Shown piece after piece: positions 1-64,000 of a stretch of 64,000 bases of DNA. The stretch lies in IMG/VR virus record IMGVR_UViG_3300022921_000002, positions 1-64,000 of that record. One strand, 5' to 3'. The notes beneath the pieces are model-generated. The model had not been told where the DNA came from. It worked only from the letters and a program-made list of their open reading frames with translations, and ran no database searches. A program made the position numbers and the translations under genes. Each line of letters begins with the position of its first letter. Position 1 is the first letter of the stretch.

Positions 1-1021
1 CACCGGCGCCTGTTACCACACTGGCAGTAGCTGTGGTTACTGGGCTGTCTGGTTCGTTAATAGTAATAGCTGGTACTGATGAATAATATCCGCCGCCAGT
101 GTCAACATTAATTGCTGAAATAGATGTTCCGGTAATAAGAGAACTAATTACAGCATCAACCGTGGATGGCGAAGAAATGTCAACGGTGATAACATTGTTT
201 GCGTTATATATTTGACCGTCGTCAGTAATGTTAATGGCTGATACTTGGCCTAACGTAATTTCTGCGGTAGCTGTCGCGGTTTCACCTAATTCATAAACAG
301 GGTCACCATTGCTATCCAAGCCTGGCTGAATAGTAATTCTTTCTTCAGGCGCGGTATTAGCTAATGTGCCTGTTGCTACACCAATATCAATAAACTTAAT
401 AACCTTTTTCTTTTTCTCAGGACCAAAATAATATCCTTTGAGTGTAAAGTTTAATGTATATAATATTGATTGTCGTGTTTCAAAGTCGCCTTCATATAAA
501 TCCTCGGTTGTTACACTATTCAATATGATAGGAATATCGAGTGGATCCATGTCTGCTATCATTTTAACAGAGGCAGTCCAGTCAGGAGTAAAAAATGGAA
601 TGATCTGTTCCATGATTTTTGTTGCGTCTTCCTGATATTTTGTCATAATATACAAAGAAAAATCTATATTGTACGGAACCGGGGCGTACTGAAAAGCTCT
701 GCTGCCTGATGATTCTGCCGAACTCTTACGAATTTTCGTTGTAGAGTTAACCTTTCTCACTGGATCATATAACAAGCTCGTGATTTCAAAAGACATCCGC
801 GGTAAACGAATAGATTGAGTTCTACTATTCAGCAGGTCAGGATCTTGAGCAACTCTTGCTAATACTTTTTGGAACGGCGCATAGGATATTGGAACAATCA
901 TAGATTGAACTAAATTTCCGGCGTTATCTTTTCGTTCAATTTTAAGCTGATTAAAAAGAGTACCAAATAAAGCTACATATTTTCGTGTGGTTTCATTATA
1001 GAAATAATTTGCAATTGCCAT
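1..1021 (-). CDS. gp15: Tail sheath stabilizer / tail terminator gp15, runs off the window edge; has a C-terminal extension
   Basis: Not in the ORF track. My translation from ATG at 1021 reads MAIANYFYNETTRKYVALFGTLFN...VPISYAPFQK...RLPRMSFEITSLLYDPVRK...PVPYNIDFSLYIMTKYQEDATKIMEQIIPFFTP...IIYTLNFTLKGYYFGP, which are T4-like gp15 motifs. It directly follows gp14 and is open for 340 codons. Confidence 0.9.
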   Translation of the reverse strand, partial: MAIANYFYNETTRKYVALFGTLFNQLKIERKDNAGNLVQSMIVPISYAPFQKVLARVAQDPDLLNSRTQSIRLPRMSFEITSLLYDPVRKVNSTTKIRKSSAESSGSRAFQYAPVPYNIDFSLYIMTKYQEDATKIMEQIIPFFTPDWTASVKMIADMDPLDIPIILNSVTTEDLYEGDFETRQSILYTLNFTLKGYYFGPEKKKKVIKFIDIGVATGTLANTAPEERITIQPGLDSNGDPVYELGETATATAEITLGQVSAINITDDGQIYNANNVITVDISSPSTVDAVISSLITGTSISAINVDTGGGYYSSVPAITINEPDSPVTTATASVVTGAG

Positions 1022-1022
1022 T

Positions 1023-1712
1023 TTAATCGCCTATACTAATTGATTCACTGAATGGATCAATTTCTGAAAAGTCAAGAATATCGTCAGCGACTGATTCAAA
1101 ATCAAAGTTTTGAGATATAGGATCAGTATTTGCTAATTGGGTAAGAGTAGTTACTGCGTTATTCCCGGTCATTACTGTTGTTACATCATCAAAATAATGA
1201 TCAATTTCATATCTGCCCGTGTCAAACCTCTCGTTAGAGTATTCCATAAGCTCGCATTTCATATCGTAAACTTGCAATGCGCCAGACTGATAGAATACAG
1301 ACTCGTGTTCAACATAAGTAATTCTGTACATCTTCTGATTTAACGGCATCCAAATAATATCGTTTTCTTTTGGACGAACCTTTTCAGCGTCTTTGCGAGT
1401 AACGTGTCTTTCAAAAGTTCTGATTGCTACCGCAAATGTTACTGTGTCTCGTATTTCCAAACCAAAGCGAGACATGAAATCGCCTTCGCCTTCAAACCCA
1501 TCTACGTTTTTAACATATACTTCAAATTCATACATTTCATCATATAGCGGGGTGTCATTTTCGTTAAAGATAACATCTCTATCTTTATTAAACTCGCCGC
1601 TTATATAATCAATGTCAATGCCATAAACTTGAATAGACTCAATTACTAAATCGTCTATTAAGTTCTGTTCATTGAAATTATCGTAATTTCTAAAATATAC
1701 GTTCGTTGCCAT
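1023..1712 (-). CDS. gp14: Neck protein gp14 (head completion)
   Basis: EQNLIDDLVIESIQVYGIDIDYI, VDGFEGEGDFMSRFGLEIRD, PKENDIIWMPL, YQSGALQVYDMKCELMEYS motifs; lies between gp13 and gp15. Confidence 0.93.
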   Translation of the reverse strand: MATNVYFRNYDNFNEQNLIDDLVIESIQVYGIDIDYISGEFNKDRDVIFNENDTPLYDEMYEFEVYVKNVDGFEGEGDFMSRFGLEIRDTVTFAVAIRTFERHVTRKDAEKVRPKENDIIWMPLNQKMYRITYVEHESVFYQSGALQVYDMKCELMEYSNERFDTGRYEIDHYFDDVTTVMTGNNAVTTLTQLANTDPISQNFDFESVADDILDFSEIDPFSESISIGD

Positions 1713-1715
1713 AAC

Positions 1716-2459
1716 TTATCCAATAAAATTGTAAGTGAGAGGCTGTAGAGAATTAATTGCGTCCTCTTCCATTTTTTCTCGTTCAGCGCGCGCCTCTTGT
1801 AAAATCTGTTCCCCATTAAATTGTACACCACCAACAAGCTGCATGTTTGTAAATTTAGTTAGGTTAAGACCCCATTGTTCTCTCACGAGTACTGAAGCGT
1901 AATTTTGTAACCAACGATCTGACCAAACATCGGCGTATTCGTCTGGATCAATAATATCATATGCTTCAACGATAATATATTTTCCAACACTTAAACTTGA
2001 TTTTGAAACATCAATATAAAGCTTATTGACATGCTTATTATATCGTACCATTTGTTTTCCTACAAGCATCTCTTGTAAAAACTCTAGGTGCTGCATAGTC
2101 ATATAATAGTTGGTAATACCATATGATGTAAGGTCCGTAAGGTTATTTAAAACAAATTGGTATTGAACATTAAACATACCAGTACTTGCTGAAATAGAAG
2201 TGTTCAAATCAAACACTTTTGAAATTCCAAGAATATTTGGCGGTAACTTGATATATCCGTTGTCTACGTCATTTTGTGTAAGCTCGTGTTTTAAGTAAAC
2301 CATTTGAGAACCATTGTAATGGTAATCTCTCCAAAACGAAACCGCCTCGTCTACTCTATCTTCAATCTGTTCTTCAGAAACGTTAACTTGAATAACCGGC
2401 GCGCCGATTTTTCTTAAGATATAATCTTTAAATTCTTCTCTTGATGCTGGTTGTGGCAT
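1716..2459 (-). CDS. gp13: Neck protein gp13
   Basis: PASREEFKDYILRKIGAPVIQVNVSEEQIEDRVDEA and QWGLNLTKFTNMQLVGGVQFNG are T4-like gp13 motifs; synteny with gp14 and gp15. Confidence 0.95.
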   Translation of the reverse strand: MPQPASREEFKDYILRKIGAPVIQVNVSEEQIEDRVDEAVSFWRDYHYNGSQMVYLKHELTQNDVDNGYIKLPPNILGISKVFDLNTSISASTGMFNVQYQFVLNNLTDLTSYGITNYYMTMQHLEFLQEMLVGKQMVRYNKHVNKLYIDVSKSSLSVGKYIIVEAYDIIDPDEYADVWSDRWLQNYASVLVREQWGLNLTKFTNMQLVGGVQFNGEQILQEARAEREKMEEDAINSLQPLTYNFIG

Positions 2460-2791
2460 TATGCTATCTCGTCTTTTATGACTACTTTAATATAGCCAGT
2501 GTTTGGAAAAGTTTCAATTTTACCACTGTTATAAGTAATTTGAAACTCAGCGCTATGAATACCCGTGTTTGCGGTATCGCCAGTTTGCCATTCATATGCA
2601 ACAATACCTTTTGTACCATTAACAATCGTGCCTACACCGTTTGTGACTAACGCATTATTTTGCTCGTCTCTCATGTGGAATCTAACCAATGACGCGTCAG
2701 CCATAGATTTTACACGACCGTTAGAATCTGTAAGCACAGCTTGAAGCGATGGAGCAGTATCGTTTTGTTTTATATAAAAGCTTGCCGCCAT
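2459..2791 (-). CDS. Small Ig-like / BppU N-terminal-like structural protein
   Basis: YIKQNDTAPSLQAVL...GIVAYEWQTGDTANTG...AEFQITY...IETFP pattern; GGAG RBS; stop overlaps the gp13 start (TAATG). Confidence 0.6.
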   Translation of the reverse strand: MAASFYIKQNDTAPSLQAVLTDSNGRVKSMADASLVRFHMRDEQNNALVTNGVGTIVNGTKGIVAYEWQTGDTANTGIHSAEFQITYNSGKIETFPNTGYIKVVIKDEIA

Positions 2792-2813
2792 TATTTTTCT
2801 CCGCTTTTTCTTA

Positions 2814-2821
2814 TATTTATT
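2814..2821 (-). promoter_or_regulatory. T4-type late promoter variant (AATAAATA)
   Basis: Minus strand reads AATAAATA about 23 nt upstream of the 110-aa gene, in an intergenic gap. Confidence 0.5.
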
Positions 2822-2825
2822 AATA

Positions 2826-3416
2826 TTAATATAGTAAAATTTCTACGTCAGTAGCACCATCGCTTATAATTTTTACTGCGTTAGATTCTTTTGGTATCAA
2901 ATAACCATTAAAGTCGTTATCTATAAATTTCAAAGAATTATCACCAGTTGTACTAAATAAATGCGTGGATAAGTTTGTTCCTTTGCCCTCAACACTAAAA
3001 TCAAACCCTGTAAGACCATCACCAAGAGAAAATACGAATATGTTTGTATCAAGGGTAAAGGGAAGTGTAATATCACCAACACCGGCAACAACAGTTTCAG
3101 CAAAACCATTTGCGCTAAACTCAATTCTATTAATCCATTCTGAGCTTAAAAAGCTTTGGATACCAAACTCTAAAAATGAGTTTCCGGTAAATCCAAATGA
3201 TAAGTCAGCTGAAGCCTGAATAATAGGGGGAGTAATTGCCGCTGAAAATACGAAATCCAACGGTAGTGTTTGCATGTCACCGGTAATTGGAACAAATACA
3301 TCTGAGTTAAGTGTGTAATCTATCGTTTGCGCAGGCACGCCACCTGTCACAATAGAAAATCCACCTGCAAAAAAGGTGTAATCTAAGCTTGATGTAAATA
3401 CTCCGTTTGCGGACAT
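2826..3416 (-). CDS. Hypothetical protein, probably virion-associated and beta-rich
   Basis: 196-aa ORF co-oriented with its neighbours, with an AGGA RBS; no family recognised. Confidence 0.6.
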   Translation of the reverse strand: MSANGVFTSSLDYTFFAGGFSIVTGGVPAQTIDYTLNSDVFVPITGDMQTLPLDFVFSAAITPPIIQASADLSFGFTGNSFLEFGIQSFLSSEWINRIEFSANGFAETVVAGVGDITLPFTLDTNIFVFSLGDGLTGFDFSVEGKGTNLSTHLFSTTGDNSLKFIDNDFNGYLIPKESNAVKIISDGATDVEILLY

Positions 3417-3428
3417 TTAACTAGTCCT

Positions 3429-3836
3429 TTATGCACCGCCGGCAGTAATTGTAAACGCTGTAATTGTGATTTGCTGACCGACTGCAATATTAGTATTATC
3501 TAATTGCATGTCTCCGCCTGCACCAGTAGCTGTAATAGTACCTTGCATATGGCATGTTGTTCCGCCGTTGTCATGCAATCTAAAATATCCAGCAGTTCCT
3601 GAAGCATCAGCTGATAAGTCTTGCCACGTGCCAGATAGAACAATTGATCCCAAAGCAGGAGTGTCAAGCCAATTAGCAGGTAATACCATAGTTGCTAAAA
3701 CCGTACCTGTATTTGCTGAACCGCAATCCGCTGGAACTGTGCCCGAGGAAACTGTCATAATTGGATTAGTGCCGATTGTAGTTTCTAGTGCTTGAAGCGT
3801 AGCATTCCTAGTGTCTACTGATAACTGAAAAGCCAT
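3429..3836 (-). CDS. Conserved-type phage hypothetical structural protein
   Basis: 135 aa rich in Gly/Thr/Ala (MAFQLSVDTRNATLQAL...GTAGYFRL...FTITAGGA), downstream of a TATAAATA box and an AAGGA RBS. Confidence 0.65.
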   Translation of the reverse strand: MAFQLSVDTRNATLQALETTIGTNPIMTVSSGTVPADCGSANTGTVLATMVLPANWLDTPALGSIVLSGTWQDLSADASGTAGYFRLHDNGGTTCHMQGTITATGAGGDMQLDNTNIAVGQQITITAFTITAGGA

Positions 3837-3873
3837 CCTTTTCTCCCTTTTATTGAGTAAATTATTTCATATA

Positions 3874-3881
3874 TATTTATA
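3874..3881 (-). promoter_or_regulatory. T4-type late promoter TATAAATA
   Basis: Exact TATAAATA on the minus strand in the 118-bp gap upstream of the 135-aa gene and the neck genes. Confidence 0.75.
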
Positions 3882-3899
3882 AAAATTGCAATATAACCG

Positions 3900-3927
3900 T
3901 TGACAATAAAAGAGAGTATGTTATAAT
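3900..3927 (+). promoter_or_regulatory. Consensus sigma70 promoter with extended -10, antisense to the late genes
   Basis: TTGACA (3900-3905), 16-bp spacer ending in TGT, then TATAAT (3922-3927). No credible plus-strand gene downstream. Confidence 0.6.
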
Positions 3928-3954
3928 AGTCTTATCTACTATAAAATAATATGT

Positions 3955-4728
3955 TTATCTTCTTTCAATATCTTCTTCAGACAACAAATCACCCATCCAA
4001 ACCTCAATTACTTTAACAGGTCTGTCTCCAACGTTTGTTGCTTTATGCCATGTATTGGTAGGAATGTCGATACTGTCACCGGTTGAGTAAACCTTAGATG
4101 TTTTGTATCCATTTGGAAACTCAAGATTCATTTCAAGTTTACCATCAACAATATGCCAGTGTTCTGAGCGAACAAAATGTCTTTGGTCTGATAGTGATTT
4201 TTTAACATCAATAGACAACTCCTTAACTTTCCAATGACCATTGTTATCAAGGTTACGATATTTACCCCATAGTCTTTGTGTTTCAGGCTTATCCCAGTTT
4301 TCAAGTAACCAAGATGAACTGTTCTTTTTATCATTACCACCAACACCAAACACAAAACCAATATCGCATTCGTCTTTGAGTTGACGTGCATATTCTACTT
4401 CAGGTGTTGTACCTTTTTGACGATCCCCACCATTAGCAAATATGATTTTAGAGTTTCTAGGAAATGTATCTTTGATATGTCTAATAGCTTCACAGGCATG
4501 ATTTTCGCTATCGTCAAATTCAAATACACCGCCGACACATTTAATTTCTTTAACAATAGCAGAGCGTTCAGACATAGGCATAAACGGTCTACCTTTTTTA
4601 CGAGTTAACCATTCATCAGAATTTAAACCAACCATAAGAATATCACCGAGTTCTTTGGCGGCTTTAAAATATTCAATATGTCCTGAATGGAGTGGATCAA
4701 ATCCACCAGTTACTACAACTACTTTCAT
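3955..4728 (-). CDS. Cytidylyltransferase-family (RfaE/HldE-like) nucleotidyltransferase fused to a mannose-6-phosphate-isomerase type II cupin
   Basis: VVVTGGFDPLHSGHIEY (HxGH motif), GLNSD, ANGGDR and GGNDKKNSSS; then WGKYRNL...KVKELSI...LSDQRHFVRSEHWHIVDG...IPTNTWHKATN cupin motifs. Confidence 0.88.
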   Translation of the reverse strand: MKVVVVTGGFDPLHSGHIEYFKAAKELGDILMVGLNSDEWLTRKKGRPFMPMSERSAIVKEIKCVGGVFEFDDSENHACEAIRHIKDTFPRNSKIIFANGGDRQKGTTPEVEYARQLKDECDIGFVFGVGGNDKKNSSSWLLENWDKPETQRLWGKYRNLDNNGHWKVKELSIDVKKSLSDQRHFVRSEHWHIVDGKLEMNLEFPNGYKTSKVYSTGDSIDIPTNTWHKATNVGDRPVKVIEVWMGDLLSEEDIERR

Positions 4729-4729
4729 A

Positions 4730-5950
4730 TCAATTACCTTTCATAAAATAATCCCACGCAAAACTAACTTTTGATTTATCAGAAATCATATTTCTTTTAT
4801 TATTATAAATTGACGGATGTACCCACCAATCTTCATGAGCGTTAATAGGATCAACACTAAGGTCTTGTACCATCAGTTTATATCCTATCTTATGAAGTAT
4901 ATCCCGTGAGTTATCTTTAAAATCGTTTTGCCACCAGCAATAATTGTGTTGGAATTGGATAATCCCAAATTCATATTTGTTAAATGGTATTTTTGTTAAT
5001 ACATCAAGAGATGTTTGTTCAGAATTAATGCGTAAAAAATCAATGTATTGTTCCATACAAGATTGATTAAACAACAAGTCAAAATTAATTTGGGAGGCAT
5101 CACTAAGGATAATCTGACTTGTTCTTTCTCTTGAATGTATATAACACATTCTTTCATCGTTGTCAATACTAATACCTTTCCACCCAAATTCTTTTTCAAG
5201 CAATGCGGTATTATTACATTCAGTTGGATGCCCAGAACCTATTTCAATAAACGATCCACCTTTTTTACCATCTGTTACTGATAATACAAATAAGTCTTGC
5301 ATATGCCGGGCATAGTTTTGTTTAATATTTTCAAATCCAGGAAACGGAAACTTGTACAGGTCTTTATCTTCATCGGTGTATGGTATACGATGTGGATATC
5401 CTATTTTATTAATCCATTCGCAAACATCCTGAAACGATTCTTTGTCCAAACTTTCTCTATGCTTTGCTTTGAATAATAATAGTTTTGAACTATCAACACC
5501 ATCAGATTTCCAACGAGCAATTGCGTATTGTGCCGCAAATGCCGACATACCTGGAAACCCTATATTAAGATCACCTTCCGCAGTTGTATTTTTGCCAATA
5601 CTACTCCATACAAGTGCATCTCTATAATTGTCTTGAGTTATTGATAATTGTGCAAGAAAGTAATATGCTTCAGGTCTTTCAGGCATAACCTGAATTGCGT
5701 TTTTAAGTAATCCCCAAACGGTTTGAGATCTCCTACCTGCTTCATCATAAACCGCAGCACCACGTATCAAACTTTTATATTGTATGATACGTTCTTCTTC
5801 TGTAACACCGGGTGAATAATCCGCGGCTCTTAAATAGAATGTAAAGGCGGCAGCTAATTGGCCAAGTTTAAAATATTCTTCTGCAAGTGCAAATGATTTC
5901 CAAGGATTATCATAGTCAAGAACGACTTCATTTAGTAAATTATTAATCAT
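4730..5950 (-). CDS. TPR-repeat protein fused to an FkbM-like SAM-dependent methyltransferase domain
   Basis: N-terminal helical TPR-like repeats (FALAEEYFKLGQLAAAFTFYLRAA; AIQVMPERPEAYYFLAQL). C-terminal QDLFVL...GGSFIEIGSGHP..NNTALLEKEFGWKGISID...IDFLRIN..EDWWVHP is FkbM-like. Confidence 0.72.
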   Translation of the reverse strand: MINNLLNEVVLDYDNPWKSFALAEEYFKLGQLAAAFTFYLRAADYSPGVTEEERIIQYKSLIRGAAVYDEAGRRSQTVWGLLKNAIQVMPERPEAYYFLAQLSITQDNYRDALVWSSIGKNTTAEGDLNIGFPGMSAFAAQYAIARWKSDGVDSSKLLLFKAKHRESLDKESFQDVCEWINKIGYPHRIPYTDEDKDLYKFPFPGFENIKQNYARHMQDLFVLSVTDGKKGGSFIEIGSGHPTECNNTALLEKEFGWKGISIDNDERMCYIHSRERTSQIILSDASQINFDLLFNQSCMEQYIDFLRINSEQTSLDVLTKIPFNKYEFGIIQFQHNYCWWQNDFKDNSRDILHKIGYKLMVQDLSVDPINAHEDWWVHPSIYNNKRNMISDKSKVSFAWDYFMKGN

Positions 5951-5952
5951 AG

Positions 5953-6993
5953 TTATACCTTAGTTAAAAAATCAAAGAATACGCCTTTTGGCATTTTCAA
6001 AATATATGATGCGTTATCACTTAAACCAAATGAGATTAAGATATCTGTTTCGGTAAATGTAACACCGGTTACAAACTCAATATTAAATTCCTGACTTTTT
6101 GCATGGTCATAATAAGTACCCATAAAATGAAATTCTTTTGATGTATGTATAATGTTCCAATCATTATCCCAAACAACTACACGGTGTGCATAATTACCAT
6201 CTTTTCTAAAGAAAGAGTCTTTGAGCAAATTTGTTTCATGGCAAAATGCCATTTGCTTATTATCATCAATACGAATAACCTGAGAACCGCCGCGCAAATC
6301 TTTTTGTAAATTAGCACGTTGGTCTTCACTTAACTGAACGGCATCCTCACAAGTACCTTCTTCAATGTTAAATTTAACAACCTGAGTTGGGTTTGACCAT
6401 TTAACAAAATGCCAAGGCATATCTAAAATAGGCATCCAATTCTTTTCACAATATGATTTATCACCATTTGGTGCAGGAATTGGGTGACGACTAATTTCTT
6501 TCCATTCAGTACCATCGTGTTCAACGTGGCACATTTCCATACGTCCTGTACCTTTATCATCATAGCAATCACGGCGAACACCGCAAAGGTACATTTTATC
6601 ATCCCATTTAAATAAACGTGCATCCTCAAGGCCGACAAAGTTCCATGTTGGTTTAGTATCTAAAACCATATTTACTCGACCTGCCGACAGCAGTTTGAAA
6701 TCTTTATCGTATTCGCATAGAATGTTATGTGTTCCTAGTTTAACATCATCTTCAGGATGTATATAAACTAATGGTCCCCACTGATGTGGAAACTTTTTAC
6801 CTTCACTGTGATATAGGATATAATTGATATGGCGAACATTAACAAACATCCTATCACCATCTAAAAAGATGCTAGGATTCATTAGGCCGGTATCTTCGCC
6901 GCCTAGTACTTCTCTTGGAATAATAATAGGATGTATTTCACCGCCACGTTTAAGAGCGTATGTAGCCAGCCCACCTATATGCAAATCGTGCAT
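5953..6993 (-). CDS. Five-bladed beta-propeller glycosidase/phosphorylase-like protein (GH130/GH43-like)
   Basis: NPSI, GLEDARLF, EKNWMP, LRGGSQ, HRVVVWD, IEFVTG and ISFGLSD motifs; GGAGG RBS. Confidence 0.7.
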   Translation of the reverse strand: MHDLHIGGLATYALKRGGEIHPIIIPREVLGGEDTGLMNPSIFLDGDRMFVNVRHINYILYHSEGKKFPHQWGPLVYIHPEDDVKLGTHNILCEYDKDFKLLSAGRVNMVLDTKPTWNFVGLEDARLFKWDDKMYLCGVRRDCYDDKGTGRMEMCHVEHDGTEWKEISRHPIPAPNGDKSYCEKNWMPILDMPWHFVKWSNPTQVVKFNIEEGTCEDAVQLSEDQRANLQKDLRGGSQVIRIDDNKQMAFCHETNLLKDSFFRKDGNYAHRVVVWDNDWNIIHTSKEFHFMGTYYDHAKSQEFNIEFVTGVTFTETDILISFGLSDNASYILKMPKGVFFDFLTKV

Positions 6994-7022
6994 TATGCCT
7001 CCATAATATAAACATTATTTAA

Positions 7023-7355
7023 TTAAACCCAAACAGGGTTTCTTTGTGTCATAGTCAATTTGTCAATCTTTTGTTGAATTTTTTGATTGATAATTTGCTC
7101 ATGAGGTTCGTCTATCGTTGCTTTCACCCAATTGATAACCGTTTCTTCAGTTAAGGAATCGAGTGATACAAAACTGTCAGCGGATGTATCAACGGCAGAC
7201 AAAGTGGTACGTCCCAAATATGTTGCTTCATTACCACTTAAATCTGTACCGATCTTTTTCCACTTAACTTCAATAACGGCATTTTCAAGAGTGTCGCCGT
7301 TACTATTAACCTGATTTTTTGTTCCAAGTTTTACGACTTTCCATTCATATACCAT
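7023..7355 (-). CDS. Small tail-fibre-associated protein (paralog of 7373..7759)
   Basis: YEWKVVKL...VIEVKWKKIGTD...FVSLDSLTEETVINWV aligns by eye with the upstream 128-aa protein; located after the giant fibre gene. Confidence 0.65.
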   Translation of the reverse strand: MVYEWKVVKLGTKNQVNSNGDTLENAVIEVKWKKIGTDLSGNEATYLGRTTLSAVDTSADSFVSLDSLTEETVINWVKATIDEPHEQIINQKIQQKIDKLTMTQRNPVWV

Positions 7356-7372
7356 TTAGTTCTTTCCTTATC

Positions 7373-7759
7373 CTAAGCTTCAGGGTCTGGCGTTACTGAT
7401 TCGCCTGATGCCCAAGGCAAGTCATTTGGTGCAACTTCTTCTTCATTTTCTCTATCAATTTGCAATTGAATTTGCTCATCAATGTGTGCTTTATAAGATG
7501 GTGAACCATCAACAACTGCTGTGATCCAACCGATAACAGCTGCTTCAGTTAAATCTTCAAATGCTGTAAATGTTCCTGCTGGTACATTAGCCGCGGTAAA
7601 AGGTGTTGCTCCTGCAAACTCTCCTGCGTTACCATTTGCGTCTGTTCCTTTAACTCTCCAAAAAGTTTGAACAACAGCGTTTGTATTAGTTTCGCCGTCG
7701 ATATTAACCTCATCTTTTACCTTAAGGCTTTCGACCGACCATTCATATGTAAATGCCAT
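7373..7759 (-). CDS. Small tail-fibre-associated protein, possibly an assembly chaperone
   Basis: YEWSVESL...VVQTFWRVKGTD...FTAFEDLTEAAVIGWI; GGAG RBS; immediately downstream of the 3119-aa fibre. Confidence 0.65.
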   Translation of the reverse strand: MAFTYEWSVESLKVKDEVNIDGETNTNAVVQTFWRVKGTDANGNAGEFAGATPFTAANVPAGTFTAFEDLTEAAVIGWITAVVDGSPSYKAHIDEQIQLQIDRENEEEVAPNDLPWASGESVTPDPEA

Positions 7760-7788
7760 TTTTAAATCTCCGTCTGTGATTGTAGTTA

Positions 7789-7796
7789 TATTTATT
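7789..7796 (-). promoter_or_regulatory. T4-type late promoter variant (AATAAATA)
   Basis: AATAAATA overlapping the stop codon of the 3119-aa gene, 30 nt upstream of the 128-aa gene. Confidence 0.5.
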
Positions 7797-10700
7797 CTTT
7801 ATTGCTCATGAGCATTGTAACCATTTCTGTCAATTTGTCAATGGCTTTTTTCTGCTCATCTATTTGCTTTTGTTGTTTATTTATTGTTTCCTGCTGCTCT
7901 TTTGTTGACTCAATAAGTAGTCCAACCATGTTGCCATAGTTAACTGCTTTACGTTTACCACCGCCAGCATCATTTGGATCGAGTGTGTCAATCTCATAAA
8001 CAATACCTGGTAAAACTTTTTCAACTTGTTGAGCGATAACGCCGGTATGTCGGCCATCACGGTCGATATATTTATAAGTGATACCATCAAGTGACATTAC
8101 CTTTTCAACAGCATTATCAATAACTTCAACATCTTCTTTATAGCGGATATCCGAGAAATCAACATATGCTGTAATATTCTCATCACACTGAATAGCACCA
8201 TAAGAATTTATCCCATTCATCAGTGACGTGCCGGCGGGATTAGTGTAATATGTGGTGTCATTTTGGTCATAGAAAATTGGAGCACGGAAAGAAGATCGAG
8301 CTTCAAAGTAATTAGATCTCGTACGACCTTCCCAGGTACCATTGTAGTAAATATATGTAATATAGTCTTGGTCAGCATAAATAATTGCTTCACCATTGTC
8401 ATGGTACATCGAGAAAATAGAACCGTCATCATCCCAATAATGCCGTCCACACGCAGTACCGTTCGAGTCGCGGTAATAAATTTCACCATGGTCGTTGTTG
8501 TTTGAACGGATTGAGCAAGTATCTGAATCATCATCGTACCAATCCCAACCATCATTCAAAGAATAAATGTTGGCGTTAATGCCATTCATACGTGAAGTTG
8601 AGGCGGGGTTTGTGTAATAGCCTGTGTCATTTTGGTCATAGAAAAGTGGTGCCCGGAATGACCCGCGTGCTTCAAAATAGCTAGATCTTGTACGACCTTC
8701 CCAAGTACCGTTATAATAAATGTAGGTGATATAATCTTCATCAGCATAAATAATTGCTTCACCGTTATCGTGGTACATTGAGAAAATTGACCCATCATCA
8801 TCCCAATAGTGTCTACCACAGGCTGTGCCATTACTATCACGGTAATAAATTTCACCGTGGTCGTTGTTATTTGAACGAATATTGAAAGTATCACCGTCAT
8901 CATCGTATAAATCCCAACCATCATTGAACTGAAGGAAGTTAAGATTAATTTGGTTCATACGAGAAGTTGATGCAAAGTCTCCGTAATAAGCACTGTCGTT
9001 TGAGTCGTAATAACGGCCTGCATACATTGATCCGCCGTTTGTACTGTTTTCATCAAGTACAGGAATTGTTCTCCAAGATCTAAACGAACTACCCCAAGTT
9101 GAGCGGAACCGAAGGTTTGTAATCGGACCACCAACCATTTGCCAACCATAACGGTTGCTACCGTTTGAGTAGTGATATGACTGAATACCAACCCAGTGAG
9201 AAGTACCTGAAGGCTGGTTGCCTGGGTTTGACCACGAGTCAATAAATCCTGAACCCCAGTCAGCAACAGTGGAGGTCATATCTTGACGACCCCAACCCAT
9301 GGCGCCTGTCCAATAGTCGCTGTTACTTGTAATACGAATACGAGCACGATAGTATTCACCACTATCACGAGTATGCCCAGGCATTGATAGGTAAGACATT
9401 GTTTGGTTGTTCACACCACGGAAACGAGTAGAGTTGGTTGAACCGCCGTTAAACATACCAAAGGTATCATTTGAGTCATACCATAATTGACCGCGTGCCG
9501 ATGAACCTTCAAACAGACCGTAGTCAGCACCAACAATTCTAAATCTCCAACTTGCACCGTTATTAAGGAAACCAACGTTGTTACCATTGTCGGCATACAC
9601 ATAGCCACGAACGGTACCAGCATACTCATCTCTAAACCTAATACCGTTTGCGCCGGTGCCACCAGCAATGTTCCAATAATCATCGTTATCAGAATACCAA
9701 TGTTGCCCTGATCCTTGGTTATATAGACCTTCACCAGAGTTATCGTTGCGGAACCAGTTTCTTGCATAGAATTCGTTACCACGAACACCGGTGTTAAAGT
9801 TAGAGAATGACGATGGATCACAATAGTAACCAGTATTATTTGAGTCATAAAAGATTGGTGCTCGGAGTGAGCTTGATGCTTGTGTTACACCATCATTTCT
9901 TGCTTGGAATACCCAAGTGTTTGTAATATTACCTGAACCGGCACCATGTTGTCCAAGATATATACCAGATCCGTTATCGTTATTGTTATTTGAGTCGGCA
10001 TTAAAATAAAAGTTGTTATATGAGTTAAATCTCAAATCATCAGAAATACCACCACCGTTATTACGTGAGGAAATACTATGATAATCAGAATCATTACCGT
10101 AGAATGTGATAAAGTCACCGCGGTCACGCATATCGAGCCTATCAGCACGAACTGTAACCATTTCAGATGTTGAATTTGGATTTACATAGTAACCTGTGTT
10201 GTTACTATCATAAAAGATTGGTGCTCTTAAAGATGAGCCAGCTTGCAAGTTATTATTAACATAGACGTTATTTGCACCTAAAGGATCAGAACCGTTGTTA
10301 ACTGACATAACCTGAGTAGCCATGTTATAATCATTATAAAAACGCATACCTTGGTAGCTAGCGTTTGCACCAAACTTAATACCTGTATGGAATGCAATGC
10401 GCATATCTGGGTATGGGTATGACCAACCACCAGATTCTCGGTAAATAGCGTAAGCAGTAGATCTTCCTGAATCCCAGTATAAACCAAAGCCATCGTTAGA
10501 AGAAACAGCGCCATCATTTGTAAAGTAATTGGCTCGGACGTTATTAAATCGAGAAGTACTTGCCGGATCTGCGTAATAGGACGTGTTATTTCGGTCATAC
10601 ATAATCGGTGTATCAATTCTTGAATTGAACAACGTCTGACCATCGCCACGCATAATAACATTCCATTGGCCACCTACACCGCCATCACGGAATGAGATAT

Positions 10701-13700
10701 CCTCACCACCTGATGTTGCAATAATTAAGTGAGCATCATTAGTATCAGTAGATTGAATATACCCACGAGTGTTTCCTGCTGATGTTTGGAAATGAGCAAT
10801 ACCACCACTAACATGGTATGTGGTATTAACATTAATTTGGTTCATACGTGAAGTCGATGCAAAGTTACCATAATAACCTGTATTATCTAGGTCATAGAAT
10901 ATCGGTGCACGGAACGAACCGTTTTGTGATACATATCCGTCTGAGTTATAAAGACGGTGACCGTATGTTAGTTTCCAATGTTTTGTTGGATAAGAGTCAT
11001 TACCACCTAATGCAACATACATCCCGGTATCATTATCACCCCAACCACTTGCTCTTTTATAAAGACCCACGTTCATATGAGTTCTATAACCTGAGTTATA
11101 TAAAGCAGTTGTATGTATAAGTGGCAAGAACGTGTTTGTTGTTCCTACATTTGTATCACGGTTTCTTGTTGAAATAGGAGCATTTGTTAAGCTTGTAACA
11201 GCAGTTGCGTCATAATCCAACACATTATCAATATACATAATACCATTGAATGTCGCCGTACTTGCAGTACTTAGTGAACCATTCAGCGTTAAGCTATTAA
11301 ATACTGATGTACTCGCCATATTTGCGTAGTAGCCTGTATTATCTTGGTCATAGAAAATTGGTGCTCGATAAGAACCGCGAGCTTGCATATAACCGCTTGC
11401 TGATACTTCTTCCCACTGTCCATTATAATACAATTCAGTACGGCCGTTGTCAAACCATCTTGTCATCCATTCGTTGCGCGTATCGTTATAGATACCTGCT
11501 TCTGCTGAGCCGTTTGACATAAAGACCCAGTCATTACGAATTGCATAACCAGCCCAAGAACTTGTTTTATCACCTTCAACTCTAATTGAACCGTAGTCAC
11601 CTGATGGTGAGTCAATTATGTATTCCGAACCATCAAGCTGAATTTGATTAACACGAATAACATTCATACGTGAGGTTGATGCAAAGTCACCATAGTAATC
11701 TGTGTTGTTTGAGTCATAAAAAATTGGTGAACGCATTTGAGCAGGAGCGATAGCATAACCTGATCTTGTTTCTAATTGTACTACGTTATGCGCATATATT
11801 TTAACCTTATTGGTGTTACCATTTGATCCATCGTTCTGTGCAACAATTATATTATGAGAACCACCTGAACCACCGCGGAGATGAAGTCCACGATAAACAT
11901 TCCAATACATTCCATCAAAGCCAGTATTAGCTGCGCCGCGAGCGCCAGGTCCGCCATAATAATGGTTCCAAAGAACGTGGTTAGTATCAGTACCGCCGTT
12001 AAACCATATACTGTTATGAGTATAAGCACGATTTAATCTTAAACCGTAATTTCTTATTTCTACATTATGTAAAACTGATTGGCTATTAGGATCAACAAAA
12101 TAGTTGCCATCGTTTGCATCAACAAATCTTTGAGCATGGGAATAACGACCAGTGAATGTGTCACCATCAGACTCAATACGGAAACGTGATGTTCCTGCAC
12201 CTGATCCTGTTGTGAAGTGGAGATTACCACCGGAGTTGGTTGTCAAATTATTTGGAGATTCATAAATCTTCCAATCATTACCGCCTTTCCAACGAATACC
12301 TTCTTGAGGACCTGGGTCATTGAATGAAAGATTGTTTAGATTTTCAATTGAACCGTTTGTCCAATCCCAAGAACCTGCAACCTTACCGCCCGAAGCAGGG
12401 TTCATAAAGTAAGCAGTATTATCTCTATCTCTAAAGTTACTAGCATCAACTATATTCATTTTAGATGTGCTTGACGGATCAACGTAATAAGAATTATTAT
12501 CAGAGTCAATCATACTTGCAGCATAAATGCTATCAGGTGTACGAATACGGTTTTGAATATTTGAGCGTTTTAGAATTGGTGGACCGTACTCACGAAGAGC
12601 ACCACCTGTGCTATGATTCATTAATAGACGGATACGAATGTATTTACAACCTGCGCCGTCAGAACCATTATAAACTGTATGGCTTGTTGGAATTGTTGTA
12701 TATCCACGGTATGTTTGCCACGAAGTAGATGTTTGGTTTGAGTTACTTGCAACAAAGTACGTGGTGCCTGCATTAGAAGAAATTGGCTTTTTATCTTTAT
12801 CGTATCTTTCAATACCATAATAAACAACACCGCCTGAACCAGATATTGTTCTTACTGAAACCTCACCGTAAATTTCTTCGCCAGGTTCAACAGGAATATA
12901 ATCAGAATAGAAATCACGGTATCCCGACGTTCTTAGTGCGTAAGTTGCAGAGAATGGGCCGTTACCGTTTTTAACGTATTCACTTGTTACAGTGGTAGGT
13001 CCATTTTCAGCACCTTGTAATGCTTTGATTGCGCGCTTTTCCCAATACTCAGTTCCGTCAAATACCATGGTTTCGGCAAAGCCTGGTCCATAAACTGGGT
13101 TCAATGATATATTTTCATTGCCTGCGTTTAGATTATAGTTTGAGGCAGCCATTTCACCATCAATGAGCATATCGCCGTCTTCATTGATACGTGCTTTATC
13201 GCCAATGCCGTTGAAGTGAATAATAAAGGCATCTCTATCACCTGATCCTGAATTATAATTATCGTGGACAATCCATGGGTAATTACCATTGTTTGTAAAC
13301 GAGAGATTGCTGTTACGGAAACCTGCAAGATATCTGTTATTATGCCAAATTCCTAATGGATATGATCCACCAATATAGTCACCGCCATTGCCGAGTGCCA
13401 ATTGGTTCATACGAGATTTTGCATTAAAGTCACCACGATAGGCAGTATCGTTACTATCATAATAAATTGGTGAACGCATTTGAACCGGTGCTAAAGCATA
13501 ACCGACTTCTGCTGAAATTTGGTGAACACCATTTCCATACAAACGAGTCCAACTGTTTCTATCAGCATATAATACCCACTCATTATCAGTATCGTTATAA
13601 AGACCCATATTGGACAAGCTGTCTGACATAAATACCCAGTCATTTTCAATGGCATAACCTGCGTAACCGCCTTTACCACCTTGTACCATAATAGTACCGT

Positions 13701-16700
13701 ACTGACCTGATGGTGAGTCAATAATATATGATGTTTGGTCCATTTGAATTTGATTTAGGTGAACAACATTCATACGTGAAGTTGATGCAAAGTCACCAAA
13801 GTAAGAAACATTGTTTGAGTCAACAAATACTGGTGCACGCATTTCTGCGGTGTGAGAAATCCTGTCCGCATTAATAATCGTGTGGTTTACGCCGTCGGTA
13901 TAGAATTTATAACCAACATCAGAGTTGAACCACATATGGTCACTCTCGATACCGATTGAGTAATCTCTGCCTGATCCAATAGGATAAAGAATTAATCTTG
14001 CACCTGTTGTGGCATCGGTAGCCGTTGGAGCATTTGGTGTTTCGGTATCAAATTCAATCTGATGCATAACAGACTTGCCAGCAAAATCACCATAATAGTC
14101 ATTATCATTATAGTCATAGTATATTGGGAAATAGGCATAAGAAGTTGCGTCAAAGGCATATGCACCGCCATCGTGGTAAGTAGGCTTATTAAAAAAGAAC
14201 CTAGCACGGTCAGTATCAAAATGCGAATACGTTGCATCCATTGGACCAATATCAACACGGCCAGTTGGTGTTGAGAATCTATGAGCAGAGTTAGTATTTG
14301 GGTTCCAGCTATAATCTGTATCGGCGCTATCTTTAAAGATTGGCGCACGGATTTCGTGGTCAATTTGAGCATATGTGTTATTAATAACAGCACGGCGTGT
14401 TCCGCCTGTGTAGAATACTTGCTGATCTGCGGCATCAAAACCAAAATAGTTATTTGTATCACCTTTATGGATAATATAATCATCAAGCTGAATTTGGTTC
14501 ATTACTGATGTGCCAGCAAACTCACCTCTATAATTGGTGTCAGTATAATCGTAATAAATTTCAGCATACATATTACCCGCGGTGGATATGTTTTTACCGT
14601 TGCGTACTTTAACGTCATTGGCATCGGTCATATAGAAACCGCCACCTTGACCAAACCCAAGCTCATTATTTTTAAAGAACGAGGCAGTACCGTTACCTAC
14701 AACATAAGCATCATCGTTGCTATTTAATTGAACTGATCCGTTGACGTGTAGTTTATTATCTGTATTAGTACCAACAAGCGGTGTCATATCACCAGTAGTA
14801 TATTGTGCAGTTTGGTCACCGACAACAACATCGCCTGTGCTTGTATCGGCACTTAACGTAAAATTTGCACCTGAGTCAATAATATAGAAACCTGCATCAC
14901 CTTCCATAACATTGTAAATATTTCTGAACTGGTCACCACGAATGGATAGGTCAGTTGAATCACCATCACTGAAATCAACATATCGGTTTGTCGAAGCAAA
15001 TGGGTTCGCTCCCATTGTTGAAGTTTGTTTAATACTCAATGGCGAAGTTGGTGCTACATTAATACCAAAGTTTACACCTGTCTGCAATGCAGTTGAACTT
15101 GAGTCAAGTGTTGTTACTCCACCTACAACTAATTCAAAATTATCATCGGAGTCATATCCGAAATAAGTATCAGGATCACCGTTGTGTTTTATATAATCAT
15201 TAATGATTACGTTATTCGTAAATGTAGTTGCAGCATCTGTAATTTGAACTCTGACAGCACCACCTGTTGATAAATCAATCTGATCCGTACCGAATGAAAG
15301 TTTAGTATCGGTATCACCATTGTGGAATAAGTCATCATCAATACCAATATCATTTATAACTGATGTTCCTGCAGGATCAACAAGATATGCATTGTTATCT
15401 GAGTCGAGTAATCTTGGTGCAATCAAATCAACTGATGATGTAACCGCACTATTAGTAATTTCTAATCTTGTTGCTCCACCTGTGTCCAAATCAATTGTGT
15501 CGGTGTCAAACGAAAGTTTAGTATCAGTATCGCCGTTATGGAAAAGATCACTATTAATTCCAATCGTATTCATTACTGATGTACCGGCAAAGTCACCAAG
15601 GTACGTATTATCATCACTATCTAAATATCGAGGAGCCTTTACATCAACCGATGCTGTAACTGCAGTATTAGAAATTTCTAATCTTGATGTGCCACCTGTT
15701 GCTAAATCAATTTGATCTGTATCAAATGAAATCTTTGTGTCAGTATCACCATTATGGAATAAGTCATCGTCTAAACCAACTGAATGTAAAACTGAGTCAC
15801 CAGCAGGATCAACAAGATAACTATTATCGTCGGCATCTACAAACCTTGGAGCAATTGCATCGCCTGTGCTTGTGATGGTACCGGTTATTTCTGTTCCTGT
15901 TGTGCTTACATCAATTTGCTTTACACCGTTGAGATATAGTACCCAACTATCATCGGCATCAAAACCAAAATATGAATTTAAATCACCATTGTGGCTAACG
16001 TAATCATCAATAGATATTGAGGCAAGTACTGATCCACTTGCAGGATCAACAAGATAAGTATTATCATCAGCATCTACGAATTGTTTTGCAACTATGTTAT
16101 TATCAACAACCCAATCAAAACTTGTATTTAATTGAGCACCGTAGTTTTGGTCAGGTTTTAAGAAACCAATTACACCGTTGTTTGAATAAAGTACACCGTC
16201 TGTACCTGAGCCGTCAAGGTTAATTCTTGCACCGCCGACATTATCACCAATAGTCAAATTACCTTCAATAGTGATATTACCTGTTGCGGTATCATCAGCA
16301 TCAGAACGTAGGAATTGTTCTGCTTCTAATCCGTCAACTGTATCAGCATCAAACGAGTTACCTGAGCCTTCATCGGCTGTTGTAATGATACGACCTAAAT
16401 CTGTGCCATCTGAAATGAGTTTAAAGTAATCATTTGTTTCATCCCATTGTATAGAAGAAACACTTTCATCACCACGAAGTACTTCCCAACCAGCGTTTTC
16501 TGTTGGTGTACCTGATGTAAAATTAGAATTAAGAGTAAGAATATTATCAGCAATTAAAACGGTTTCAGTATTTACAGTAGTTGTTGTACCGTTGATTGTT
16601 AGATTACCAGTAATAATATAATTACCGTCCAATGTATCATCGGTATCTGAACGTACGAATTGTGTTGAATCTAAAGCATCAAGTAAGTCGGCATCAAGGC

Positions 16701-17151
16701 CTGATCCTGTACCGTCGTTTCCTGCGTTCCAAAATACGTTACCCAGGTATGTTGGTTCACGTTTGAAATCAATACCACCGCTATCAAACTCTAGGTCAAC
16801 AACATCATTATAAAGAATTTGAATACCAGGCGTTCCATCATAAAATATGATAGAGTTATCTTGACCTGTGTTTGTAAGTTTATAGTCACCTGCGGAAATA
16901 TATTGAATTTCCATTGAGTCTTGTGCTTCACCACGGAACCTTGCAACAATAGGATTATTGAGAAGTCCTGCATCATTGAAAATATCAATAGATGGTGTAG
17001 AACCAGTCGATTGCTGAACCGTTAATTGTCCTGAAAGTTTACTTGGTCCTGTTACCTGAAGTTTATTTGTACCATCATCGGTAGTGGTACCTACAACAAC
17101 ATTATTTTGGGTCTGCAGACCATGCTTTACTATAAATTTCTTATCGGCCAC
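7792..17151 (-). CDS. Giant modular long tail fibre (3119 aa) with a C-terminal peptidase S74 intramolecular chaperone
   Basis: GTG start with a strong SD; LDADLLD motif; about 21 copies of an AP(I)F(Y)DxxNTxYYxDPASTS linker. C-terminal SDIRYKEDV...GVIAQQVEKVLP...VNYGNMVGLLIESTKE plus a coiled coil is the S74 pattern. Confidence 0.85.
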   Translation of the reverse strand: MADKKFIVKHGLQTQNNVVVGTTTDDGTNKLQVTGPSKLSGQLTVQQSTGSTPSIDIFNDAGLLNNPIVARFRGEAQDSMEIQYISAGDYKLTNTGQDNSIIFYDGTPGIQILYNDVVDLEFDSGGIDFKREPTYLGNVFWNAGNDGTGSGLDADLLDALDSTQFVRSDTDDTLDGNYIITGNLTINGTTTTVNTETVLIADNILTLNSNFTSGTPTENAGWEVLRGDESVSSIQWDETNDYFKLISDGTDLGRIITTADEGSGNSFDADTVDGLEAEQFLRSDADDTATGNITIEGNLTIGDNVGGARINLDGSGTDGVLYSNNGVIGFLKPDQNYGAQLNTSFDWVVDNNIVAKQFVDADDNTYLVDPASGSVLASISIDDYVSHNGDLNSYFGFDADDSWVLYLNGVKQIDVSTTGTEITGTITSTGDAIAPRFVDADDNSYLVDPAGDSVLHSVGLDDDLFHNGDTDTKISFDTDQIDLATGGTSRLEISNTAVTASVDVKAPRYLDSDDNTYLGDFAGTSVMNTIGINSDLFHNGDTDTKLSFDTDTIDLDTGGATRLEITNSAVTSSVDLIAPRLLDSDNNAYLVDPAGTSVINDIGIDDDLFHNGDTDTKLSFGTDQIDLSTGGAVRVQITDAATTFTNNVIINDYIKHNGDPDTYFGYDSDDNFELVVGGVTTLDSSSTALQTGVNFGINVAPTSPLSIKQTSTMGANPFASTNRYVDFSDGDSTDLSIRGDQFRNIYNVMEGDAGFYIIDSGANFTLSADTSTGDVVVGDQTAQYTTGDMTPLVGTNTDNKLHVNGSVQLNSNDDAYVVGNGTASFFKNNELGFGQGGGFYMTDANDVKVRNGKNISTAGNMYAEIYYDYTDTNYRGEFAGTSVMNQIQLDDYIIHKGDTNNYFGFDAADQQVFYTGGTRRAVINNTYAQIDHEIRAPIFKDSADTDYSWNPNTNSAHRFSTPTGRVDIGPMDATYSHFDTDRARFFFNKPTYHDGGAYAFDATSYAYFPIYYDYNDNDYYGDFAGKSVMHQIEFDTETPNAPTATDATTGARLILYPIGSGRDYSIGIESDHMWFNSDVGYKFYTDGVNHTIINADRISHTAEMRAPVFVDSNNVSYFGDFASTSRMNVVHLNQIQMDQTSYIIDSPSGQYGTIMVQGGKGGYAGYAIENDWVFMSDSLSNMGLYNDTDNEWVLYADRNSWTRLYGNGVHQISAEVGYALAPVQMRSPIYYDSNDTAYRGDFNAKSRMNQLALGNGGDYIGGSYPLGIWHNNRYLAGFRNSNLSFTNNGNYPWIVHDNYNSGSGDRDAFIIHFNGIGDKARINEDGDMLIDGEMAASNYNLNAGNENISLNPVYGPGFAETMVFDGTEYWEKRAIKALQGAENGPTTVTSEYVKNGNGPFSATYALRTSGYRDFYSDYIPVEPGEEIYGEVSVRTISGSGGVVYYGIERYDKDKKPISSNAGTTYFVASNSNQTSTSWQTYRGYTTIPTSHTVYNGSDGAGCKYIRIRLLMNHSTGGALREYGPPILKRSNIQNRIRTPDSIYAASMIDSDNNSYYVDPSSTSKMNIVDASNFRDRDNTAYFMNPASGGKVAGSWDWTNGSIENLNNLSFNDPGPQEGIRWKGGNDWKIYESPNNLTTNSGGNLHFTTGSGAGTSRFRIESDGDTFTGRYSHAQRFVDANDGNYFVDPNSQSVLHNVEIRNYGLRLNRAYTHNSIWFNGGTDTNHVLWNHYYGGPGARGAANTGFDGMYWNVYRGLHLRGGSGGSHNIIVAQNDGSNGNTNKVKIYAHNVVQLETRSGYAIAPAQMRSPIFYDSNNTDYYGDFASTSRMNVIRVNQIQLDGSEYIIDSPSGDYGSIRVEGDKTSSWAGYAIRNDWVFMSNGSAEAGIYNDTRNEWMTRWFDNGRTELYYNGQWEEVSASGYMQARGSYRAPIFYDQDNTGYYANMASTSVFNSLTLNGSLSTASTATFNGIMYIDNVLDYDATAVTSLTNAPISTRNRDTNVGTTNTFLPLIHTTALYNSGYRTHMNVGLYKRASGWGDNDTGMYVALGGNDSYPTKHWKLTYGHRLYNSDGYVSQNGSFRAPIFYDLDNTGYYGNFASTSRMNQINVNTTYHVSGGIAHFQTSAGNTRGYIQSTDTNDAHLIIATSGGEDISFRDGGVGGQWNVIMRGDGQTLFNSRIDTPIMYDRNNTSYYADPASTSRFNNVRANYFTNDGAVSSNDGFGLYWDSGRSTAYAIYRESGGWSYPYPDMRIAFHTGIKFGANASYQGMRFYNDYNMATQVMSVNNGSDPLGANNVYVNNNLQAGSSLRAPIFYDSNNTGYYVNPNSTSEMVTVRADRLDMRDRGDFITFYGNDSDYHSISSRNNGGGISDDLRFNSYNNFYFNADSNNNNDNGSGIYLGQHGAGSGNITNTWVFQARNDGVTQASSSLRAPIFYDSNNTGYYCDPSSFSNFNTGVRGNEFYARNWFRNDNSGEGLYNQGSGQHWYSDNDDYWNIAGGTGANGIRFRDEYAGTVRGYVYADNGNNVGFLNNGASWRFRIVGADYGLFEGSSARGQLWYDSNDTFGMFNGGSTNSTRFRGVNNQTMSYLSMPGHTRDSGEYYRARIRITSNSDYWTGAMGWGRQDMTSTVADWGSGFIDSWSNPGNQPSGTSHWVGIQSYHYSNGSNRYGWQMVGGPITNLRFRSTWGSSFRSWRTIPVLDENSTNGGSMYAGRYYDSNDSAYYGDFASTSRMNQINLNFLQFNDGWDLYDDDGDTFNIRSNNNDHGEIYYRDSNGTACGRHYWDDDGSIFSMYHDNGEAIIYADEDYITYIYYNGTWEGRTRSSYFEARGSFRAPLFYDQNDTGYYTNPASTSRMNGINANIYSLNDGWDWYDDDSDTCSIRSNNNDHGEIYYRDSNGTACGRHYWDDDGSIFSMYHDNGEAIIYADQDYITYIYYNGTWEGRTRSNYFEARSSFRAPIFYDQNDTTYYTNPAGTSLMNGINSYGAIQCDENITAYVDFSDIRYKEDVEVIDNAVEKVMSLDGITYKYIDRDGRHTGVIAQQVEKVLPGIVYEIDTLDPNDAGGGKRKAVNYGNMVGLLIESTKEQQETINKQQKQIDEQKKAIDKLTEMVTMLMSNKE
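8210..8925 (-). repeat. Tandem duplication with a 369-nt (123-aa) period inside the fibre tip
   Basis: NDGWD...RSNNNDHGEIYYRDSNGTACGRHYWDDDGSIFSMYHDNGEAIIYAD.DYITYIYYNGTWEGRTRS.YFEAR.SFRAP.FYDQNDT occurs twice; the anchor CCATCATT is at 8549 and 8918. Confidence 0.9.
15250..16030 (-). repeat. Tandem coding repeats of 216 nt (72 aa) in the N-terminal part of the fibre
   Basis: DDLFHNGDTDTK(I/L)SF(D/G)TD(Q/T)IDLxTGG unit with anchors at 15311, 15527 and 15743, plus diverged flanking copies. Confidence 0.85.
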
Positions 17152-17183
17152 GGTTCACTCTCCCCAGTTGGCGTTATTTTATC

Positions 17184-17191
17184 TATTTATA
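17184..17191 (-). promoter_or_regulatory. T4-type late promoter TATAAATA
   Basis: Exact TATAAATA overlapping the stop codon of the 807-aa gene, 33 nt upstream of the 3119-aa fibre start. Confidence 0.75.
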
Positions 17192-19610
17192 CGTCAATCA
17201 GTGTTGCCACTATTTTGTATGTTGTACTATTACTACTTGCTGGTGTTCCAACAATTTTAACGTCACCGCTACTTAAACTTACATCATATTCTGCAAGTTC
17301 AGAACTTGTTGTAATGGTAGCAAACTCTGTTGCGTGTGCGGTTGTTCCGTTATGTGTTACCAATATTTTTGTCGTATGTCTTTCAGCACCATCTTTTGCG
17401 GTAATAACAATTTCAGCACTGCCGTAAGTTGAGGCATCAAATGTATAGATATCCTGCGGGAAAATGGTTGATGTTGTAACTTCGGTAGAAACAGATCTTG
17501 ACTCATCTTGAATAATATCATCATTGACAGTCAAGGAGCCAGACATCGTATCGCCGGTTACATTAACGTATCTTAAATCACCTTGTGCTTCTGTGATAAA
17601 ATTTCTTGTTTCTTTTGTTGCTGTCTGTACGTGACCATGGGTGTCAAACGTAATACCTGTTAAGAATTCAAGTGTACCAAATGTCTCATCGGCAACAGAA
17701 GAAGTATCGCCGTGGTCAATTGTAACATTGGCGGTTAAGGCACCACCACCCGTCAGTGCAGTACCTGCAATTACTTGTACTGTATTATCAACCTTATCGT
17801 CTAATAAATTATCTACTTCTGTTTCTGTATAATAACGGCCATCTAAATCAGTAGATGTTGTTGTTTGAACGTGACCATATGTGTCAAATGTAACACCAGT
17901 AAGTACGTTACCATCTGCTAATGAAACATCAACCACGCTAGATGTATCGGAGTGGTCCAAAGTTATAATAATATCGGTAGAATCATTTAAATTAAATGTG
18001 CCTGATCCGTCGATTGCGTTACCACCATTTACTTGAACTTCACCATTACCAATTTGACCTGCCGCAGAGTTAGCAGCTTGTGCTAAAATATCAGATGCGT
18101 GTAGACCATCAAGCCTATCGGCATCAAGGTTTGATCCTGTTCCATCGTTTGACGTATCATAAAATCCAAGAGCACGAATATCAGCAGCGGTTTGGTCGGC
18201 AGTTGCACCGTCCTCAATTAAATCAAGTTTAGCACCGTCAACCGAAACGTCACGGCCATCAACAGTACCTGTAATAATTATATTTCCATTAACTGTGATT
18301 TCATCAAACTCGTCAACGGTAACATAATAACTACTGCCATCACCAGTTTCTAACACCAATGTGCTATTAGCGGAAACCCAACTAAAGTCATCAACACCAG
18401 CAACGGCGGTTGTTGAAGCAGCAGTAATACGACCATCTTCATCAACGGTTATAACAGGAATAGCGGATGCAGTACCATATTGCCCAGGAGTTACACCAGT
18501 ATTTGCTAATTCAGTTACAAAAGAAATAGTACCAGAATTGTTTGTACCTGTACCTTCAATATCACCTGTGAGTGTAACTGTTAATCCATCAAGCTCTGCA
18601 CCGTCTGCTGAAACATCCCGGCCATCAACAGTACCGTTACCTACCATTGTGATTTCATCAAACTCACTAATTTCTGTTGAATAAACAGAACCGTCGGATG
18701 TAGCAATATTAAATGTTGAGTTAGCGCTTGTCCAAGATGTTGCCGAAACACCAGCAACAGCAGCAGTTGTAGCGGCAGTAATACGACCGTCTTCGTCAAC
18801 TGTAATGACAGGCACCAATGAAGATGAACCGTAAGATCCTGAAGTTACACCGGTGTTTGCTAATTCGGTTACAATGTCAAGGATTGATGTATTAGATGTG
18901 GCAGTACCTTCAATATCACCAGTTAAGTTAACAGTAATATCAGTTTCTAATGTATCTAATCTTGCACCGTCTGCAGCTATGTCGCGGCCGTCTACAAGAC
19001 CTGTAACAGCAATGTCGCCGTTAACTGTAATGCCTGTAAACTCATTTATAACCGCGTCATAGTTGGTTCCATCGGATGTAGCAATCCTTAGAGTGTTGTT
19101 TGCAACGGTCCATGTGAAGTCATCAACACCACCAACAGAAGTTTCAGATGCCGCTGTAATTCTTCCGTCTTCATCAACTGTAATAACTGGTATTTGTGAG
19201 GATGAACCATATTGTGCAGGGGTAACACCGGTATTTGCCAACTCGGTGATGAGTTCCATAACACCTGTATTTGAAAAGGCAGTACCTGTTACTTTACCTG
19301 ATAATGTTAAATCAAAGGTGGCAGGTGGTACGTTTGTAAAATTATTATAATCAAGATAATACGTACCTTCTTGACCATCAAGGAGATCAGCATCTAAACC
19401 TGATGTTGCACCGTCAACGGTTTTAATAAGTGTAAGTAAATCTGCGGCGTGTGGTGATAGTTCTTCTATAAAGCTAACACTTGAATTACCCGACTTAAAG
19501 TAAACTTTACCGTCCGCGGTGTTAATAGCGATTTCGCCGAATTCTAATTGTGCTGTATTCGGTACTCGACCGGGAATACTACTCCTGCGGAGCTTAATTG
19601 TTGTTGACAT
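17187..19610 (-). CDS. Tail fibre protein with an Mtd-N/hyaluronidase-like N-terminus and three internal repeats
   Basis: MSTTIKLRRSS...LEFGEIAINTADGKVYFK N-terminus; three copies of ELANTGVTxGxYGxSxxIPVITVDEDGRITAA; two LDADxLDG motifs. Confidence 0.75.
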   Translation of the reverse strand: MSTTIKLRRSSIPGRVPNTAQLEFGEIAINTADGKVYFKSGNSSVSFIEELSPHAADLLTLIKTVDGATSGLDADLLDGQEGTYYLDYNNFTNVPPATFDLTLSGKVTGTAFSNTGVMELITELANTGVTPAQYGSSSQIPVITVDEDGRITAASETSVGGVDDFTWTVANNTLRIATSDGTNYDAVINEFTGITVNGDIAVTGLVDGRDIAADGARLDTLETDITVNLTGDIEGTATSNTSILDIVTELANTGVTSGSYGSSSLVPVITVDEDGRITAATTAAVAGVSATSWTSANSTFNIATSDGSVYSTEISEFDEITMVGNGTVDGRDVSADGAELDGLTVTLTGDIEGTGTNNSGTISFVTELANTGVTPGQYGTASAIPVITVDEDGRITAASTTAVAGVDDFSWVSANSTLVLETGDGSSYYVTVDEFDEITVNGNIIITGTVDGRDVSVDGAKLDLIEDGATADQTAADIRALGFYDTSNDGTGSNLDADRLDGLHASDILAQAANSAAGQIGNGEVQVNGGNAIDGSGTFNLNDSTDIIITLDHSDTSSVVDVSLADGNVLTGVTFDTYGHVQTTTSTDLDGRYYTETEVDNLLDDKVDNTVQVIAGTALTGGGALTANVTIDHGDTSSVADETFGTLEFLTGITFDTHGHVQTATKETRNFITEAQGDLRYVNVTGDTMSGSLTVNDDIIQDESRSVSTEVTTSTIFPQDIYTFDASTYGSAEIVITAKDGAERHTTKILVTHNGTTAHATEFATITTSSELAEYDVSLSSGDVKIVGTPASSNSTTYKIVATLIDV

Positions 19611-19632
19611 ATCTATGCCTCTTTGTTATAAT
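19604..19632 (+). promoter_or_regulatory. Consensus sigma70 promoter with extended -10, antisense to the late genes
   Basis: TTGACA (19604-19609), 17-bp spacer ending in TGT, then TATAAT (19627-19632). Followed immediately by the palindrome AGGTATATACCT (19633-19644). Confidence 0.55.
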
Positions 19633-19672
19633 AGGTATATACCTTAAATGATAATCTATATGGTTTGTCTAA

Positions 19673-22600
19673 TTAAAATGATCCACCGTCAATCTCATTA
19701 ACAGCAATTGAAACAGTTCCCGAAGTGACAGTTGTATCTACACCATCAACACCATTGAACTGTAATGTTTCACCTAAAGTGATTGCTGTATTAGCATCGG
19801 TTTCATCAGAAACAGTAAATGTCGGGTTTGCCATTTTAGCATTAGTAACACCGCCATCTTTTAATTGTAACGTATCAGCAACAATCTCAATTCCGGTGTC
19901 ATCAACATTAACTGAGAAATCTGTTCCTGTTAATGTTAAACCTTCACCACCTGAATATGTGCCAGCACCAGAGAACTGATACCAGATCACATCACCAACA
20001 CCTAGAACAAATCCTTCAGCATCGGCAACTGTTGCTACATAACCTGTATTTTTATTTTGAGTACCATCAGTTACGAATTGAAATGCACCAGGAATTTCTG
20101 ATGTTTCATTAAAGTATTCACCACGAGTAAGTACCCATGCTGTTGTACCATCGCCGACAGTTGTTACTTCGTATGAACCGTTTTCAATTTCATCAGTCTG
20201 ATCTTTAACAAGTACTCTATCACCAACTGACCACTCTGTTACACCATCCAATTCAAATGCAGCAAGTGTACCGTTGTTTGTGAGTGTCCCATCAGTGTTA
20301 TTATATGTTGCACCTAAATCAGCAGTTGTTGCAGCAAGCGCCGACGGAATAACTCTTAAACCTTGAGCAACACTATCAACATAAACCTTTGTAGCTGCAT
20401 CCTGGTCATTTGTAGGATCAAGTAGGTTTAGTAATCTGTTGTTACTAAAATCAATTGTATTTGTTGATGAGTCAATTGAGTTATTATCAAATGTAAGATC
20501 GGCAACATCTAATTGAGTTTCAATATTAACTTGTTTTAAATTTGAATCTGTGCCACCTGGGTGTAAGAAATATGATGTGGATTCAGTATCAACAAATCTT
20601 TCGGCAATTACATCACCGCTTTCCACATAGAAATCTGATGTATCTTTACGGCCATAGAACACATAGTTAAATGCATTATTGAGCTGACCGATTTTTGTAC
20701 CATCAGAATAAAGTGTTGCGGTTCCTGTAGAACCTTCCATTTTAATTTGAGCAGCGTTTTGTAAATAACCAACACGGATTGAGTTTAATTGAGATTCAGA
20801 TGCAAAATCACCATAGAACCTAACATCAGAACTATCACGGAACCGAGGTGCATCAAGGTTACCGGTCATTGTATCACCAGTTACGTTGATATATCTTGCA
20901 TCAATTGTACCGACATTAAGTGCAACATTTTGGGCATATCCTGGTGCAGGTGTGCCTGTTGTTGTGATACCAAATCCTGCCGTAACAGAACCGACATAAT
21001 TAGCGGTAATCTCAACATTCATTTTATCGGTTGGGTCATCATATACAATAGAAACTCCGTCTTCGGTATTGTTTCTAAACATTTCACCAATAAGATCGTG
21101 TACCGTTTCTGTAAAGTCAGGAATAGCGTTTGCTTGAAGCTCAACGGGAATTTCTGTAGCAAATGTAACTTGACCTTGTTCGTTAAGAACAACACGAGCA
21201 GTAAAACCATCGTTACCATATGAACCTGGTGTAACACCTGTATCCTGAATACCGATACTAATTGCATTATTACCAGCATCTTCATCAAAGGCAATAAGAC
21301 CATTACCAAGTGTAAGTGTTGGGTTTTGAATGAGGTTAACTGAGTTAAATGTGTTTGCTTCATCAATAACTGTTAACTGTGAAGTAAATGCACTGGCAAG
21401 ATAACCTAATGGCACAGCATCAGTATTTGCTACAGGTGTACCAACGTTTGTAATAACATGGCCGCTTACATCAATTTGATCTGAAGCTGTATTTGCGCCA
21501 AGTACAAGATCACCGTTTGCGGATATAATACTATTTTCATCTAAAATAACATCATCAACCACCATTTTTCCATTGACAGAAAATAATCCTGTGTTATAAT
21601 CAATTATAACTTTTGATAATCCACTACCAAATTTAAATGATCCATCAGAATCAATCTGCATGGCAATCTGATTATTTGCAAAGAAATCTAATTGGTTATT
21701 ATCAGCACCTGGTGAAGACTCGGCACGTATAAAGGTATTTTGGTCAACATCAATAACACCACCAAGGCCTGTCCATGCTGTGCCATTGTATGCTTCAAAT
21801 CTAGCATCCTGTGTGTTATAACGGATCATACCTTGTTCGGCTGTAGGTCTTTCCGACACATTCCCAACTGGAATTATGAAACCACCTGTAGAATTAACTT
21901 TTACAACATCAGCGGTAAGTTTAATAAAGTCAGCAGCATTTCTTATTTCAGCAACATATGCCGCTAACCAATCTTTAGTTGCAGATCCCAATGTATAAGT
22001 ATCAGTTACATCAGGGATTAAGTTACTTTCAAAATCAGCACTAACTGTAATTGCGTCTGTATCGGCATCACCGATTTGAATATTACCACCAATAGTTACA
22101 TTACCTGTTACACCAAGGTTACCGCTGATTTGCGTATCACCTGTTAAGTAATCAATTGTAAACTTATTTAATCCATCACCAAATTTAAACAAACCAACTT
22201 CAGATAGTTGTAATCTTTCGGTACCTGCTGTAAAGAATTGTATTTGGTCATTATCGGCACCGCTTGATGATTCGGCAACAATTTTTGTATCTCGGTCAAG
22301 GTCAATAACTGAACCTGCAATTGAACTCCATGAACCTGTATTATCAAATCCTTCAAACCTTTGGTCATCTGTATTATAACGGATCATCCCAGTTTGAGGT
22401 GAAGGTCTTTCGAGTGTTGTACCTTTCGGGAATTGAATTGCGCCAGTCAGATTAAACTCTGCAACTTCACTATGACCTAATTGAATATTATCGTTAATGG
22501 TAATAGAGCTATTTGCTTCAATACTACCATTCGTATTAATAATAAGTTGCTGTGTTCCACCAACAAAGAATTTTAATTCATCGTTGTCGGCATTCGGTGT

Positions 22601-24040
22601 TGTTTCCGCCTGAACAAATGTATCTTGGTCGGTGTCAATTGTACCGCCTAAACCTGCCCAAGCTATACCATTATAACCTTCAAACCTTGTCTGATCGGTG
22701 TTGAAACGTACCATACCTGCAGCAGGCTGTGTTCTTTCTGCCTGTGTTCCAACAGGTAATACCAAACCACCATTCCCAACAATTGTTAGAACATTATCAG
22801 GTGTATTAATGGTATCAAGAATTTGCTGTTCGTTTACACTAAACTCAGTTCCTGTTAATGTTAAACCTTCACCAGCAGTGAATGTGCCAACACCTTGGAA
22901 TTGAACCCAATTAATTGAATGAACGTCAATCTCAAAAGTTTCGGCATCAGCAACAGTTGCAACAAAACCTTTATTCTTGTTTACAATACCATCGGTTACA
23001 AACTCAAAAGTACCTGGTATTTCAACACTTTCATTATTGAAATCCGATCTTGCAAAAATCCATTCCAAATTAGCAGTTGGATCACCAACCTGTATAAGGT
23101 CATAAGAACCGTTTTCAACAGGGTTTGCCTGATCTTTAACAAGAAGTTGTGATCCTACAGTCCAATTTGAAACACCATCAATTTCAATTGTAAAGGCTTC
23201 AGGTAATGTGATTGTGGTATCTATCGACGAGTTACCAGCTTCAAATACAGCACCTGGGAATGTAATACTAATATCTTCGGTTGTTGCTGCAAGTGATGAT
23301 GGGCGAACCGAAATACCTTGGGCAACATTATCAACGTATCTTTTATTTGTTGCGTCAGTTGGTTTAACGGGATCTGAGATAATCAAAAGACTTAATTCAA
23401 GTGCTTCGAGTGTATCACCAAGATAGTTATTTGTAACAACGTCATACGGATCAATAGGATCACGGACATTAACAATTCTATGGTTTGTCATATCAATGAC
23501 GTTATCAACAGGTGGCGTTAAGGTAATATTACCTGTTCCTGAAATCCCAGAACCTGTAATTGTTAGGTCGCCAACCTGTATAAGGTTTAGCCCTAAGAAT
23601 TGGTCAGTTGTTCCACCTAATGTAATTGCAGTATTACCAAACGTAATATCGTTTGAACTGATTATATTATTAGCTGCTGTAAAGTTTGTAGGATTTAATT
23701 CTGTGTTTGTTAAATCAGTCAAATGCCCAAATTGGTCAAGTGAAATATTTTTAACAAAACCTAATGGAGAGTTTGCGGTGTTTGCTTGGTCTGATGTATT
23801 AACGTGGGTAATAGTTACATTAGCGGACTCGCCGCCATCACCGCCAAGTGTTTGAACCGTAATGCCGTCGCCTGCAAAAATCTCTCTTGTATATGGACCA
23901 ATCGTATCAACACCAAGTACAACAGAATCAGGTACAATAACCGGTTTCTTTTCACCTTGGGCAATAATTGGTCTTAATGTGTCTTGCTTCGGTACCGAAC
24001 GGATTGAACGTGAACCGCCGACTTTTACTTTAATGGCCAC
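19673..24040 (-). CDS. Large repetitive virion structural / tail fibre protein (1455 aa)
   Basis: Two copies of DA(A/T)xKxYVDxVAQG...VKDQ...ENGSY...FVTDG...QFxGxGT. Three copies of PxGxxxERP..GMIRYNT..FEGY..W...IDxDxDT...DNDxxxFF. Confidence 0.75.
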   Translation of the reverse strand: MAIKVKVGGSRSIRSVPKQDTLRPIIAQGEKKPVIVPDSVVLGVDTIGPYTREIFAGDGITVQTLGGDGGESANVTITHVNTSDQANTANSPLGFVKNISLDQFGHLTDLTNTELNPTNFTAANNIISSNDITFGNTAITLGGTTDQFLGLNLIQVGDLTITGSGISGTGNITLTPPVDNVIDMTNHRIVNVRDPIDPYDVVTNNYLGDTLEALELSLLIISDPVKPTDATNKRYVDNVAQGISVRPSSLAATTEDISITFPGAVFEAGNSSIDTTITLPEAFTIEIDGVSNWTVGSQLLVKDQANPVENGSYDLIQVGDPTANLEWIFARSDFNNESVEIPGTFEFVTDGIVNKNKGFVATVADAETFEIDVHSINWVQFQGVGTFTAGEGLTLTGTEFSVNEQQILDTINTPDNVLTIVGNGGLVLPVGTQAERTQPAAGMVRFNTDQTRFEGYNGIAWAGLGGTIDTDQDTFVQAETTPNADNDELKFFVGGTQQLIINTNGSIEANSSITINDNIQLGHSEVAEFNLTGAIQFPKGTTLERPSPQTGMIRYNTDDQRFEGFDNTGSWSSIAGSVIDLDRDTKIVAESSSGADNDQIQFFTAGTERLQLSEVGLFKFGDGLNKFTIDYLTGDTQISGNLGVTGNVTIGGNIQIGDADTDAITVSADFESNLIPDVTDTYTLGSATKDWLAAYVAEIRNAADFIKLTADVVKVNSTGGFIIPVGNVSERPTAEQGMIRYNTQDARFEAYNGTAWTGLGGVIDVDQNTFIRAESSPGADNNQLDFFANNQIAMQIDSDGSFKFGSGLSKVIIDYNTGLFSVNGKMVVDDVILDENSIISANGDLVLGANTASDQIDVSGHVITNVGTPVANTDAVPLGYLASAFTSQLTVIDEANTFNSVNLIQNPTLTLGNGLIAFDEDAGNNAISIGIQDTGVTPGSYGNDGFTARVVLNEQGQVTFATEIPVELQANAIPDFTETVHDLIGEMFRNNTEDGVSIVYDDPTDKMNVEITANYVGSVTAGFGITTTGTPAPGYAQNVALNVGTIDARYINVTGDTMTGNLDAPRFRDSSDVRFYGDFASESQLNSIRVGYLQNAAQIKMEGSTGTATLYSDGTKIGQLNNAFNYVFYGRKDTSDFYVESGDVIAERFVDTESTSYFLHPGGTDSNLKQVNIETQLDVADLTFDNNSIDSSTNTIDFSNNRLLNLLDPTNDQDAATKVYVDSVAQGLRVIPSALAATTADLGATYNNTDGTLTNNGTLAAFELDGVTEWSVGDRVLVKDQTDEIENGSYEVTTVGDGTTAWVLTRGEYFNETSEIPGAFQFVTDGTQNKNTGYVATVADAEGFVLGVGDVIWYQFSGAGTYSGGEGLTLTGTDFSVNVDDTGIEIVADTLQLKDGGVTNAKMANPTFTVSDETDANTAITLGETLQFNGVDGVDTTVTSGTVSIAVNEIDGGSF

Positions 24041-24043
24041 GTG

Positions 24044-24370
24044 TTAAACCTCCGTGATTGTTGAGACGACAAATGCCAGTCCTTCAACAATTTTAGACAT
24101 CTCCCCGGTAGTCTTTTTCATTAAAACATCGTATTGGTATTTACCAGGCTTCAAAGTGCGGGTAACATCATCTGTTAAGACAAGTGTAATATCGTTATTA
24201 GCTTTTTCAATATCAAAATCCGCGACTGTTAAAGTCGAGTACATTTTCTTCATACTTGAATAAAAATCATAAGTCGCTATGCCAAGCTCAGCATTTTCAT
24301 CATCATAAAGATCAAAACTAATACGAAAGTCTGAACCTTGGTCAATGTATATGTTTGCTCTTGATGCCAT
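24044..24370 (-). CDS. Small conserved-type virion protein (Ig-like)
   Basis: ANIYIDQGSDFRISF...ITLVLT...TRTLKPGKYQYDVL...KIVEGLAFV pattern seen in T4-like structural regions; downstream of a TATAAATA box. Confidence 0.65.
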   Translation of the reverse strand: MASRANIYIDQGSDFRISFDLYDDENAELGIATYDFYSSMKKMYSTLTVADFDIEKANNDITLVLTDDVTRTLKPGKYQYDVLMKKTTGEMSKIVEGLAFVVSTITEV

Positions 24371-24400
24371 ATCTCAATTCTCTTTTTATGCTATTTACTT

Positions 24401-24408
24401 TATTTATA
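24401..24408 (-). promoter_or_regulatory. T4-type late promoter TATAAATA
   Basis: Exact TATAAATA in an intergenic gap, just downstream of a terminator and 31 nt upstream of the 108-aa gene. Confidence 0.78.
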
Positions 24409-24426
24409 ATATTCTCATCCATATTT

Positions 24427-24455
24427 AAAAAAAGGGAGCACAAAGCCCCCTCTTT
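24427..24455 (-). terminator. Rho-independent terminator after the collagen-like gene
   Basis: Minus strand reads GGGGGC-TTTGT-GCTCCC-TTTTTTT: a 6-bp stem with one G:U pair, followed by a 7-T run. Confidence 0.8.
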
Positions 24456-24477
24456 AACTTGTGCTATGGGAATATCA

Positions 24478-27400
24478 TTATTGATTTAAATTATCAACTT
24501 CCTCTTTGAGATCTTTAATTGCTTCGATAAGTAATCCGACAATGTTACCGTAAGCAACGGCTTTCATTCCATCATCAGTTGTGTTAATAACTTCTGGCAA
24601 TATTTCTTCAACCTCTTGAGCAATAACACCTAGTTTTACGTTACCTAATTCAGCTTTTCTCTCATATGTAACACCACGCATACTTAACACTTTATTAAGC
24701 GCATCGGTAATAGTTTCAATATTAGTTTTTGTTCTTACATCAGATTGTGCGTTAATATCACCTGTTGATGTGAAGTTACCAGTTCCCATATCAAACGTAA
24801 ATCTCAATGTACCGTTATCTCTTATAGTATAATCAATACCGGTATCCATGTTTAATTGAACCTCGGCATCCGCAGATGCATATAAAAGTGCACCGCCAAT
24901 TGAGCTACCAAATGCAAGTTGAAGGTCATTTTGGAACCTTAATTCACCGCCTGTTTTTACATCGGACACCGAAGCTTCGAGGAAGTCACCTGATCCACCG
25001 TTAAGTGTACCTGTTACAACCAAGTTACCGTCAACATTCAAATTCTCAACAGTTAATTCGTCATCAGTACCTGTATAGAAGAAGTTTGATTCACCACCTG
25101 GGTTAGGTGATAGGGTTGCATATAATGGTTGTGCTCCACCACCTGCTTGTGTCATAGTAAGGAATAGTGGTGAACCTTGTAATGCTGTTCCATATAGATC
25201 GTTTGTTTCAATTGCTTGGGCATCTGCATCACCTTGAATACCTTGCATACCCTGAATACCATCTGCACCAATGATACCTTGTGGACCTTGCGGGCCTTGG
25301 TTACCTTGAATACCATCTTGCCCAACACCTTGAATACCTTGTGGACCCGCCCCACCTTGGAAACCTTGAACGCCTTGAACACCTTGGGTACCTGCACCTG
25401 TGAAGCCTTGTAGGCCATCATCACCAGGAGGACCTTGAACACCTTGTGGACCCTGAGTACCGCCACCACCGCTAAGACCTTGTGGACCTTGTGTGGACTG
25501 AATACCTTGCACACCTTGAATACCTTGAGAACCGCCTCCGCCGCCCTCACCTTGAACACCCGGTCCACCTTGAATACCTTGAATACCTTGGTTGCCTTCA
25601 CCACCAGGACCTTGAATACCATCGTCACCGATAGTACCTTGAGTACCTTGAAGACCGCCTTGACCTTCTTCACCCGAGGTCCCCTGAAGACCTTGAACAC
25701 CTTGAGGACCTTGTGTACCATCAGCACCTTGTCCATCTACACCTTGAACACCTTGTGTACCTTGGATACCAAATCCTTGAATACCCTGCGTACCTTGGAT
25801 ACCTTGCGCTCCATCATTACCTAATGAACCTTGAGCACCGATACCTTGTGGTCCTTGCGTACCCTGAATACCTGTTCCTGTTTCACCTTGAGCACCAGTA
25901 AATCCTTGTGTACCTTGAATACCTTGAGCACCAAATCCTGCGGGACCTACCTCACCTTGAACACCTTGGTCACCTTGTAAGCCTTGGGCGCCTTGTGTAC
26001 CTTGCGAACCTGCTGAACCAACACCGCCTGCACCTTGGAAACCTTGGAAACCAAGATCACCTTGGAAACCTTGTGTGCCCTGTAAACCTTGAACACCCTG
26101 GAAACCGTCACCACCTGTAGCACCGTCTTGGCCTGTAGTACCTTGCGGACCTTGTGGGCCTTGAATACCTTGGTTGCCATCACCTGCAGTACCTTGAGCG
26201 CCTTCTTCACCAGCATCACCTTGTAGGCCTTGAGGTCCTTGCGTACCTTGTAGACCTACGCCGCCTTCATCACCTTGAACACCTTGAGTTCCTTGTGGGC
26301 CTTGAATACCTTGTAAACCTGTGTCACCTTTATCACCTGTTCTTGCAAACGTAATTCTAACATCAGAATTATTTCCAAATGATGTAACGGAACCTGTTAA
26401 GAAAGTACAGTCATATTCAAAAAAGCCTGATCTTTCAATAACATCATTGATTCTAAATGCAACATAGTTACTTGTTGTTGTACCATCAATAACCCTAAAG
26501 AAACCTTTTATAGTACTTGTTGGTTCATCTGTTGTTCTTAAGAATGCTTGAACATCGGTAAACGAGTCATCTCGGTCGTCAATACGCATTTCAGTTGCAG
26601 AAGCAATGTTTGCCGCATTGAATTTAAGTAAACCAACACCTGGATCTGAAGTATCCGTTGCGGTACTAAATGTATAATCAAGAGTCATACCACCAAATTC
26701 ACCGGCAGGACCTAAGTCACCTTGAATACCTGTTGTACCTTGGATAGATTGTGGACCTTGTGTACCTTGGTTACCTAAATCACCTTGAGTACCTTGCCAA
26801 CCTTGTGTACCTTGCCAGCCTTGAGTACCTTGTGGACCTTGAACTCCTTGTAATCCTTGCGGACCTTGGACACCTTGGTCACCTTGTAATCCTTGAGTAC
26901 CTTGCGGACCAACTTCAGATGTAAAGATATTCCCAACCATTCCTGAGTGAATAGAACATTGATAAACTAAAGTAGCGGGAGCATTAAACGGCACCCTGAA
27001 TATCAATCTACCAGTTTCATCATTACCGACAATTGTTATGCCGTTAGTGTAATCTGAACCACCTGCACTTGTTCTAATTTTAAATGGGTGACCTGATACA
27101 TTCAAATCAAATGTATAAGTAAATCCTCTCAACAGATGTAGGTTAGGCTGTGTTACACCGTCTATTTCATATGAAGTAGAACCTGTGTTTGTTACAACAA
27201 ATTCTCTGCCGCCTTCCATACCTTGAACACCTTGGTAACCTTGGAAACCTTGTGTTCCTTGATCTCCCTGGAAACCCTGAGTACCTTGTGCTCCTTGGAA
27301 GCCTTGAGTACCTTGTGAGCCTTCATCACCTTGAATACCAGTAAATCCTTGGAAACCCTGAGTACCTTGCCAACCTTGTGTTCCTTGGAAACCCTGAGTA

Positions 27401-29217
27401 CCTTGCCAACCTTGCGTTCCTTGAGTACCTTGGAAACCTTCATCACCTTGAATACCTGTTGTACCTTGGAAACCCTGAGTACCCTGATTACCTTTATCAC
27501 CATATGGGATAAAATCAATAATTGCAGTAGCACCATATGATGCTACCGCACCTGTATTCCAACTTGTACCTGGTGAAACATCAGTTCCGCCCAAAGTACT
27601 TCGGTCAACATAGGTAATATCAAAGTGTCCCCAGTCAGTTGGACCTGAATCCCAAGTCCAATTTGTGAAGTTATAAATTAGGAATTCGTAATTACCGTTT
27701 CCTACATTCTTTGGTGTTCTAATAAAGATTGAACCTTTTGGAGAACTTGTAAGTGTATCAAGGAAATCAAACAATCCATCTACTCGGCGACCTGTATGTG
27801 TGAGGTCATCAATATACAACTTATCAGCTTGAGTAACATCAGCGTTATTAAGTAACCAACCGTTTAATCCCGGGAAACCTTCAGTTGTTGACGAATTAAA
27901 ATCCCACTCAAATGTCAGACCACCACTATAACCGATTTCACCTTGGAAACCTTGGAAGCCTTGAACACCTTGGTAACCTTGTGTACCCTGTAATCCTTGC
28001 GGACCTTGAACACCTTGGAAACCTTGAACACCGTCGTTTCCTTGAATACCTGTTGTACCTTGGAAACCTTGAACACCTTGGTCACCTGATTGGTCAAGGG
28101 CAACAACCAATGGATATGATGTTGTTATACCTGGAGTTGGAAAATCGGCAGTTTGCCAATTTGCTCGAGTAGCAGGACCGCCGATATATGTAACATCCAA
28201 TTCAAAATAATTAAATGGATCTGTACCTTTTTCAGTAATTTCTTGTACTGAGAATATAAGATAATATGCTGGTTCGTCACGTTTAGTTATTTTGATATAT
28301 GCTTTATTTGCCGATGTTGATAAATCAATTGCACGGAAATAGTCAACCAAATCTACATTATAAGTATCGTCTCTATTAAACCATAGTTTGGTAGCACTTG
28401 CAATAACTGTGTTGTTTGTATTAAATGACCCACCTGTTGGATTTTGATCTGTTACTTCTGTACCGAGTGTATAGTCAATGACCATTCCTGAGTCGGTACC
28501 ATTCCAACCTTGTGTACCTTGAAAACCTAAGTCACCTTGGATACCTGTTGTACCTTGGATCGACTGCGGACCTTGAACGCCTTGTGGACCCTGAACTCCT
28601 TGTAACCCTTGCGGACCTTGAACGCCTTGGTCACCTTGCAATCCTTGTGGTCCTTGAACACCTTGCAATCCTTGGACGCCTTGTGTGCCTTGATAACCTT
28701 GTGTACCTTGGAAACCACGATAACCGCGTGAGCCTTGAATACCTTCTTGTCCTTGGTCGCCTTGTAAACCTTGGTCACCTTGAACACCTTGGAAACCTTG
28801 AACACCACGGAATGATCCAATGTTAACCCAATTCGTTCCATCCCAAATCCAGAGTTCATCATCTGCTTCATCAATTACACCTTCGCCGATATTTGGTGTT
28901 GGGAATGCTGCAGTAAGTGTTGCTTGTGGATCACCGCCTGAATCTACATCAGCAACCGATCCTAAGATTGTAAACCCCGGACCGTAATCACCTTGTAGGC
29001 CTTGGTCACCTTGAATACCAGTAAATCCTTGAGTACCTTGTGGTCCTGTACCCATATCTTGCCATACAGTACCATTTGAATACTTCATTGTGCCGTTGTC
29101 GGCATATACAATAGATCCTTCAAACGGAGCTGGATCCAACCCTATCGGAAATGCTTGTGGAATACCATGACCGAGGGTAACGGTCCTAGCTCGCATTGAC
29201 TTGAACCTAGTCGACAT
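24478..29217 (-). CDS. Collagen-like fibre (Gly-X-Gln repeats) with interspersed globular domains, a cupredoxin-like domain and a C-terminal S74 chaperone
   Basis: Hundreds of G-X-Q triplets; GHPF...YQCSIHSGM motif; SDVRTKTNI...GVIAQEVEEILPE...VAYGNIVGLLIEAIKDL. Confidence 0.88.
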   Translation of the reverse strand: MSTRFKSMRARTVTLGHGIPQAFPIGLDPAPFEGSIVYADNGTMKYSNGTVWQDMGTGPQGTQGFTGIQGDQGLQGDYGPGFTILGSVADVDSGGDPQATLTAAFPTPNIGEGVIDEADDELWIWDGTNWVNIGSFRGVQGFQGVQGDQGLQGDQGQEGIQGSRGYRGFQGTQGYQGTQGVQGLQGVQGPQGLQGDQGVQGPQGLQGVQGPQGVQGPQSIQGTTGIQGDLGFQGTQGWNGTDSGMVIDYTLGTEVTDQNPTGGSFNTNNTVIASATKLWFNRDDTYNVDLVDYFRAIDLSTSANKAYIKITKRDEPAYYLIFSVQEITEKGTDPFNYFELDVTYIGGPATRANWQTADFPTPGITTSYPLVVALDQSGDQGVQGFQGTTGIQGNDGVQGFQGVQGPQGLQGTQGYQGVQGFQGFQGEIGYSGGLTFEWDFNSSTTEGFPGLNGWLLNNADVTQADKLYIDDLTHTGRRVDGLFDFLDTLTSSPKGSIFIRTPKNVGNGNYEFLIYNFTNWTWDSGPTDWGHFDITYVDRSTLGGTDVSPGTSWNTGAVASYGATAIIDFIPYGDKGNQGTQGFQGTTGIQGDEGFQGTQGTQGWQGTQGFQGTQGWQGTQGFQGFTGIQGDEGSQGTQGFQGAQGTQGFQGDQGTQGFQGYQGVQGMEGGREFVVTNTGSTSYEIDGVTQPNLHLLRGFTYTFDLNVSGHPFKIRTSAGGSDYTNGITIVGNDETGRLIFRVPFNAPATLVYQCSIHSGMVGNIFTSEVGPQGTQGLQGDQGVQGPQGLQGVQGPQGTQGWQGTQGWQGTQGDLGNQGTQGPQSIQGTTGIQGDLGPAGEFGGMTLDYTFSTATDTSDPGVGLLKFNAANIASATEMRIDDRDDSFTDVQAFLRTTDEPTSTIKGFFRVIDGTTTSNYVAFRINDVIERSGFFEYDCTFLTGSVTSFGNNSDVRITFARTGDKGDTGLQGIQGPQGTQGVQGDEGGVGLQGTQGPQGLQGDAGEEGAQGTAGDGNQGIQGPQGPQGTTGQDGATGGDGFQGVQGLQGTQGFQGDLGFQGFQGAGGVGSAGSQGTQGAQGLQGDQGVQGEVGPAGFGAQGIQGTQGFTGAQGETGTGIQGTQGPQGIGAQGSLGNDGAQGIQGTQGIQGFGIQGTQGVQGVDGQGADGTQGPQGVQGLQGTSGEEGQGGLQGTQGTIGDDGIQGPGGEGNQGIQGIQGGPGVQGEGGGGGSQGIQGVQGIQSTQGPQGLSGGGGTQGPQGVQGPPGDDGLQGFTGAGTQGVQGVQGFQGGAGPQGIQGVGQDGIQGNQGPQGPQGIIGADGIQGMQGIQGDADAQAIETNDLYGTALQGSPLFLTMTQAGGGAQPLYATLSPNPGGESNFFYTGTDDELTVENLNVDGNLVVTGTLNGGSGDFLEASVSDVKTGGELRFQNDLQLAFGSSIGGALLYASADAEVQLNMDTGIDYTIRDNGTLRFTFDMGTGNFTSTGDINAQSDVRTKTNIETITDALNKVLSMRGVTYERKAELGNVKLGVIAQEVEEILPEVINTTDDGMKAVAYGNIVGLLIEAIKDLKEEVDNLNQ

Positions 29218-29662
29218 CGTATTCCTCCGCTTGGCCTAATGTGAATGATAAAGTTGCATCTAATGTTGTATTAGCACTTGATTTAACTTCTAACGTATCA
29301 CCCGAGGCAAAGAATTGTCCGTTAAGTGGGATTGGTATTGTATCATATCCAGGTACGGGCATTTCCCGTACTAGGTAAAATTCTAAGTTTTCAGAGTAAC
29401 GATAAATTTTTACATCAACCGTCGCGGTATTTGTTGTCTTGTTTGCAACAATCAACGGTGAGATAACTTCGCCAACACCTGGCTCAATTGTTGTTGAACC
29501 ACCAAATACAAGTTCAGGTACTTTAAATTGAGGTACCGTGATAACTTCTTGCCAGTTCGTGGATAGTTCTAAATTTTTGCCGACGGGCAAAGCGTCAGGC
29601 GCCTGAGTAGTCACAACAATTGTGATACCAGTGTTTGAGTCGACGTATGATTCAAATGACAT
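29207..29662 (-). CDS. Small virion-associated hypothetical protein
   Basis: 151 aa with the pattern NKTTNTATVDVKIY...VP...SGDTLEV...LDATLSF; overlaps the collagen gene start by 11 nt. Confidence 0.6.
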   Translation of the reverse strand: MSFESYVDSNTGITIVVTTQAPDALPVGKNLELSTNWQEVITVPQFKVPELVFGGSTTIEPGVGEVISPLIVANKTTNTATVDVKIYRYSENLEFYLVREMPVPGYDTIPIPLNGQFFASGDTLEVKSSANTTLDATLSFTLGQAEEYDVD

Positions 29663-29674
29663 TTTTTATTTCCT

Positions 29675-32600
29675 TTATACTACAGCGCGGCTGTTAGATG
29701 CTCGTCTTGCAAGTTTACGAACCGATGATGTAAACGGCCGGCCTTCAATTCGACCTGTTCTACCGTTAATTCTTAATCCTCTTGCAAAGTATTGGTTGTT
29801 AAGTTCGTCTGCACCTGACCAACGAACCCTACCGCCATCTTCTGAAAGTACAGATGCAATAGCAGAGATCGGCAAGCCGAGGTTTCTAAAGTTAATTGGG
29901 AGCGCATTTCTGTTAACACCTGCCGAAGCACCGTTAAACTGGTGAGCAATTGATTCAACAAGTGAACCAAAGGTCAATACACTCGGTCTTAGGACAGACG
30001 CACGAAGAACATCGTCAAACAAACCATCAATCATTGCATCGTGGTCTATATCTGGTGTGTAATTCGTTTTAATAAATGTTTTCATTCTTGTCCATGCCTG
30101 ATAGAATGATACAAGTAGATCCACGTTATTAGCTCCATCTGTTTGCCATGCTGTTCCGTCCCAATAGTAAATAGTACCGTCATACCTATTTCCGGCATAA
30201 TCCGTTGATACTATATATGCGTGATTTGGTTTTTGTCCAGTGACATTACTCAATGCGCCCAATCCGTTCAGTGTACCTTGGAAACTTAATCCTGGTGTTG
30301 TTGGATTGAATACTGGGAACACGTGCTTACCATTGTAATCGAAGAATGCTGCTGCATATGTTCTTGTGGATGTTTGACTTCCATCTTGACCTGTAACGAT
30401 ATTTTGGAATTTAAAGTCATTTGCCACTGATTGCAACAAGTTACCTGCGTCACGGCGAGTCAAGTTAATATCAAAGAATTTATAATTCTGTCCAACAAAT
30501 CTTACAGTCTCAACAGACAATTTCTTTCTGTTGGCAATAAGGATTTCTCGAGCAAATTTAAACACTTTATTATCTTCCCAGTCAAAGTCAGGTAGGATTG
30601 TTGGTCCAAAGTCTTTTTCATCTTTGTTCAGGAACGAGCGATAATAGATATCGGCAAGGTCATAAACGTGTTGTGCTTCAACTGCTGTTGTTGACTCACC
30701 TTTAATAGAAACACCTGGTAGTGTTTCAAGAAGTGCGTCACGAGCAATCTCACCTAATTTACGGTATGCTTTTGCAGTTGGCACACGTTGATCTTCTGGG
30801 ATACGATATACGTTGTTCCAAAAGTAGAATGCCGCATTCCATTTAGAAGCAGATGTTCCGCCGTAGTTCAGGTCATATGCAAATGCGTCAACAAGATATC
30901 CTGCATCTCGGCGACACTTAACTTTGTTATAATCCAATACATTATAAGTAGTATTTATCCAATTTGTTACATCGTCTGCGAGGATATCCAAATTATCATC
31001 AATTTCTTTACCCGCCCAAACAAGGCTGTTATCAATCCATGAAGTATCAGGTTCAATAATTTCAGGAATACCATCAATGCTATCACGGCGGATTGCATCT
31101 TCAATAATACGGATCATATCGGCAACATATTCACCTTCAACCGCAGTTGCTGGTGCACCTGATATATCTTGTGCTTGTCTTGTAACAATTGCTTTTCTGA
31201 TTGCACCTTCTGTTGCTGATACAAATGTATGAGCTTTATCAACACCTGCCGGTCCGGCATTCATTGTAATTGTGGTACCGTCAACAAATTCAACTCTACA
31301 TGGTTTACCATCTGCCCATTCATCACCGCCAACACGTGGGTGAGAAATCTCAATCGGTGTAGGATCAACATCTGATGTTGGGCAAGAGAATGTAATGCCC
31401 AAGTTATCAAATGTTACAAAGTCACCTGCTTCAATGTTATGAGAACCGATTGTTGCTGTCATCATACCAGTAAGTGGATCATAAACTACATTTGTTGGAG
31501 TGTAACCGTAATTGGTTGGTGTTTGCTCCTGAACAACTGCTGATACCACATCTGCCATTACAGTATATAGATCTGCGGTTTGCTGACGTTGGTCATATGG
31601 CAGTACGCTTGTTGCGTTTCTAAAGTAGAACTGTGCAGATTGCACCGATGCAAAGTTGGTTGAGTAGTTAACGTCATGTGATATAGCATCTACAAGGATA
31701 CCAATGTCACGGCGACATTTCTGTTTCGGATAACTGATACCATTCCAATTGTTTGTGATATAATTAATAACCGATGTTGCAAGAGCAGGAATTGAATCTT
31801 CAATTGCTTCTTTTGCTGTGATAAGATCAGATTGGATCCAATTTGTAAATGGTGGCACCTCTAATGGAATACCTTTTTCATCATTATCATCTGCAATATT
31901 TGCAACAATCCATGCCAAGTTTTTAGCTTCAGTTGCAATTGTTCTTCTTGCTGCAAGATGAGATGTATCTTGTTTGATAAGGTTTCCTGTTACTTGTGAA
32001 ACCGCATTTGGTAATGCTGATACGAATGTATGAGCACCGCCTGCAGCAGGACCAACATTAACAGTAATAGTTGTTGATGATGTTGCAAGTACAGGAATTG
32101 CACGGAGGTATGCAGGATGGTGCGGTTGTGGCGCTGCGTGGTTTGTTGTGTTTCCATCCATGTCACAAGTAAATGTCATACCATCTTCAGTTAGCATAAC
32201 ATGGTCATTAGTTGTTAACTCATGCTGACCAATTGTGATTACAATTTCACCAGTTACGTTATCGTATACTGCAGTTGTTGGTGTATATTTTGCACCAAAT
32301 TCAACAGGTACCAATTCATTTCTGGTTACGTGCTCAACAATTTCACCGAGTCGAGTAAATGCCATTCTTGTTGCATCACGTTGATCTGTTGGTAATAGGT
32401 TAACTGCATTTTTGAAATACAATCCTGCGGCATTTACCATTGCTGAATTACCACCGTATTGAATATCGTGGCAAATCGCATCAATGATATAACCTGTATC
32501 ACGGAAACAACGGTCACGGTCATACTCGAGGTAGTTGAATGTTGTTTTTAGATAATCAGTAATTGTTGATTGTAATGCGTCTTTTCTTGAACCAATCAAT

Positions 32601-35600
32601 GCTGCTTCGGTTTCATAATCGTAAGATGCAGCACCAACTGCTCCTGCGAATACTTCAATATCATCTGGCATATCAACCAATGAGTCGGCAGCAATTACAG
32701 TTGCAATAATTTCCCAAAGATCTTGCATATCATTTCCGATTGCCGCAGCAACAGGACCGAATACTTTATTTTGGATTACAGTGTTACCTGCTGATGGTGT
32801 AACATCAATCTTAAGGATTAAGTCACGAGAAACATCACCGAGGTGTGTATATAATGCGGCAGTAGGTGCACGTTGATCTGCGGACAATGTTGATAGTCCG
32901 TTTTCAAAGTACAATTTAGCAACATCAAGCATAGCGGTGTTAGTTACGTGCTGAATGTCATATGATGCCGCATCAGCCATGATGCCAGTATCTCTTTCAC
33001 ATTTAGCAGTATCGTATGACAATGATGGGTAATTAGCTGCAACCCATGCTGTTGCTTCAGCCTGCAAGAATGCGCGGTTCAATTGTAATGCTTGTCTTGC
33101 GTTTATATTATTTGACCCACGGTTTCCTGTACCGTAATCATAGTTTGTACCGTCAGGTGTGTAATCGTTTACCATTGCGGTAATAATATTACTGAAGGAA
33201 TTCTGAGCTCTTGTTAATGCCACACCGGTCAATCTTGACTCAATGTCTTTTTGTATATATTGAATTCCTTCAATTGTTTCGGCAAGTTGGTCTTCAATAA
33301 CCTTATCAGCTCCTACAGTACCAATGCGGTACGATTTGCCTACGTACTTACCATTATAGTTTGAACCTGTTTGAACATCTCTTCTAACTGCGTCAAGGAT
33401 AAATCCTGCATCACGAGCACATTTGTTTTCATCAAATGTATAGAATTCGTCATCAATATAATTAACGATTTCATTTTGAATAAACTCACGGTTCATGGCA
33501 AGTGATTGTCTTGCGTATGTTCTTGATGGTTCCATCAATGGTTTTGATGTAACCGCAGGTATTTTGATAGGTGAGAAATCATCAACTGTTTGTGCGATAA
33601 TTTCAACAAGATCGTGGGCACGAGAACCAGTTGCAACATCCGCCGCTGGGATAGATGTTGTATCTTGTACTCTTACATTACCTGTTGTCGCTGTTACAGT
33701 GATAGCACGAGAAACTTCATCAATAACATCAGCAAGGTGTTGATATGCTAATCTTGTCGGTCCTCTTTGCTCAGGTGGTAATGTATTAACTGCACCAAGG
33801 AAGTAATAATTTGCAGAATGTACTGTCGCGGCATCTCCGCCGTATTCCAAATCTTCGGTGATTGCGTCAACAATGTAACCAATATCACGGTAACATTTAG
33901 CTTCGTTATATGCAAGACCTGAATATGTCACAGCAATCAAATCAATGATTTCTGTTTGATATTTTGGTTTTGATCCACCAATTAATCTTGCTTCTGATAT
34001 GATTGTTGTGCCGTATGCCGATGTTGGTTTTGGCTCAATAACTGTAGGAACAGTGCCATCGTTATTTCTGATTGTTTGGCCTACACCGTCAAACAGATTA
34101 ACTACTGAACTTGATACCGTCGGTGCAAGTGATCTTCTAATACCGTTTGCTGTTGCTGATACGAAAGTATGTACCTTATCAACCTTAGCGTCACCGACCT
34201 GCATTGTAATTGTTGTTGAAGTTACAGCATCAATTCTAACTGGTTTGTTAAAGATTGGATCAGTTGGGCGTGGGTGTGAGATATTAATTGGCGTAGGATC
34301 AGTTGGTGATGTTGGGCAAGATAGTGTGATTGCATTCTCATCAAAGATAACATAATCGCCAACACTAAATCTATGTCTATCACCAAGAGTAACTTCCATT
34401 ACACCTGTCATATGAGCATATGCAACATCAGTTGCGGTATATGCCTCGGCAACATTTGCTCGGCGGATACAATCAGCATCAGCAGATACGAATGTGTGAG
34501 CACCTGTGTAGCCATTTGCAGACCCGGCATTTACAGTAATTGTAGTTGCATCAGCAGCAGTAATGATAAATTGTTTACGTAAGTTAGGATCCGCGGCATT
34601 TGGATGTGAGTCTGTTCCACCACCGCCAAATCCACAACTGAATGTGATTGATTCAGGATCAATTGTAATTCTATCACCGATAACAAAATTATGAGTACCA
34701 ATTGTTGCTACCATGATACCAGTAACAGGATCATAAGTTGCAGTCGTTGGTGTGTAAGTATCTTCATCAGTTTTAACTTGTGTAACAACACTTTGAAGAT
34801 TATCAACTTCTTCACCACGAACAATTTGACCTGCAATTTTAGCAATGTGGTCATATACTTCTGATGTTGGTACAATTTCATCATCTGCCAAAACAGGTAA
34901 TGCATTTTCAAAATACAGTCTTGAATTATTTACAGTTGATGCAGTTGAACCGTGTTGAACATCCCAAGAAACAGTATCAACAAAGATACCAAGGTCACGC
35001 TCACAAGCAACAGTATCATAAACAAATCCAGGATGGTTTGCTGTGATCCATGCAATTGCTTCTTTTTGGATGAATGATTTATTAAGTTGTAGGATATGGC
35101 GTGCTGCAAATGCATCTTCTGATATTGATTGAATACCAAAGTCGATTGCATCAGCTGCGGCATTACCGTTTGACATAATATCAATGATTTCATCAAATGC
35201 TGCGTCAGAGCGAGCAATTGCTGTTGCATCAGTTAATACGTCAGTGTTAATTTTACCTTTGAGCCATGTGATAGCACCAACAGTTTCTGTTAATTGGTTA
35301 TTAACAACATTGTTAGCACCTACAGTACCGATGCGATAACCCAGACCTGTGTAAACTGCATTATTGTTTGAACCTGTCAAAACGTCACGCATTACAGCGT
35401 TAAGGATATATCCTGTGTCACGCATACATTTTTCTTTATCATAGATGAAGTAATTATCATTCAACCATGCAGTAATTTCTTCTTGAATAAAGGTTTTGTT
35501 TTTCTGCAATTGTCTTGCGGCATACTTACCTTTTTCAGATGAGCTTACTTTAATAATTGAACCTTCTTCAGCAGATACGAATGTGTGAGCACCTGTATAA

Positions 35601-38600
35601 CCACCTGCTGAGCCTGCATTGAATGTAATTGTAGTTGCATCCGCTGCGGTTACTTCTTGTGGGTGTTCGTACATCGGCTCACCGATACGTGGGTGATAGT
35701 CTGTTCCACCGCCATTAAATCCACAACTAAATGCGAAACTCAACGGTTTTGTTTGAACATTATCGCCTACTTCAATATCGTGTCCCGGGATTGTTACAAC
35801 CATGTCACCTGTGTTAGGATCATATGTTGCGTTGGTTGGTGTGTAAGCTTTAACAAATTTTGCTGGGTCAGTAAAGTACAATGCGTGCCCATCAATACAA
35901 TCTTTTGTTGCCGATACGAATGTGTGCGTATTAGCATGCCCGTTAGCATTACCAACATTAACAGTAAATGTTGTTGAAGTTGTTTCTGTAATTCTTACAG
36001 GTTGATTATATGCTGGGTGACCTGGTAATGGTGCAGGATCTGTTCCTACAACACCGCCAACATCACAACTGAATACGATTGACTCGGGAGCAATTGAAAT
36101 CCATTGTCCTACAGGCAAATCATGCTGACCAATTGTTACAACCATTTCACCGTTTACAGGATCGTATGTTACATCTTGTGGTGTATATTTTCCTGTCCAC
36201 ATGCCATCTTCACGAATAGCATTTGTTGTTGCTGATACAAATGTATGAGCAGAAGTATCTTGTGATTTACCAACATTAACTGTGATAGTTGTTGCGGTTC
36301 TTGCGCTGATTTCAACAGGGTTTTCGTATGCAGGATGCTGACGTTCTGTTGTCAAACCATCAGCCAATGCTGATACGAATGTATGTACTCCGCCGCCATC
36401 TGTAACTGCACCAACATTCATTTTCAAAACAAAACCGTTAACTTCATCAATTGTTACAGGCTTATTAAAGAATGGGTGATGTGACTCAGGTGCGGCATGC
36501 TCAGTTACGTTATCATCAAGCTCACAAGTGAATGTGATAGCACCTGGTTTAAATGTTACGGTATCACCTGCTTTTAATTGGTTAGCAGAAATTGTAACCG
36601 TGAACTCACCAGTTGATGGAACGTATGTTGCGGTTGATGGTGTCCATGTTTCAAATGTTGTTGATGGATACGCATGCTGTGAAGTGTTTCCATCAAGAGC
36701 ACAGGTAAATACCATGCTGTTCTTTTCAATACGGATCTTATCACCTACGGCAAAATCGTGAGCACCGATTGTAATTTCAACTACACCGGTTACAGGATTA
36801 TATGCTGCGTCGGTTGGTGTATATTTTTTACCGTTGTTATTCAACAATGCAACCATTTGGTCAAACGATGTGTTAACTCTATCAACTGCAAGTGTATTAC
36901 CTGTTACTGTGTTTGCAGTTTCAGATTTCATATGGTTGATTGAAGCAACAGTTTGCTCAAGTTGTTTTGTAACACTTACTTCACCTGATTTGGAACGGTA
37001 AGCAATACCTGTTTGGTATGCGTTAAAGTTTGTACCTAACAACAAATCTCTTTGAACGGCAGGCATGATATATTCTTTAGTATCTCTTTCACACTTTTTG
37101 CTGTCATAGAAATACCATTGATTTTCTGCCCATCCTTCCATGTAATCCTGGATGAATTCTTTGTTTGCTTGCAATTGCTTACGAGCATTACGTTTATCAG
37201 CAGGGATACCAGCATCATCAGAGAATGTTAATGCTTCACCTAATACGGATACAGATGATGGTTTTGCCGATACGAATGTATGAGCAAAGTTAGCACCTGT
37301 TGTGCCTGCATTGATTGTAATAGTCTTTGCCGAAACTTCATCAATTGGTATAGCACGGCGGTAGTTAAATGTATCACTCTTACGTGGGTGAGAGATTTCT
37401 AACTTGTTGCCATCACTATCACAAGTGAATGTAAATGCTTCATCAGCAATTGTTACGAACTGACCTTTTTGCAAAGTATGGGCACCGATTGTGATAACCA
37501 TTCTTCCTGTATCAGGTTCGTATGTTGCTTTTGTTGGGTTGAATTTTTGAGTTCTTGTGTTATCAAGAATATCAATAATTGTGCTCATTCTATCGTATGA
37601 TCTTTCTGCCATGATTGCAGAGTTTGCTTCGACAAGATCATCGGTAATTTTGCGTAATCTTTCAAATGATCCAACAGTTTCTTCACGTTGATTTTCAACA
37701 ACTGTTTGACCTTGTTTAGAATAATATGCCTGTCCTGCAACTACTGAGTTGTAGTTTGTATCAAGCATTGAGTCCCACTTAACAGCAGGTAGAATATATT
37801 CTTGAATATCACGGCGGCATTTAGCACTATCGTATGAGAAGAATTCGTCATTGTTATCAATCCATTCAACCATTCCATCAATAATAAGTTCACGGTTGTC
37901 TTGGATGATTTCACGAGCAGCTGTTCTTGCAACATTACCTGTATCTGTAAAGAATAGGTCAGATGCATATGACTCGCCATTCTCAAGAATATTTAATGTC
38001 TCATCAAGGGAAACGTTGGCACGAGTATTAACTGCTGCTTCTGAATTGCTAAACAATCTGTTAATTTCTGATTTCAAATGTTCGTTGGCACCAAGAGTTT
38101 CAGTCAACTGCTCGTTTTTAACAACATATGAAATTGGGCTTGAATAAGCAATACCGTTTAGTCGACCCCAATAGTTTGTATTGAGTGCAACGTCATACCC
38201 AACACTATCAATGATAATTCCTGTGTCTCGTTTACATTTTTCAGCATCATAACCTTGATAACCCAAACCACCTTGTGATACTGGTGTTGTCAAATAACCA
38301 ACCATATCTTCAATAATGTCTTGCTTGTTATCCATAAGGGTATCGGCAAATACAGTGTTAGAGAACAGAATTGCTTCATCGGTTGATGATGGTGTAAACA
38401 CTTCAGTTGAGCCTTTAGCTCTCATTGAAATGTCACCAAACTGAGTACCTGAGTTGTTCAAGGTCATTTGACCGCCGTTTAGTGCATAGAATGCTGTACG
38501 AACGAAGATTGACAATGAACCAATACCGTTAACACCTGCACCGTCTCGTGCCACATAACCCATACCGTTTTGAGTACGAGGTGTAAAACCAAAACAAAGA

Positions 38601-40675
38601 ACATATGTAAACAATGAGTCAGGATCGAGTACACGACGGTCCGCGAGCATACACCCACCACCGCGACCAACAAGTCTGTTCGGGAAGTCATCAATACCAA
38701 CTGATGCAACTTGACCTGTACCACCACTTTCAGAATACAGCATATCACCTGGTTCAACATTACCAACAAGGTTTCTTACATAAATTGCTGAGTCAGACGT
38801 AACACTTGTTGTCCAGGATACGTAACCTGATGCACCTGATGAGAAAGTGATATAATCACCTTCGGCAAATAATGATTCAATTGAGTGACCTGGTTGCATA
38901 AAGAATTCTTGACCAAGGTCGGCAATTGTACCTTTTGAGTTGAATGGGTTAAGAGGTGGTTCGACATCCAAACGGTTAAAGTTTGACAACTGAGAACTAT
39001 CTCGAATATATGGTGAACGTCTTAGCAACGCACCTGGGCGATATGCAACTGCAAATCCTCCTTCAGGATAATCAAAGTTATCAACTTCAAAGTTCATATA
39101 TGCAAAACCTTGAACATAACAACCTGATCCAACAAGAACACCGTTAGTTCTTTCAAATCCTGGTTTCTTTTGAATAACTGTTGCATACTGACCGGCTGTT
39201 GAAGTCATAGAACAATCGTCAGGTAATTCAATTGGGTCATCTACATAATAAGTACCTGGACCTACTGAAATATGAACTGCTTCGTTTAATGCGTTTCTGT
39301 TATAAACACCGCCTGCTTTTTCAACTGCAAGTTCCGCACCGCGTTTTAGTGTTTGAACAGGTCTAAGAATTGTACCTGGGTTGTTGTCATCGCCATCAAC
39401 GGCAACGTGTACTTTAAGAGCTTTTTCTGTTGATTTAGAAATTTCGTCAAAGAATTGGCGATAGCTGATCTGTTGTGTTTCATTTGTTTTAACATTTTTA
39501 ATGGCGAAGTAGTTATCTTCATCCATGTTTGGTTGCCACACTTTGTGTAGTTCCATGTCAAAGTCAACAAGTGTTGAGCTATCAATTGTTGTGTTTGAAA
39601 CTTCTGAGTCCTGAATAGAACCATCAATAAATGATGATTTATCAGAGATTGCCATTCCTTTTGTTTCGGAACTTGTGATGGTCATATTTGACGCTGTCAC
39701 ATTATCCATAACACCTTGGAACGATGAATTAGTAATTACGTTATTATCAAGAGTACCATCTTGAATTGTTGTATCGGTAAATACATTATTGGATCCTGTT
39801 CCGTCACTGAAATCAGAGTCAGTAATATTTACTGAATTAATGAACCCGCCTGTTATGGAGGATGAAGTCATCGTAACATTGTTGGCAGTTGAATCTATAA
39901 TCCGACCTTGTAGAATAGTACTAGTAAATACGTTATTATTACCAGTGCCATCACTGAAATCAGTGTTTAGGATTGTTGAGTTAGCAATTGCTGTATCCCA
40001 AATTTGGCCGTTTGAAAATCTTGAGTTTGTAATATCAACATCATCAAGATCAACATTGAAGATAGAACTGTTAGAGATAGTACCTTCAGAAAAATCAGTT
40101 GTAACGATTGATGAGTTAGAAATCGTAGCATCTTCAAGAATAAGTTCGTCGATACTAATGTTTGTAAGGATCAGGCCATTTGCAGTACCTTGGTCAATAG
40201 TAACATTATTATATTCGGAATTGTCAATACGAGAATTCGTAAAGACCATATTGTTACCTTGGCCGTCATTGAATGTTGAATTGTCAATTGTTGAATAAGT
40301 AAATACATCGTTGTTACCTGTGCCATCACTGAAATCAGAGTTCAGGATAGTTGAGGCATTCATCGAGATATTGTTTGCGGTTGCAGTCAGAATGGTGACA
40401 TTAGATATCACGGTCTGTTGCATTGTTCCGCGGTTTATTGCCGAGTCATTAATTTGTGTAGTATTAATAACTGAGTCGGACATTGTAACACCGGAGATTG
40501 TACCTCCAGTGATTGTAATTCTATCAAAGATTTCATATTGTATAGCTTGAACTAATTCAGCTCTAGTTAGGTTCTTTGTACCGTCATCACCTTGGATAAG
40601 GTTAACTATAACAAAGAGGTCTTCGGTGCGTGTATTTGCACCGGTTATAGGACCTAGTTCTGTAATCTTTGACAT
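29675..40675 (-). CDS. Giant repetitive virion structural protein (3666 aa), cyanophage-type
   Basis: Low-complexity S/T/N/D/I N-terminus; VHVAVDGDDNNPGT..RPVQT beta-helix entry motif; about 12 helical KCxRDxGxIxDA repeats; 9 YTPTxAxYDPxTG...HTFVSA beta modules. Confidence 0.8.
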   Translation of the reverse strand: MSKITELGPITGANTRTEDLFVIVNLIQGDDGTKNLTRAELVQAIQYEIFDRITITGGTISGVTMSDSVINTTQINDSAINRGTMQQTVISNVTILTATANNISMNASTILNSDFSDGTGNNDVFTYSTIDNSTFNDGQGNNMVFTNSRIDNSEYNNVTIDQGTANGLILTNISIDELILEDATISNSSIVTTDFSEGTISNSSIFNVDLDDVDITNSRFSNGQIWDTAIANSTILNTDFSDGTGNNNVFTSTILQGRIIDSTANNVTMTSSSITGGFINSVNITDSDFSDGTGSNNVFTDTTIQDGTLDNNVITNSSFQGVMDNVTASNMTITSSETKGMAISDKSSFIDGSIQDSEVSNTTIDSSTLVDFDMELHKVWQPNMDEDNYFAIKNVKTNETQQISYRQFFDEISKSTEKALKVHVAVDGDDNNPGTILRPVQTLKRGAELAVEKAGGVYNRNALNEAVHISVGPGTYYVDDPIELPDDCSMTSTAGQYATVIQKKPGFERTNGVLVGSGCYVQGFAYMNFEVDNFDYPEGGFAVAYRPGALLRRSPYIRDSSQLSNFNRLDVEPPLNPFNSKGTIADLGQEFFMQPGHSIESLFAEGDYITFSSGASGYVSWTTSVTSDSAIYVRNLVGNVEPGDMLYSESGGTGQVASVGIDDFPNRLVGRGGGCMLADRRVLDPDSLFTYVLCFGFTPRTQNGMGYVARDGAGVNGIGSLSIFVRTAFYALNGGQMTLNNSGTQFGDISMRAKGSTEVFTPSSTDEAILFSNTVFADTLMDNKQDIIEDMVGYLTTPVSQGGLGYQGYDAEKCKRDTGIIIDSVGYDVALNTNYWGRLNGIAYSSPISYVVKNEQLTETLGANEHLKSEINRLFSNSEAAVNTRANVSLDETLNILENGESYASDLFFTDTGNVARTAAREIIQDNRELIIDGMVEWIDNNDEFFSYDSAKCRRDIQEYILPAVKWDSMLDTNYNSVVAGQAYYSKQGQTVVENQREETVGSFERLRKITDDLVEANSAIMAERSYDRMSTIIDILDNTRTQKFNPTKATYEPDTGRMVITIGAHTLQKGQFVTIADEAFTFTCDSDGNKLEISHPRKSDTFNYRRAIPIDEVSAKTITINAGTTGANFAHTFVSAKPSSVSVLGEALTFSDDAGIPADKRNARKQLQANKEFIQDYMEGWAENQWYFYDSKKCERDTKEYIMPAVQRDLLLGTNFNAYQTGIAYRSKSGEVSVTKQLEQTVASINHMKSETANTVTGNTLAVDRVNTSFDQMVALLNNNGKKYTPTDAAYNPVTGVVEITIGAHDFAVGDKIRIEKNSMVFTCALDGNTSQHAYPSTTFETWTPSTATYVPSTGEFTVTISANQLKAGDTVTFKPGAITFTCELDDNVTEHAAPESHHPFFNKPVTIDEVNGFVLKMNVGAVTDGGGVHTFVSALADGLTTERQHPAYENPVEISARTATTITVNVGKSQDTSAHTFVSATTNAIREDGMWTGKYTPQDVTYDPVNGEMVVTIGQHDLPVGQWISIAPESIVFSCDVGGVVGTDPAPLPGHPAYNQPVRITETTSTTFTVNVGNANGHANTHTFVSATKDCIDGHALYFTDPAKFVKAYTPTNATYDPNTGDMVVTIPGHDIEVGDNVQTKPLSFAFSCGFNGGGTDYHPRIGEPMYEHPQEVTAADATTITFNAGSAGGYTGAHTFVSAEEGSIIKVSSSEKGKYAARQLQKNKTFIQEEITAWLNDNYFIYDKEKCMRDTGYILNAVMRDVLTGSNNNAVYTGLGYRIGTVGANNVVNNQLTETVGAITWLKGKINTDVLTDATAIARSDAAFDEIIDIMSNGNAAADAIDFGIQSISEDAFAARHILQLNKSFIQKEAIAWITANHPGFVYDTVACERDLGIFVDTVSWDVQHGSTASTVNNSRLYFENALPVLADDEIVPTSEVYDHIAKIAGQIVRGEEVDNLQSVVTQVKTDEDTYTPTTATYDPVTGIMVATIGTHNFVIGDRITIDPESITFSCGFGGGGTDSHPNAADPNLRKQFIITAADATTITVNAGSANGYTGAHTFVSADADCIRRANVAEAYTATDVAYAHMTGVMEVTLGDRHRFSVGDYVIFDENAITLSCPTSPTDPTPINISHPRPTDPIFNKPVRIDAVTSTTITMQVGDAKVDKVHTFVSATANGIRRSLAPTVSSSVVNLFDGVGQTIRNNDGTVPTVIEPKPTSAYGTTIISEARLIGGSKPKYQTEIIDLIAVTYSGLAYNEAKCYRDIGYIVDAITEDLEYGGDAATVHSANYYFLGAVNTLPPEQRGPTRLAYQHLADVIDEVSRAITVTATTGNVRVQDTTSIPAADVATGSRAHDLVEIIAQTVDDFSPIKIPAVTSKPLMEPSRTYARQSLAMNREFIQNEIVNYIDDEFYTFDENKCARDAGFILDAVRRDVQTGSNYNGKYVGKSYRIGTVGADKVIEDQLAETIEGIQYIQKDIESRLTGVALTRAQNSFSNIITAMVNDYTPDGTNYDYGTGNRGSNNINARQALQLNRAFLQAEATAWVAANYPSLSYDTAKCERDTGIMADAASYDIQHVTNTAMLDVAKLYFENGLSTLSADQRAPTAALYTHLGDVSRDLILKIDVTPSAGNTVIQNKVFGPVAAAIGNDMQDLWEIIATVIAADSLVDMPDDIEVFAGAVGAASYDYETEAALIGSRKDALQSTITDYLKTTFNYLEYDRDRCFRDTGYIIDAICHDIQYGGNSAMVNAAGLYFKNAVNLLPTDQRDATRMAFTRLGEIVEHVTRNELVPVEFGAKYTPTTAVYDNVTGEIVITIGQHELTTNDHVMLTEDGMTFTCDMDGNTTNHAAPQPHHPAYLRAIPVLATSSTTITVNVGPAAGGAHTFVSALPNAVSQVTGNLIKQDTSHLAARRTIATEAKNLAWIVANIADDNDEKGIPLEVPPFTNWIQSDLITAKEAIEDSIPALATSVINYITNNWNGISYPKQKCRRDIGILVDAISHDVNYSTNFASVQSAQFYFRNATSVLPYDQRQQTADLYTVMADVVSAVVQEQTPTNYGYTPTNVVYDPLTGMMTATIGSHNIEAGDFVTFDNLGITFSCPTSDVDPTPIEISHPRVGGDEWADGKPCRVEFVDGTTITMNAGPAGVDKAHTFVSATEGAIRKAIVTRQAQDISGAPATAVEGEYVADMIRIIEDAIRRDSIDGIPEIIEPDTSWIDNSLVWAGKEIDDNLDILADDVTNWINTTYNVLDYNKVKCRRDAGYLVDAFAYDLNYGGTSASKWNAAFYFWNNVYRIPEDQRVPTAKAYRKLGEIARDALLETLPGVSIKGESTTAVEAQHVYDLADIYYRSFLNKDEKDFGPTILPDFDWEDNKVFKFAREILIANRKKLSVETVRFVGQNYKFFDINLTRRDAGNLLQSVANDFKFQNIVTGQDGSQTSTRTYAAAFFDYNGKHVFPVFNPTTPGLSFQGTLNGLGALSNVTGQKPNHAYIVSTDYAGNRYDGTIYYWDGTAWQTDGANNVDLLVSFYQAWTRMKTFIKTNYTPDIDHDAMIDGLFDDVLRASVLRPSVLTFGSLVESIAHQFNGASAGVNRNALPINFRNLGLPISAIASVLSEDGGRVRWSGADELNNQYFARGLRINGRTGRIEGRPFTSSVRKLARRASNSRAVV

Positions 40676-40700
40676 ACGGCTATCCTGCTTCTTTTTATTT

Positions 40701-40708
40701 TATTTATA
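40701..40708 (-). promoter_or_regulatory. T4-type late promoter TATAAATA, with a second AATAAATA box at 40725-40732
   Basis: Exact TATAAATA 26 nt upstream of the 3666-aa start; a tandem variant box lies further upstream in the same gap. Confidence 0.75.
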
Positions 40709-40746
40709 AAGGTATCTTACCGACTATTTATTGTAAAAGGATATTA

Positions 40747-41523
40747 TTATAAATCAGGAAATAAAGATTGGTTTGGCAGTGGTCTGCTAAATAGCAAGAA
40801 ACCTATTCCACCTTGTTCTCTGTTATCACGCTCAGTCAATTTAAAGTTTAGGTAATGTTCTCTTCCGTTTCTAATTTCGTTCAATTCGTGTGCATAATTT
40901 AATTCTGTTGTGAACCTTGAATAAAATTCACTGATGCTATCAAGATCAGTATCCTCATCCACGTTTGTGTGAGTGCAAATTTGTGTATCAACTAATGTAA
41001 GACTTTCATCATCTTCGACATTAAAAGTCTTTCCATTGCTATCTGCTGTTCCTGGCGCTTGAAAATATATTTTAAAGGTTTCAAATTTTTCTGTATTTAG
41101 ATTATATATGAATTTAAAGCCACCGCGAATACAGATATCATTGATATTAGCATATTCAGAGTATGGAAACCTATCTTTAAAAGGTACATCACCGTCTGAT
41201 CTAAATGTAGCACCAAAGTTAATAGTTTGTCTATCAATAAATGATGCTGAACCGATTGCAAGTTTACCACCATGAGCAACACCAAGACTAGTAATAAAGT
41301 TTCTTAATTCGTCATTTACATTTACGTTATTATCTTGAAGATATTGTAACGCTATTTCAGATCTGTTTTCTTCTGTAAAAATAAGTGCAAATTCTTTTGT
41401 TGCGTTATCGTCTTCAGTATTACGTTTACGCATAGTCATAAGATACACGTCTTCTATAATGTTATCACCTACAACGGTTGTAGTGTCCTTGCAGACATCA
41501 GTAATCAATTGTCTTAATATCAT
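40747..41523 (-). CDS. Hypothetical protein
   Basis: 258-aa ORF co-oriented with and abutting the upstream gene; no family recognised. Confidence 0.6.
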   Translation of the reverse strand: MILRQLITDVCKDTTTVVGDNIIEDVYLMTMRKRNTEDDNATKEFALIFTEENRSEIALQYLQDNNVNVNDELRNFITSLGVAHGGKLAIGSASFIDRQTINFGATFRSDGDVPFKDRFPYSEYANINDICIRGGFKFIYNLNTEKFETFKIYFQAPGTADSNGKTFNVEDDESLTLVDTQICTHTNVDEDTDLDSISEFYSRFTTELNYAHELNEIRNGREHYLNFKLTERDNREQGGIGFLLFSRPLPNQSLFPDL

Positions 41524-41524
41524 A

Positions 41525-42955
41525 TTATAATCCCCATCTTCCGCGGATGTTGTTCCACCGCTCGGTAATTTGTGTATCAGTTAATCCTGTATTATGTACT
41601 GCCCAATATCCTAAGCGCGCATACCAAGAACTGTTAACTCCACCATATTCATTACTTGCCCCGCCTACGTTCATTGCAGTTGAGTTCAATGAAATATTTG
41701 CAGCGTTCGTTGTATTTGTTGCGATAATGGTACCGTTTCTAATAATATGTCTACGTGATGGAGTAGAACGCAATACAATATGTTGATATGTGGTTTGGAC
41801 GTTTTGAACACTAAGTCTTTGGCTTGCTGCGCAACAACCACCTTGGTCAAAATACCAATTCCCGTTTGTCCATGTTGGGTGAGAGAATATTCCTCTAGAA
41901 TATCCGACACTACCGTGGAATTTAAACGCGGCATTTTGTGTATAAATCTCAGTTCTACATACCAATTCAATTGTATAACCTGATGTATTGGTGATCGTAA
42001 AGCTATCTGATGCCGGGCCAGTAAATAGGTTTTGATACATAAAGAAGTTCGGAGCAGTGCTACTTGAATCGTGCCAACCTAATCCTGAGAAATTATTATA
42101 AGGACCAGGAAATTCATCCGCCTGTAAGTCTCTGCCTTTACCTGAAATATCCGGCCAAGTACCAGAAGTAGAATTATAGTATTGAGCATCACATTCTTGC
42201 ATCAAGTTAGACGAGGTTGTAACCGAACCAATAACGTGTGTTCCTGTTAATGAATAGATAAGAGTTAAACCATTATATTGAAATTGAATAACACCACTTT
42301 TACCATAACCGCCAAATGTACTTGCTTGCCCTCTTGTGGCTGATGCGGCGCCAAGGGTATATGTTACTGTTTCACCGATGCCGCCTACGGTTGTGACTTC
42401 ATTCACTCCCCCGGCAGATCCGCCATTACCACCTTTACCTTCAGAATCATTTTTACCTGAGTCTGCATCACCGCCACCGCCCCCGCCACCTGCACCAAAC
42501 CCGGTTGCATTCTGACCCTGTTGTTGTTCGTTTGCTGCTGCTCCACCACTACCAAAGTTTGTGGCGCCGCCAGCATTTCCGATATAGTTTGTTGAAGCTG
42601 CACTATTACCGCCAGCGCCGCCGTTTACTGATACATTAGCAATGCCGCGATCACCGCCATAACTTGAACCGCCACCTGCCCCGCCGTTGTTAGTAATTGC
42701 TGGAGTATTTGGCTCATACCGGCCGCCACCACCAGCCCCGCCTGCGCCGGCAATTGTGATTGTAACTTCGATACCGTTAACAGCACCGTAAAAATCGCCT
42801 AAAGAAATTGTTCCATCTGTTGGCACACTATTATTAACAGTGAAATCAGGAACAAGCCCGCCTCCCCTATAATAATCGTTAATTGACCAAGTGGTTCCTT
42901 CAAATTCAACTTTAATATCGTCTAATGATATTGGGCCGCTAGTCTGTAGAGCCAT
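41525..42955 (-). CDS. Glycine-rich fibre/adhesin with a C-terminal LamG/concanavalin-A-like lectin domain
   Basis: MALQTSGPISLDDIKVEF...DYYRGG N-terminus; long Gly-rich loops; YTIELVCR...HIVLR...LGYWAVHNTGLTDTQITERWNNIRGRWGL. Confidence 0.7.
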   Translation of the reverse strand: MALQTSGPISLDDIKVEFEGTTWSINDYYRGGGLVPDFTVNNSVPTDGTISLGDFYGAVNGIEVTITIAGAGGAGGGGRYEPNTPAITNNGGAGGGSSYGGDRGIANVSVNGGAGGNSAASTNYIGNAGGATNFGSGGAAANEQQQGQNATGFGAGGGGGGGDADSGKNDSEGKGGNGGSAGGVNEVTTVGGIGETVTYTLGAASATRGQASTFGGYGKSGVIQFQYNGLTLIYSLTGTHVIGSVTTSSNLMQECDAQYYNSTSGTWPDISGKGRDLQADEFPGPYNNFSGLGWHDSSSTAPNFFMYQNLFTGPASDSFTITNTSGYTIELVCRTEIYTQNAAFKFHGSVGYSRGIFSHPTWTNGNWYFDQGGCCAASQRLSVQNVQTTYQHIVLRSTPSRRHIIRNGTIIATNTTNAANISLNSTAMNVGGASNEYGGVNSSWYARLGYWAVHNTGLTDTQITERWNNIRGRWGL

Positions 42956-43868
42956 TTTTCAAATTATCCACTTCATCTTTGAGCTCTTTAATTGCTTCAA
43001 TAAGAAGGCCAACAATGTTTCCATAACGTACTGCTTTGAAATTTCCATTTTCTTCAGAGTGTGTTTCGTATACTACTCCGGGAAGTACTTTTTCAATTTC
43101 TTGTGCTATAACACCTGTGGCAATTTCTTCTTTGCCAATATAGTTAAACGTATATCCGTTAACTTGTGATACTTTATCGAGAGCGTTATCAATTACGTTT
43201 ATATTTTCTTTTAGTTTCCTATCTGATGCAGCATAAGCTGTTGTAACTTCGCCTGTTGCAAATACATCCTGGGCATATACATCAACACAAGTTAAGTCAC
43301 CCGATAAAGTTAAATCATCCGCTGTCAGTGTTCCACCGAATGACGTATTACCTGTAACCGTGAGGTCACGGCCAACTGAAACATCTTCAGTTGCTACAAT
43401 TGATTCAATTGTTTCAAGGTTTGGAACTTTTAATGTACCTGCTGCTGACAATTCAAAACGAGTTGCGCCAACACCTGTATTAATAATGAAGTTAAGATTT
43501 GTATTATCTTCAATACCAATATCCCATGAGGATGTACCGTTTGTATATCGTGTTAATGCACCACTTGCGCCATATTGAAATGTTGCGGCAATTTCTGACG
43601 CAGAACTTGTAACCTGAAGCGGTGAACCCAACACGACGGTGGCACCACCTGTATAGGAAACAATTGAGTCTGTTTTAATTTGTGTATCAGCAAGAAGATT
43701 TGTAACTGTCAAATCACCGACTAGATTGACATCCCCGGTTGTAATATCCCCGGCAACGGACGCGGTAACCGCTGAAGTTCTAAAAAGATCAACCATTTCA
43801 TTTGTTTTATCAAACCAGTTTTGAAATGATTGTGCAGTTGTAATATTTTGAATATTCGACTTGGCCAT
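42939..43868 (-). CDS. Short tail fibre protein with a C-terminal S74 chaperone
   Basis: TAQSFQNWFDKTNEMV N-terminus; SDRKLKENI...GVIAQEIEKVLP...VRYGNIVGLLIEAIKELK. Confidence 0.82.
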   Translation of the reverse strand: MAKSNIQNITTAQSFQNWFDKTNEMVDLFRTSAVTASVAGDITTGDVNLVGDLTVTNLLADTQIKTDSIVSYTGGATVVLGSPLQVTSSASEIAATFQYGASGALTRYTNGTSSWDIGIEDNTNLNFIINTGVGATRFELSAAGTLKVPNLETIESIVATEDVSVGRDLTVTGNTSFGGTLTADDLTLSGDLTCVDVYAQDVFATGEVTTAYAASDRKLKENINVIDNALDKVSQVNGYTFNYIGKEEIATGVIAQEIEKVLPGVVYETHSEENGNFKAVRYGNIVGLLIEAIKELKDEVDNLKNGSTD

Positions 43869-43869
43869 T

Positions 43870-44049
43870 TTAATTCTTCTCTATTAAATCTAATCGTTCG
43901 CAGATACGTGTGATACAAATTTTTATATCAGAGATCTCTTCAGCTAACGCAGTAACATTGCGGTGTAATGCTCTTTCCTGTTTATATTTATTAAGAGCAG
44001 CGGCGTCATTATTTAGAACGGCATTACTATTTTTATCGCGAGTATACAT
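43870..44049 (-). CDS. Small hypothetical protein (59 aa), translationally coupled to the VrlC-like gene
   Basis: Below the ORF-track cutoff. My translation is MYTRDKNSNAVLNNDAAALNKYKQERALHRNVTALAEEISDIKICITRICERLDLIEKN*. It starts in a TAATG overlap, fills the gap exactly and has a coiled-coil-like C-terminus. Confidence 0.7.
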   Translation of the reverse strand: MYTRDKNSNAVLNNDAAALNKYKQERALHRNVTALAEEISDIKICITRICERLDLIEKN

Positions 44050-47000
44050 TATGTCAAAGCAATCCCTCTATAATCTTTTACGAATGGAACAGAATATTGG
44101 TTTGGTGATCTCAATTCAATTTTGATAGCAAACTTTCTATAACCTGTAAATGTTCCTGCGGTATTTGTATATTCAAGAACACCTGAACCGTTTTTCGCTG
44201 TTGCAGGTACTCGGTATTTAAACTCACGGAAATCATTCAGATTTGCCGATGATGAGAAAGAACCAACACCTTCAAACAATTCCATCTCAATCCAATCAGC
44301 ATTTTCAAATGATGCAGGATCATATTGGTTTTGTGGTTTAATATAAAGTTTAATGTCTGATCCTGCGGGTCGATATCCAGTTACAAACACTTCCATATCT
44401 TCGGCATCAAGATCTTCTTTAAGTTCAATTGTTTTTGATACATATTTAGAAGTATCTTCAGTATTTGTAATCTTATACTGATAAGCAATAACCGATGATC
44501 CATCAAGGTCAATAAACGGTGACGATGTGGTATTGTTGTTATTAGTCATGCTGATAGTCATATCAAACGGACGAGAATTTGCGGTATCATTTGACTTACT
44601 GTAAATGATATTACCTTTATTTGTAAAGTGATTTGATGCACCGAACCGCATTGGCAACGTATAGTTGTTCAAAGTATTTGTTGCATCAACAAAACTTCCT
44701 GAGATTGATGTTGTGGTTTCAGTATCATTACTACGATAAATCATCGGTTGAATATAACTGACAGTCACGTTATCAACAGTTGAAATTGTTGCTTCTGTAC
44801 CTGAGTCCAATCCTAAGATTGTTGAACCTGTTCCGAAGATCCTTACACCTGAAGCATTTGAAGATCTCAAATATAACAAGTTTGGCTCAAATGGGTTATA
44901 GTATGAAACAACACCGGTTACAACTGGTTTATGGAAGTGGTTTGTCCGAATGATTGTTGAAGGTTTATTCAGCGTGATTTGAGTATCAGAATCTACACTT
45001 ACAACTTCAAAAATATCAATGTTGCCTCCACCTGTATCTGTAACAAGTATAAAGTCACCATTATTATAAGTATCAGTTAATGTAGTACCAGTCAAGATAT
45101 TACTTCCAACAGGAATATTAATTTGCGTTCCTGTTGAACCGCTGATAGTCATTTCACGGTAAACTCTTTCACCTTGTTTAAATGTGCCATTCCATGTTGT
45201 TAAGGTAAAGAATTCATTTGCATCTTGTGTTAATGTAATAGAACCTGTTGCCGCACTAAAGTTATGACGATATAGTGTGAATTTTAAATCTTCATCTTGA
45301 TATGATTGCCATGCTTTATTGTTTGTAGAAGTGAATAGAACACCATCACCCCAGTCTTGAACAATTGCTTGGCCGTTTGTGGCACCAGGTGTTAAATCGG
45401 TTCCACCAACTTTTGATGTAAACAACAAGTAGTTTGGATCACAACCGTCAGGCATGATAACAACTGAATATTCTTTTTCAACATCAAGTCTTACAGGTGC
45501 GGTAAAATCAATTGTTGTTGCTACACTTGAGTCGTCGGAAATATTTACATCCTCGGGATTTAGGTGTATTTTTGAGAAAGGAATAATTGATGTAGAAGGA
45601 TAACCGTTTACAACTTCACGAAGCATTACGGTAACACCTTGAGTTGTTGATTTCTTTTTGAAATACAAATCAATTTTAGATGCGAAAATTGTACCAGAAC
45701 CGCGGCCCATACCACCTTTAATAAAGAATGTTTGTGCTAATGGATCCCAATCAACACCACGGATACCTGGAGGTGTTGGTCTTGGATCATCGTCATCGCT
45801 CGGCTCAGGACGTGGTCTTGGGCGTCTTGCCAAGTTACGTTCAGTCATTGAAGCGGTACCAACGGTTGCAGGAACACGAGTTGATTGTGTCAGTGTTGTT
45901 TTCTCGACATTAATATTCCATGCGTGGTACGATAGTGTTCCGATAGATGTTGCACCAGATCCGATTTCCGAATAGGTATCAACGTCAACAACTTCAAGGC
46001 TTCTATCACCGCAATAGAATGTTTCAGAAGGAATACTAAACACCGCTCTGATAACACCATTTGCGTCGGATACAACAGGATCACCTTTTGCACCATAGCG
46101 ATTAACTGCTCTTGCACTATTACTTGATGTACCTGGGAATACGTGAGCGTTTACATCAACGGCATCAAAGAAGAAATAATGACGAGTATTAGGACGAAGA
46201 CCTGCCATATAAACATTGACATCTCTTGACCGCATAAACGGATTGAACTCAACATTTGATGCAAATTCACCAACGTCTGATTGAACAACTGATTCTGTTG
46301 CTGACAATTCCCAAGTACGAACTTCTGCAACTTGTGTTGGGAACCAATTGTTGTCACCGCCAACTTCACGCAAAATTCTACCTGTATCAATTGATCCTGT
46401 TAATGGAATAAATTGCTGTACGTTTTCAAGGAAATCTGCAAACGGACTTACGAGATTAATATCAATTGAAACTGGGTCAGCAACTGTATCTTGTACCGAG
46501 TCAAAGGCAGGGAACAAATCACCTAACCCAACATACTTATAAAAGTTACTTACGGCATTTCTAAATCCTGATGCGTATGGTTGTTTGATAACTGAAATAT
46601 GACTATCACGGCTAAGTGTGGCAGCCTCAGGTTCATCAGTATTTGGGAATACCGATGCACTTGATGTAGATTTTAAACGTAAATCTAATGGGAATGTTCT
46701 TACCGCAGGTTGTAGTTGCTTTTTATCAAAAGGAACAGATGCGTTAAATTCATTGTCTTGTACGTTTGCAAGATCTAGGTTGTTCAATGGATCTACTATA
46801 TAACCATTCTTAAACCTTGTCAATCCATTTTCATCAGTAATTAGCAAGTTTGTTGTTTCGGTTTCCAATTGGTTCAACTGAATATAATATTCCATTGCCT
46901 CCAATCTTTTCTCGATTGACTTAATATCTCGCATAGTATAATTTTCAACTGTCTTTGAAGACATCTTGATTGCATATTGTTTTTTACCTTCACGAGCAGC

Positions 47001-49508
47001 TTCTTTTGGTGTTAGTGCAGGCAATCCTGGTACAACAACTTTTGAAATTTGTAGTTGGTCAGGAGCAATTCTAGGTGGCACAGGGCTTTCTTCCTCAGTA
47101 CCTAAGATGTAATCAAATCGCCCAAATGAGTCCACGGCTATAACGTCTATACGTGCCATGTAGTGCTCAATATCACAGGTAATTGAATTGCCATTAGATG
47201 GAGTAATGAATGTGGATCCAGTAAAGGTTACAGAGGTGTCATCCACTATACCAGAGATAGTTGGTGCACCGCCTGGCAAAGTCTGAGTATATAGAGCATT
47301 TGGGTTCTTATCGACATAAGGTCTAAAGTCAAAACATTCTCTTAGATTATATACTCTTCCGTTATTTGCACGGTATACTGGAATTTTATTTGATCTATAT
47401 GAAGTGGATGGCAAATCAGCGTCAGGAGTTGTATCATCAATTCCACCATAACTATTAACGGTAAAGTAATATTCACCTGATGCGTTATTTAGTTGGAATA
47501 CTTTTAATTTGATTACAATGTCACCTGCTGGCGGTTTTGGACGACCAGGAATATATTCCATATAAGATATGTCATAATAACTATCTTTTTGATTTGTTTT
47601 CAGACGGAAACTGTTTGTGTAATCATCACCGTTTGTTGAGTCGGCAATAGAAACAATTTCATATACGTCAGGAAAACCTAATGTGTATTTTGAAGTTGAT
47701 GTAGAATAAGTAACTTTAATATACGGTTCAACTGAAAGCTTTGAGTGATTTCCTGCCAATTGAATTCTTTTATTAAAATAAACAGTACAGTCACCAGTTG
47801 GTGTAGTATTCAAGGCAATTACGAGATTGCTGTCATTAACTGTTGTGGTTGTACCGCCAACAAGAATACGAGTATTTGTGCTATCAACAACTACAACGTC
47901 ATCATTGTTACAGTTAAAATCATCACTAGGACCTGCAGGAATAGTAATTGTTGTTCCTGTTGGTGTAACACTTGATTCTTTAACACGGCGAGGAATTGAC
48001 ATATCAGTTATTTCTTTCAAACTGAATGTGCCTGTATCAAAAATCATCGGTGCTTGTTTTTGACCTTTAATTGTTGAACCTGCGGCAATTCCGATATATC
48101 CTGTTCCACTCGAAATTCTTTCAACGTCGGCAAATGTTTTTGCGGCATTTGTAATTCTTACACCGAAAATATATGCGCGGTCAGGTGTTAAGTTACGAAC
48201 AAAACATTCACCGATTGTTGCACCTGTTCCGTCTTGGAGGTTGCTTGTGGTAAAGTCAATATCAAGAACACCGGTAATAGAAGTAACATCAACATAGTTA
48301 CCATAATTCATTCCAACCGGTTCGTTTTGTTGAATTGTTGTTGAAGTGATTGGAGGAATTGTGAATTCTCTTTCACCTGCGTTTTCAACTCTAAATCCTT
48401 TAACATATGCAACACCTGGGCTAACCAAAGCCTTAAGAAGGTTTTCTTCAGCATCAACGTCATATCGACGGTCGGGTTTTACGATGAATTTTTCAGCAAC
48501 ATAGTTACCTGACTCTTCATATGTTCGGCGAGCCATTTCTTCACCCAATACATTGAACTGAGTTACATCTCTAAGCTCAATTGCGTTACCTGTTTCATAA
48601 CGGATTAGTGTGAAAAAGTCAGAGTCAATATCTGCAGTAGCAGTTGTGAGTGCAACCAAATCAGGTACAAGTTTTAATCTATCAGCACCAGGTGCGTTTT
48701 CATTTCTTGATCCGTTTGCATTATCATATAGTGTAGGATCTTGTAAGAATGAAATAAGTTCTTCATCAACTTTAAAACCAACATTAACATTATTAGGAAA
48801 TCTTGAATATTTTTCAACAACTAATGTTTGCTGAGTTGTAAACAAGAAATGACCTTTTTGGAAAATAATACCAGGTGATGCTTTCAAACCAAACGATTTA
48901 CCAACTGGGGTAAATCCTGCGCCGGCTACACTGATTGTATCAACAAGTGTCGGGCCAGGTTCAGTTGGGTGAGGTGCACCGCCAACAGTTTTTGAACGGT
49001 AAATGGAAAGTGTTTCACCAGCATTGAATTGCTTGATAGTATTAGCGGAGTTAGCCAAATCTTCCGTTGTGTTTAAGTAATTAACAAAGAAAGTATTTAG
49101 ATCAGGTGGACGAGTTGTATAACCAATTTGTGCCGAAACGATTTCAGCCTCCAGGCTTGTAGTACCACCTGTTACCGTATATACAACATCAACAAGTGTT
49201 TTAACACCTGAGATTGTTTCTTCTACTGTTCCGCTAATAAAATCTGTTGGAGTAAAACTCGGTTTCTCACCAAGCTTAACAAATTCCAATGCATCCAATT
49301 GTGTAAAGTTACAACCTTTAATGATTGAACCTTCTTTATAGATGTTATCACCAAATTGTTCAATCTGATTTTGCAAGATTGTTTGAAGCTGTATTAGCTC
49401 TCTTGCTTGAACCGCATATGCGGGTTTAAACAAAACTCTATAGAATTGATTCTCCTGGTCGAAGTCATCGAAGTATGGAGAAATGTTTAAATTTGTATTA
49501 ATTGGCAT
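44049..49508 (-). CDS. vrlC: VrlC-like (DUF4815) large virion structural protein
   Basis: NISPYFDDFD...FYRVLFKPAYAVQARELIQLQTILQNQIEQFG..IYKEGS; APGADRLK; RRTYEESGNY; RFKNGYIVD; DPLAQTF; SKIDLYFKKK; YQDEDLKFTLYR. Confidence 0.85.
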   Translation of the reverse strand: MPINTNLNISPYFDDFDQENQFYRVLFKPAYAVQARELIQLQTILQNQIEQFGDNIYKEGSIIKGCNFTQLDALEFVKLGEKPSFTPTDFISGTVEETISGVKTLVDVVYTVTGGTTSLEAEIVSAQIGYTTRPPDLNTFFVNYLNTTEDLANSANTIKQFNAGETLSIYRSKTVGGAPHPTEPGPTLVDTISVAGAGFTPVGKSFGLKASPGIIFQKGHFLFTTQQTLVVEKYSRFPNNVNVGFKVDEELISFLQDPTLYDNANGSRNENAPGADRLKLVPDLVALTTATADIDSDFFTLIRYETGNAIELRDVTQFNVLGEEMARRTYEESGNYVAEKFIVKPDRRYDVDAEENLLKALVSPGVAYVKGFRVENAGEREFTIPPITSTTIQQNEPVGMNYGNYVDVTSITGVLDIDFTTSNLQDGTGATIGECFVRNLTPDRAYIFGVRITNAAKTFADVERISSGTGYIGIAAGSTIKGQKQAPMIFDTGTFSLKEITDMSIPRRVKESSVTPTGTTITIPAGPSDDFNCNNDDVVVVDSTNTRILVGGTTTTVNDSNLVIALNTTPTGDCTVYFNKRIQLAGNHSKLSVEPYIKVTYSTSTSKYTLGFPDVYEIVSIADSTNGDDYTNSFRLKTNQKDSYYDISYMEYIPGRPKPPAGDIVIKLKVFQLNNASGEYYFTVNSYGGIDDTTPDADLPSTSYRSNKIPVYRANNGRVYNLRECFDFRPYVDKNPNALYTQTLPGGAPTISGIVDDTSVTFTGSTFITPSNGNSITCDIEHYMARIDVIAVDSFGRFDYILGTEEESPVPPRIAPDQLQISKVVVPGLPALTPKEAAREGKKQYAIKMSSKTVENYTMRDIKSIEKRLEAMEYYIQLNQLETETTNLLITDENGLTRFKNGYIVDPLNNLDLANVQDNEFNASVPFDKKQLQPAVRTFPLDLRLKSTSSASVFPNTDEPEAATLSRDSHISVIKQPYASGFRNAVSNFYKYVGLGDLFPAFDSVQDTVADPVSIDINLVSPFADFLENVQQFIPLTGSIDTGRILREVGGDNNWFPTQVAEVRTWELSATESVVQSDVGEFASNVEFNPFMRSRDVNVYMAGLRPNTRHYFFFDAVDVNAHVFPGTSSNSARAVNRYGAKGDPVVSDANGVIRAVFSIPSETFYCGDRSLEVVDVDTYSEIGSGATSIGTLSYHAWNINVEKTTLTQSTRVPATVGTASMTERNLARRPRPRPEPSDDDDPRPTPPGIRGVDWDPLAQTFFIKGGMGRGSGTIFASKIDLYFKKKSTTQGVTVMLREVVNGYPSTSIIPFSKIHLNPEDVNISDDSSVATTIDFTAPVRLDVEKEYSVVIMPDGCDPNYLLFTSKVGGTDLTPGATNGQAIVQDWGDGVLFTSTNNKAWQSYQDEDLKFTLYRHNFSAATGSITLTQDANEFFTLTTWNGTFKQGERVYREMTISGSTGTQINIPVGSNILTGTTLTDTYNNGDFILVTDTGGGNIDIFEVVSVDSDTQITLNKPSTIIRTNHFHKPVVTGVVSYYNPFEPNLLYLRSSNASGVRIFGTGSTILGLDSGTEATISTVDNVTVSYIQPMIYRSNDTETTTSISGSFVDATNTLNNYTLPMRFGASNHFTNKGNIIYSKSNDTANSRPFDMTISMTNNNNTTSSPFIDLDGSSVIAYQYKITNTEDTSKYVSKTIELKEDLDAEDMEVFVTGYRPAGSDIKLYIKPQNQYDPASFENADWIEMELFEGVGSFSSSANLNDFREFKYRVPATAKNGSGVLEYTNTAGTFTGYRKFAIKIELRSPNQYSVPFVKDYRGIALT

Positions 49509-49521
49509 ATGTTTATCTCTC

Positions 49522-51156
49522 TTAGAATTGCAAGACCAGTTTATATTCTTCTCTTGAAGCGGCGGATCTATTTAATGGAATAATATCTTCCATAAAGTAT
49601 ACTTCGCCTGATCTTTGAACATAATCGGATGTTATTACATTATCGGCTGTCGGAGTATTTATATTAATTGTCTGGCCGGACGAAGTGAACAAAGGTAATG
49701 ATGTGTCTAATGATACCGATGTTCCTGGCTGGTTTTCATATGCGCCCATATACTCTGAAATATAAATCGTGTTGGCAGTATTATCAACTTCATGGACTTT
49801 ACCGACAAATACAGTTTCTTGACTGTTATTAACTTGTGTTAGTGTATCATTAACAACGGCGGCAGGCCATTGGTCAGATACAATAGAAATCCTGTTATCA
49901 AATATTGACGGCGCAGTATATGACGGATCAGTGTTTGCCCACTCAGGGTTTTTAACCACACCGATATATGAATAACTATTTGTTGCGCCGATTTGGGTAT
50001 TATCTGTTTCTGTGATATATCCGTAAAGTAATACGTGGCGGGAATGCAGTTCGTTAAGGAAGTTCGTTGCGTGCCCATTTGTTGGTGACAAGATCGGTCT
50101 TAGTTCCGCACGAACATCAATAGATAAAGCATCCTCAGGTTCAAAGTCATATAATGGATCAACAACTCTTGCTGATATACTATTATATCCTGAACCTGCT
50201 TCAATAATGTTAATTTTCGTAATTGAGTTATTTACAATTGTTGGGATTGCTGCTGCACCTGTTCCATCACCATTGATTTCAATCTTTGGGAATATTTGAA
50301 AACTTGCTGAATCAACAACACCGTCAAATTTTGGATCACCTACAACAAAAACTGTTGCTTTTTGTGTTGAAGCATTATATGAATAAGATCCAATATCATA
50401 CAAAAAGCTTTGGCCGTTAATGTTAGTAATGTAAATTGCCATGCCCGCATAATAATCTGCGATTTCCTGTAATGTTGTACCTGTTATAATAAGTTCACCC
50501 GCTGATAAAACACCATCTTCAGCAATAACACCATTTTCATATGGATAGCCGTAATTTCCTACAATATTTTCAACAAAGATTTGGTCAACCTTTGATCCCG
50601 TATCAACATATGACGCATTTGCAGTTGGGTCAACATCAAAGTCACCCATAATAGGAATATAACCGACCGCGTTATATGCTTCAAACTCTGATTGTGTTAG
50701 TGAATACATAAATTTCCATACATAACCGTCAGCAGTTTCATAAATTTGATTTGGTGTAGCTGCTGAATAGTTTGGTGGGGTGTCAACTTCACTAAGTTCG
50801 TTATTATATAGGCATTTATAAATTCTATAATCACCTGTATCATTACTTGTCGGACCAACAACGGCGTAAAACTTTTCACCGTCAAGGTTAACACGGTCAT
50901 CGTATTGAATATAAGTTTGACCTTTTTGCCAAGGATAATATTTAATTAAATATTTTACGTCATCGTTACTAATTTGTTTACCGAATAGTGTTTTTTCAAG
51001 AAATAAGTTTTTATTATATTGTGAGTCGACCGCGGACAACCTATTAAGCCCAGTTGTAACTGAGGAAACAAAAATATAAAAATCATTTGCCTGAATGTCG
51101 TCTTTAAACAACCTCAGTGTATCGGTATTTAAATTTGTTGTAAGTACTTCTGACAT
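49522..51156 (-). CDS. gp8: Baseplate wedge subunit gp8
   Basis: LFGKQI..DDVKYLIKYYPWQKG..Y..YDD; YRIYKCLYNN; YETADGYVWKFMYSL; SGEVYFMED..PLNRS...EEYKLVLQF. Confidence 0.85.
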   Translation of the reverse strand: MSEVLTTNLNTDTLRLFKDDIQANDFYIFVSSVTTGLNRLSAVDSQYNKNLFLEKTLFGKQISNDDVKYLIKYYPWQKGQTYIQYDDRVNLDGEKFYAVVGPTSNDTGDYRIYKCLYNNELSEVDTPPNYSAATPNQIYETADGYVWKFMYSLTQSEFEAYNAVGYIPIMGDFDVDPTANASYVDTGSKVDQIFVENIVGNYGYPYENGVIAEDGVLSAGELIITGTTLQEIADYYAGMAIYITNINGQSFLYDIGSYSYNASTQKATVFVVGDPKFDGVVDSASFQIFPKIEINGDGTGAAAIPTIVNNSITKINIIEAGSGYNSISARVVDPLYDFEPEDALSIDVRAELRPILSPTNGHATNFLNELHSRHVLLYGYITETDNTQIGATNSYSYIGVVKNPEWANTDPSYTAPSIFDNRISIVSDQWPAAVVNDTLTQVNNSQETVFVGKVHEVDNTANTIYISEYMGAYENQPGTSVSLDTSLPLFTSSGQTININTPTADNVITSDYVQRSGEVYFMEDIIPLNRSAASREEYKLVLQF

Positions 51157-51177
51157 TTGTTCACTTCCACTTTTTCT

Positions 51178-51185
51178 TATTTATA
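51178..51185 (-). promoter_or_regulatory. T4-type late promoter TATAAATA
   Basis: Exact TATAAATA 22 nt upstream of the gp8 start. Confidence 0.75.
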
Positions 51186-51195
51186 TACAATTGGC

Positions 51196-53739
51196 TTATC
51201 CTCTTTTCCTAACTCGACCGCGTGGCCATACAATGGAGGCCGACGGTCTTGTTTTGAAATTTACCACTGGAAATGACTTCCCAGACACAGGTCTTTGATT
51301 AATCCAACGTAAAATTTTATTAGGTGCACCTTGAAGGCTATCGGTATCCATTGGATCATCTGTCTCACTATCAAACATCTCATCGTATGTTGAAACTGTG
51401 TCCAACCAAGCTTGTGCTTCTGTTTGTGTCATATTAGGATCTTGTTGAGCAAGTATAGCTAAAACACCTGCAACTTGCGGCCCTGACATACTTGTCCCCT
51501 GATATTTACCAAGCCTATAAGTACTGTTTCTGGCATCAGCACCATAACCAGTGTGCAATGATGATTGAATAGCTTCACCTGCAGCAAAGATATCAACCTG
51601 ACTTCCACAGTTTGAAAAGATTGCTTTATCTTCAGCTACGTTATTTGACATTGCGCCTACGTTAATTGCATTAGCAAATCCTGCAGCTGATCCTGTGCCT
51701 CGGTGTAGATACCAAAAATAATTAGAGCCATTGTAAGTCATATAATATGTGTTATTATAATCTTGATCTGTAGATTTAACTGTTTTCCATGCATCATTAC
51801 CTGCCGAGCAAACAACTATAATTCCATCATCAATTGCGTCTTGTATATCAGCAAACCTTGATGTGAAATAGTTCGGTATAGCAAAACCTGATGTTGATGA
51901 AGCATAAAAACCGCGGGCCTGCAATTCTGCAGCAGTTAAATCACGCCCAGGATTAAAATCAACACCACGGAAATTAACACGAGTTACTAAACCTGTAGTA
52001 TAATCTCCTGAATAACCAACTTCAATTGATGATCCATAACTGTGATTTGATATTGTTGGATTTTTTCTACCTGTTGCAGGATTGATTGGTTTTGAATTAT
52101 GCCATTCTCTCATATAATCCCAAATATTTATGCCGCCGTTTGGGTTTGTGCTATATGGGCTGATGTTATAGATATTAGCATCTCTGGCCCAGCCCTGAGT
52201 ATTACCAGCAACTGTTCCTGCACAGTGGCAGCCATGGTTATTATCTTGTCTATCCGCGGAATCTGTATAGGAGCCTGATCTAGGATAATCGTAAGTTCCG
52301 GAACCACCGTAATCAAACCAATTTATCTGCTTTATTCTTGGTGCACCGTTTGCTGCTGGTGTATAATATGAAGGACCGGTATCATTATCCCTAAAAATAT
52401 CTCTTAAAACAACAAAGTCTGGTTTACTTAACACTGGTTCAAAATATGATTTAAATAAGGCGTACCCTTTCGGATTATTAGTTAACATTCCAGATGGAGT
52501 TTTTACTGAGTCAGACCATTCCGGTGACAGTGATCCGCCATCCCAAAAAGTACTCATATCCCACATTGACCAGTTAATTAAATACATATATTCTTTATAA
52601 GCTACCTCAGCTGCCTCATCTACTGTTGCCCAATCAGGGGCATAATCAGACGGATCAAAAAATCCGCCATCAATAGCTTCTTTCATAGCAAGGTGCAATT
52701 CTGTTGTTTGCCAATTAACATTATTAGTTGCTAACCAATTCACAGCTGTTTCAGATCCCGGCACCGCACCCATAATACCAAACAAATGTATTGTGTGCAT
52801 AAGATGTTCTACAAGTTCTTCAATATCTCTATCACCAACCGACGGGCTTGGCCCGCTAATATTAGCATACCAAACCATATCGTTATGTACGTGGTTATCT
52901 AAAAAATCTACGTATCCTGTATACTGTGCAGCGCCTACATCTGTTAAAAAGTTTGGACTATATTCAGAACCACCACCGTATGCAATTCTTTGAACGGCAG
53001 GAAGTCCTGCGTGTATAGTTCCTGTATCGCCTTGTAATGTTTTAATTAAATTGATTTGATGGTCTACATTAATAAGAGGATATGTTGGATCAATTAACAA
53101 TGTTACCATTTTGGCAGTTTTTTCTGCCCACATATCAGGTACTGCGGTTTGACCTCCAACTGCGCCCGCAACAACCATCTTTAAACCACGAGCTGTTATT
53201 TGTCTATCAAATACTGCACCATTTGAACTATTATTTGCTAAAGACGTGTCAACATAATCTGAAACGGTATTTGTCTGAGCAAACTCTGGATGCGCAGGAT
53301 CAATATGACCGTCTACAATTACAACATCAACATTTTTACCTGAGGAAGTAATTTCTACATCATCAACTATAAGGCTTGTCCCAGGATCACCCCAATTGCT
53401 TCTATTCAATTCTTCAACGTGCCGTAGCAAACCCCAGTTAGTGTCACCACTATCAGTATTCCAGTCCTTGGCAAAATCACCGTTAGTAATTTTATATGCT
53501 GGTTTTGTTGTAAAGTCAATCAATTCTTTTAAGTCGAGATCCCAAACTCTTGGATCTTGTCGGATCAAATCAACTTCATCATCTTCAAGCATATAATGCG
53601 TGTTCCGACTAATTGGCCTTTTATCAGAACACTCAACAGCGCGCCCAGGAATATAAAGTTTACCTCCTGGCGTTTCCATATCATTATAGAAATCTTCAAG
53701 GTCTTCTTTATTATGAAGCGTGATAATCCACTCTTTCAT
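51196..53739 (-). CDS. Subtilisin-family (S8) serine peptidase with a ~300-aa inserted domain
   Basis: Catalytic triad motifs DVVIVDG (Asp), HGCHCAGTVAG (His) and GTSMSGPQVAG (Ser); oxyanion-hole SAGND; N-terminal prodomain-like segment. Confidence 0.88.
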   Translation of the reverse strand: MKEWIITLHNKEDLEDFYNDMETPGGKLYIPGRAVECSDKRPISRNTHYMLEDDEVDLIRQDPRVWDLDLKELIDFTTKPAYKITNGDFAKDWNTDSGDTNWGLLRHVEELNRSNWGDPGTSLIVDDVEITSSGKNVDVVIVDGHIDPAHPEFAQTNTVSDYVDTSLANNSSNGAVFDRQITARGLKMVVAGAVGGQTAVPDMWAEKTAKMVTLLIDPTYPLINVDHQINLIKTLQGDTGTIHAGLPAVQRIAYGGGSEYSPNFLTDVGAAQYTGYVDFLDNHVHNDMVWYANISGPSPSVGDRDIEELVEHLMHTIHLFGIMGAVPGSETAVNWLATNNVNWQTTELHLAMKEAIDGGFFDPSDYAPDWATVDEAAEVAYKEYMYLINWSMWDMSTFWDGGSLSPEWSDSVKTPSGMLTNNPKGYALFKSYFEPVLSKPDFVVLRDIFRDNDTGPSYYTPAANGAPRIKQINWFDYGGSGTYDYPRSGSYTDSADRQDNNHGCHCAGTVAGNTQGWARDANIYNISPYSTNPNGGINIWDYMREWHNSKPINPATGRKNPTISNHSYGSSIEVGYSGDYTTGLVTRVNFRGVDFNPGRDLTAAELQARGFYASSTSGFAIPNYFTSRFADIQDAIDDGIIVVCSAGNDAWKTVKSTDQDYNNTYYMTYNGSNYFWYLHRGTGSAAGFANAINVGAMSNNVAEDKAIFSNCGSQVDIFAAGEAIQSSLHTGYGADARNSTYRLGKYQGTSMSGPQVAGVLAILAQQDPNMTQTEAQAWLDTVSTYDEMFDSETDDPMDTDSLQGAPNKILRWINQRPVSGKSFPVVNFKTRPSASIVWPRGRVRKRG

Positions 53740-53743
53740 ATTC

Positions 53744-54673
53744 TTAACTCTCCAATTGAAGAACAGTTAATGTAACTGCGACATTTTCAGTACCACCTGA
53801 TTTGTTTGTAACCGTGGCATAGATATCTGTACCTGTTGAACAATAACCAATAACTGCAGGGCCAAAATCTACTTTCTGTCCCGAGGTTGTAATTACCTCG
53901 GCAATAACCCCAGCATCTGGTGCAGGATCGGTATTGATAGTTCTAGTTGAATCTGATGAACGCGCAGTCGTGTCGATATATAATCTAACCCATGCCGCGT
54001 GAGATGTTTCAATTGAGTATAATGCATAGCCTTTAAATCCACTTATAGTTAAATTTGCTGTTGCTTCATCTGCAAGTGATGATGCCGTTGCAGCTTTTGT
54101 TGTTCTTGTTTGTAGTGAACTACCGCCACCACCAAGATCTTCAGCATTTGCGAGTTCAACCCACGCACCGGCATGAGCATAGTATGCTGCGCCTGTACCG
54201 TGTACGTGAGCAAACATACCGTGGTATGAACTTGCATTTGGTAAATCATTTACCGCATCATAGACGTTACCAAATAATACTTTGTTCCCGCCCATATCCA
54301 AATCAGCACCAACGACCGCGGCAATTGCATCAGAGTCAGTATAAGTTGAACCGCCACCACCTGTTTGGTTAACGAATGTAAATGTTCCGTTTCCATCCGT
54401 GGAAAGTACTTGGTTTGCTGTTCCGTCGGTAATACCTAAACTCAAAAGTCCCAATGTTTGGAACGTGAAATTTGCACCACCGTTTGTTGTTAATACTTGG
54501 CCGTTTGTTCCGTCAGTAATACCCAACCCTGTTAATGATGTTGGGACAACAATATCATCCAGTCCATCATATAACTCAGTAAAGTTGCTATTAGTTTTTT
54601 GGAACGCGGTCCTTAAAATATCACCTGTTCCGTCATTGGCGCTTGCGCCGACGCCGATAATTTGCTTGACCAT
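53744..54673 (-). CDS. Baseplate/fibre protein with a gp9/gp10-like N-terminal attachment motif
   Basis: KQIIGVGASANDGTGDILRTAFQKTNSNFTELY; two copies of LGITDGTxxQVLxTxGxxxFTF; His-rich YHGMFAHVHGTG..YYAH segment. Confidence 0.65.
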   Translation of the reverse strand: MVKQIIGVGASANDGTGDILRTAFQKTNSNFTELYDGLDDIVVPTSLTGLGITDGTNGQVLTTNGGANFTFQTLGLLSLGITDGTANQVLSTDGNGTFTFVNQTGGGGSTYTDSDAIAAVVGADLDMGGNKVLFGNVYDAVNDLPNASSYHGMFAHVHGTGAAYYAHAGAWVELANAEDLGGGGSSLQTRTTKAATASSLADEATANLTISGFKGYALYSIETSHAAWVRLYIDTTARSSDSTRTINTDPAPDAGVIAEVITTSGQKVDFGPAVIGYCSTGTDIYATVTNKSGGTENVAVTLTVLQLES

Positions 54674-54696
54674 CTCTATCTCCTATAGCTTTATGC

Positions 54697-54704
54697 TATT
54701 TATC
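54697..54704 (-). promoter_or_regulatory. T4-type late promoter variant (GATAAATA)
   Basis: GATAAATA overlapping the gp7-like stop codon, 24 nt upstream of the 309-aa gene, followed by an AGGAG RBS. Confidence 0.5.
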
Positions 54705-56964
54705 CGTTAACTATGTCAACTGTTATTACACCATTGTCTGCTGTTAGTACCGCGGTATCAACTCGAATGCTTTGATCCCCAACAATTTGACCTGGGCCAA
54801 CAACAGGATCACCGCCTGGTATATAATCTTCAGTAATGTTAAACCCAAAGCGGTGTGTTACCACTGCACTAAATTCTTTTTGCCATGAAAACTTATCAAA
54901 CATTTTTGTCCCGGCAAGATGGACAGTGTTTCTTAGTGGTTCTTCATATGTTTCCCTTGATACAACAGATTGGATCTCATATGAATATTCTTGGTAATAA
55001 TCTGAATCTTGCAAACGCATTGATGAGTCAAAGTATTTTAAAGTACCTGCTTGATTTTGTTCATAACCATTTAAGTGTGAATTCTTTTCAGCCCAGAAAC
55101 CTGATGTTGTACCTTGAGTTCTTGCTGATGCTGTACCTTTTGCTTGAATAACGCCGTCATCATCTGTGATAAAGACAGACTCATTATCAACATATCCAAG
55201 GCCTGAATTATAAACATCAACCCCGGTAATTCTACCTCTTGTGAAAAATGTTTCAGTTTCCATGTCGGCGTTTTCACCAGCTTTTTCTGAATCATAATCG
55301 CGGTATACTACAAGTGGCGTATAGGTGTTACCTTTATGAGTAATAACATTTGTGCTATCAAAACCGTAATACGAATATGCTCTCACATTAAGATATGACT
55401 TTTGAGAATTAATACCAGTAATAATTCCGCTCACACCTGAAACTGCTTGTGTAATTGTATCACCGACTGAAAACCCTGAACCAAATGTAGTAAAAGAAAT
55501 AATCTGTTCAAACCTATCAAAGATATTTGTTGTGTAATCTCGAATGATTGCAAACGCATCATTGGTATAATTTGTACCTGGGTTAATGTTGATAAATTCG
55601 TTAATCGTTCCCATTTCAAATGCTTGAAGTGCAAACGCCTGATTAATTGGTGTTGCTAATGTTACTGGATCGGCAGTACCTGACATTGGTTGTAGTGCAG
55701 GTGGTACGGTATTATAATTTGTACTATTAATTAAAACATTCGTAAAGTCACCAATAATATCAGTAATCAGATTAGCTGTTTCTATATTTGACAATGACCC
55801 AACTTGAACATCGGTTGCAGGTGTGTTATTTTCAGGTAGGATTGGTCCAGGAGATGTTGAGTTTTTAGCAGAAACTGTAAGAACACCAGGAAGATTAAAA
55901 TTAATTGCTCTATCGTTTGTTCCGATTTCTCTTGATATATCAAAACTGTCACCCGGGTTCATTCTTACACCAACCGCGGTTGAATTTTGACCTGTAACAG
56001 TACCAACGTTTGATGCAGTATCGGTAAGTGTTTCACCTACAATAAAATCTAAATCTGGGTTTGGTAAAACAATAACTTGATCTGAAACTAACAGGCTCGT
56101 GCCTGCAATTGTATAACCCCAACCGCCGTCAGTTAAGTTATATTGTATTTCACCTTTTCCGATATCAGAAACTTCAGTAACAATAACTTTACCAGCAACA
56201 CCAAGATTGCTTTCTACATTATATAACTGTCCTACTAAATTTCCTTCTGTCCCGCCATAAAGTGCATCAATTTCAATATCGGAAAGTGACCCGTTAACAC
56301 GACCGAATGAAACTTCTTCACCGTTAATTTTAGCAACAATGTCATCGTATTTTTGAAACTGTCCTTTTGGATTATTGATATAAACAATAGGAAGGATTGT
56401 TTTGTTTAATAGAATAAAGTTAATTTTATCAACAACCGCTTTAGCACCTGATACGGCACCACGAATGTTTTTATTAATAACATCAGAATAAGAATATACT
56501 AATCCTTCGGCACTTGTAAAGCTACCATTATTTGGGATCATTTGTAGATAAGTACCATTCTTCCATTGAGAGTCTGATACTTTAAACATATGCTTTGCGG
56601 GATATTCAACCTTTGCATTCTCGGCATAAAATATTCTAAAGAATAACTTAATGCCACCTTCAGTACCTTTTGCTCGGTACAGATCAAGGATATTTTTTAC
56701 AATAAACCGTACCTCGGCATTTGGCATAAGAGGCAGATCTTGTAGGAATGTCTTTTGAAAAAATACCAGCATTTCCTGAATAGTTGTTGTAATATCACGG
56801 TATTCAAACATACGACGAGAATTATACGTCGCATTATTTGTTTCAGTTTCAAGGAACCTGTAATAATCTTCAACTAATTGAATAAGTTCCGCGCCATCTT
56901 CACGATAAATGCCGGGAAACTGTTGCCTAATTCTAAATGCTATATTTTTTTCTATTTCAGACAT
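54700..56964 (-). CDS. Baseplate wedge initiator, gp7-like
   Basis: QQFPGIYRE...LVEDYYRFLE; IVKNILDLYRAKGTEGGIKLFFRIFY; LQDSDYYQEYSY...HLAGTKMF; directly follows gp6. Confidence 0.72.
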   Translation of the reverse strand: MSEIEKNIAFRIRQQFPGIYREDGAELIQLVEDYYRFLETETNNATYNSRRMFEYRDITTTIQEMLVFFQKTFLQDLPLMPNAEVRFIVKNILDLYRAKGTEGGIKLFFRIFYAENAKVEYPAKHMFKVSDSQWKNGTYLQMIPNNGSFTSAEGLVYSYSDVINKNIRGAVSGAKAVVDKINFILLNKTILPIVYINNPKGQFQKYDDIVAKINGEEVSFGRVNGSLSDIEIDALYGGTEGNLVGQLYNVESNLGVAGKVIVTEVSDIGKGEIQYNLTDGGWGYTIAGTSLLVSDQVIVLPNPDLDFIVGETLTDTASNVGTVTGQNSTAVGVRMNPGDSFDISREIGTNDRAINFNLPGVLTVSAKNSTSPGPILPENNTPATDVQVGSLSNIETANLITDIIGDFTNVLINSTNYNTVPPALQPMSGTADPVTLATPINQAFALQAFEMGTINEFININPGTNYTNDAFAIIRDYTTNIFDRFEQIISFTTFGSGFSVGDTITQAVSGVSGIITGINSQKSYLNVRAYSYYGFDSTNVITHKGNTYTPLVVYRDYDSEKAGENADMETETFFTRGRITGVDVYNSGLGYVDNESVFITDDDGVIQAKGTASARTQGTTSGFWAEKNSHLNGYEQNQAGTLKYFDSSMRLQDSDYYQEYSYEIQSVVSRETYEEPLRNTVHLAGTKMFDKFSWQKEFSAVVTHRFGFNITEDYIPGGDPVVGPGQIVGDQSIRVDTAVLTADNGVITVDIVNG

Positions 56965-58838
56965 TAGTAACCGCTGCTCCCGCTACTTGATGAAGATGAA
57001 CTTGAACTCGAGGTTGTTGTTCCTGCTGCCACGGTTGTTGCGGTTGAGCTCTCATCAATAATATTAACTGTTACGTCAGTGTCACGGATTGTAAACAATC
57101 TACCTTTAGGTGCTTTAATATCATTTCGTTTTGTTTCCGCAATAATTTTAATTGCTGATCCTGTATAACCATCTGTCTTAAAGCCAATTAATTTGATTTC
57201 ACCTGTTGTATAATTCACTGTACCAAGGTTTGGGATAACAACTTGCGGGTTATTAACATCAGATGTAATCATTTGAATTTTACCAGCACCGTCATCTTGT
57301 AAATAAACATTAACACTATCGTATGAAAAGGTTCCACTAATAATAGATGGTTTATAATCCGTAAATCCTGTTGCCAATTTGAAAGGATATGGTTTAATTA
57401 TTTCTGCCTCAAACTTAAACACTGGGTTTTCCGAAACATTCAATGCCGGTGAATATTCAATATATGGACAAGCAGTTACTTTATTACTCAAAATTGAAAT
57501 GTCACCTGCATCAATTTCAGATGATAGCGTGGACAATCTCAACCTTTTATTAAAGTCATCAAGATTAACTATAACGTGATTTGAGATAATATTACGGATA
57601 ATAGTTTCAAGTTCACCTACTGACTTACGAGTAATCTTTGCATTGTAATAAGCATTAACAGTTACATTTGAGTATAAGTAATTTGTTGCTACGAATACAG
57701 GTTCAACCGCAAGTGGTGTTTTATCTTTTAAGTAATCAACATATGTATTAGATAAGGTTGATGATAGCTGATCTTCACCTTGTCCTAGATAAATTGATAT
57801 TGCAACTCTACCAAACTGTGGAGGATTTAATTCATCACCGCCATATGCTGCAACTGCTTGGATTTCAGGAAATCTTTGCTTTAACAAAATTTCATAATCC
57901 GACGCTGTAATAGCACGTTCTTGAATTTGAATTGATTTTGGAGCAAAGTAACGAATGCTTTCAATTGATTCTTGTTCAGCACCACCTGTTGCTGGTGCTA
58001 CCGTCGTAACTGTTGTTGTACCAGTGTTTGTAACATTAATTGAGAACAAACTTGCACCGTTAGGTTCTGATCCTGAACAAATTCTATACTTAACACGGAT
58101 ATCTTGTGTTTCTGTTGGTTGCATACCAAACTTATTATTACCAAAGTAAATAGTATATCGGCCATCGTAATATGGTTCAACATAAAATACTTTATCGAGC
58201 GGTCCTACACCAAAGATATTGTTTTTACGAATATATTGGTTCGCGTCATCACTTGCTTCGGCATCAACAAACACTGAAAGTGATTCTGTATCAGCATTTT
58301 CGTTTGAAAGGATAACTCTTAGTGTTCCGTCAACATCAACAAAGTAACCTTCTCTTTCAAAGCTTGTTAGCATTTGACCTTCAAATATTTCTACATTTTC
58401 TGCAACAAAAACACCTGGTGCAGTTTTGCGAGCAACGTATGCTTTATCAGAAACGAATTCGTAATTTACACCAAGATAAGATGTTGTAAATGCCGCATTC
58501 TCTTCAATTGTAATAGTTTGACCGATTACAGTATCATCATTAATTGTTACGTTTACAATAGCACGTGCCGATGTTCTTGAACGTGGTAAATAATTCAATT
58601 CCTTGGCGTGTGAAATAACTGAGTTTCTCAATACCGCACTGTCAATAAACATTTCATTCATTGCCATATTGGTATAGAAGTTATTCTGATACGTGTTATA
58701 TGAAAGCACATCCATTAAGACCGATAGGTTTGACCCATCAAAGTCATAATCTTTATATCGAGTTTGACCTTTTAAATAATTTTTGAGCTGTTGTTTTGAA
58801 TTCTCAAAATCTAATTCCGTAATATTTAATTTAGCCAT
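56964..58838 (-). CDS. gp6: Baseplate wedge subunit gp6
   Basis: ELDFENSKQQLKNYLK...DYDFDGSNLSVLMDVLSYNTY...EMFIDSAVLRNSVISHAK.LNYLPRS; GGAEQESIESIRYFAP...QERAITASDY. Confidence 0.93.
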   Translation of the reverse strand: MAKLNITELDFENSKQQLKNYLKGQTRYKDYDFDGSNLSVLMDVLSYNTYQNNFYTNMAMNEMFIDSAVLRNSVISHAKELNYLPRSRTSARAIVNVTINDDTVIGQTITIEENAAFTTSYLGVNYEFVSDKAYVARKTAPGVFVAENVEIFEGQMLTSFEREGYFVDVDGTLRVILSNENADTESLSVFVDAEASDDANQYIRKNNIFGVGPLDKVFYVEPYYDGRYTIYFGNNKFGMQPTETQDIRVKYRICSGSEPNGASLFSINVTNTGTTTVTTVAPATGGAEQESIESIRYFAPKSIQIQERAITASDYEILLKQRFPEIQAVAAYGGDELNPPQFGRVAISIYLGQGEDQLSSTLSNTYVDYLKDKTPLAVEPVFVATNYLYSNVTVNAYYNAKITRKSVGELETIIRNIISNHVIVNLDDFNKRLRLSTLSSEIDAGDISILSNKVTACPYIEYSPALNVSENPVFKFEAEIIKPYPFKLATGFTDYKPSIISGTFSYDSVNVYLQDDGAGKIQMITSDVNNPQVVIPNLGTVNYTTGEIKLIGFKTDGYTGSAIKIIAETKRNDIKAPKGRLFTIRDTDVTVNIIDESSTATTVAAGTTTSSSSSSSSSSGSSGY

Positions 58839-58839
58839 T

Positions 58840-59256
58840 TTATCTTGTCCTCTCTAGAAACACGCTTAGCGATACTGGCTGCTCGTCGTTCGTAACGTAA
58901 AATTCTATTGTGATTGCAACCTCATTTGAGTCAAGGTTTGCTGAAACGGTAACATCAATGAGTTCTGCCCGTGGTTCGTATAATTCAATAGTTGTTCTAA
59001 CCTGTTCTTCCATTAACCTAACGGTTGCAGGTGTTAGATTTTCAAAAAGCATTGCTCTTATATTGCCACCAAGGTTTGGTTGCATTAATCTTTCACCGCG
59101 ATCGGTTAGTATTAAATTCCGTATTGCTTCTTTAACTGATTCATCATCTTTGTTTAATGTAATATCTGAAGATATTGGACTTAATTCAAGATTCTTTTTA
59201 AAATCCTGATAAAGCGAAATCTTTTTTGATTTTGCGGTTATTAAATTAACTACCAT
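58840..59256 (-). CDS. gp25: Baseplate wedge subunit gp25
   Basis: SVKEAIRNLILTDRGERLMQPNLGGNI..LFEN...IELYEPRA. Confidence 0.93.
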   Translation of the reverse strand: MVVNLITAKSKKISLYQDFKKNLELSPISSDITLNKDDESVKEAIRNLILTDRGERLMQPNLGGNIRAMLFENLTPATVRLMEEQVRTTIELYEPRAELIDVTVSANLDSNEVAITIEFYVTNDEQPVSLSVFLERTR

Positions 59257-61071
59257 TTATTTGTACCATGTTGCTGCATCTTTTCGATCCCTGTGGTCTA
59301 TATGTAAGAATGTACTCCCAGGCGCTTCGTATACTCCTAATCCCCAAAAACCGTTTGCTTGTGCAATCGCCATTAATTCGTTCCTTCTAGTCGGGTAAGT
59401 TTCCCAATCTAAATCAAACGCAATCCCTGCCGTGTGCTTTGAATGTATCGCTACGTTCTCAATACCCACCACGTCTCTTAAAAATCTGTTATATTCCGGT
59501 GTCCTATATCCGCTTACTAATTGTACTTTTGGACCATTCCATTCAATAAGTGTTCTCATTAATGCTAACCGTTCTAATGGTTCACACCCTACCCAAAATG
59601 TATCGTAATGCGGCATTACATTATTTGCTCTCATTAGTGCATCACCGTAAAGTGCTCTTGCACTATAATTAGCATCAATCCAAATATAACGATTTGTATT
59701 TTCAATCAAATCTTCAAACGTTGGAAAAACCTCCATTACTTCATCAAAACTAATTTGCCGATCGCCATAACTTCTTGGTCTTGGTACAGGTCTTACGGAT
59801 CCATCATATATATTTGGGTTTACTGGAGGCAAAGTCGACACTTCAGTTTGACCTGGCGGTACTGAAGCTTCGGGTGGTTGCCAAACCTGCCCATCACGTG
59901 TAGAGTCTGCTATAGATTGTTCTACCCTTTCTGTGTGTAACTGTTGTTGATTATTTATTCTTTCTTCAAGGACCTCAGGTGGTGTTCGAGTGCCATTAGC
60001 TGCAATTACTTGAGCGGTTGCAGCATTTCCTTGAACTGTTAATGCTTCTTCGGCTACTTTAAGATCATCGGCAAATGTTGTAAGTGGTTCTTTAACTTTA
60101 TTAACCTGATCTTCAACACCTGTTAGTAATCCACAGAAACGTGAGATAAGAAATTGAATTTCACCAATACCAGGATTGGCAAACAATCCAACCGCATAAT
60201 CAAACAAACCAGTTAATTTGTCTTTAATAGATTGAATATTAGTTTTTTCAAAGAAAGCCAATGCTTTATCTCTGATTTTAAGAAATGCTCTTGTGATACC
60301 TTTTAAAGAAGGTCCTGTAATACCTTGAATTAATGAACCTAAATCAAAGTTCTTAATTGCTGATTGTACTTGCTTTACAACAGAATCAAACATACCAACA
60401 AGTTTATTTTTAATAGCTTCAATTAATGCTTTTACTTTAATCTTTTCAAAAAGTGCCTCTGATGGATTTTCAATGTTTTTAAGTTTTGATAAAAATGATA
60501 AAGCATCATTGAGAAGGAAACCTACTTGACCGATTTTATCAAAGAATGAATCAATAGCACCAAAGACGTTTGGCAATGTGCCACACAACCCACCAGCAAT
60601 TGCTAATGAAAAACCACCAGAAAAGAAACCGTCAAGTTGTTCTAAAAGATTTTTATAATCATTTGCAGTTGCAACACCAAAACTAAATGGTGTATAGCCT
60701 TGACTTTCAAGGAAAGATGCAAATTCAATATCAGTTATTGGACTTTTTTCTAACCGTGGGCCGAGGTATTTAAATTTCGGCAATTCTTTAACAATGTAAT
60801 CTTCTTTAATAAATGTATTATTAAAATTGTTAAGTTGCGTATATAATTGTTCACCGTATTTTTCAACAGCCTTTGCAACAACATTGATAGGTTTACTAGT
60901 AGAATTAAAACCAGCAATATCAAATGCCATTTTATTAATTGCTTGTTTAGTATAATTACCTTTACTATCAACAAACAATTCTACTGATGGTGAAGTTCCA
61001 CCTGGCGTTAAAACGGTTGAAGCTTTTAGAGCCGATGGAATAAACGGATCTGGATCTTTACAAGCTGTCAC
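59257..61071 (-). CDS. Baseplate-region protein with a C-terminal zinc peptidase M15 (Peptidase_M15_3/YcbK-like) peptidoglycan hydrolase domain
   Basis: LVSGYRTPEYN...SKHTAGIAFD (SxHxxGxAxD)...GLGVY...FLHIDHR; long helical N-terminal region. Confidence 0.8.
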   Translation of the reverse strand: MTACKDPDPFIPSALKASTVLTPGGTSPSVELFVDSKGNYTKQAINKMAFDIAGFNSTSKPINVVAKAVEKYGEQLYTQLNNFNNTFIKEDYIVKELPKFKYLGPRLEKSPITDIEFASFLESQGYTPFSFGVATANDYKNLLEQLDGFFSGGFSLAIAGGLCGTLPNVFGAIDSFFDKIGQVGFLLNDALSFLSKLKNIENPSEALFEKIKVKALIEAIKNKLVGMFDSVVKQVQSAIKNFDLGSLIQGITGPSLKGITRAFLKIRDKALAFFEKTNIQSIKDKLTGLFDYAVGLFANPGIGEIQFLISRFCGLLTGVEDQVNKVKEPLTTFADDLKVAEEALTVQGNAATAQVIAANGTRTPPEVLEERINNQQQLHTERVEQSIADSTRDGQVWQPPEASVPPGQTEVSTLPPVNPNIYDGSVRPVPRPRSYGDRQISFDEVMEVFPTFEDLIENTNRYIWIDANYSARALYGDALMRANNVMPHYDTFWVGCEPLERLALMRTLIEWNGPKVQLVSGYRTPEYNRFLRDVVGIENVAIHSKHTAGIAFDLDWETYPTRRNELMAIAQANGFWGLGVYEAPGSTFLHIDHRDRKDAATWYK

Positions 61072-61092
61072 AACTATTCTCCTTAAGTTTCA

Positions 61093-62481
61093 TTATGCTG
61101 GTTCCCCATCATCTGATTGAAAAATTGAAGCGGGTGTACGCATTCCAAATTTATTTGCCGCGGTTGCTTTAACGGAAGTTGATTTCTGTGGTGGCTCAGG
61201 CATTTCTGGTGTAATTGCGCCAATAGCATCTTCGGCAAATACTGCTTCTGTTGCTGTAGCGTTTCCACCTTCTGCCATACTCACATAATCATTAATATAA
61301 ACAGTACTACTTGCGGTAACACTAATGTTACCTCCTGACTCTACCTGAAGGTTTGTACCTGATAGTATACTAACATCAGATTCACCAAATATATTTAAAA
61401 CACCTTGGTTAGCTTTAATATTCATATCAGTGATGGCAGTCATATTCAAATTGTTTGCTTTAATATTCATATTAGATGCAGCTTGATCCCACATAAATGG
61501 TGCCTTGCGATACATCCCAATGCCCGCTTCAATTTGCATTTCTTTTTCGGCGCGTATTGATAATGTACCGGCATTTGCTTCCATTCTTATATCACCGGCG
61601 CGCATTTGAATTTGCTCGCTGACATTATAATTTGATTGTCCGCCAACTGAATGACTGTGATTTCCGTGTACTATTGTTTTAAGATCACCTGTAATTTCTT
61701 CAGTTTTGTTTCCGTCAACATATACACTTGCATCACCGTCAATTGTTACAAAAGATTTGCCGCCAATATGAACATATTGATTTTCGTCCGTAACATCAAA
61801 CCTTGTTCCTGTTGCCTTTGTTGTAAGACTACCACCACTCCCAATCTGAACATAAGATTGAGTTTGAGTATTAGTAATCGTAATTCTTTCAGAACCTGGC
61901 GTATCATCAAGTTCAACTACATGGCGTGCTGATTGGATAACACGGTTATATGGATATGCTGCCTGATACCCGGGATCTGGTTCATCCCAGCTTTGTCCGC
62001 CGTCAGGATCATCCGCAACAGTAACTTTGGTAACACGAGACATTTTTTGTCCATGAAGGTGTGTTTTCTGTAGCTCTTCACCACGTTCTAATCTGGAATG
62101 ATGCGGTTGCCCTAAGTTTTCTGGTTGTTTTGCTCTACTGTTCAATTCAGGTTGTTCTGTTATTACACCCCAACCTTTTGTTTCAGGATTGATTTCTTCA
62201 TTATATTGAGTAGGAACTGTTCCGATAATAATTGGTTGCTGTGCATCTCTACCATCAATAAACAAACCAAAAACGAAATCGTTTTCATCAGGAATTTGAT
62301 TAAATAAGTCATTTACAAGGCAACTTGCCCATGGTAATGATTGAGTCGGAACTTTATCATTCAAACCATGTACTCCAAATGCTCTTACTTGAACTCGTCC
62401 TTGCTTTTGTGGATCATCTCTATTCTCAATAACACCAATAAAGAATAAAGGTTCTCTTATGCCAACACCGTATGGGAACAT
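61093..62481 (-). CDS. gp5: Baseplate hub/spike gp5 (OB-fold plus beta-helix, no lysozyme domain)
   Basis: FFIGVIENRDDPQKQGRVQVRAFGVH..LPWA; YPYNRVIQS..HVVELDDTPGSERI; VDGNKTEEITGDLKTIVHGN beta-helix repeats. Confidence 0.88.
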   Translation of the reverse strand: MFPYGVGIREPLFFIGVIENRDDPQKQGRVQVRAFGVHGLNDKVPTQSLPWASCLVNDLFNQIPDENDFVFGLFIDGRDAQQPIIIGTVPTQYNEEINPETKGWGVITEQPELNSRAKQPENLGQPHHSRLERGEELQKTHLHGQKMSRVTKVTVADDPDGGQSWDEPDPGYQAAYPYNRVIQSARHVVELDDTPGSERITITNTQTQSYVQIGSGGSLTTKATGTRFDVTDENQYVHIGGKSFVTIDGDASVYVDGNKTEEITGDLKTIVHGNHSHSVGGQSNYNVSEQIQMRAGDIRMEANAGTLSIRAEKEMQIEAGIGMYRKAPFMWDQAASNMNIKANNLNMTAITDMNIKANQGVLNIFGESDVSILSGTNLQVESGGNISVTASSTVYINDYVSMAEGGNATATEAVFAEDAIGAITPEMPEPPQKSTSVKATAANKFGMRTPASIFQSDDGEPA

Positions 62482-63854
62482 TAATCATTACTCCAATCAT
62501 ATTTAACAAGCTCAAAGTTGGTCCGTACTTTATCGTTTTCCAATGTATGCTTGGTTGTAAATACAAGATACCTACCTGATAGCTGTTGATGGTTATTAGA
62601 AGTACCTAAAGCATCAAATCCTTGAACTGTAAGATCAATTAATTGACCAGGCATAATATCCATTCGGCCTGTTAATGATGCCGATACTTTAGTGTTGTAT
62701 AAATGGTGCCTGTATGCTATTCGGTTTGAAACTAAATCATCAAGTCTTTGGTCAGATGCCAATTCACGTGAAGTAGCATAAGGTCCGGTAAAATCACGGA
62801 ATGCAAGAAACCGTGGACCGTTGTCAATTCTAAATGTTTCTTCAGCAAATTCTCTAGAATGTGGAAAATCAATTTGGCCTCTTCGTGCCTGAACTCCTGA
62901 CATATCAACAAACTCAGCTTCTTCGGTATACTTATATGTTGATTCAGTATAGTTGTGGTTTAATATATCAACTACACAAACCGTACTTGCATATCCGCCT
63001 GATTTTATATCTTTACCAATATCACTACCTCTTGAATTAATAGTGATATATTCAATACGATTAAGTTGCTTTTCAGGTTCAGTAGGATCATATGTTGCAT
63101 TAGGTGAATAAAAGAATTTTTGTATTACGTCATCTGCTTCAACTGATTCTTTAATTAAATATTCATCAGTCACAAAAAAGTAATCAGTTAAATTTTCAAA
63201 GAAACGATAAGTCTGTGAATTTGCTTCACCATAAGCACGTCGAGCAAGGAACAACATTGTTTCCGACGGTGTGTAATGCGGGATAGCTAAATTGTTTAAA
63301 CCAATTGTAGGTTGTATTGTAAACTTTCGGCTTTCATTTGTTGCAAAATTAACTAATGGAAATTTAGCAGTACCATATGGGAATGTTCTGCTTCCTTCAT
63401 TTCTAACAGCAGTGCCAAGTGTTGCGAAATAATTTCTAAACGTATATTCAACAATTTGGTTTATTGATTTATTGGCAAACCCTTCTTCAACATCCGACGC
63501 AACGGCTGCCGAATAAGTAACTGCTGATATAAAATGAATATTATACCGAACACCATTCATACTTTCAGTAGGTACTAAATTATCAATACGAATAACCTGA
63601 CACGCCAAATCATATTCAGTATCAAGGTCGTGGGATACAATTTTTAAAATTAATTGTTCTTCGCCAAGTAATGGTGTCTTGTCAAGGAAACCAACGGTGT
63701 CTAGGACAGCGGCTACACCACTCCATGAAGTCATACCCATCGACTGATTGATTTCAATACCATCAATCATCCCGGCGATATTTTCATCAAGGTTTGTGTA
63801 TTTGTTTCTTAACGTAAATGAAACAATCGTATATGATGATGGATTAAATGCCAT
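62481..63854 (-). CDS. Baseplate hub protein, gp27-like (contractile tail hub)
   Basis: Lies between gp53 and gp5. SGVAAVLDTVGFLDKTPLLGEEQL, YRFFENLTDYFF and GRMDIMPGQLIDL...LSGRYLV....H match the hub/gpD-like pattern. Confidence 0.62.
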   Translation of the reverse strand: MAFNPSSYTIVSFTLRNKYTNLDENIAGMIDGIEINQSMGMTSWSGVAAVLDTVGFLDKTPLLGEEQLILKIVSHDLDTEYDLACQVIRIDNLVPTESMNGVRYNIHFISAVTYSAAVASDVEEGFANKSINQIVEYTFRNYFATLGTAVRNEGSRTFPYGTAKFPLVNFATNESRKFTIQPTIGLNNLAIPHYTPSETMLFLARRAYGEANSQTYRFFENLTDYFFVTDEYLIKESVEADDVIQKFFYSPNATYDPTEPEKQLNRIEYITINSRGSDIGKDIKSGGYASTVCVVDILNHNYTESTYKYTEEAEFVDMSGVQARRGQIDFPHSREFAEETFRIDNGPRFLAFRDFTGPYATSRELASDQRLDDLVSNRIAYRHHLYNTKVSASLTGRMDIMPGQLIDLTVQGFDALGTSNNHQQLSGRYLVFTTKHTLENDKVRTNFELVKYDWSND

Positions 63855-64000
63855 TTATAGTTTTATACTTTTTACAAATTCTTCGGTTACTTGTGGTAAA
63901 TACTTTTTATCAATTAAAAAGATCTCACGTTTGTTTTCGTTTATTGCTCGTTCGTTATCCCAAATGCGCCAAGGTTTCCATTCTTCAGGAATAATACGTT
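63855..64000 (-). CDS. gp53: 3' end of baseplate wedge gp53 (partial)
   Basis: Not in the ORF track. Reads ...RIIPEEWKPWRIWDNERAINENKREIFLIDKKYLPQVTEEFVKSIKL*, matching the gp53 C-terminal E..N..KR.I.L...Y pattern; the stop abuts the hub ATG. Confidence 0.65.
   Translation of the reverse strand, partial: RIIPEEWKPWRIWDNERAINENKREIFLIDKKYLPQVTEEFVKSIKL

What the first reader, a model, noticed from the sequence alone, without database searches (positions are those of the whole stretch)
3900..3945. Consensus host-type sigma70 promoter aimed antisense into the late operon (site 1)
TTGACA-N16-TATAAT with an extended TG lies on the plus strand in an intergenic gap, back-to-back with a minus-strand late TATAAATA box 19 bp away. 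No plausible plus-strand gene follows; the transcript would be antisense to the nucleotidyltransferase/methyltransferase/GH cluster. A short inverted repeat (ATAGT-N7-ACTAT, 3926-3942) covers the predicted start site. Inference: an early antisense RNA or a promoter switch that silences late or glycan genes until the late sigma factor takes over.
Basis: partly seen in the sequence, partly recalled or inferred. Interest (0 to 1): 0.62.

Follow-up and report, generated by a model that had tools for sequence, protein, structure and literature searches.

The report
Conserved antisense host-type promoter in late genes
A perfect host-type promoter that points backwards into the late genes of an uncultured marine T4-like phage is real and kept intact in nearly all relatives, so the phage very probably makes early antisense RNA against some of its own late genes.

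Summary
TTGACA (3900-3905), a 16-nt spacer and TGtTATAAT (3919-3927) lie on the + strand in the 118-bp gap between two minus-strand genes, 19 bp from a minus-strand TATAAATA late box.

It is not chance. The window has three perfect sites, all on the + strand, against 0.22 expected. A perfect antisense site is kept at this position in 76 of 80 related contigs, and 33 different spacers occur among them. In about 1 Mb of relatives' late-gene DNA, perfect sites are 149 antisense and 4 same-strand.

The same cassette is a perfect promoter followed by a short hairpin centred on the predicted start. In the same 221-kb genome it also sits just after uvsW, firing back into it, and 79 of 80 relatives keep it there. 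It occurs three times in the cultured Sinorhizobium phage phiN3.

No conserved + strand gene or known RNA family follows the promoter.

Best reading: a selected, very strong sigma70-type promoter that makes early antisense transcripts into late genes. In build it resembles the PeSL promoter/stem-loop cassettes of T4-type phages, but it is turned antisense. No strand-specific RNA data were available, so transcription, timing and effect remain inferred. I class it as a new variant of known kinds.

The parts
3900..3905 (+). -35 hexamer TTGACA of the antisense promoter (site 1)
   Evidence: Perfect in 37 of 40 distinct related gaps.
3919..3927 (+). Extended -10, TGtTATAAT. The spacer 3906-3921 is 16 nt.
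   Evidence: TG is kept in 27 of 37 related modules, and 33 distinct spacers occur.
3928..3935 (+). Discriminator AG..TT and predicted start A3934, 7 nt after the -10
   Evidence: Inference from spacing rules. The 7th nt after the -10 is A in 34 of 37 relatives and the 2nd nt is G in 29 of 37. Not mapped experimentally.
3921..3944 (.).
   Evidence: A stem of 4 bp or more right after the -10 occurs in 89-93% of intergenic modules against 21% of shuffles, with about 48 different stem/loop combinations. The acting strand is unresolved.
3874..3881 (-). T4-type late promoter TATAAATA for the 135-aa virion protein gene, back-to-back with the sigma70 promoter
   Evidence: Conserved as ATATTTATAAAAA in the alignment. 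Genome-wide, 25 of 32 TATAAATA boxes sit 10-90 nt upstream of a same-strand start.
3843..3916 (-). Long-range helix in read-through minus-strand RNA. Arm 3904-3916 (inside the promoter spacer) pairs with arm 3843-3855 (the Shine-Dalgarno region of the 135-aa gene). Transcripts from the late promoter lack the upstream arm.
   Evidence: 13 nt, 92% complementary. (MFE -18.7 against -10.3 for shuffles, z -3.0). Present in the window's own clade and, as pairing of 5 or more Shine-Dalgarno-region nucleotides, in 10 of 37 relatives.
3429..3836 (-). 135-aa virion structural protein gene (phrog_3758), downstream neighbour on the minus strand
3955..4728 (-). 257-aa cytidylyl/adenylyltransferase + cupin (mannose-6-P isomerase C-terminal) gene. 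It is the first gene that the antisense transcript would cover.
   Evidence: The order 346-aa, about 411-aa, about 260-aa, 135-aa is kept in most relatives.
7814..7841 (-). Sense sigma70-like promoter (TTGACA-N16-TACAAT, 11/12) upstream of the DUF7936 pair and the three-gene cluster. It is convergent with site 1.
   Evidence: Kept as a sigma70-like promoter in close relatives and replaced by a TATAAATA late box in distant ones.
10302..10331 (+). Antisense CTGACA-N18-TGTTATAAT (11/12) inside the 3119-aa ORF
   Evidence: Conservation not tested.
19604..19644 (+). Site 2: perfect antisense promoter (TTGACA 19604-19609 overlaps the start codon of the 807-aa gene; TATAAT 19627-19632) followed by the hairpin AGGTATATACCT (19633-19644)
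   Evidence: Perfect in most of the closer relatives, with covarying hairpins. In some relatives the hairpin stays while the -10 has decayed.
21573..21600 (+). Site 3: perfect antisense promoter inside the 1455-aa ORF
   Evidence: Perfect in 16 of 26 distinct homologues. It rides on a protein motif (D/N/Y)Y(N/T)TG...VN. In other relatives a 17-nt-spacer version encodes IITG...PVN, a different frame over the -10.

Best explanation
The site is a functional, strongly selected promoter for the host's primary-sigma (sigma70-type) RNA polymerase. It has a near-ideal build: an A-rich upstream tract, a consensus -35, a 16-17 nt spacer, an extended -10, a consensus -10, a G two bases after the -10 and an A start. 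It belongs to a small set of like promoters that point against late genes in this T4-superfamily lineage. In this window they are at 3900, 19604 and 21573, and probably 10302. Elsewhere in the genome one lies just after uvsW. Before the phage's gp55-type late sigma takes over, host polymerase would start at about A3934 and transcribe the + strand into the 3' end of the 257-aa sugar-nucleotide enzyme gene and beyond. The inferred effect is to hold down or delay expression of these genes, by head-on collision with sense transcription and by pairing with sense RNA. At site 1 a second inferred effect is competition with the late promoter, whose TATAAATA box lies in the upstream contact zone of the sigma70 promoter. 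The small hairpin centred on the start is a second, separately conserved element. It most likely acts in the sense transcript as a gene-end attenuator or 3' stabiliser. In build, the pair matches a PeSL-type promoter/stem-loop cassette turned antisense. Shown: the sequence, its statistical excess, its orientation, its conservation, and the lack of a coding or known-RNA product. Inferred: activity, early timing and the repressive effect.
For: The match is perfect and there is an excess of such sites. Genome-wide there are 10 perfect sites in 221 kb. Five are antisense, and they point into the sugar-nucleotide gene cluster next to virion genes, the 1455-aa ORF of the late block (two sites), uvsW and a gene beside the endolysin. 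Site 1 is perfect in 76 of 80 related contigs, which is 37 of 40 distinct gaps with 33 distinct spacers. Sites 2 and 3 are kept in many relatives. The uvsW cassette is perfect in 79 of 80 relatives, while the neighbouring sense promoter scores only 7-12 of 12 (mostly 8-11). In about 1.0 Mb of relatives' late-gene DNA there are 149 antisense (74 distinct) against 4 same-strand perfect sites, and the reversed-pattern control gives 7. The same cassette occurs three times in cultured phage phiN3, always antisense at a gene's 3' end. The phage's ordinary early promoters are sigma70-type and sense, so host polymerase is used early. A gp55-like sigma and TATAAATA late promoters are present, and no AsiA or MotA was found. 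No conserved + strand ORF follows the promoter, and the 75-aa antisense frame is a by-product of composition. There is no Rfam family in the window. Early antisense RNAs against structural genes are documented in phage PAK_P3 (PMC4933390).
Against: No strand-specific RNA evidence exists. The four metatranscriptomes that hold the phage are kept only as contigs and show no start, strand or level. The antisense promoters cover only some late operons: none of 11/12 or better lies in 24-65 kb. Two sub-lineages have lost the site-1 cassette (L077/L079 by deletion, L053 by decay), so it is dispensable there. Part of the conservation of site 3 comes from a protein motif. Perfect-consensus promoters can be slow to clear, so tight binding rather than RNA output could be the selected property. 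The host is unknown.
Confidence: 0.55

Rival explanations
1. The selected function is that of a PeSL-type composite terminator/promoter cassette. The hairpin, together with tightly bound polymerase, insulates neighbouring transcription units, and the conserved ~30-45-bp cassette serves as a joint for modular recombination. The antisense RNA would be a by-product.
For: PeSLs are strong sigma70-like promoters with an AT-rich upstream tract and a stem-loop that may lie just downstream of the -10. They act as promoters and terminators and mediate shuffling (PMC2839356; PMC4122927). The cassette here always sits right after a stop codon, with a covarying hairpin. In some relatives the hairpin stays after the -10 has decayed. 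One contig (L008/L203) joins uvsW to the promoter half of site 1, with the crossover inside a shared 32-nt hairpin/-10 core. In the window's clade a sense sigma70 promoter at 7841 is convergent with site 1, and an anti-Shine-Dalgarno helix blocks translation of read-through RNA, so read-through into the 135-aa gene does seem to be a problem the phage guards against.
Against: PeSLs precede a Shine-Dalgarno site and start codon in the promoter's own direction and sit among variable early ORFans. These cassettes have no gene in their direction and lie at fixed places in core regions. The hairpins are weak (about -3 to -4 kcal/mol) and lack a U-run. Site 2 lies inside a late operon, so its hairpin cannot be a full terminator. 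In-gene sites have the promoter but mostly no hairpin. The L008 joint could be an assembly chimera at a 32-nt repeat.
Confidence: 0.2
2. The promoters are replication origins of the T4 R-loop type. [quoted passage not shown]
For: T4 oriF and oriG are a promoter plus an AT-rich downstream unwinding element, and oriE depends on an early promoter (PMC3016281). By my count from the sequences read, the first ~50 nt downstream of sites 1-3 are about 72-75% A+T, against 62.5% for the genome.
Against: There are three or four such promoters in the same direction within 18 kb. There are no iterons or direct repeats and no turn in cumulative GC skew. The + strand is G-poor, which, from general knowledge, should disfavour stable R-loops. 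One cassette points into uvsW, the gene for the helicase that removes R-loops. Intergenic DNA is AT-rich anyway.
Confidence: 0.08
3. The strong divergent promoter activates the adjacent promoter (the late box at 3881; the gp55 promoter beside uvsW) through the negative supercoiling left behind the transcribing polymerase.
For: Two of the cassettes are back-to-back with another promoter, at a conserved short distance: late box, 11 nt, then the -35 in most relatives, and paired -35 boxes at uvsW/gp55.
Against: Sites 2 and 3, and at least two of the three phiN3 sites, have no evident divergent partner. At these distances the two polymerases would overlap rather than cooperate.
Confidence: 0.07
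4. The promoter drives an unannotated small + strand gene or small RNA.
For: A 21-codon ATG frame begins at 3951 (read from the sequence) and a 75-aa TTG frame lies at 4381-4608.
Against: The ATG at 3951 is absent in most relatives. The antisense frames differ in place, length and start codon among relatives. The 75-aa frame is the in-register antisense frame and shows no avoidance of TTA/CTA/TCA codons. There is no Rfam match, and the predicted 5' part of the + RNA is unstructured.
Confidence: 0.03
5. Chance match in AT-rich intergenic DNA, or a by-product of coding constraints.
For: Looser sigma70-like matches are no more frequent than in shuffles (43 against 47.4). Site 3 overlaps a conserved peptide motif.
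Against: See: perfect hexamers are kept while spacers diverge, and the strand bias is extreme.
Confidence: 0.01

Closest known systems
PeSL (promoter-early stem-loop) cassettes of T4-type phages RB49/phi1, T4/PST and KVP40/nt-1 (Arbiol et al. 2010, PMC2839356; Comeau et al. 2014, PMC4122927)
   Same: A very strong sigma70-like promoter, an AT-rich tract upstream of the -35, and a short stem-loop overlapping the promoter. One described subclass has the stem-loop just downstream of the -10. They are intergenic and repeated in the genome, and crossovers have been found within the cassette.
   Different: PeSLs face the next gene (a Shine-Dalgarno site and ATG follow) and flank variable early ORFans in hyperplastic regions. 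The cassettes here face backwards into the preceding gene, have no gene in their direction, and sit at fixed positions in core late or recombination regions. Their hexamers are perfect in nearly all relatives.
Early antisense transcripts against late structural genes: Pseudomonas phage PAK_P3 (Chevallereau et al. 2016, PMC4933390) and the classical 'anti-late RNA' of T4 (own knowledge, 1970s hybridisation work; not retrieved here)
   Same: Antisense transcription aimed at late or structural genes and made mainly early, proposed to stop premature late expression.
   Different: Those are RNA observations. In what I read of the PAK_P3 paper, no conserved promoters for these RNAs are described. 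Here the promoters and their conservation are shown but the RNA is not. T4 itself has no perfect TTGACA-N16/17-TATAAT site.
T4 replication origins oriF/oriG/oriE (Kreuzer and Brister 2010, PMC3016281)
   Same: A promoter firing into AT-rich DNA. oriE lies in a late-gene cluster and uses an early-mode promoter.
   Different: No iterons, no skew change, several sites close together, and one site aimed at uvsW.
T4 gene e / soc / 49 / I-TevI translational lock (Uzan and Miller 2010, PMC3014915)
   Same: In the window, read-through RNA pairs the Shine-Dalgarno region of the 135-aa gene with an upstream arm, and the late promoter lies between the arms, so only late transcripts are open.
   Different: This concerns the sense RNA of the neighbouring gene, not the antisense promoter. 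The upstream arm happens to be the promoter's spacer. Seen in only part of the relatives.
CfrI antisense RNA of cyanophage S-PM2 (cited in Clokie et al. 2010, PMC2984593)
   Same: An antisense RNA in a T4-like marine phage that lacks AsiA and MotA.
   Different: CfrI is a ~225-nt RNA linking psbA and a homing endonuclease gene, co-expressed with its targets. It has no relation in place or sequence.

Membership tests
Sigma70-type (-35/-10) promoter | -35 and -10 hexamers close to TTGACA and TATAAT, 17 +/- 1 nt apart | tested here: met
   12 of 12 with a 16-nt spacer.
Sigma70-type (-35/-10) promoter | Auxiliary elements: extended -10 TG, A/T-rich upstream tract, purine start about 7 nt after the -10 | tested here: met
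   TG at 3919-3920, an A-rich tract upstream, and A3934.
Sigma70-type (-35/-10) promoter | Purifying selection on the hexamers but not on the spacer | tested here: met
   37 of 40 distinct gaps are perfect, with 33 distinct spacers.
Sigma70-type (-35/-10) promoter | A mapped transcription start, or in vitro transcription by the holoenzyme | not testable with these tools
   Only unstranded contigs of metatranscriptomes were on hand.
PeSL composite promoter/terminator cassette | Strong sigma70-like promoter with an AT-rich upstream tract and an overlapping stem-loop | tested here: met
PeSL composite promoter/terminator cassette | Followed in its own direction by a Shine-Dalgarno site and the start codon of a gene | tested here: not met
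   The promoter faces the 3' end of the preceding gene, and there is no conserved + strand ORF.
PeSL composite promoter/terminator cassette | Located in hyperplastic regions flanking variable ORFans | tested here: not met
   The position is fixed between conserved genes in most relatives.
PeSL composite promoter/terminator cassette | Acts as a recombination joint | tested here: inconclusive
   One contig has a crossover inside the cassette core. An assembly chimera cannot be excluded.
PeSL composite promoter/terminator cassette | The stem-loop terminates transcription | not testable with these tools
   The stems are weak (-3 to -4 kcal/mol) and have no U-run. This needs a reporter assay.
Early antisense ('anti-late') RNA system | Promoter oriented against late genes | tested here: met
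   All genes of 1-65 kb are on the minus strand, with TATAAATA late promoters. The cassettes are on the + strand.
Early antisense ('anti-late') RNA system | An antisense transcript is present, and present early | not testable with these tools
T4-type R-loop origin | Promoter followed by an AT-rich unwinding element | tested here: inconclusive
   By my count from the sequences read, the downstream 50 nt are about 72-75% A+T, but so is intergenic DNA in general.
T4-type R-loop origin | Iterons (as at oriE) or a change of strand skew at the site | tested here: not met
   There are no direct repeats, and cumulative GC skew runs monotonically.

The most novel reading that the evidence does not exclude
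A lineage-wide regulatory device may exist across distant branches of the T4 superfamily: uncultured marine phages, the Sinorhizobium phiM12/phiN3 group and, in weaker form, cyanophages. It would consist of perfect-consensus host promoters fused to a start-centred hairpin, planted at the 3' ends of selected late genes, including the R-loop helicase gene uvsW. These would act as early antisense silencers or insulators and could also serve as joints for genome rearrangement. That would give the old 'anti-late RNA' a defined and conserved genetic basis.
Probability: 0.4. Interest if true: 0.72.

Novelty: new variant of a known kind. Interest (0 to 1): 0.6.

Why it matters
To my knowledge (literature not searched exhaustively), the promoters behind early antisense transcription against late genes had not been pinned down or shown to be under selection. 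Here comparative data show that such promoters are among the best conserved non-coding elements of a widespread, mostly uncultured marine T4-like lineage. They are better conserved than the promoters of neighbouring early genes.

One of them targets uvsW. In T4, the late timing of uvsW is what ends origin-dependent replication. This makes a concrete idea testable: that antisense promoters set the timing of chosen late genes in phages that lack AsiA and MotA. The test can be done in a cultured phage, phiN3 or its relatives.

The result also extends the PeSL concept from sense cassettes among variable early genes to antisense cassettes at fixed core positions.

Tried and rejected
- **RNA evidence.** The look-up of sequencing runs found salt-marsh and marine metatranscriptomes that hold the phage. 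All are kept as contigs, so read laying (6,000 letters) gave no strand, start or level. It only showed contig breaks at 3919-3948 and a co-occurring strain with another spacer behind its own TTGACA.
- **Close cultured relatives.** Megablast and blastn against phage records found none. The nearest are the Sinorhizobium phiM12/phiN3 group, at 45% identity for the neck protein.
- **Literature.** Searches for 'anti-late' and for Syn9 antisense data gave nothing useful. The T4 genome review (PMC150520) is not held, and one search failed on a short term.
- **T4 as a direct comparator.** T4 has no perfect site, so it cannot be used directly.
- **Which strand the hairpin acts on.** There is no significant G.U asymmetry, and the folds are not more stable than shuffles.
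- **Overlapping + strand gene.** Rejected.
- **Known RNA family.** None.
- **Iterons.** None.
- **tRNAs in the window.** None.
- **Function of the 406-aa and 346-aa proteins.** Not resolved.

Full report
**Setting**

The window is the first 64 kb of a 221,447-bp virus record (37.5% G+C). IMG/VR classes it as linear and CheckV rates it 100% complete. It is a T4-superfamily phage:
- It has gp13/gp14-type neck proteins at 1023-2459.
- Elsewhere in the genome it has uvsY, uvsW, a gp55-like late sigma, gp47 and gp46.
- Of its 32 TATAAATA boxes, 25 lie 10-90 nt upstream of a same-strand start codon.

I found no AsiA or MotA, although the control genomes of that search did not ring either. The nearest cultured phages are the Sinorhizobium phiM12/phiN3 group, at 45% identity for the neck protein. 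No close DNA relative is in the phage collection. The phage occurs in salt-marsh and marine metatranscriptomes. By my own simple ORF call, everything from 1 to 65 kb is on the minus strand. Late promoters in the window are at 3881, 17191, 24408, 40708 and 51185.

**The observation**

- TTGACA (3900-3905), a 16-nt spacer and TATAAT (3922-3927), preceded by TG (3919-3920), lie on the + strand.
- They sit in the 118-bp gap between the start of a 135-aa virion protein gene (3429-3836, minus) and the stop of a 257-aa gene (3955-4728, minus).
- The late box TATAAATA is on the minus strand at 3874-3881, 19 bp from the -35.
It extends to 9 pairs (3921-3929 / 3936-3944).
- Loose sigma70-like matches are no more frequent than chance (43 against 47.4). 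Perfect ones are: 3 in the window, all on the + strand and all with TGTTATAAT, against 0.22 expected.

**Is it selected?**

I fetched 80 IMG/VR contigs that encode relatives of the 135-aa protein (70-100% identity).
- In 76 of them a perfect 12/12 TTGACA-N16/17-TATAAT lies on the antisense strand, 40-66 nt upstream of the gene's ATG.
- After removing duplicates there are 40 different gaps. Of these, 37 have the perfect promoter, with 33 different spacers.
- Most spacer columns are only 35-60% conserved. TG is kept in 27 of 37, G at the second base after the -10 in 29 of 37, and A at the seventh base in 34 of 37.
- Two contigs have lost the whole block by deletion, and in one the -35 has decayed.

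The neighbouring gene order (346-aa, about 411-aa, about 260-aa, 135-aa, all on one strand) is kept in most relatives. The promoter is therefore antisense to the ~260-aa gene nearly everywhere, and no opposite-strand gene follows it.

**The other sites**

*Site 2 (19604-19632).* It lies between the 1455-aa and 807-aa genes, and its -35 overlaps the ATG of the latter. It is perfect in most of the closer relatives. In some relatives the -10 has decayed while the hairpin beside it remains.

*Site 3 (21573-21600).* It lies inside the 1455-aa ORF and is perfect in 16 of 26 distinct homologues. Part of this comes from a conserved peptide, (D/N/Y)Y(N/T)TG...VN. However, the codon before GTC ends in T after seven different amino acids. 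In other relatives a 17-nt-spacer version reads IITG...PVN, a different frame over the same ATTATA.

*Strand bias in relatives.* In the two late-gene sets together (about 1.0 Mb), perfect sites are 149 antisense (74 distinct) against 4 same-strand. The reversed-pattern control gives 7.

**The cassette elsewhere in the genome and in cultured phages**

Genome-wide there are ten perfect sites. The ordinary early promoters form a different family: aaattaacTA-TTGACA-tttggtTTAGAATCAGtTATATT. These are sense, lie about 25 nt before a ribosome site, and have an imperfect -10.

The site at 130485-130512 (minus strand) has exactly the build of site 1 in the relatives: TTGACA-N16-TATAAT-AGCATTTATGCT-CTATAAACAATA. 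It lies about 25 nt after the stop of uvsW and fires back into it. It is back-to-back with the sense promoter of the gp55-like gene. Of 80 related contigs, 79 keep a perfect antisense promoter there, each with its own hairpin. The sense promoter beside it scores 7-12 of 12, mostly 8-11. In this genome uvsW is packed behind uvsY and a small ORF, downstream of a sigma70-like promoter. An antisense promoter at its 3' end could therefore lower early UvsW relative to UvsY. This is inference. In T4, UvsW is late and unwinds origin R-loops (PMC3016281).

In cultured Sinorhizobium phage phiN3 all three perfect sites are antisense cassettes at gene 3' ends: after uvsW-gp51, after a beta-glucanase gene and after gp302. 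In two the -10 is followed directly by the hairpin CAGGAATGTCCTG; in the third (after the beta-glucanase gene) by the related, imperfect CAGGATAACCGCCTG. Three cyanophages have weaker (10-11/12) antisense matches in the gap before gp55. T4 has none, and carries a CUUCGG hairpin after uvsW.

**The hairpin**

- A stem of 4 bp or more begins within two bases of the -10 in 89-93% of intergenic cassettes, against 21% of shuffles. There are about 48 different stem/loop combinations, so the pairing rather than the sequence is kept.
- The fixed bases are those the promoter needs: A and G after the -10, and TTAT with the A at the predicted start.
- The start falls in the loop, so the antisense RNA would lack the left arm.
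- The stems are weak (about -3 to -4 kcal/mol) and not more stable than shuffles. G.U usage does not tell which strand folds.
- In-gene sites mostly lack the hairpin.

I read it as a gene-end stem-loop of the sense transcript that shares bases with the promoter. This is not shown.

**What does not explain the promoter**

- No conserved + strand ORF follows it. The ATG at 3951 is missing in most relatives.
- Antisense frames differ in place, length and start codon among relatives.
- The 75-aa frame at 4381-4608 is the in-register antisense frame. It owes its openness to a stretch poor in Leu and Ser, not to avoidance of TTA/CTA/TCA.
- There is no Rfam family in the window, no direct repeats and no turn in GC skew.

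**Context of site 1**

Two further features fit a tightly guarded boundary.
- First, a sense sigma70-like promoter (7814-7841, 11/12) stands before the DUF7936 pair and the three-gene cluster. It is kept in close relatives and replaced by a TATAAATA box in distant ones. In this clade the cluster is therefore bracketed by convergent sigma70-type promoters.
- Second, in read-through minus-strand RNA the complement of the promoter spacer (3904-3916) pairs with the Shine-Dalgarno region of the 135-aa gene (3843-3855). This gives a 12-bp helix with MFE -18.7 against -10.3 for shuffles. RNA started at the late box lacks the upstream arm. This is the arrangement known for T4 genes e, soc, 49 and I-TevI (PMC3014915). 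It is seen in the window's clade and, with other sequences, in about a quarter of the relatives.

**Comparison with what is known**

- In build the cassette matches the PeSL elements of T4-type phages: a strong sigma70-like promoter, an AT-rich upstream tract and an overlapping stem-loop. It fails two of their defining features, a downstream gene in the same direction and a location among variable early ORFans (PMC2839356, PMC4122927).
- In proposed function it matches the early antisense RNAs against structural genes of PAK_P3 (PMC4933390) and the 'anti-late RNA' of T4 (own knowledge).
- The R-loop origin model remains possible but is disfavoured.
- One contig joins uvsW to the site-1 promoter half, with the crossover inside a shared 32-nt core. 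That would fit PeSL-like shuffling, but it could also be an assembly chimera.

**Limits**

- ORFs come from a simple caller of my own.
- IMG/VR contigs are redundant, so I give distinct counts as well.
- Promoter activity, timing and effect are inferred.
- The host is unknown.
- The public RNA data could not show strand or starts.

**Verdict**

Antisense control of late genes is the most likely role (about 0.55). I class it as a new variant of known kinds.

Noticed in passing
G000 130485-130512 (minus strand), outside the window; locus L160 4485-4512: The same perfect promoter plus hairpin cassette lies about 25 nt after the stop of uvsW and fires back into it. It is back-to-back with the promoter of the gp55-like late sigma gene. 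It is perfect in 79 of 80 related contigs.
   Followed up: yes
window 3843-3855 and 3904-3916: A 13-nt inverted repeat. In read-through minus-strand RNA it would lock the Shine-Dalgarno region of the 135-aa gene in a 12-bp helix (z -3.0), while RNA from the late promoter lacks the upstream arm. This is the T4 gene-e type of translational lock. It is seen in only part of the relatives.
   Followed up: partly
G000 73-205 kb, for example 89312-89340, 90177-90205, 140855-140883, 202423-202451, 203737-203765: A repeated early-promoter cassette, aaattaacTA-TTGACA-tttggtTTAGAATCAGtTATATT. It is always sense, lies about 25 nt before a ribosome site, and often has AGAATCA repeated or inverted around the -10. 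It looks PeSL-like. The conserved TAGAATCAG in the spacer is unexplained.
   Followed up: partly
window 7814-7841 (minus strand): A sense sigma70-like promoter (11/12) inside the last codons of the 3119-aa ORF, before the DUF7936 gene pair. Close relatives keep it, while distant relatives have a TATAAATA late box at that place instead. This is an apparent swap of promoter class.
   Followed up: partly
loci L008/L203 (one IMG/VR contig) compared with L009/L010 and L195: uvsW is joined directly to the site-1 promoter half and the 135-aa gene. The sequences switch partner inside a shared 32-nt hairpin/-10 core. This is either recombination at the cassette or an assembly chimera.
   Followed up: partly
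window 7792-17151, 19673-24040, 24478-29217, 29675-40675, 44049-49508: Five very long minus-strand ORFs (3119, 1455, 1579, 3666 and 1819 aa) in the late block. In relatives the 1455-aa family carries a repeated peptide motif that coincides with antisense promoters.
   Followed up: no
window 40669-40698 (+ strand): TTGACA overlaps the start codon (ATGTCAA) of the 3666-aa gene, as at site 2, but here the -10 is poor (TTTTAT). It lies next to the late box at 40708.
   Followed up: no
window 24409-24470: A G+C-rich hairpin flanked by an A-run and a T-run (aaaaaaagggagc...gccccctcttt), just upstream of the late box at 24408. It looks like a two-way intrinsic terminator, unlike the weak hairpins of the cassettes.
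   Followed up: no
window 2792-4045, in runs X2 and X3: Contigs of a co-occurring strain replace this stretch (the 196-aa gene, the 135-aa gene and the gap) with 1,407 other letters. A second variant joins at 3919 with a different spacer behind its own TTGACA.
   Followed up: no
G000 164891-164918 (minus strand): Another perfect antisense promoter, inside a 378-aa gene of unknown function just upstream of a GH19/peptidoglycan-binding endolysin-like gene.
   Followed up: no
window 4730-5950 and 5953-6993: The 406-aa protein (weak TPR hits only) and the 346-aa protein (no hits) have no Pfam, NCBIfam or PDB sequence match.
   Followed up: partly

What the first reader, a model, noticed from the sequence alone, without database searches (positions are those of the whole stretch)
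19604..19644. Second consensus antisense sigma70 promoter, with a 12-bp palindrome over its start site (site 2)
TTGACA-N17-TATAAT with an extended TG overlaps the start codon and RBS of the 807-aa fibre gene on the opposite strand. The perfect palindrome AGGTATATACCT (19633-19644) follows at once and looks like an operator. My rough estimate at about 60% AT is ~0.1 perfect -35/-10 pairs expected by chance in 64 kb on both strands, before requiring TG. Two hits, both extended, both at gene junctions and both antisense, suggest a deliberate antisense control layer on structural genes. This is my best candidate for an undescribed regulatory system here. Caveat: this -35 is partly forced by the codons ATG-TCA-A.
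Basis: partly seen in the sequence, partly recalled or inferred. Interest (0 to 1): 0.65.

Follow-up and report, generated by a model that had tools for sequence, protein, structure and literature searches.

The report
Conserved antisense promoter in phage fibre genes
A textbook-perfect bacterial promoter points backwards across the start of a tail-fibre gene in an uncultured T4-like phage; relatives keep it and its sister sites by natural selection, so it is real, but backward promoters in phage structural genes are already known and the adjacent palindrome is not its operator.

Summary
TTGACA (19604-19609), a 17-nt spacer, TGT-TATAAT (19624-19632) and the palindrome 19633-19644 lie antisense over the RBS and ATG of the 807-aa fibre gene.

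The window is the first 64 kb of a 221-kb T4-like phage with a gp55-like late sigma and TATAAATA late promoters. It uses sigma70 promoters for its early genes.

The window holds three perfect extended -10 antisense promoters, not two: 3900, 19604 and 21573. Shuffles give 0.22.

Relatives with about 45-56% fibre identity keep such promoters antisense in the same fibre cluster:
- 34 IMG/VR contigs carry site 2.
- Site 1 keeps its hexamers while its spacer has diverged.
- Site 3 is held by a rare Val codon (GTC, 5.5% usage).
- Distant relatives carry them at other positions in the same gene.

The palindrome is older than the promoter. It occurs, with compensatory changes, in relatives that lack the -10, and it is unique in the genome. 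An operator role is therefore not supported; it is probably a hairpin in the fibre mRNA leader.

The most likely function is early non-coding antisense transcription or RNA polymerase occupancy that restrains the fibre operon. The main rival is an R-loop replication origin like T4 oriG, whose primer RNA is also antisense inside tail-fibre gene 34. No strand-resolved RNA data were available. I class it as a new member of a known kind.

The parts
19604..19609 (+). -35 hexamer TTGACA of antisense promoter site 2. It is the reverse complement of TGTCAA within ATG-TCA-A of the fibre gene.
   Evidence: present in nearly all relatives because ATGTC(A/G)AC is conserved
19624..19632 (+). Extended -10, TGT-TATAAT, 17 nt from the -35.
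   Evidence: Near-invariant in the window's subclade: 34 IMG/VR contigs, 17 distinct true sequences, while spacer bases vary. Absent from more distant relatives.
19639..19639 (+). Predicted antisense transcription start (A, 7 nt after the -10).
   Evidence: Inference from promoter geometry; not mapped.
19633..19644 (-). HP1: the palindrome, or small hairpin (4-6 bp stem, AUAU loop), in the fibre-gene leader, centred 28 nt before the ATG.
   Evidence: Compensatory changes in 17 relatives: 92.9% of cells paired, 25 double-change cells, 0/500 shuffles as high. Present without the antisense -10. Unique in the genome. Thermodynamically weak.
19606..19619 (-). HP2: a small hairpin, GGCAU-AGAU-AUGUC, that pairs the AUG and the end of the Shine-Dalgarno.
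   Evidence: The 5' arm GRCAT is conserved in non-coding sequence, and the G/A change keeps pairing only on the sense strand.
19618..19623 (-). RBS AAGAGG of the fibre gene, lying inside the antisense promoter's spacer.
19645..19672 (.). A+T-rich non-coding spacer between the stop of the 1455-aa gene and HP1. It forms the first ~35 nt of the predicted antisense transcript.
   Evidence: AT 0.72 for +1..+50. In relatives it is 20-40 nt of almost pure A+T, and it is absent from relatives without the -10.
17187..19610 (-). 807-aa tail-fibre gene.
   Evidence: PHROG tail fiber families
19673..24040 (-). 1455-aa virion/fibre-cluster gene. Transcripts from sites 2 and 3 would be antisense to it.
21573..21600 (+). 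Site 3: perfect TTGACA-N16-TGT-TATAAT antisense inside the 1455-aa gene (peptide DYNTGLFSVN).
   Evidence: Kept in diverged relatives with the rare GTC Val codon and with AAC Asn.
3900..3927 (+). Site 1: perfect TTGACA-N16-TGT-TATAAT, antisense and wholly intergenic.
   Evidence: In the homologous intergenic region of relative G005 the hexamers and TG are kept while the spacer is completely different.
10302..10331 (+). Near-consensus antisense site, CTGACA-N18-TGT-TATAAT, inside the 3119-aa gene.
   Evidence: not followed up in relatives.
24401..24408 (-). T4-type late promoter TATAAATA, heading the operon 24370->17187 that the antisense transcripts would oppose.
24427..24450 (-). Minus-strand intrinsic terminator (GC stem plus T7) after the collagen-like fibre gene.
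   Evidence: read directly. The G.U pair works only on the minus strand.

Best explanation
Site 2 is a genuine promoter for the host sigma70 RNA polymerase. It is one of a small, selectively maintained set of perfect-consensus, extended -10 promoters that point against the late tail-fibre gene cluster of this T4-like phage family.

Such promoters need no phage factor, so they should fire as soon as the DNA enters the cell. Polymerase bound at site 2 covers the RBS and first codons of the 807-aa fibre gene. From about 19639 it makes a non-coding RNA that runs antisense through the intergenic region into the 1455-aa gene. Site 3, 2 kb further on, does the same for the rest of that gene, heading towards the late promoter at 24401.

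The most likely role is 'anti-late' control. Antisense RNA, head-on transcription or promoter occupancy would keep the fibre operon silent or tuned down until gp55-dependent late transcription takes over.

Shown: the motif, its non-random excess, its conservation, and selection at synonymous and non-coding sites. Inferred: that it fires in vivo, when it fires, and what effect it has on the sense genes.

The palindrome is not part of this device. It is an older hairpin element of the fibre mRNA leader that happens to lie at the antisense start site.
For: - The phage uses this promoter type. About 50 sites match at 11/12 or better, and most are sense and intergenic in the early region 73-205 kb. 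Late genes instead carry TATAAATA (32 copies, 31 sense), and a gp55-like sigma is encoded.
- Excess over chance. There are 3 perfect sites in the window against 0.22 expected. There are 7 perfect+TG sites in the genome, 4 of them antisense.
- Site 2 in relatives. TGT-TATAAT is held 17 nt from TTGACA in 34 contigs (17 distinct true sequences) while spacer and palindrome arms vary.
- Site 1 in relatives. The hexamers and TG are conserved while the spacer has fully diverged.
- Site 3 in relatives. Val is GTC in 10 of 11 diverged homologues, although GTC is only 5.5% of Val codons in the late genes. Asn is always AAC. Third-position conservation is 0.91 inside the elements and 0.67 outside.
- Whole-record scans of 5 relatives gave 30 perfect+TG sites, with 0 for the reversed-pattern control. 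Every antisense one lies in the fibre cluster or at the site-1 intergenic region.
- Positional turnover. Distant relatives keep the site-3 peptide without a promoter but carry two antisense promoters elsewhere in the same homologous gene. This argues for a function tied to that gene.
- There is no conserved ORF or SD downstream and no Rfam family.
- Precedent. Early cis-antisense RNAs within structural genes have been proposed to repress them in PAK_P3/PAK_P4 (PMC5563952). Antisense RNAs with mapped start sites are reported in several phages (PMC10914365).
Against: - There is no strand-resolved RNA evidence. Six salt-marsh metatranscriptome runs hold the region, but only as contigs, which show neither strand nor 5' ends and may include DNA carry-over.
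- The site-2 RNA starts 28 nt upstream of the fibre ATG and runs away from that gene. It cannot mask the fibre RBS by base pairing; only polymerase occupancy or collision could act on that gene.
- Antisense promoters are confined to the fibre end of the late region. There are none in 24-65 kb or 207-220 kb, so this is not a general anti-late layer.
- The -35 of site 2 is forced by coding and by hairpin HP2.
- ATTATAACA could have an unknown role in the sense leader.
- A perfect consensus with an extended -10 may escape slowly, which fits polymerase trapping or origin opening as well as RNA output.
Confidence: 0.42

Rival explanations
1. These promoters are R-loop replication origins of the T4 oriG/ori(34) type. 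A pre-late promoter antisense inside a tail-fibre gene makes a short RNA. That RNA stays hybridised in an A+T-rich unwinding element just downstream and primes leading-strand synthesis. Such origins are also recombination hotspots.
For: - The T4 record AF158101 annotates oriG at 152947 inside gene 34 (long tail fibre) with 'primer RNA is opposite direction of adjacent gene 34'.
- T4 origins consist of a promoter plus an A+T-rich DUE in about 100 bp, and oriE depends on an early promoter (PMC3016281).
- The phage is T4-like, with gp55-, gp47- and helicase-like genes.
- AT content of +1..+50 is 0.72-0.86 at the five orphan promoters, against a background of 0.615 with a 90th percentile of 0.70.
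- In relatives, site 2 is followed by 20-40 nt of almost pure A+T that is missing from relatives lacking the -10.
- The transcripts have no coding function.
- The genome has five orphan perfect promoters, comparable to the number of T4 origins.
Against: - The averaged AT profile of 42 antisense promoters is raised only from -26 to +34 and is no different from that of 21 sense promoters, so there is no distinct DUE signal.
- Two promoters in tandem, 1.3-2 kb apart and in the same gene, are kept in both clades. An origin does not need this.
- Positional turnover stays within one gene, which suggests a gene-specific rather than a genome-wide role.
- There are no replication data.
Confidence: 0.3
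2. One reading: a regulated antisense promoter whose start site is covered by an operator (the 12-bp palindrome) that binds a dimeric phage or host repressor.
For: A perfect 12-bp palindrome lies exactly at -6 to +6 of the predicted start. In all 17 distinct promoter-bearing relatives a palindrome follows the -10 at once, or shifted by one base in one of them.
Against: - The palindrome is present at the same distance from the fibre ATG in relatives with no antisense -10.
- Its arms are not conserved. They covary (AGG/CCT, AGC/GCT, AGA/TCT, ACC/GGT, GCC/GGC, GATC/GATC) and only T-ATAT-A is constant.
- G.U-type pairs work only on the sense strand.
- The motif occurs once in 221 kb, and sites 1 and 3 have no palindrome.
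Confidence: 0.06
3. It is a by-product without function in vivo. The -35 is imposed by Met-Ser-Thr and hairpin HP2, and the TATAAT arises from an A+T-rich leader element (ATTATAACA) that serves the sense mRNA. The match to a promoter is then incidental.
For: ATGTC(A/G)AC is conserved for coding and structural reasons. TGnTATAAT alone is common on the antisense strand of coding DNA: 17 of 28 genome copies are antisense, most without a -35. The host is unknown.
Against: The same 9-mer at the correct spacing from TTGACA recurs at site 1 (non-coding, spacer diverged) and at site 3 (coding, held by rare codons). It also recurs at other places in relatives. A full 14-base match is expected about 0.02 times per genome from base composition (my calculation) or from codon shuffles.
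Confidence: 0.1

Closest known systems
T4 oriG / ori(34)
   Same: It is a T4-type phage. A promoter of a pre-late class is embedded antisense in a long tail-fibre gene, and its transcript has no coding role (PMC3016281).
   Different: The T4 promoter is MotA-dependent (middle mode), whereas here it is a perfect sigma70 consensus with an extended -10. Here two or three such promoters lie in tandem. A DUE is not clearly distinguishable. Replication function is untested.
Early cis-antisense RNAs in structural genes of Pseudomonas phages PAK_P3/PAK_P4 (also antisense RNAs with mapped start sites in phiKZ, YuA, LUZ19, LUZ24)
   Same: These are antisense transcripts inside late structural genes, more abundant early in infection. 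They have been proposed to hold back structural gene expression, and the trait is conserved between diverged relatives (PMC5563952; PMC10914365).
   Different: Those were found by RNA-seq and their promoters are mostly undefined. Here only the promoters are seen, not the RNA. The sites are restricted to the fibre cluster, and selection is visible at synonymous sites.
T4 translational control by start-codon-sequestering hairpins in the leaders of late genes such as e (lysozyme) and soc (from my own knowledge; not checked in a paper here)
   Same: HP2 pairs the AUG and the end of the SD of the fibre gene, and HP1 lies just upstream.
   Different: No late promoter lies inside the hairpin here, the stems are only 4-6 bp, and the function is untested. 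This concerns the palindrome, not the antisense promoter.
Canonical sigma70 extended -10 promoters
   Same: All consensus elements are present at optimal spacing.
   Different: The orientation is against every gene within 65 kb, and no ORF lies downstream.

Membership tests
sigma70 extended -10 promoter | -35 TTGACA, 17+/-1 nt spacer, TGn, -10 TATAAT, purine about 7 nt downstream | tested here: met
   12/12 match, 17-nt spacer, TG present, A19639
sigma70 extended -10 promoter | The same motif heads bona fide genes in the same genome, showing that the polymerase of this host reads it | tested here: met
   about 40 sense sites at 11/12 or better, mostly intergenic, lie 20-60 nt before gene starts in the early region
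sigma70 extended -10 promoter | Functional elements conserved in relatives while the spacer is free to vary | tested here: met
sigma70 extended -10 promoter | Transcription initiates there in vivo or in vitro | not testable with these tools
   Only contigs of metatranscriptomes were available, with no strand or 5' ends
phage cis-antisense RNA against late genes | Start site antisense within or next to structural genes, with a non-coding transcript | tested here: met
   (predicted start; no conserved ORF or SD)
phage cis-antisense RNA against late genes | Early expression and a negative effect on the sense gene | not testable with these tools
   No time-resolved, strand-specific data; the host is unknown
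T4 oriG-type R-loop origin | Pre-late promoter with no coding role, antisense in a tail-fibre gene | tested here: met
T4 oriG-type R-loop origin | A+T-rich DNA unwinding element directly downstream of the promoter | tested here: inconclusive
   AT 0.72-0.86 at +1..+50 and a nearly pure A+T spacer in relatives. However, the averaged profile equals that of sense promoters and falls to background by +34.
T4 oriG-type R-loop origin | Persistent R-loop, and replication starts there | not testable with these tools
   Needs infected cells or raw-read depth profiles
operator-controlled promoter | Operator half-sites conserved in sequence and linked to the promoter | tested here: not met
   The arms covary instead of being conserved. 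The palindrome is present without the -10 in distant relatives. It is unique in the genome.
T4-type late promoter (for the fibre gene itself) | TATAAATA about 30-60 nt before the start codon | tested here: not met
   absent from 19611-19672. The nearest upstream copy on the minus strand is at 24401.

The most novel reading that the evidence does not exclude
The antisense perfect-consensus promoters are the replication origins, and hence the recombination hotspots, of this uncultured T4-like lineage. They are kept inside tail-fibre genes just as T4 keeps oriG in gene 34. Placing origins in fibre genes would then be an ancient, selected feature of the T4 superfamily, possibly coupling replication initiation to host-range gene exchange. 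It would also be recognisable from sequence alone, as orphan sigma70 promoters held by synonymous-site selection.
Probability: 0.25. Interest if true: 0.72.

Novelty: new member of a known kind. Interest (0 to 1): 0.5.

Why it matters
It gives sequence-only evidence from many uncultured relatives that antisense host-type promoters inside phage structural genes are kept by selection rather than arising as noise. Three observations support this: rare codons are held in place, spacers diverge while hexamers stay, and positions turn over within one gene.

That makes the long-standing question of what 'anti-late' or antisense transcription does in large lytic phages testable at defined sites. It also offers a simple way to look for T4 oriG-like origins in metagenomic T4-like genomes.

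It also corrects a tempting misreading. The palindrome at the start site belongs to the fibre mRNA leader, not to the promoter.

Tried and rejected
- Megablast of the fibre region against 50,697 phage records found no match. Protein searches gave only distant hits: about 42% identity to cyanophage and Sinorhizobium T4-like phages. No transcriptome of a cultured close relative can therefore be borrowed.
- Rfam over the whole window found nothing.
- Metatranscriptomes: six RNA runs hold the region, but only as contigs. Four were laid. Depth, strand and 5' ends are not interpretable, and contig breaks near 21594-21628 are not evidence.
- DUE test: the AT profile around 42 antisense and 21 sense promoters shows no difference, so it does not separate the origin model from the asRNA model.
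- Hidden genes: there is no conserved ORF or SD downstream of the antisense promoters, so a protein-coding role is rejected.
- The palindrome as a repeated genomic signal: the stem-T(A/T)TATA-stem motif is not enriched (4 found against 7.6 in shuffles) and only this copy lies before a gene. A general regulatory motif is rejected.
- Hairpin thermodynamics: the two leader hairpins are the minimum-energy fold, but at -6.2 kcal/mol and z -0.64 they are not significant on their own. The case rests on covariation. The alignment was anchored by my own palindrome search, so it leans towards the structure.
- Folding the first 122 nt of the predicted antisense RNA showed no structure beyond shuffles.
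- The palindrome core as a late promoter: it matches TATAAATA at only 5 of 8 positions, so this was rejected.
- The site-3 promoter as a by-product of the peptide motif: rejected, because distant relatives keep the peptide (IDYNSG, IDWATG, VDYATG) without a promoter.
Full report
**What is there**

TTGACA lies at 19604-19609, followed by a 17-nt spacer, TG at 19624-19625 and TATAAT at 19627-19632. The perfect palindrome AGGTATATACCT follows at 19633-19644. On the other strand the 807-aa ORF begins at 19610 (ATG TCA ACA), with RBS AAGAGG at 19618-19623. The promoter geometry predicts an antisense start at A19639, in the centre of the palindrome.

**Context**

- The window is the first 64 kb of a 221,447-bp IMG/VR virus record rated complete, with 37.5% GC.
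- Every credible gene in 1-65 kb is on the minus strand.
- They are virion genes: gp6-like and other baseplate wedge proteins, a subtilase-domain protein, a collagen-like fibre with a Peptidase_S74 chaperone domain, and giant ORFs of 3119, 3666 and 1819 aa. They also include the 1455-aa and 807-aa fibre-cluster proteins.
- The phage is T4-like. TATAAATA, the T4 late-promoter motif, occurs 32 times. Of these, 31 are in the sense direction and 20 are intergenic, about 20-60 nt before most starts.
- A gp55-like late sigma factor sits next to a gp47-like nuclease and a helicase.
- The closest cultured relatives share only about 42% protein identity; they are T4-like cyanophages and the Sinorhizobium phiM12 group.
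- The phage comes from salt-marsh and seawater samples.

**Is it more than chance?**

- TTGACA-N15-19-TATAAT occurs three times in the window against 0.22 expected, and no shuffle in 100 reached three. The sites are 3900, 19604 and 21573. All are on the plus strand (antisense) and all carry TGT-TATAAT.
- The whole genome has ten perfect sites, against two for the reversed-pattern control. Seven of them carry TGn.
- About 50 sites match at 11/12 or better. Most are sense, intergenic and in the early region 73-205 kb. The phage therefore clearly uses host sigma70 promoters for early genes, and the antisense ones are members of a working class.
- Five of the eight antisense sites at 11/12 or better are perfect, against five of about 42 sense sites.
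- Codon-preserving shuffles of the late genes create a new intragenic perfect antisense site only about 0.02 times per 65 kb.

**Comparative evidence**

The fibre protein retrieved 79 related IMG/VR loci, mostly at 45-56% identity.

- Strand bias. In these loci, sites at 11/12 or better number 96 on the strand antisense to the fibre gene and 27 on the sense strand. Perfect+TG antisense sites are present in almost every relative that has a full-length fibre homologue.
- Whole-record scans. Five relatives gave 30 perfect+TG sites and none for the reversed control. All their antisense sites lie in the fibre cluster, except one that is the homologue of site 1.
- Site 1. In relative G005 the same intergenic region lies between homologues at 69% and 77% identity. 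It keeps TTGACA, TG, TATAAT and the late promoter, while the 16-nt spacer is entirely different. That is the signature of a real promoter.
- Site 3. It lies in the peptide xYNTGxxxVN.
  - In 11 diverged homologues the Val codon is GTC in 10, although GTC is only 5.5% of Val codons in the late genes.
  - Asn is always AAC.
  - Third-position conservation is 0.91 inside the elements and 0.67 outside.
- Positional turnover. Distant relatives keep that peptide (IDYNSG, IDWATG and similar) without a promoter. They carry two other perfect antisense promoters at non-homologous places in the same homologous gene. Presence is conserved and position turns over.
- Site 2. The -35 comes for free: ATGTC(A/G)AC is conserved almost everywhere. 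The extended -10 is specific to the window's subclade. There it is near-invariant, occurring in 34 contigs with 17 distinct true sequences, while spacer bases and the palindrome arms vary.

**The palindrome**

- It is not tied to the promoter. A palindrome of the form NNN-T-ATAT-A-NNN lies 25-29 nt before the fibre ATG in all relatives, including those with no antisense -10.
- Its arms change by compensatory substitution. In 17 sequences, 92.9% of cells are paired and 25 cells have changes on both sides. None of 500 shuffles reached this, and slid controls give 15-52% pairing. The alignment was anchored on my own palindrome search, so it leans towards the structure.
- The few G.U-type pairs work only on the sense strand.
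- The motif is unique in the genome.
- A second small hairpin (19606-19619) pairs GGCAU with AUGUC. It hides the AUG and the end of the SD.
- Both hairpins form the minimum-energy fold, but they are thermodynamically weak.
- I read the palindrome as part of a conserved fibre-mRNA leader, possibly translational control. Its function is unknown, and it is not an operator.

**What the promoters do**

No conserved ORF or SD follows them and there is no Rfam match, so the transcripts are non-coding. Two known mechanisms fit.

- (a) Anti-late antisense control. Early cis-antisense RNAs within structural genes are described in PAK_P3/PAK_P4 and have been proposed to hold structural genes back (PMC5563952). 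Antisense RNAs with mapped starts exist in several phages (PMC10914365).
  - Three observations favour a gene-directed role: the restriction to one gene cluster, the tandem pairs 1.3-2 kb apart, and the turnover within the same gene.
- (b) An R-loop origin. T4 oriG lies inside tail-fibre gene 34 with a primer RNA opposite to the gene. T4 origins are a promoter plus an A+T-rich unwinding element, and oriE uses an early promoter (PMC3016281).
  - The A+T-rich spacer that accompanies site 2 in relatives fits this model.
  - The averaged A+T profile of antisense promoters does not differ from that of sense promoters.

I put (a) at about 0.42 and (b) at about 0.30. A functionless by-product gets about 0.10 and the operator model about 0.06.

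**RNA evidence**

Six salt-marsh metatranscriptome runs hold the region, but only as assembled contigs. Four were laid on 18600-24500. They show presence in RNA libraries, but not strand, start sites or level, and DNA carry-over cannot be excluded. This is not evidence for or against antisense transcription.

**Verdict**

The promoter interpretation is supported. The operator idea is not, and neither is the claim of an undescribed system. This is a new, well-supported member of a known kind.

Noticed in passing
It is conserved in relatives through rare synonymous codons.
   Followed up: yes
window 10302-10331 (+): A near-consensus antisense site, CTGACA-N18-TGT-TATAAT, lies inside the 3119-aa gene. 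More generally, TGnTATAAT without a -35 is common on the antisense strand of coding DNA (17 of 28 genome copies).
   Followed up: partly
window 19606-19644 (-): The fibre-gene leader carries two small conserved hairpins that flank and overlap the SD. HP1 is the palindrome. HP2 pairs GGCAU with AUGUC and sequesters the start codon. This may be translational control of the fibre gene; the function is unknown.
   Followed up: partly
window 3874, 17184, 24401, 40701, 51178 (-), and others across the genome: The T4-type late promoter motif TATAAATA lies mostly about 20-60 nt before late gene starts. Of 32 copies, 31 are in the sense direction. The 807-aa fibre gene has none of its own.
   Followed up: yes
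window 24427-24450 (-): A clear minus-strand intrinsic terminator (GC stem with one G.U pair, then seven T) follows the collagen-like fibre gene. The late promoter at 24401 comes directly after it.
   Followed up: partly
G000 130485-130512 (-) and 164891-164918 (-), outside the window: Two further orphan perfect promoters. One lies between the helicase gene and the gp55-like sigma gene. It reads back into the helicase gene and has 86% A+T downstream. The other is antisense inside ORF 164533-165669, next to an endolysin gene. Both are candidates for the same class, or for origins.
   Followed up: partly
window 3955-4728 (-): A cytidylyltransferase-like plus mannose-6-phosphate-isomerase/cupin fusion gene sits among the virion genes, directly downstream (antisense) of promoter site 1.
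   Followed up: no
window 19673-24040 (-) and relatives L013, L041, L035: The 1455-aa protein contains a repeated domain (GGVIDVDQ...FKFG...IDYNTG) whose copy number differs between relatives. In G004 two antisense promoters lie in successive repeats and are nearly identical in sequence.
   Followed up: partly
window 21594-21628: In two low-depth metatranscriptome runs, contig pieces break or begin within about 20 nt of the predicted site-3 start. At depth 3-5 this may well be chance.
   Followed up: no
window 7792-17151 and 29675-40675 (-): Giant ORFs of 3119 and 3666 aa lie in the virion module. They were not characterised here.
   Followed up: no
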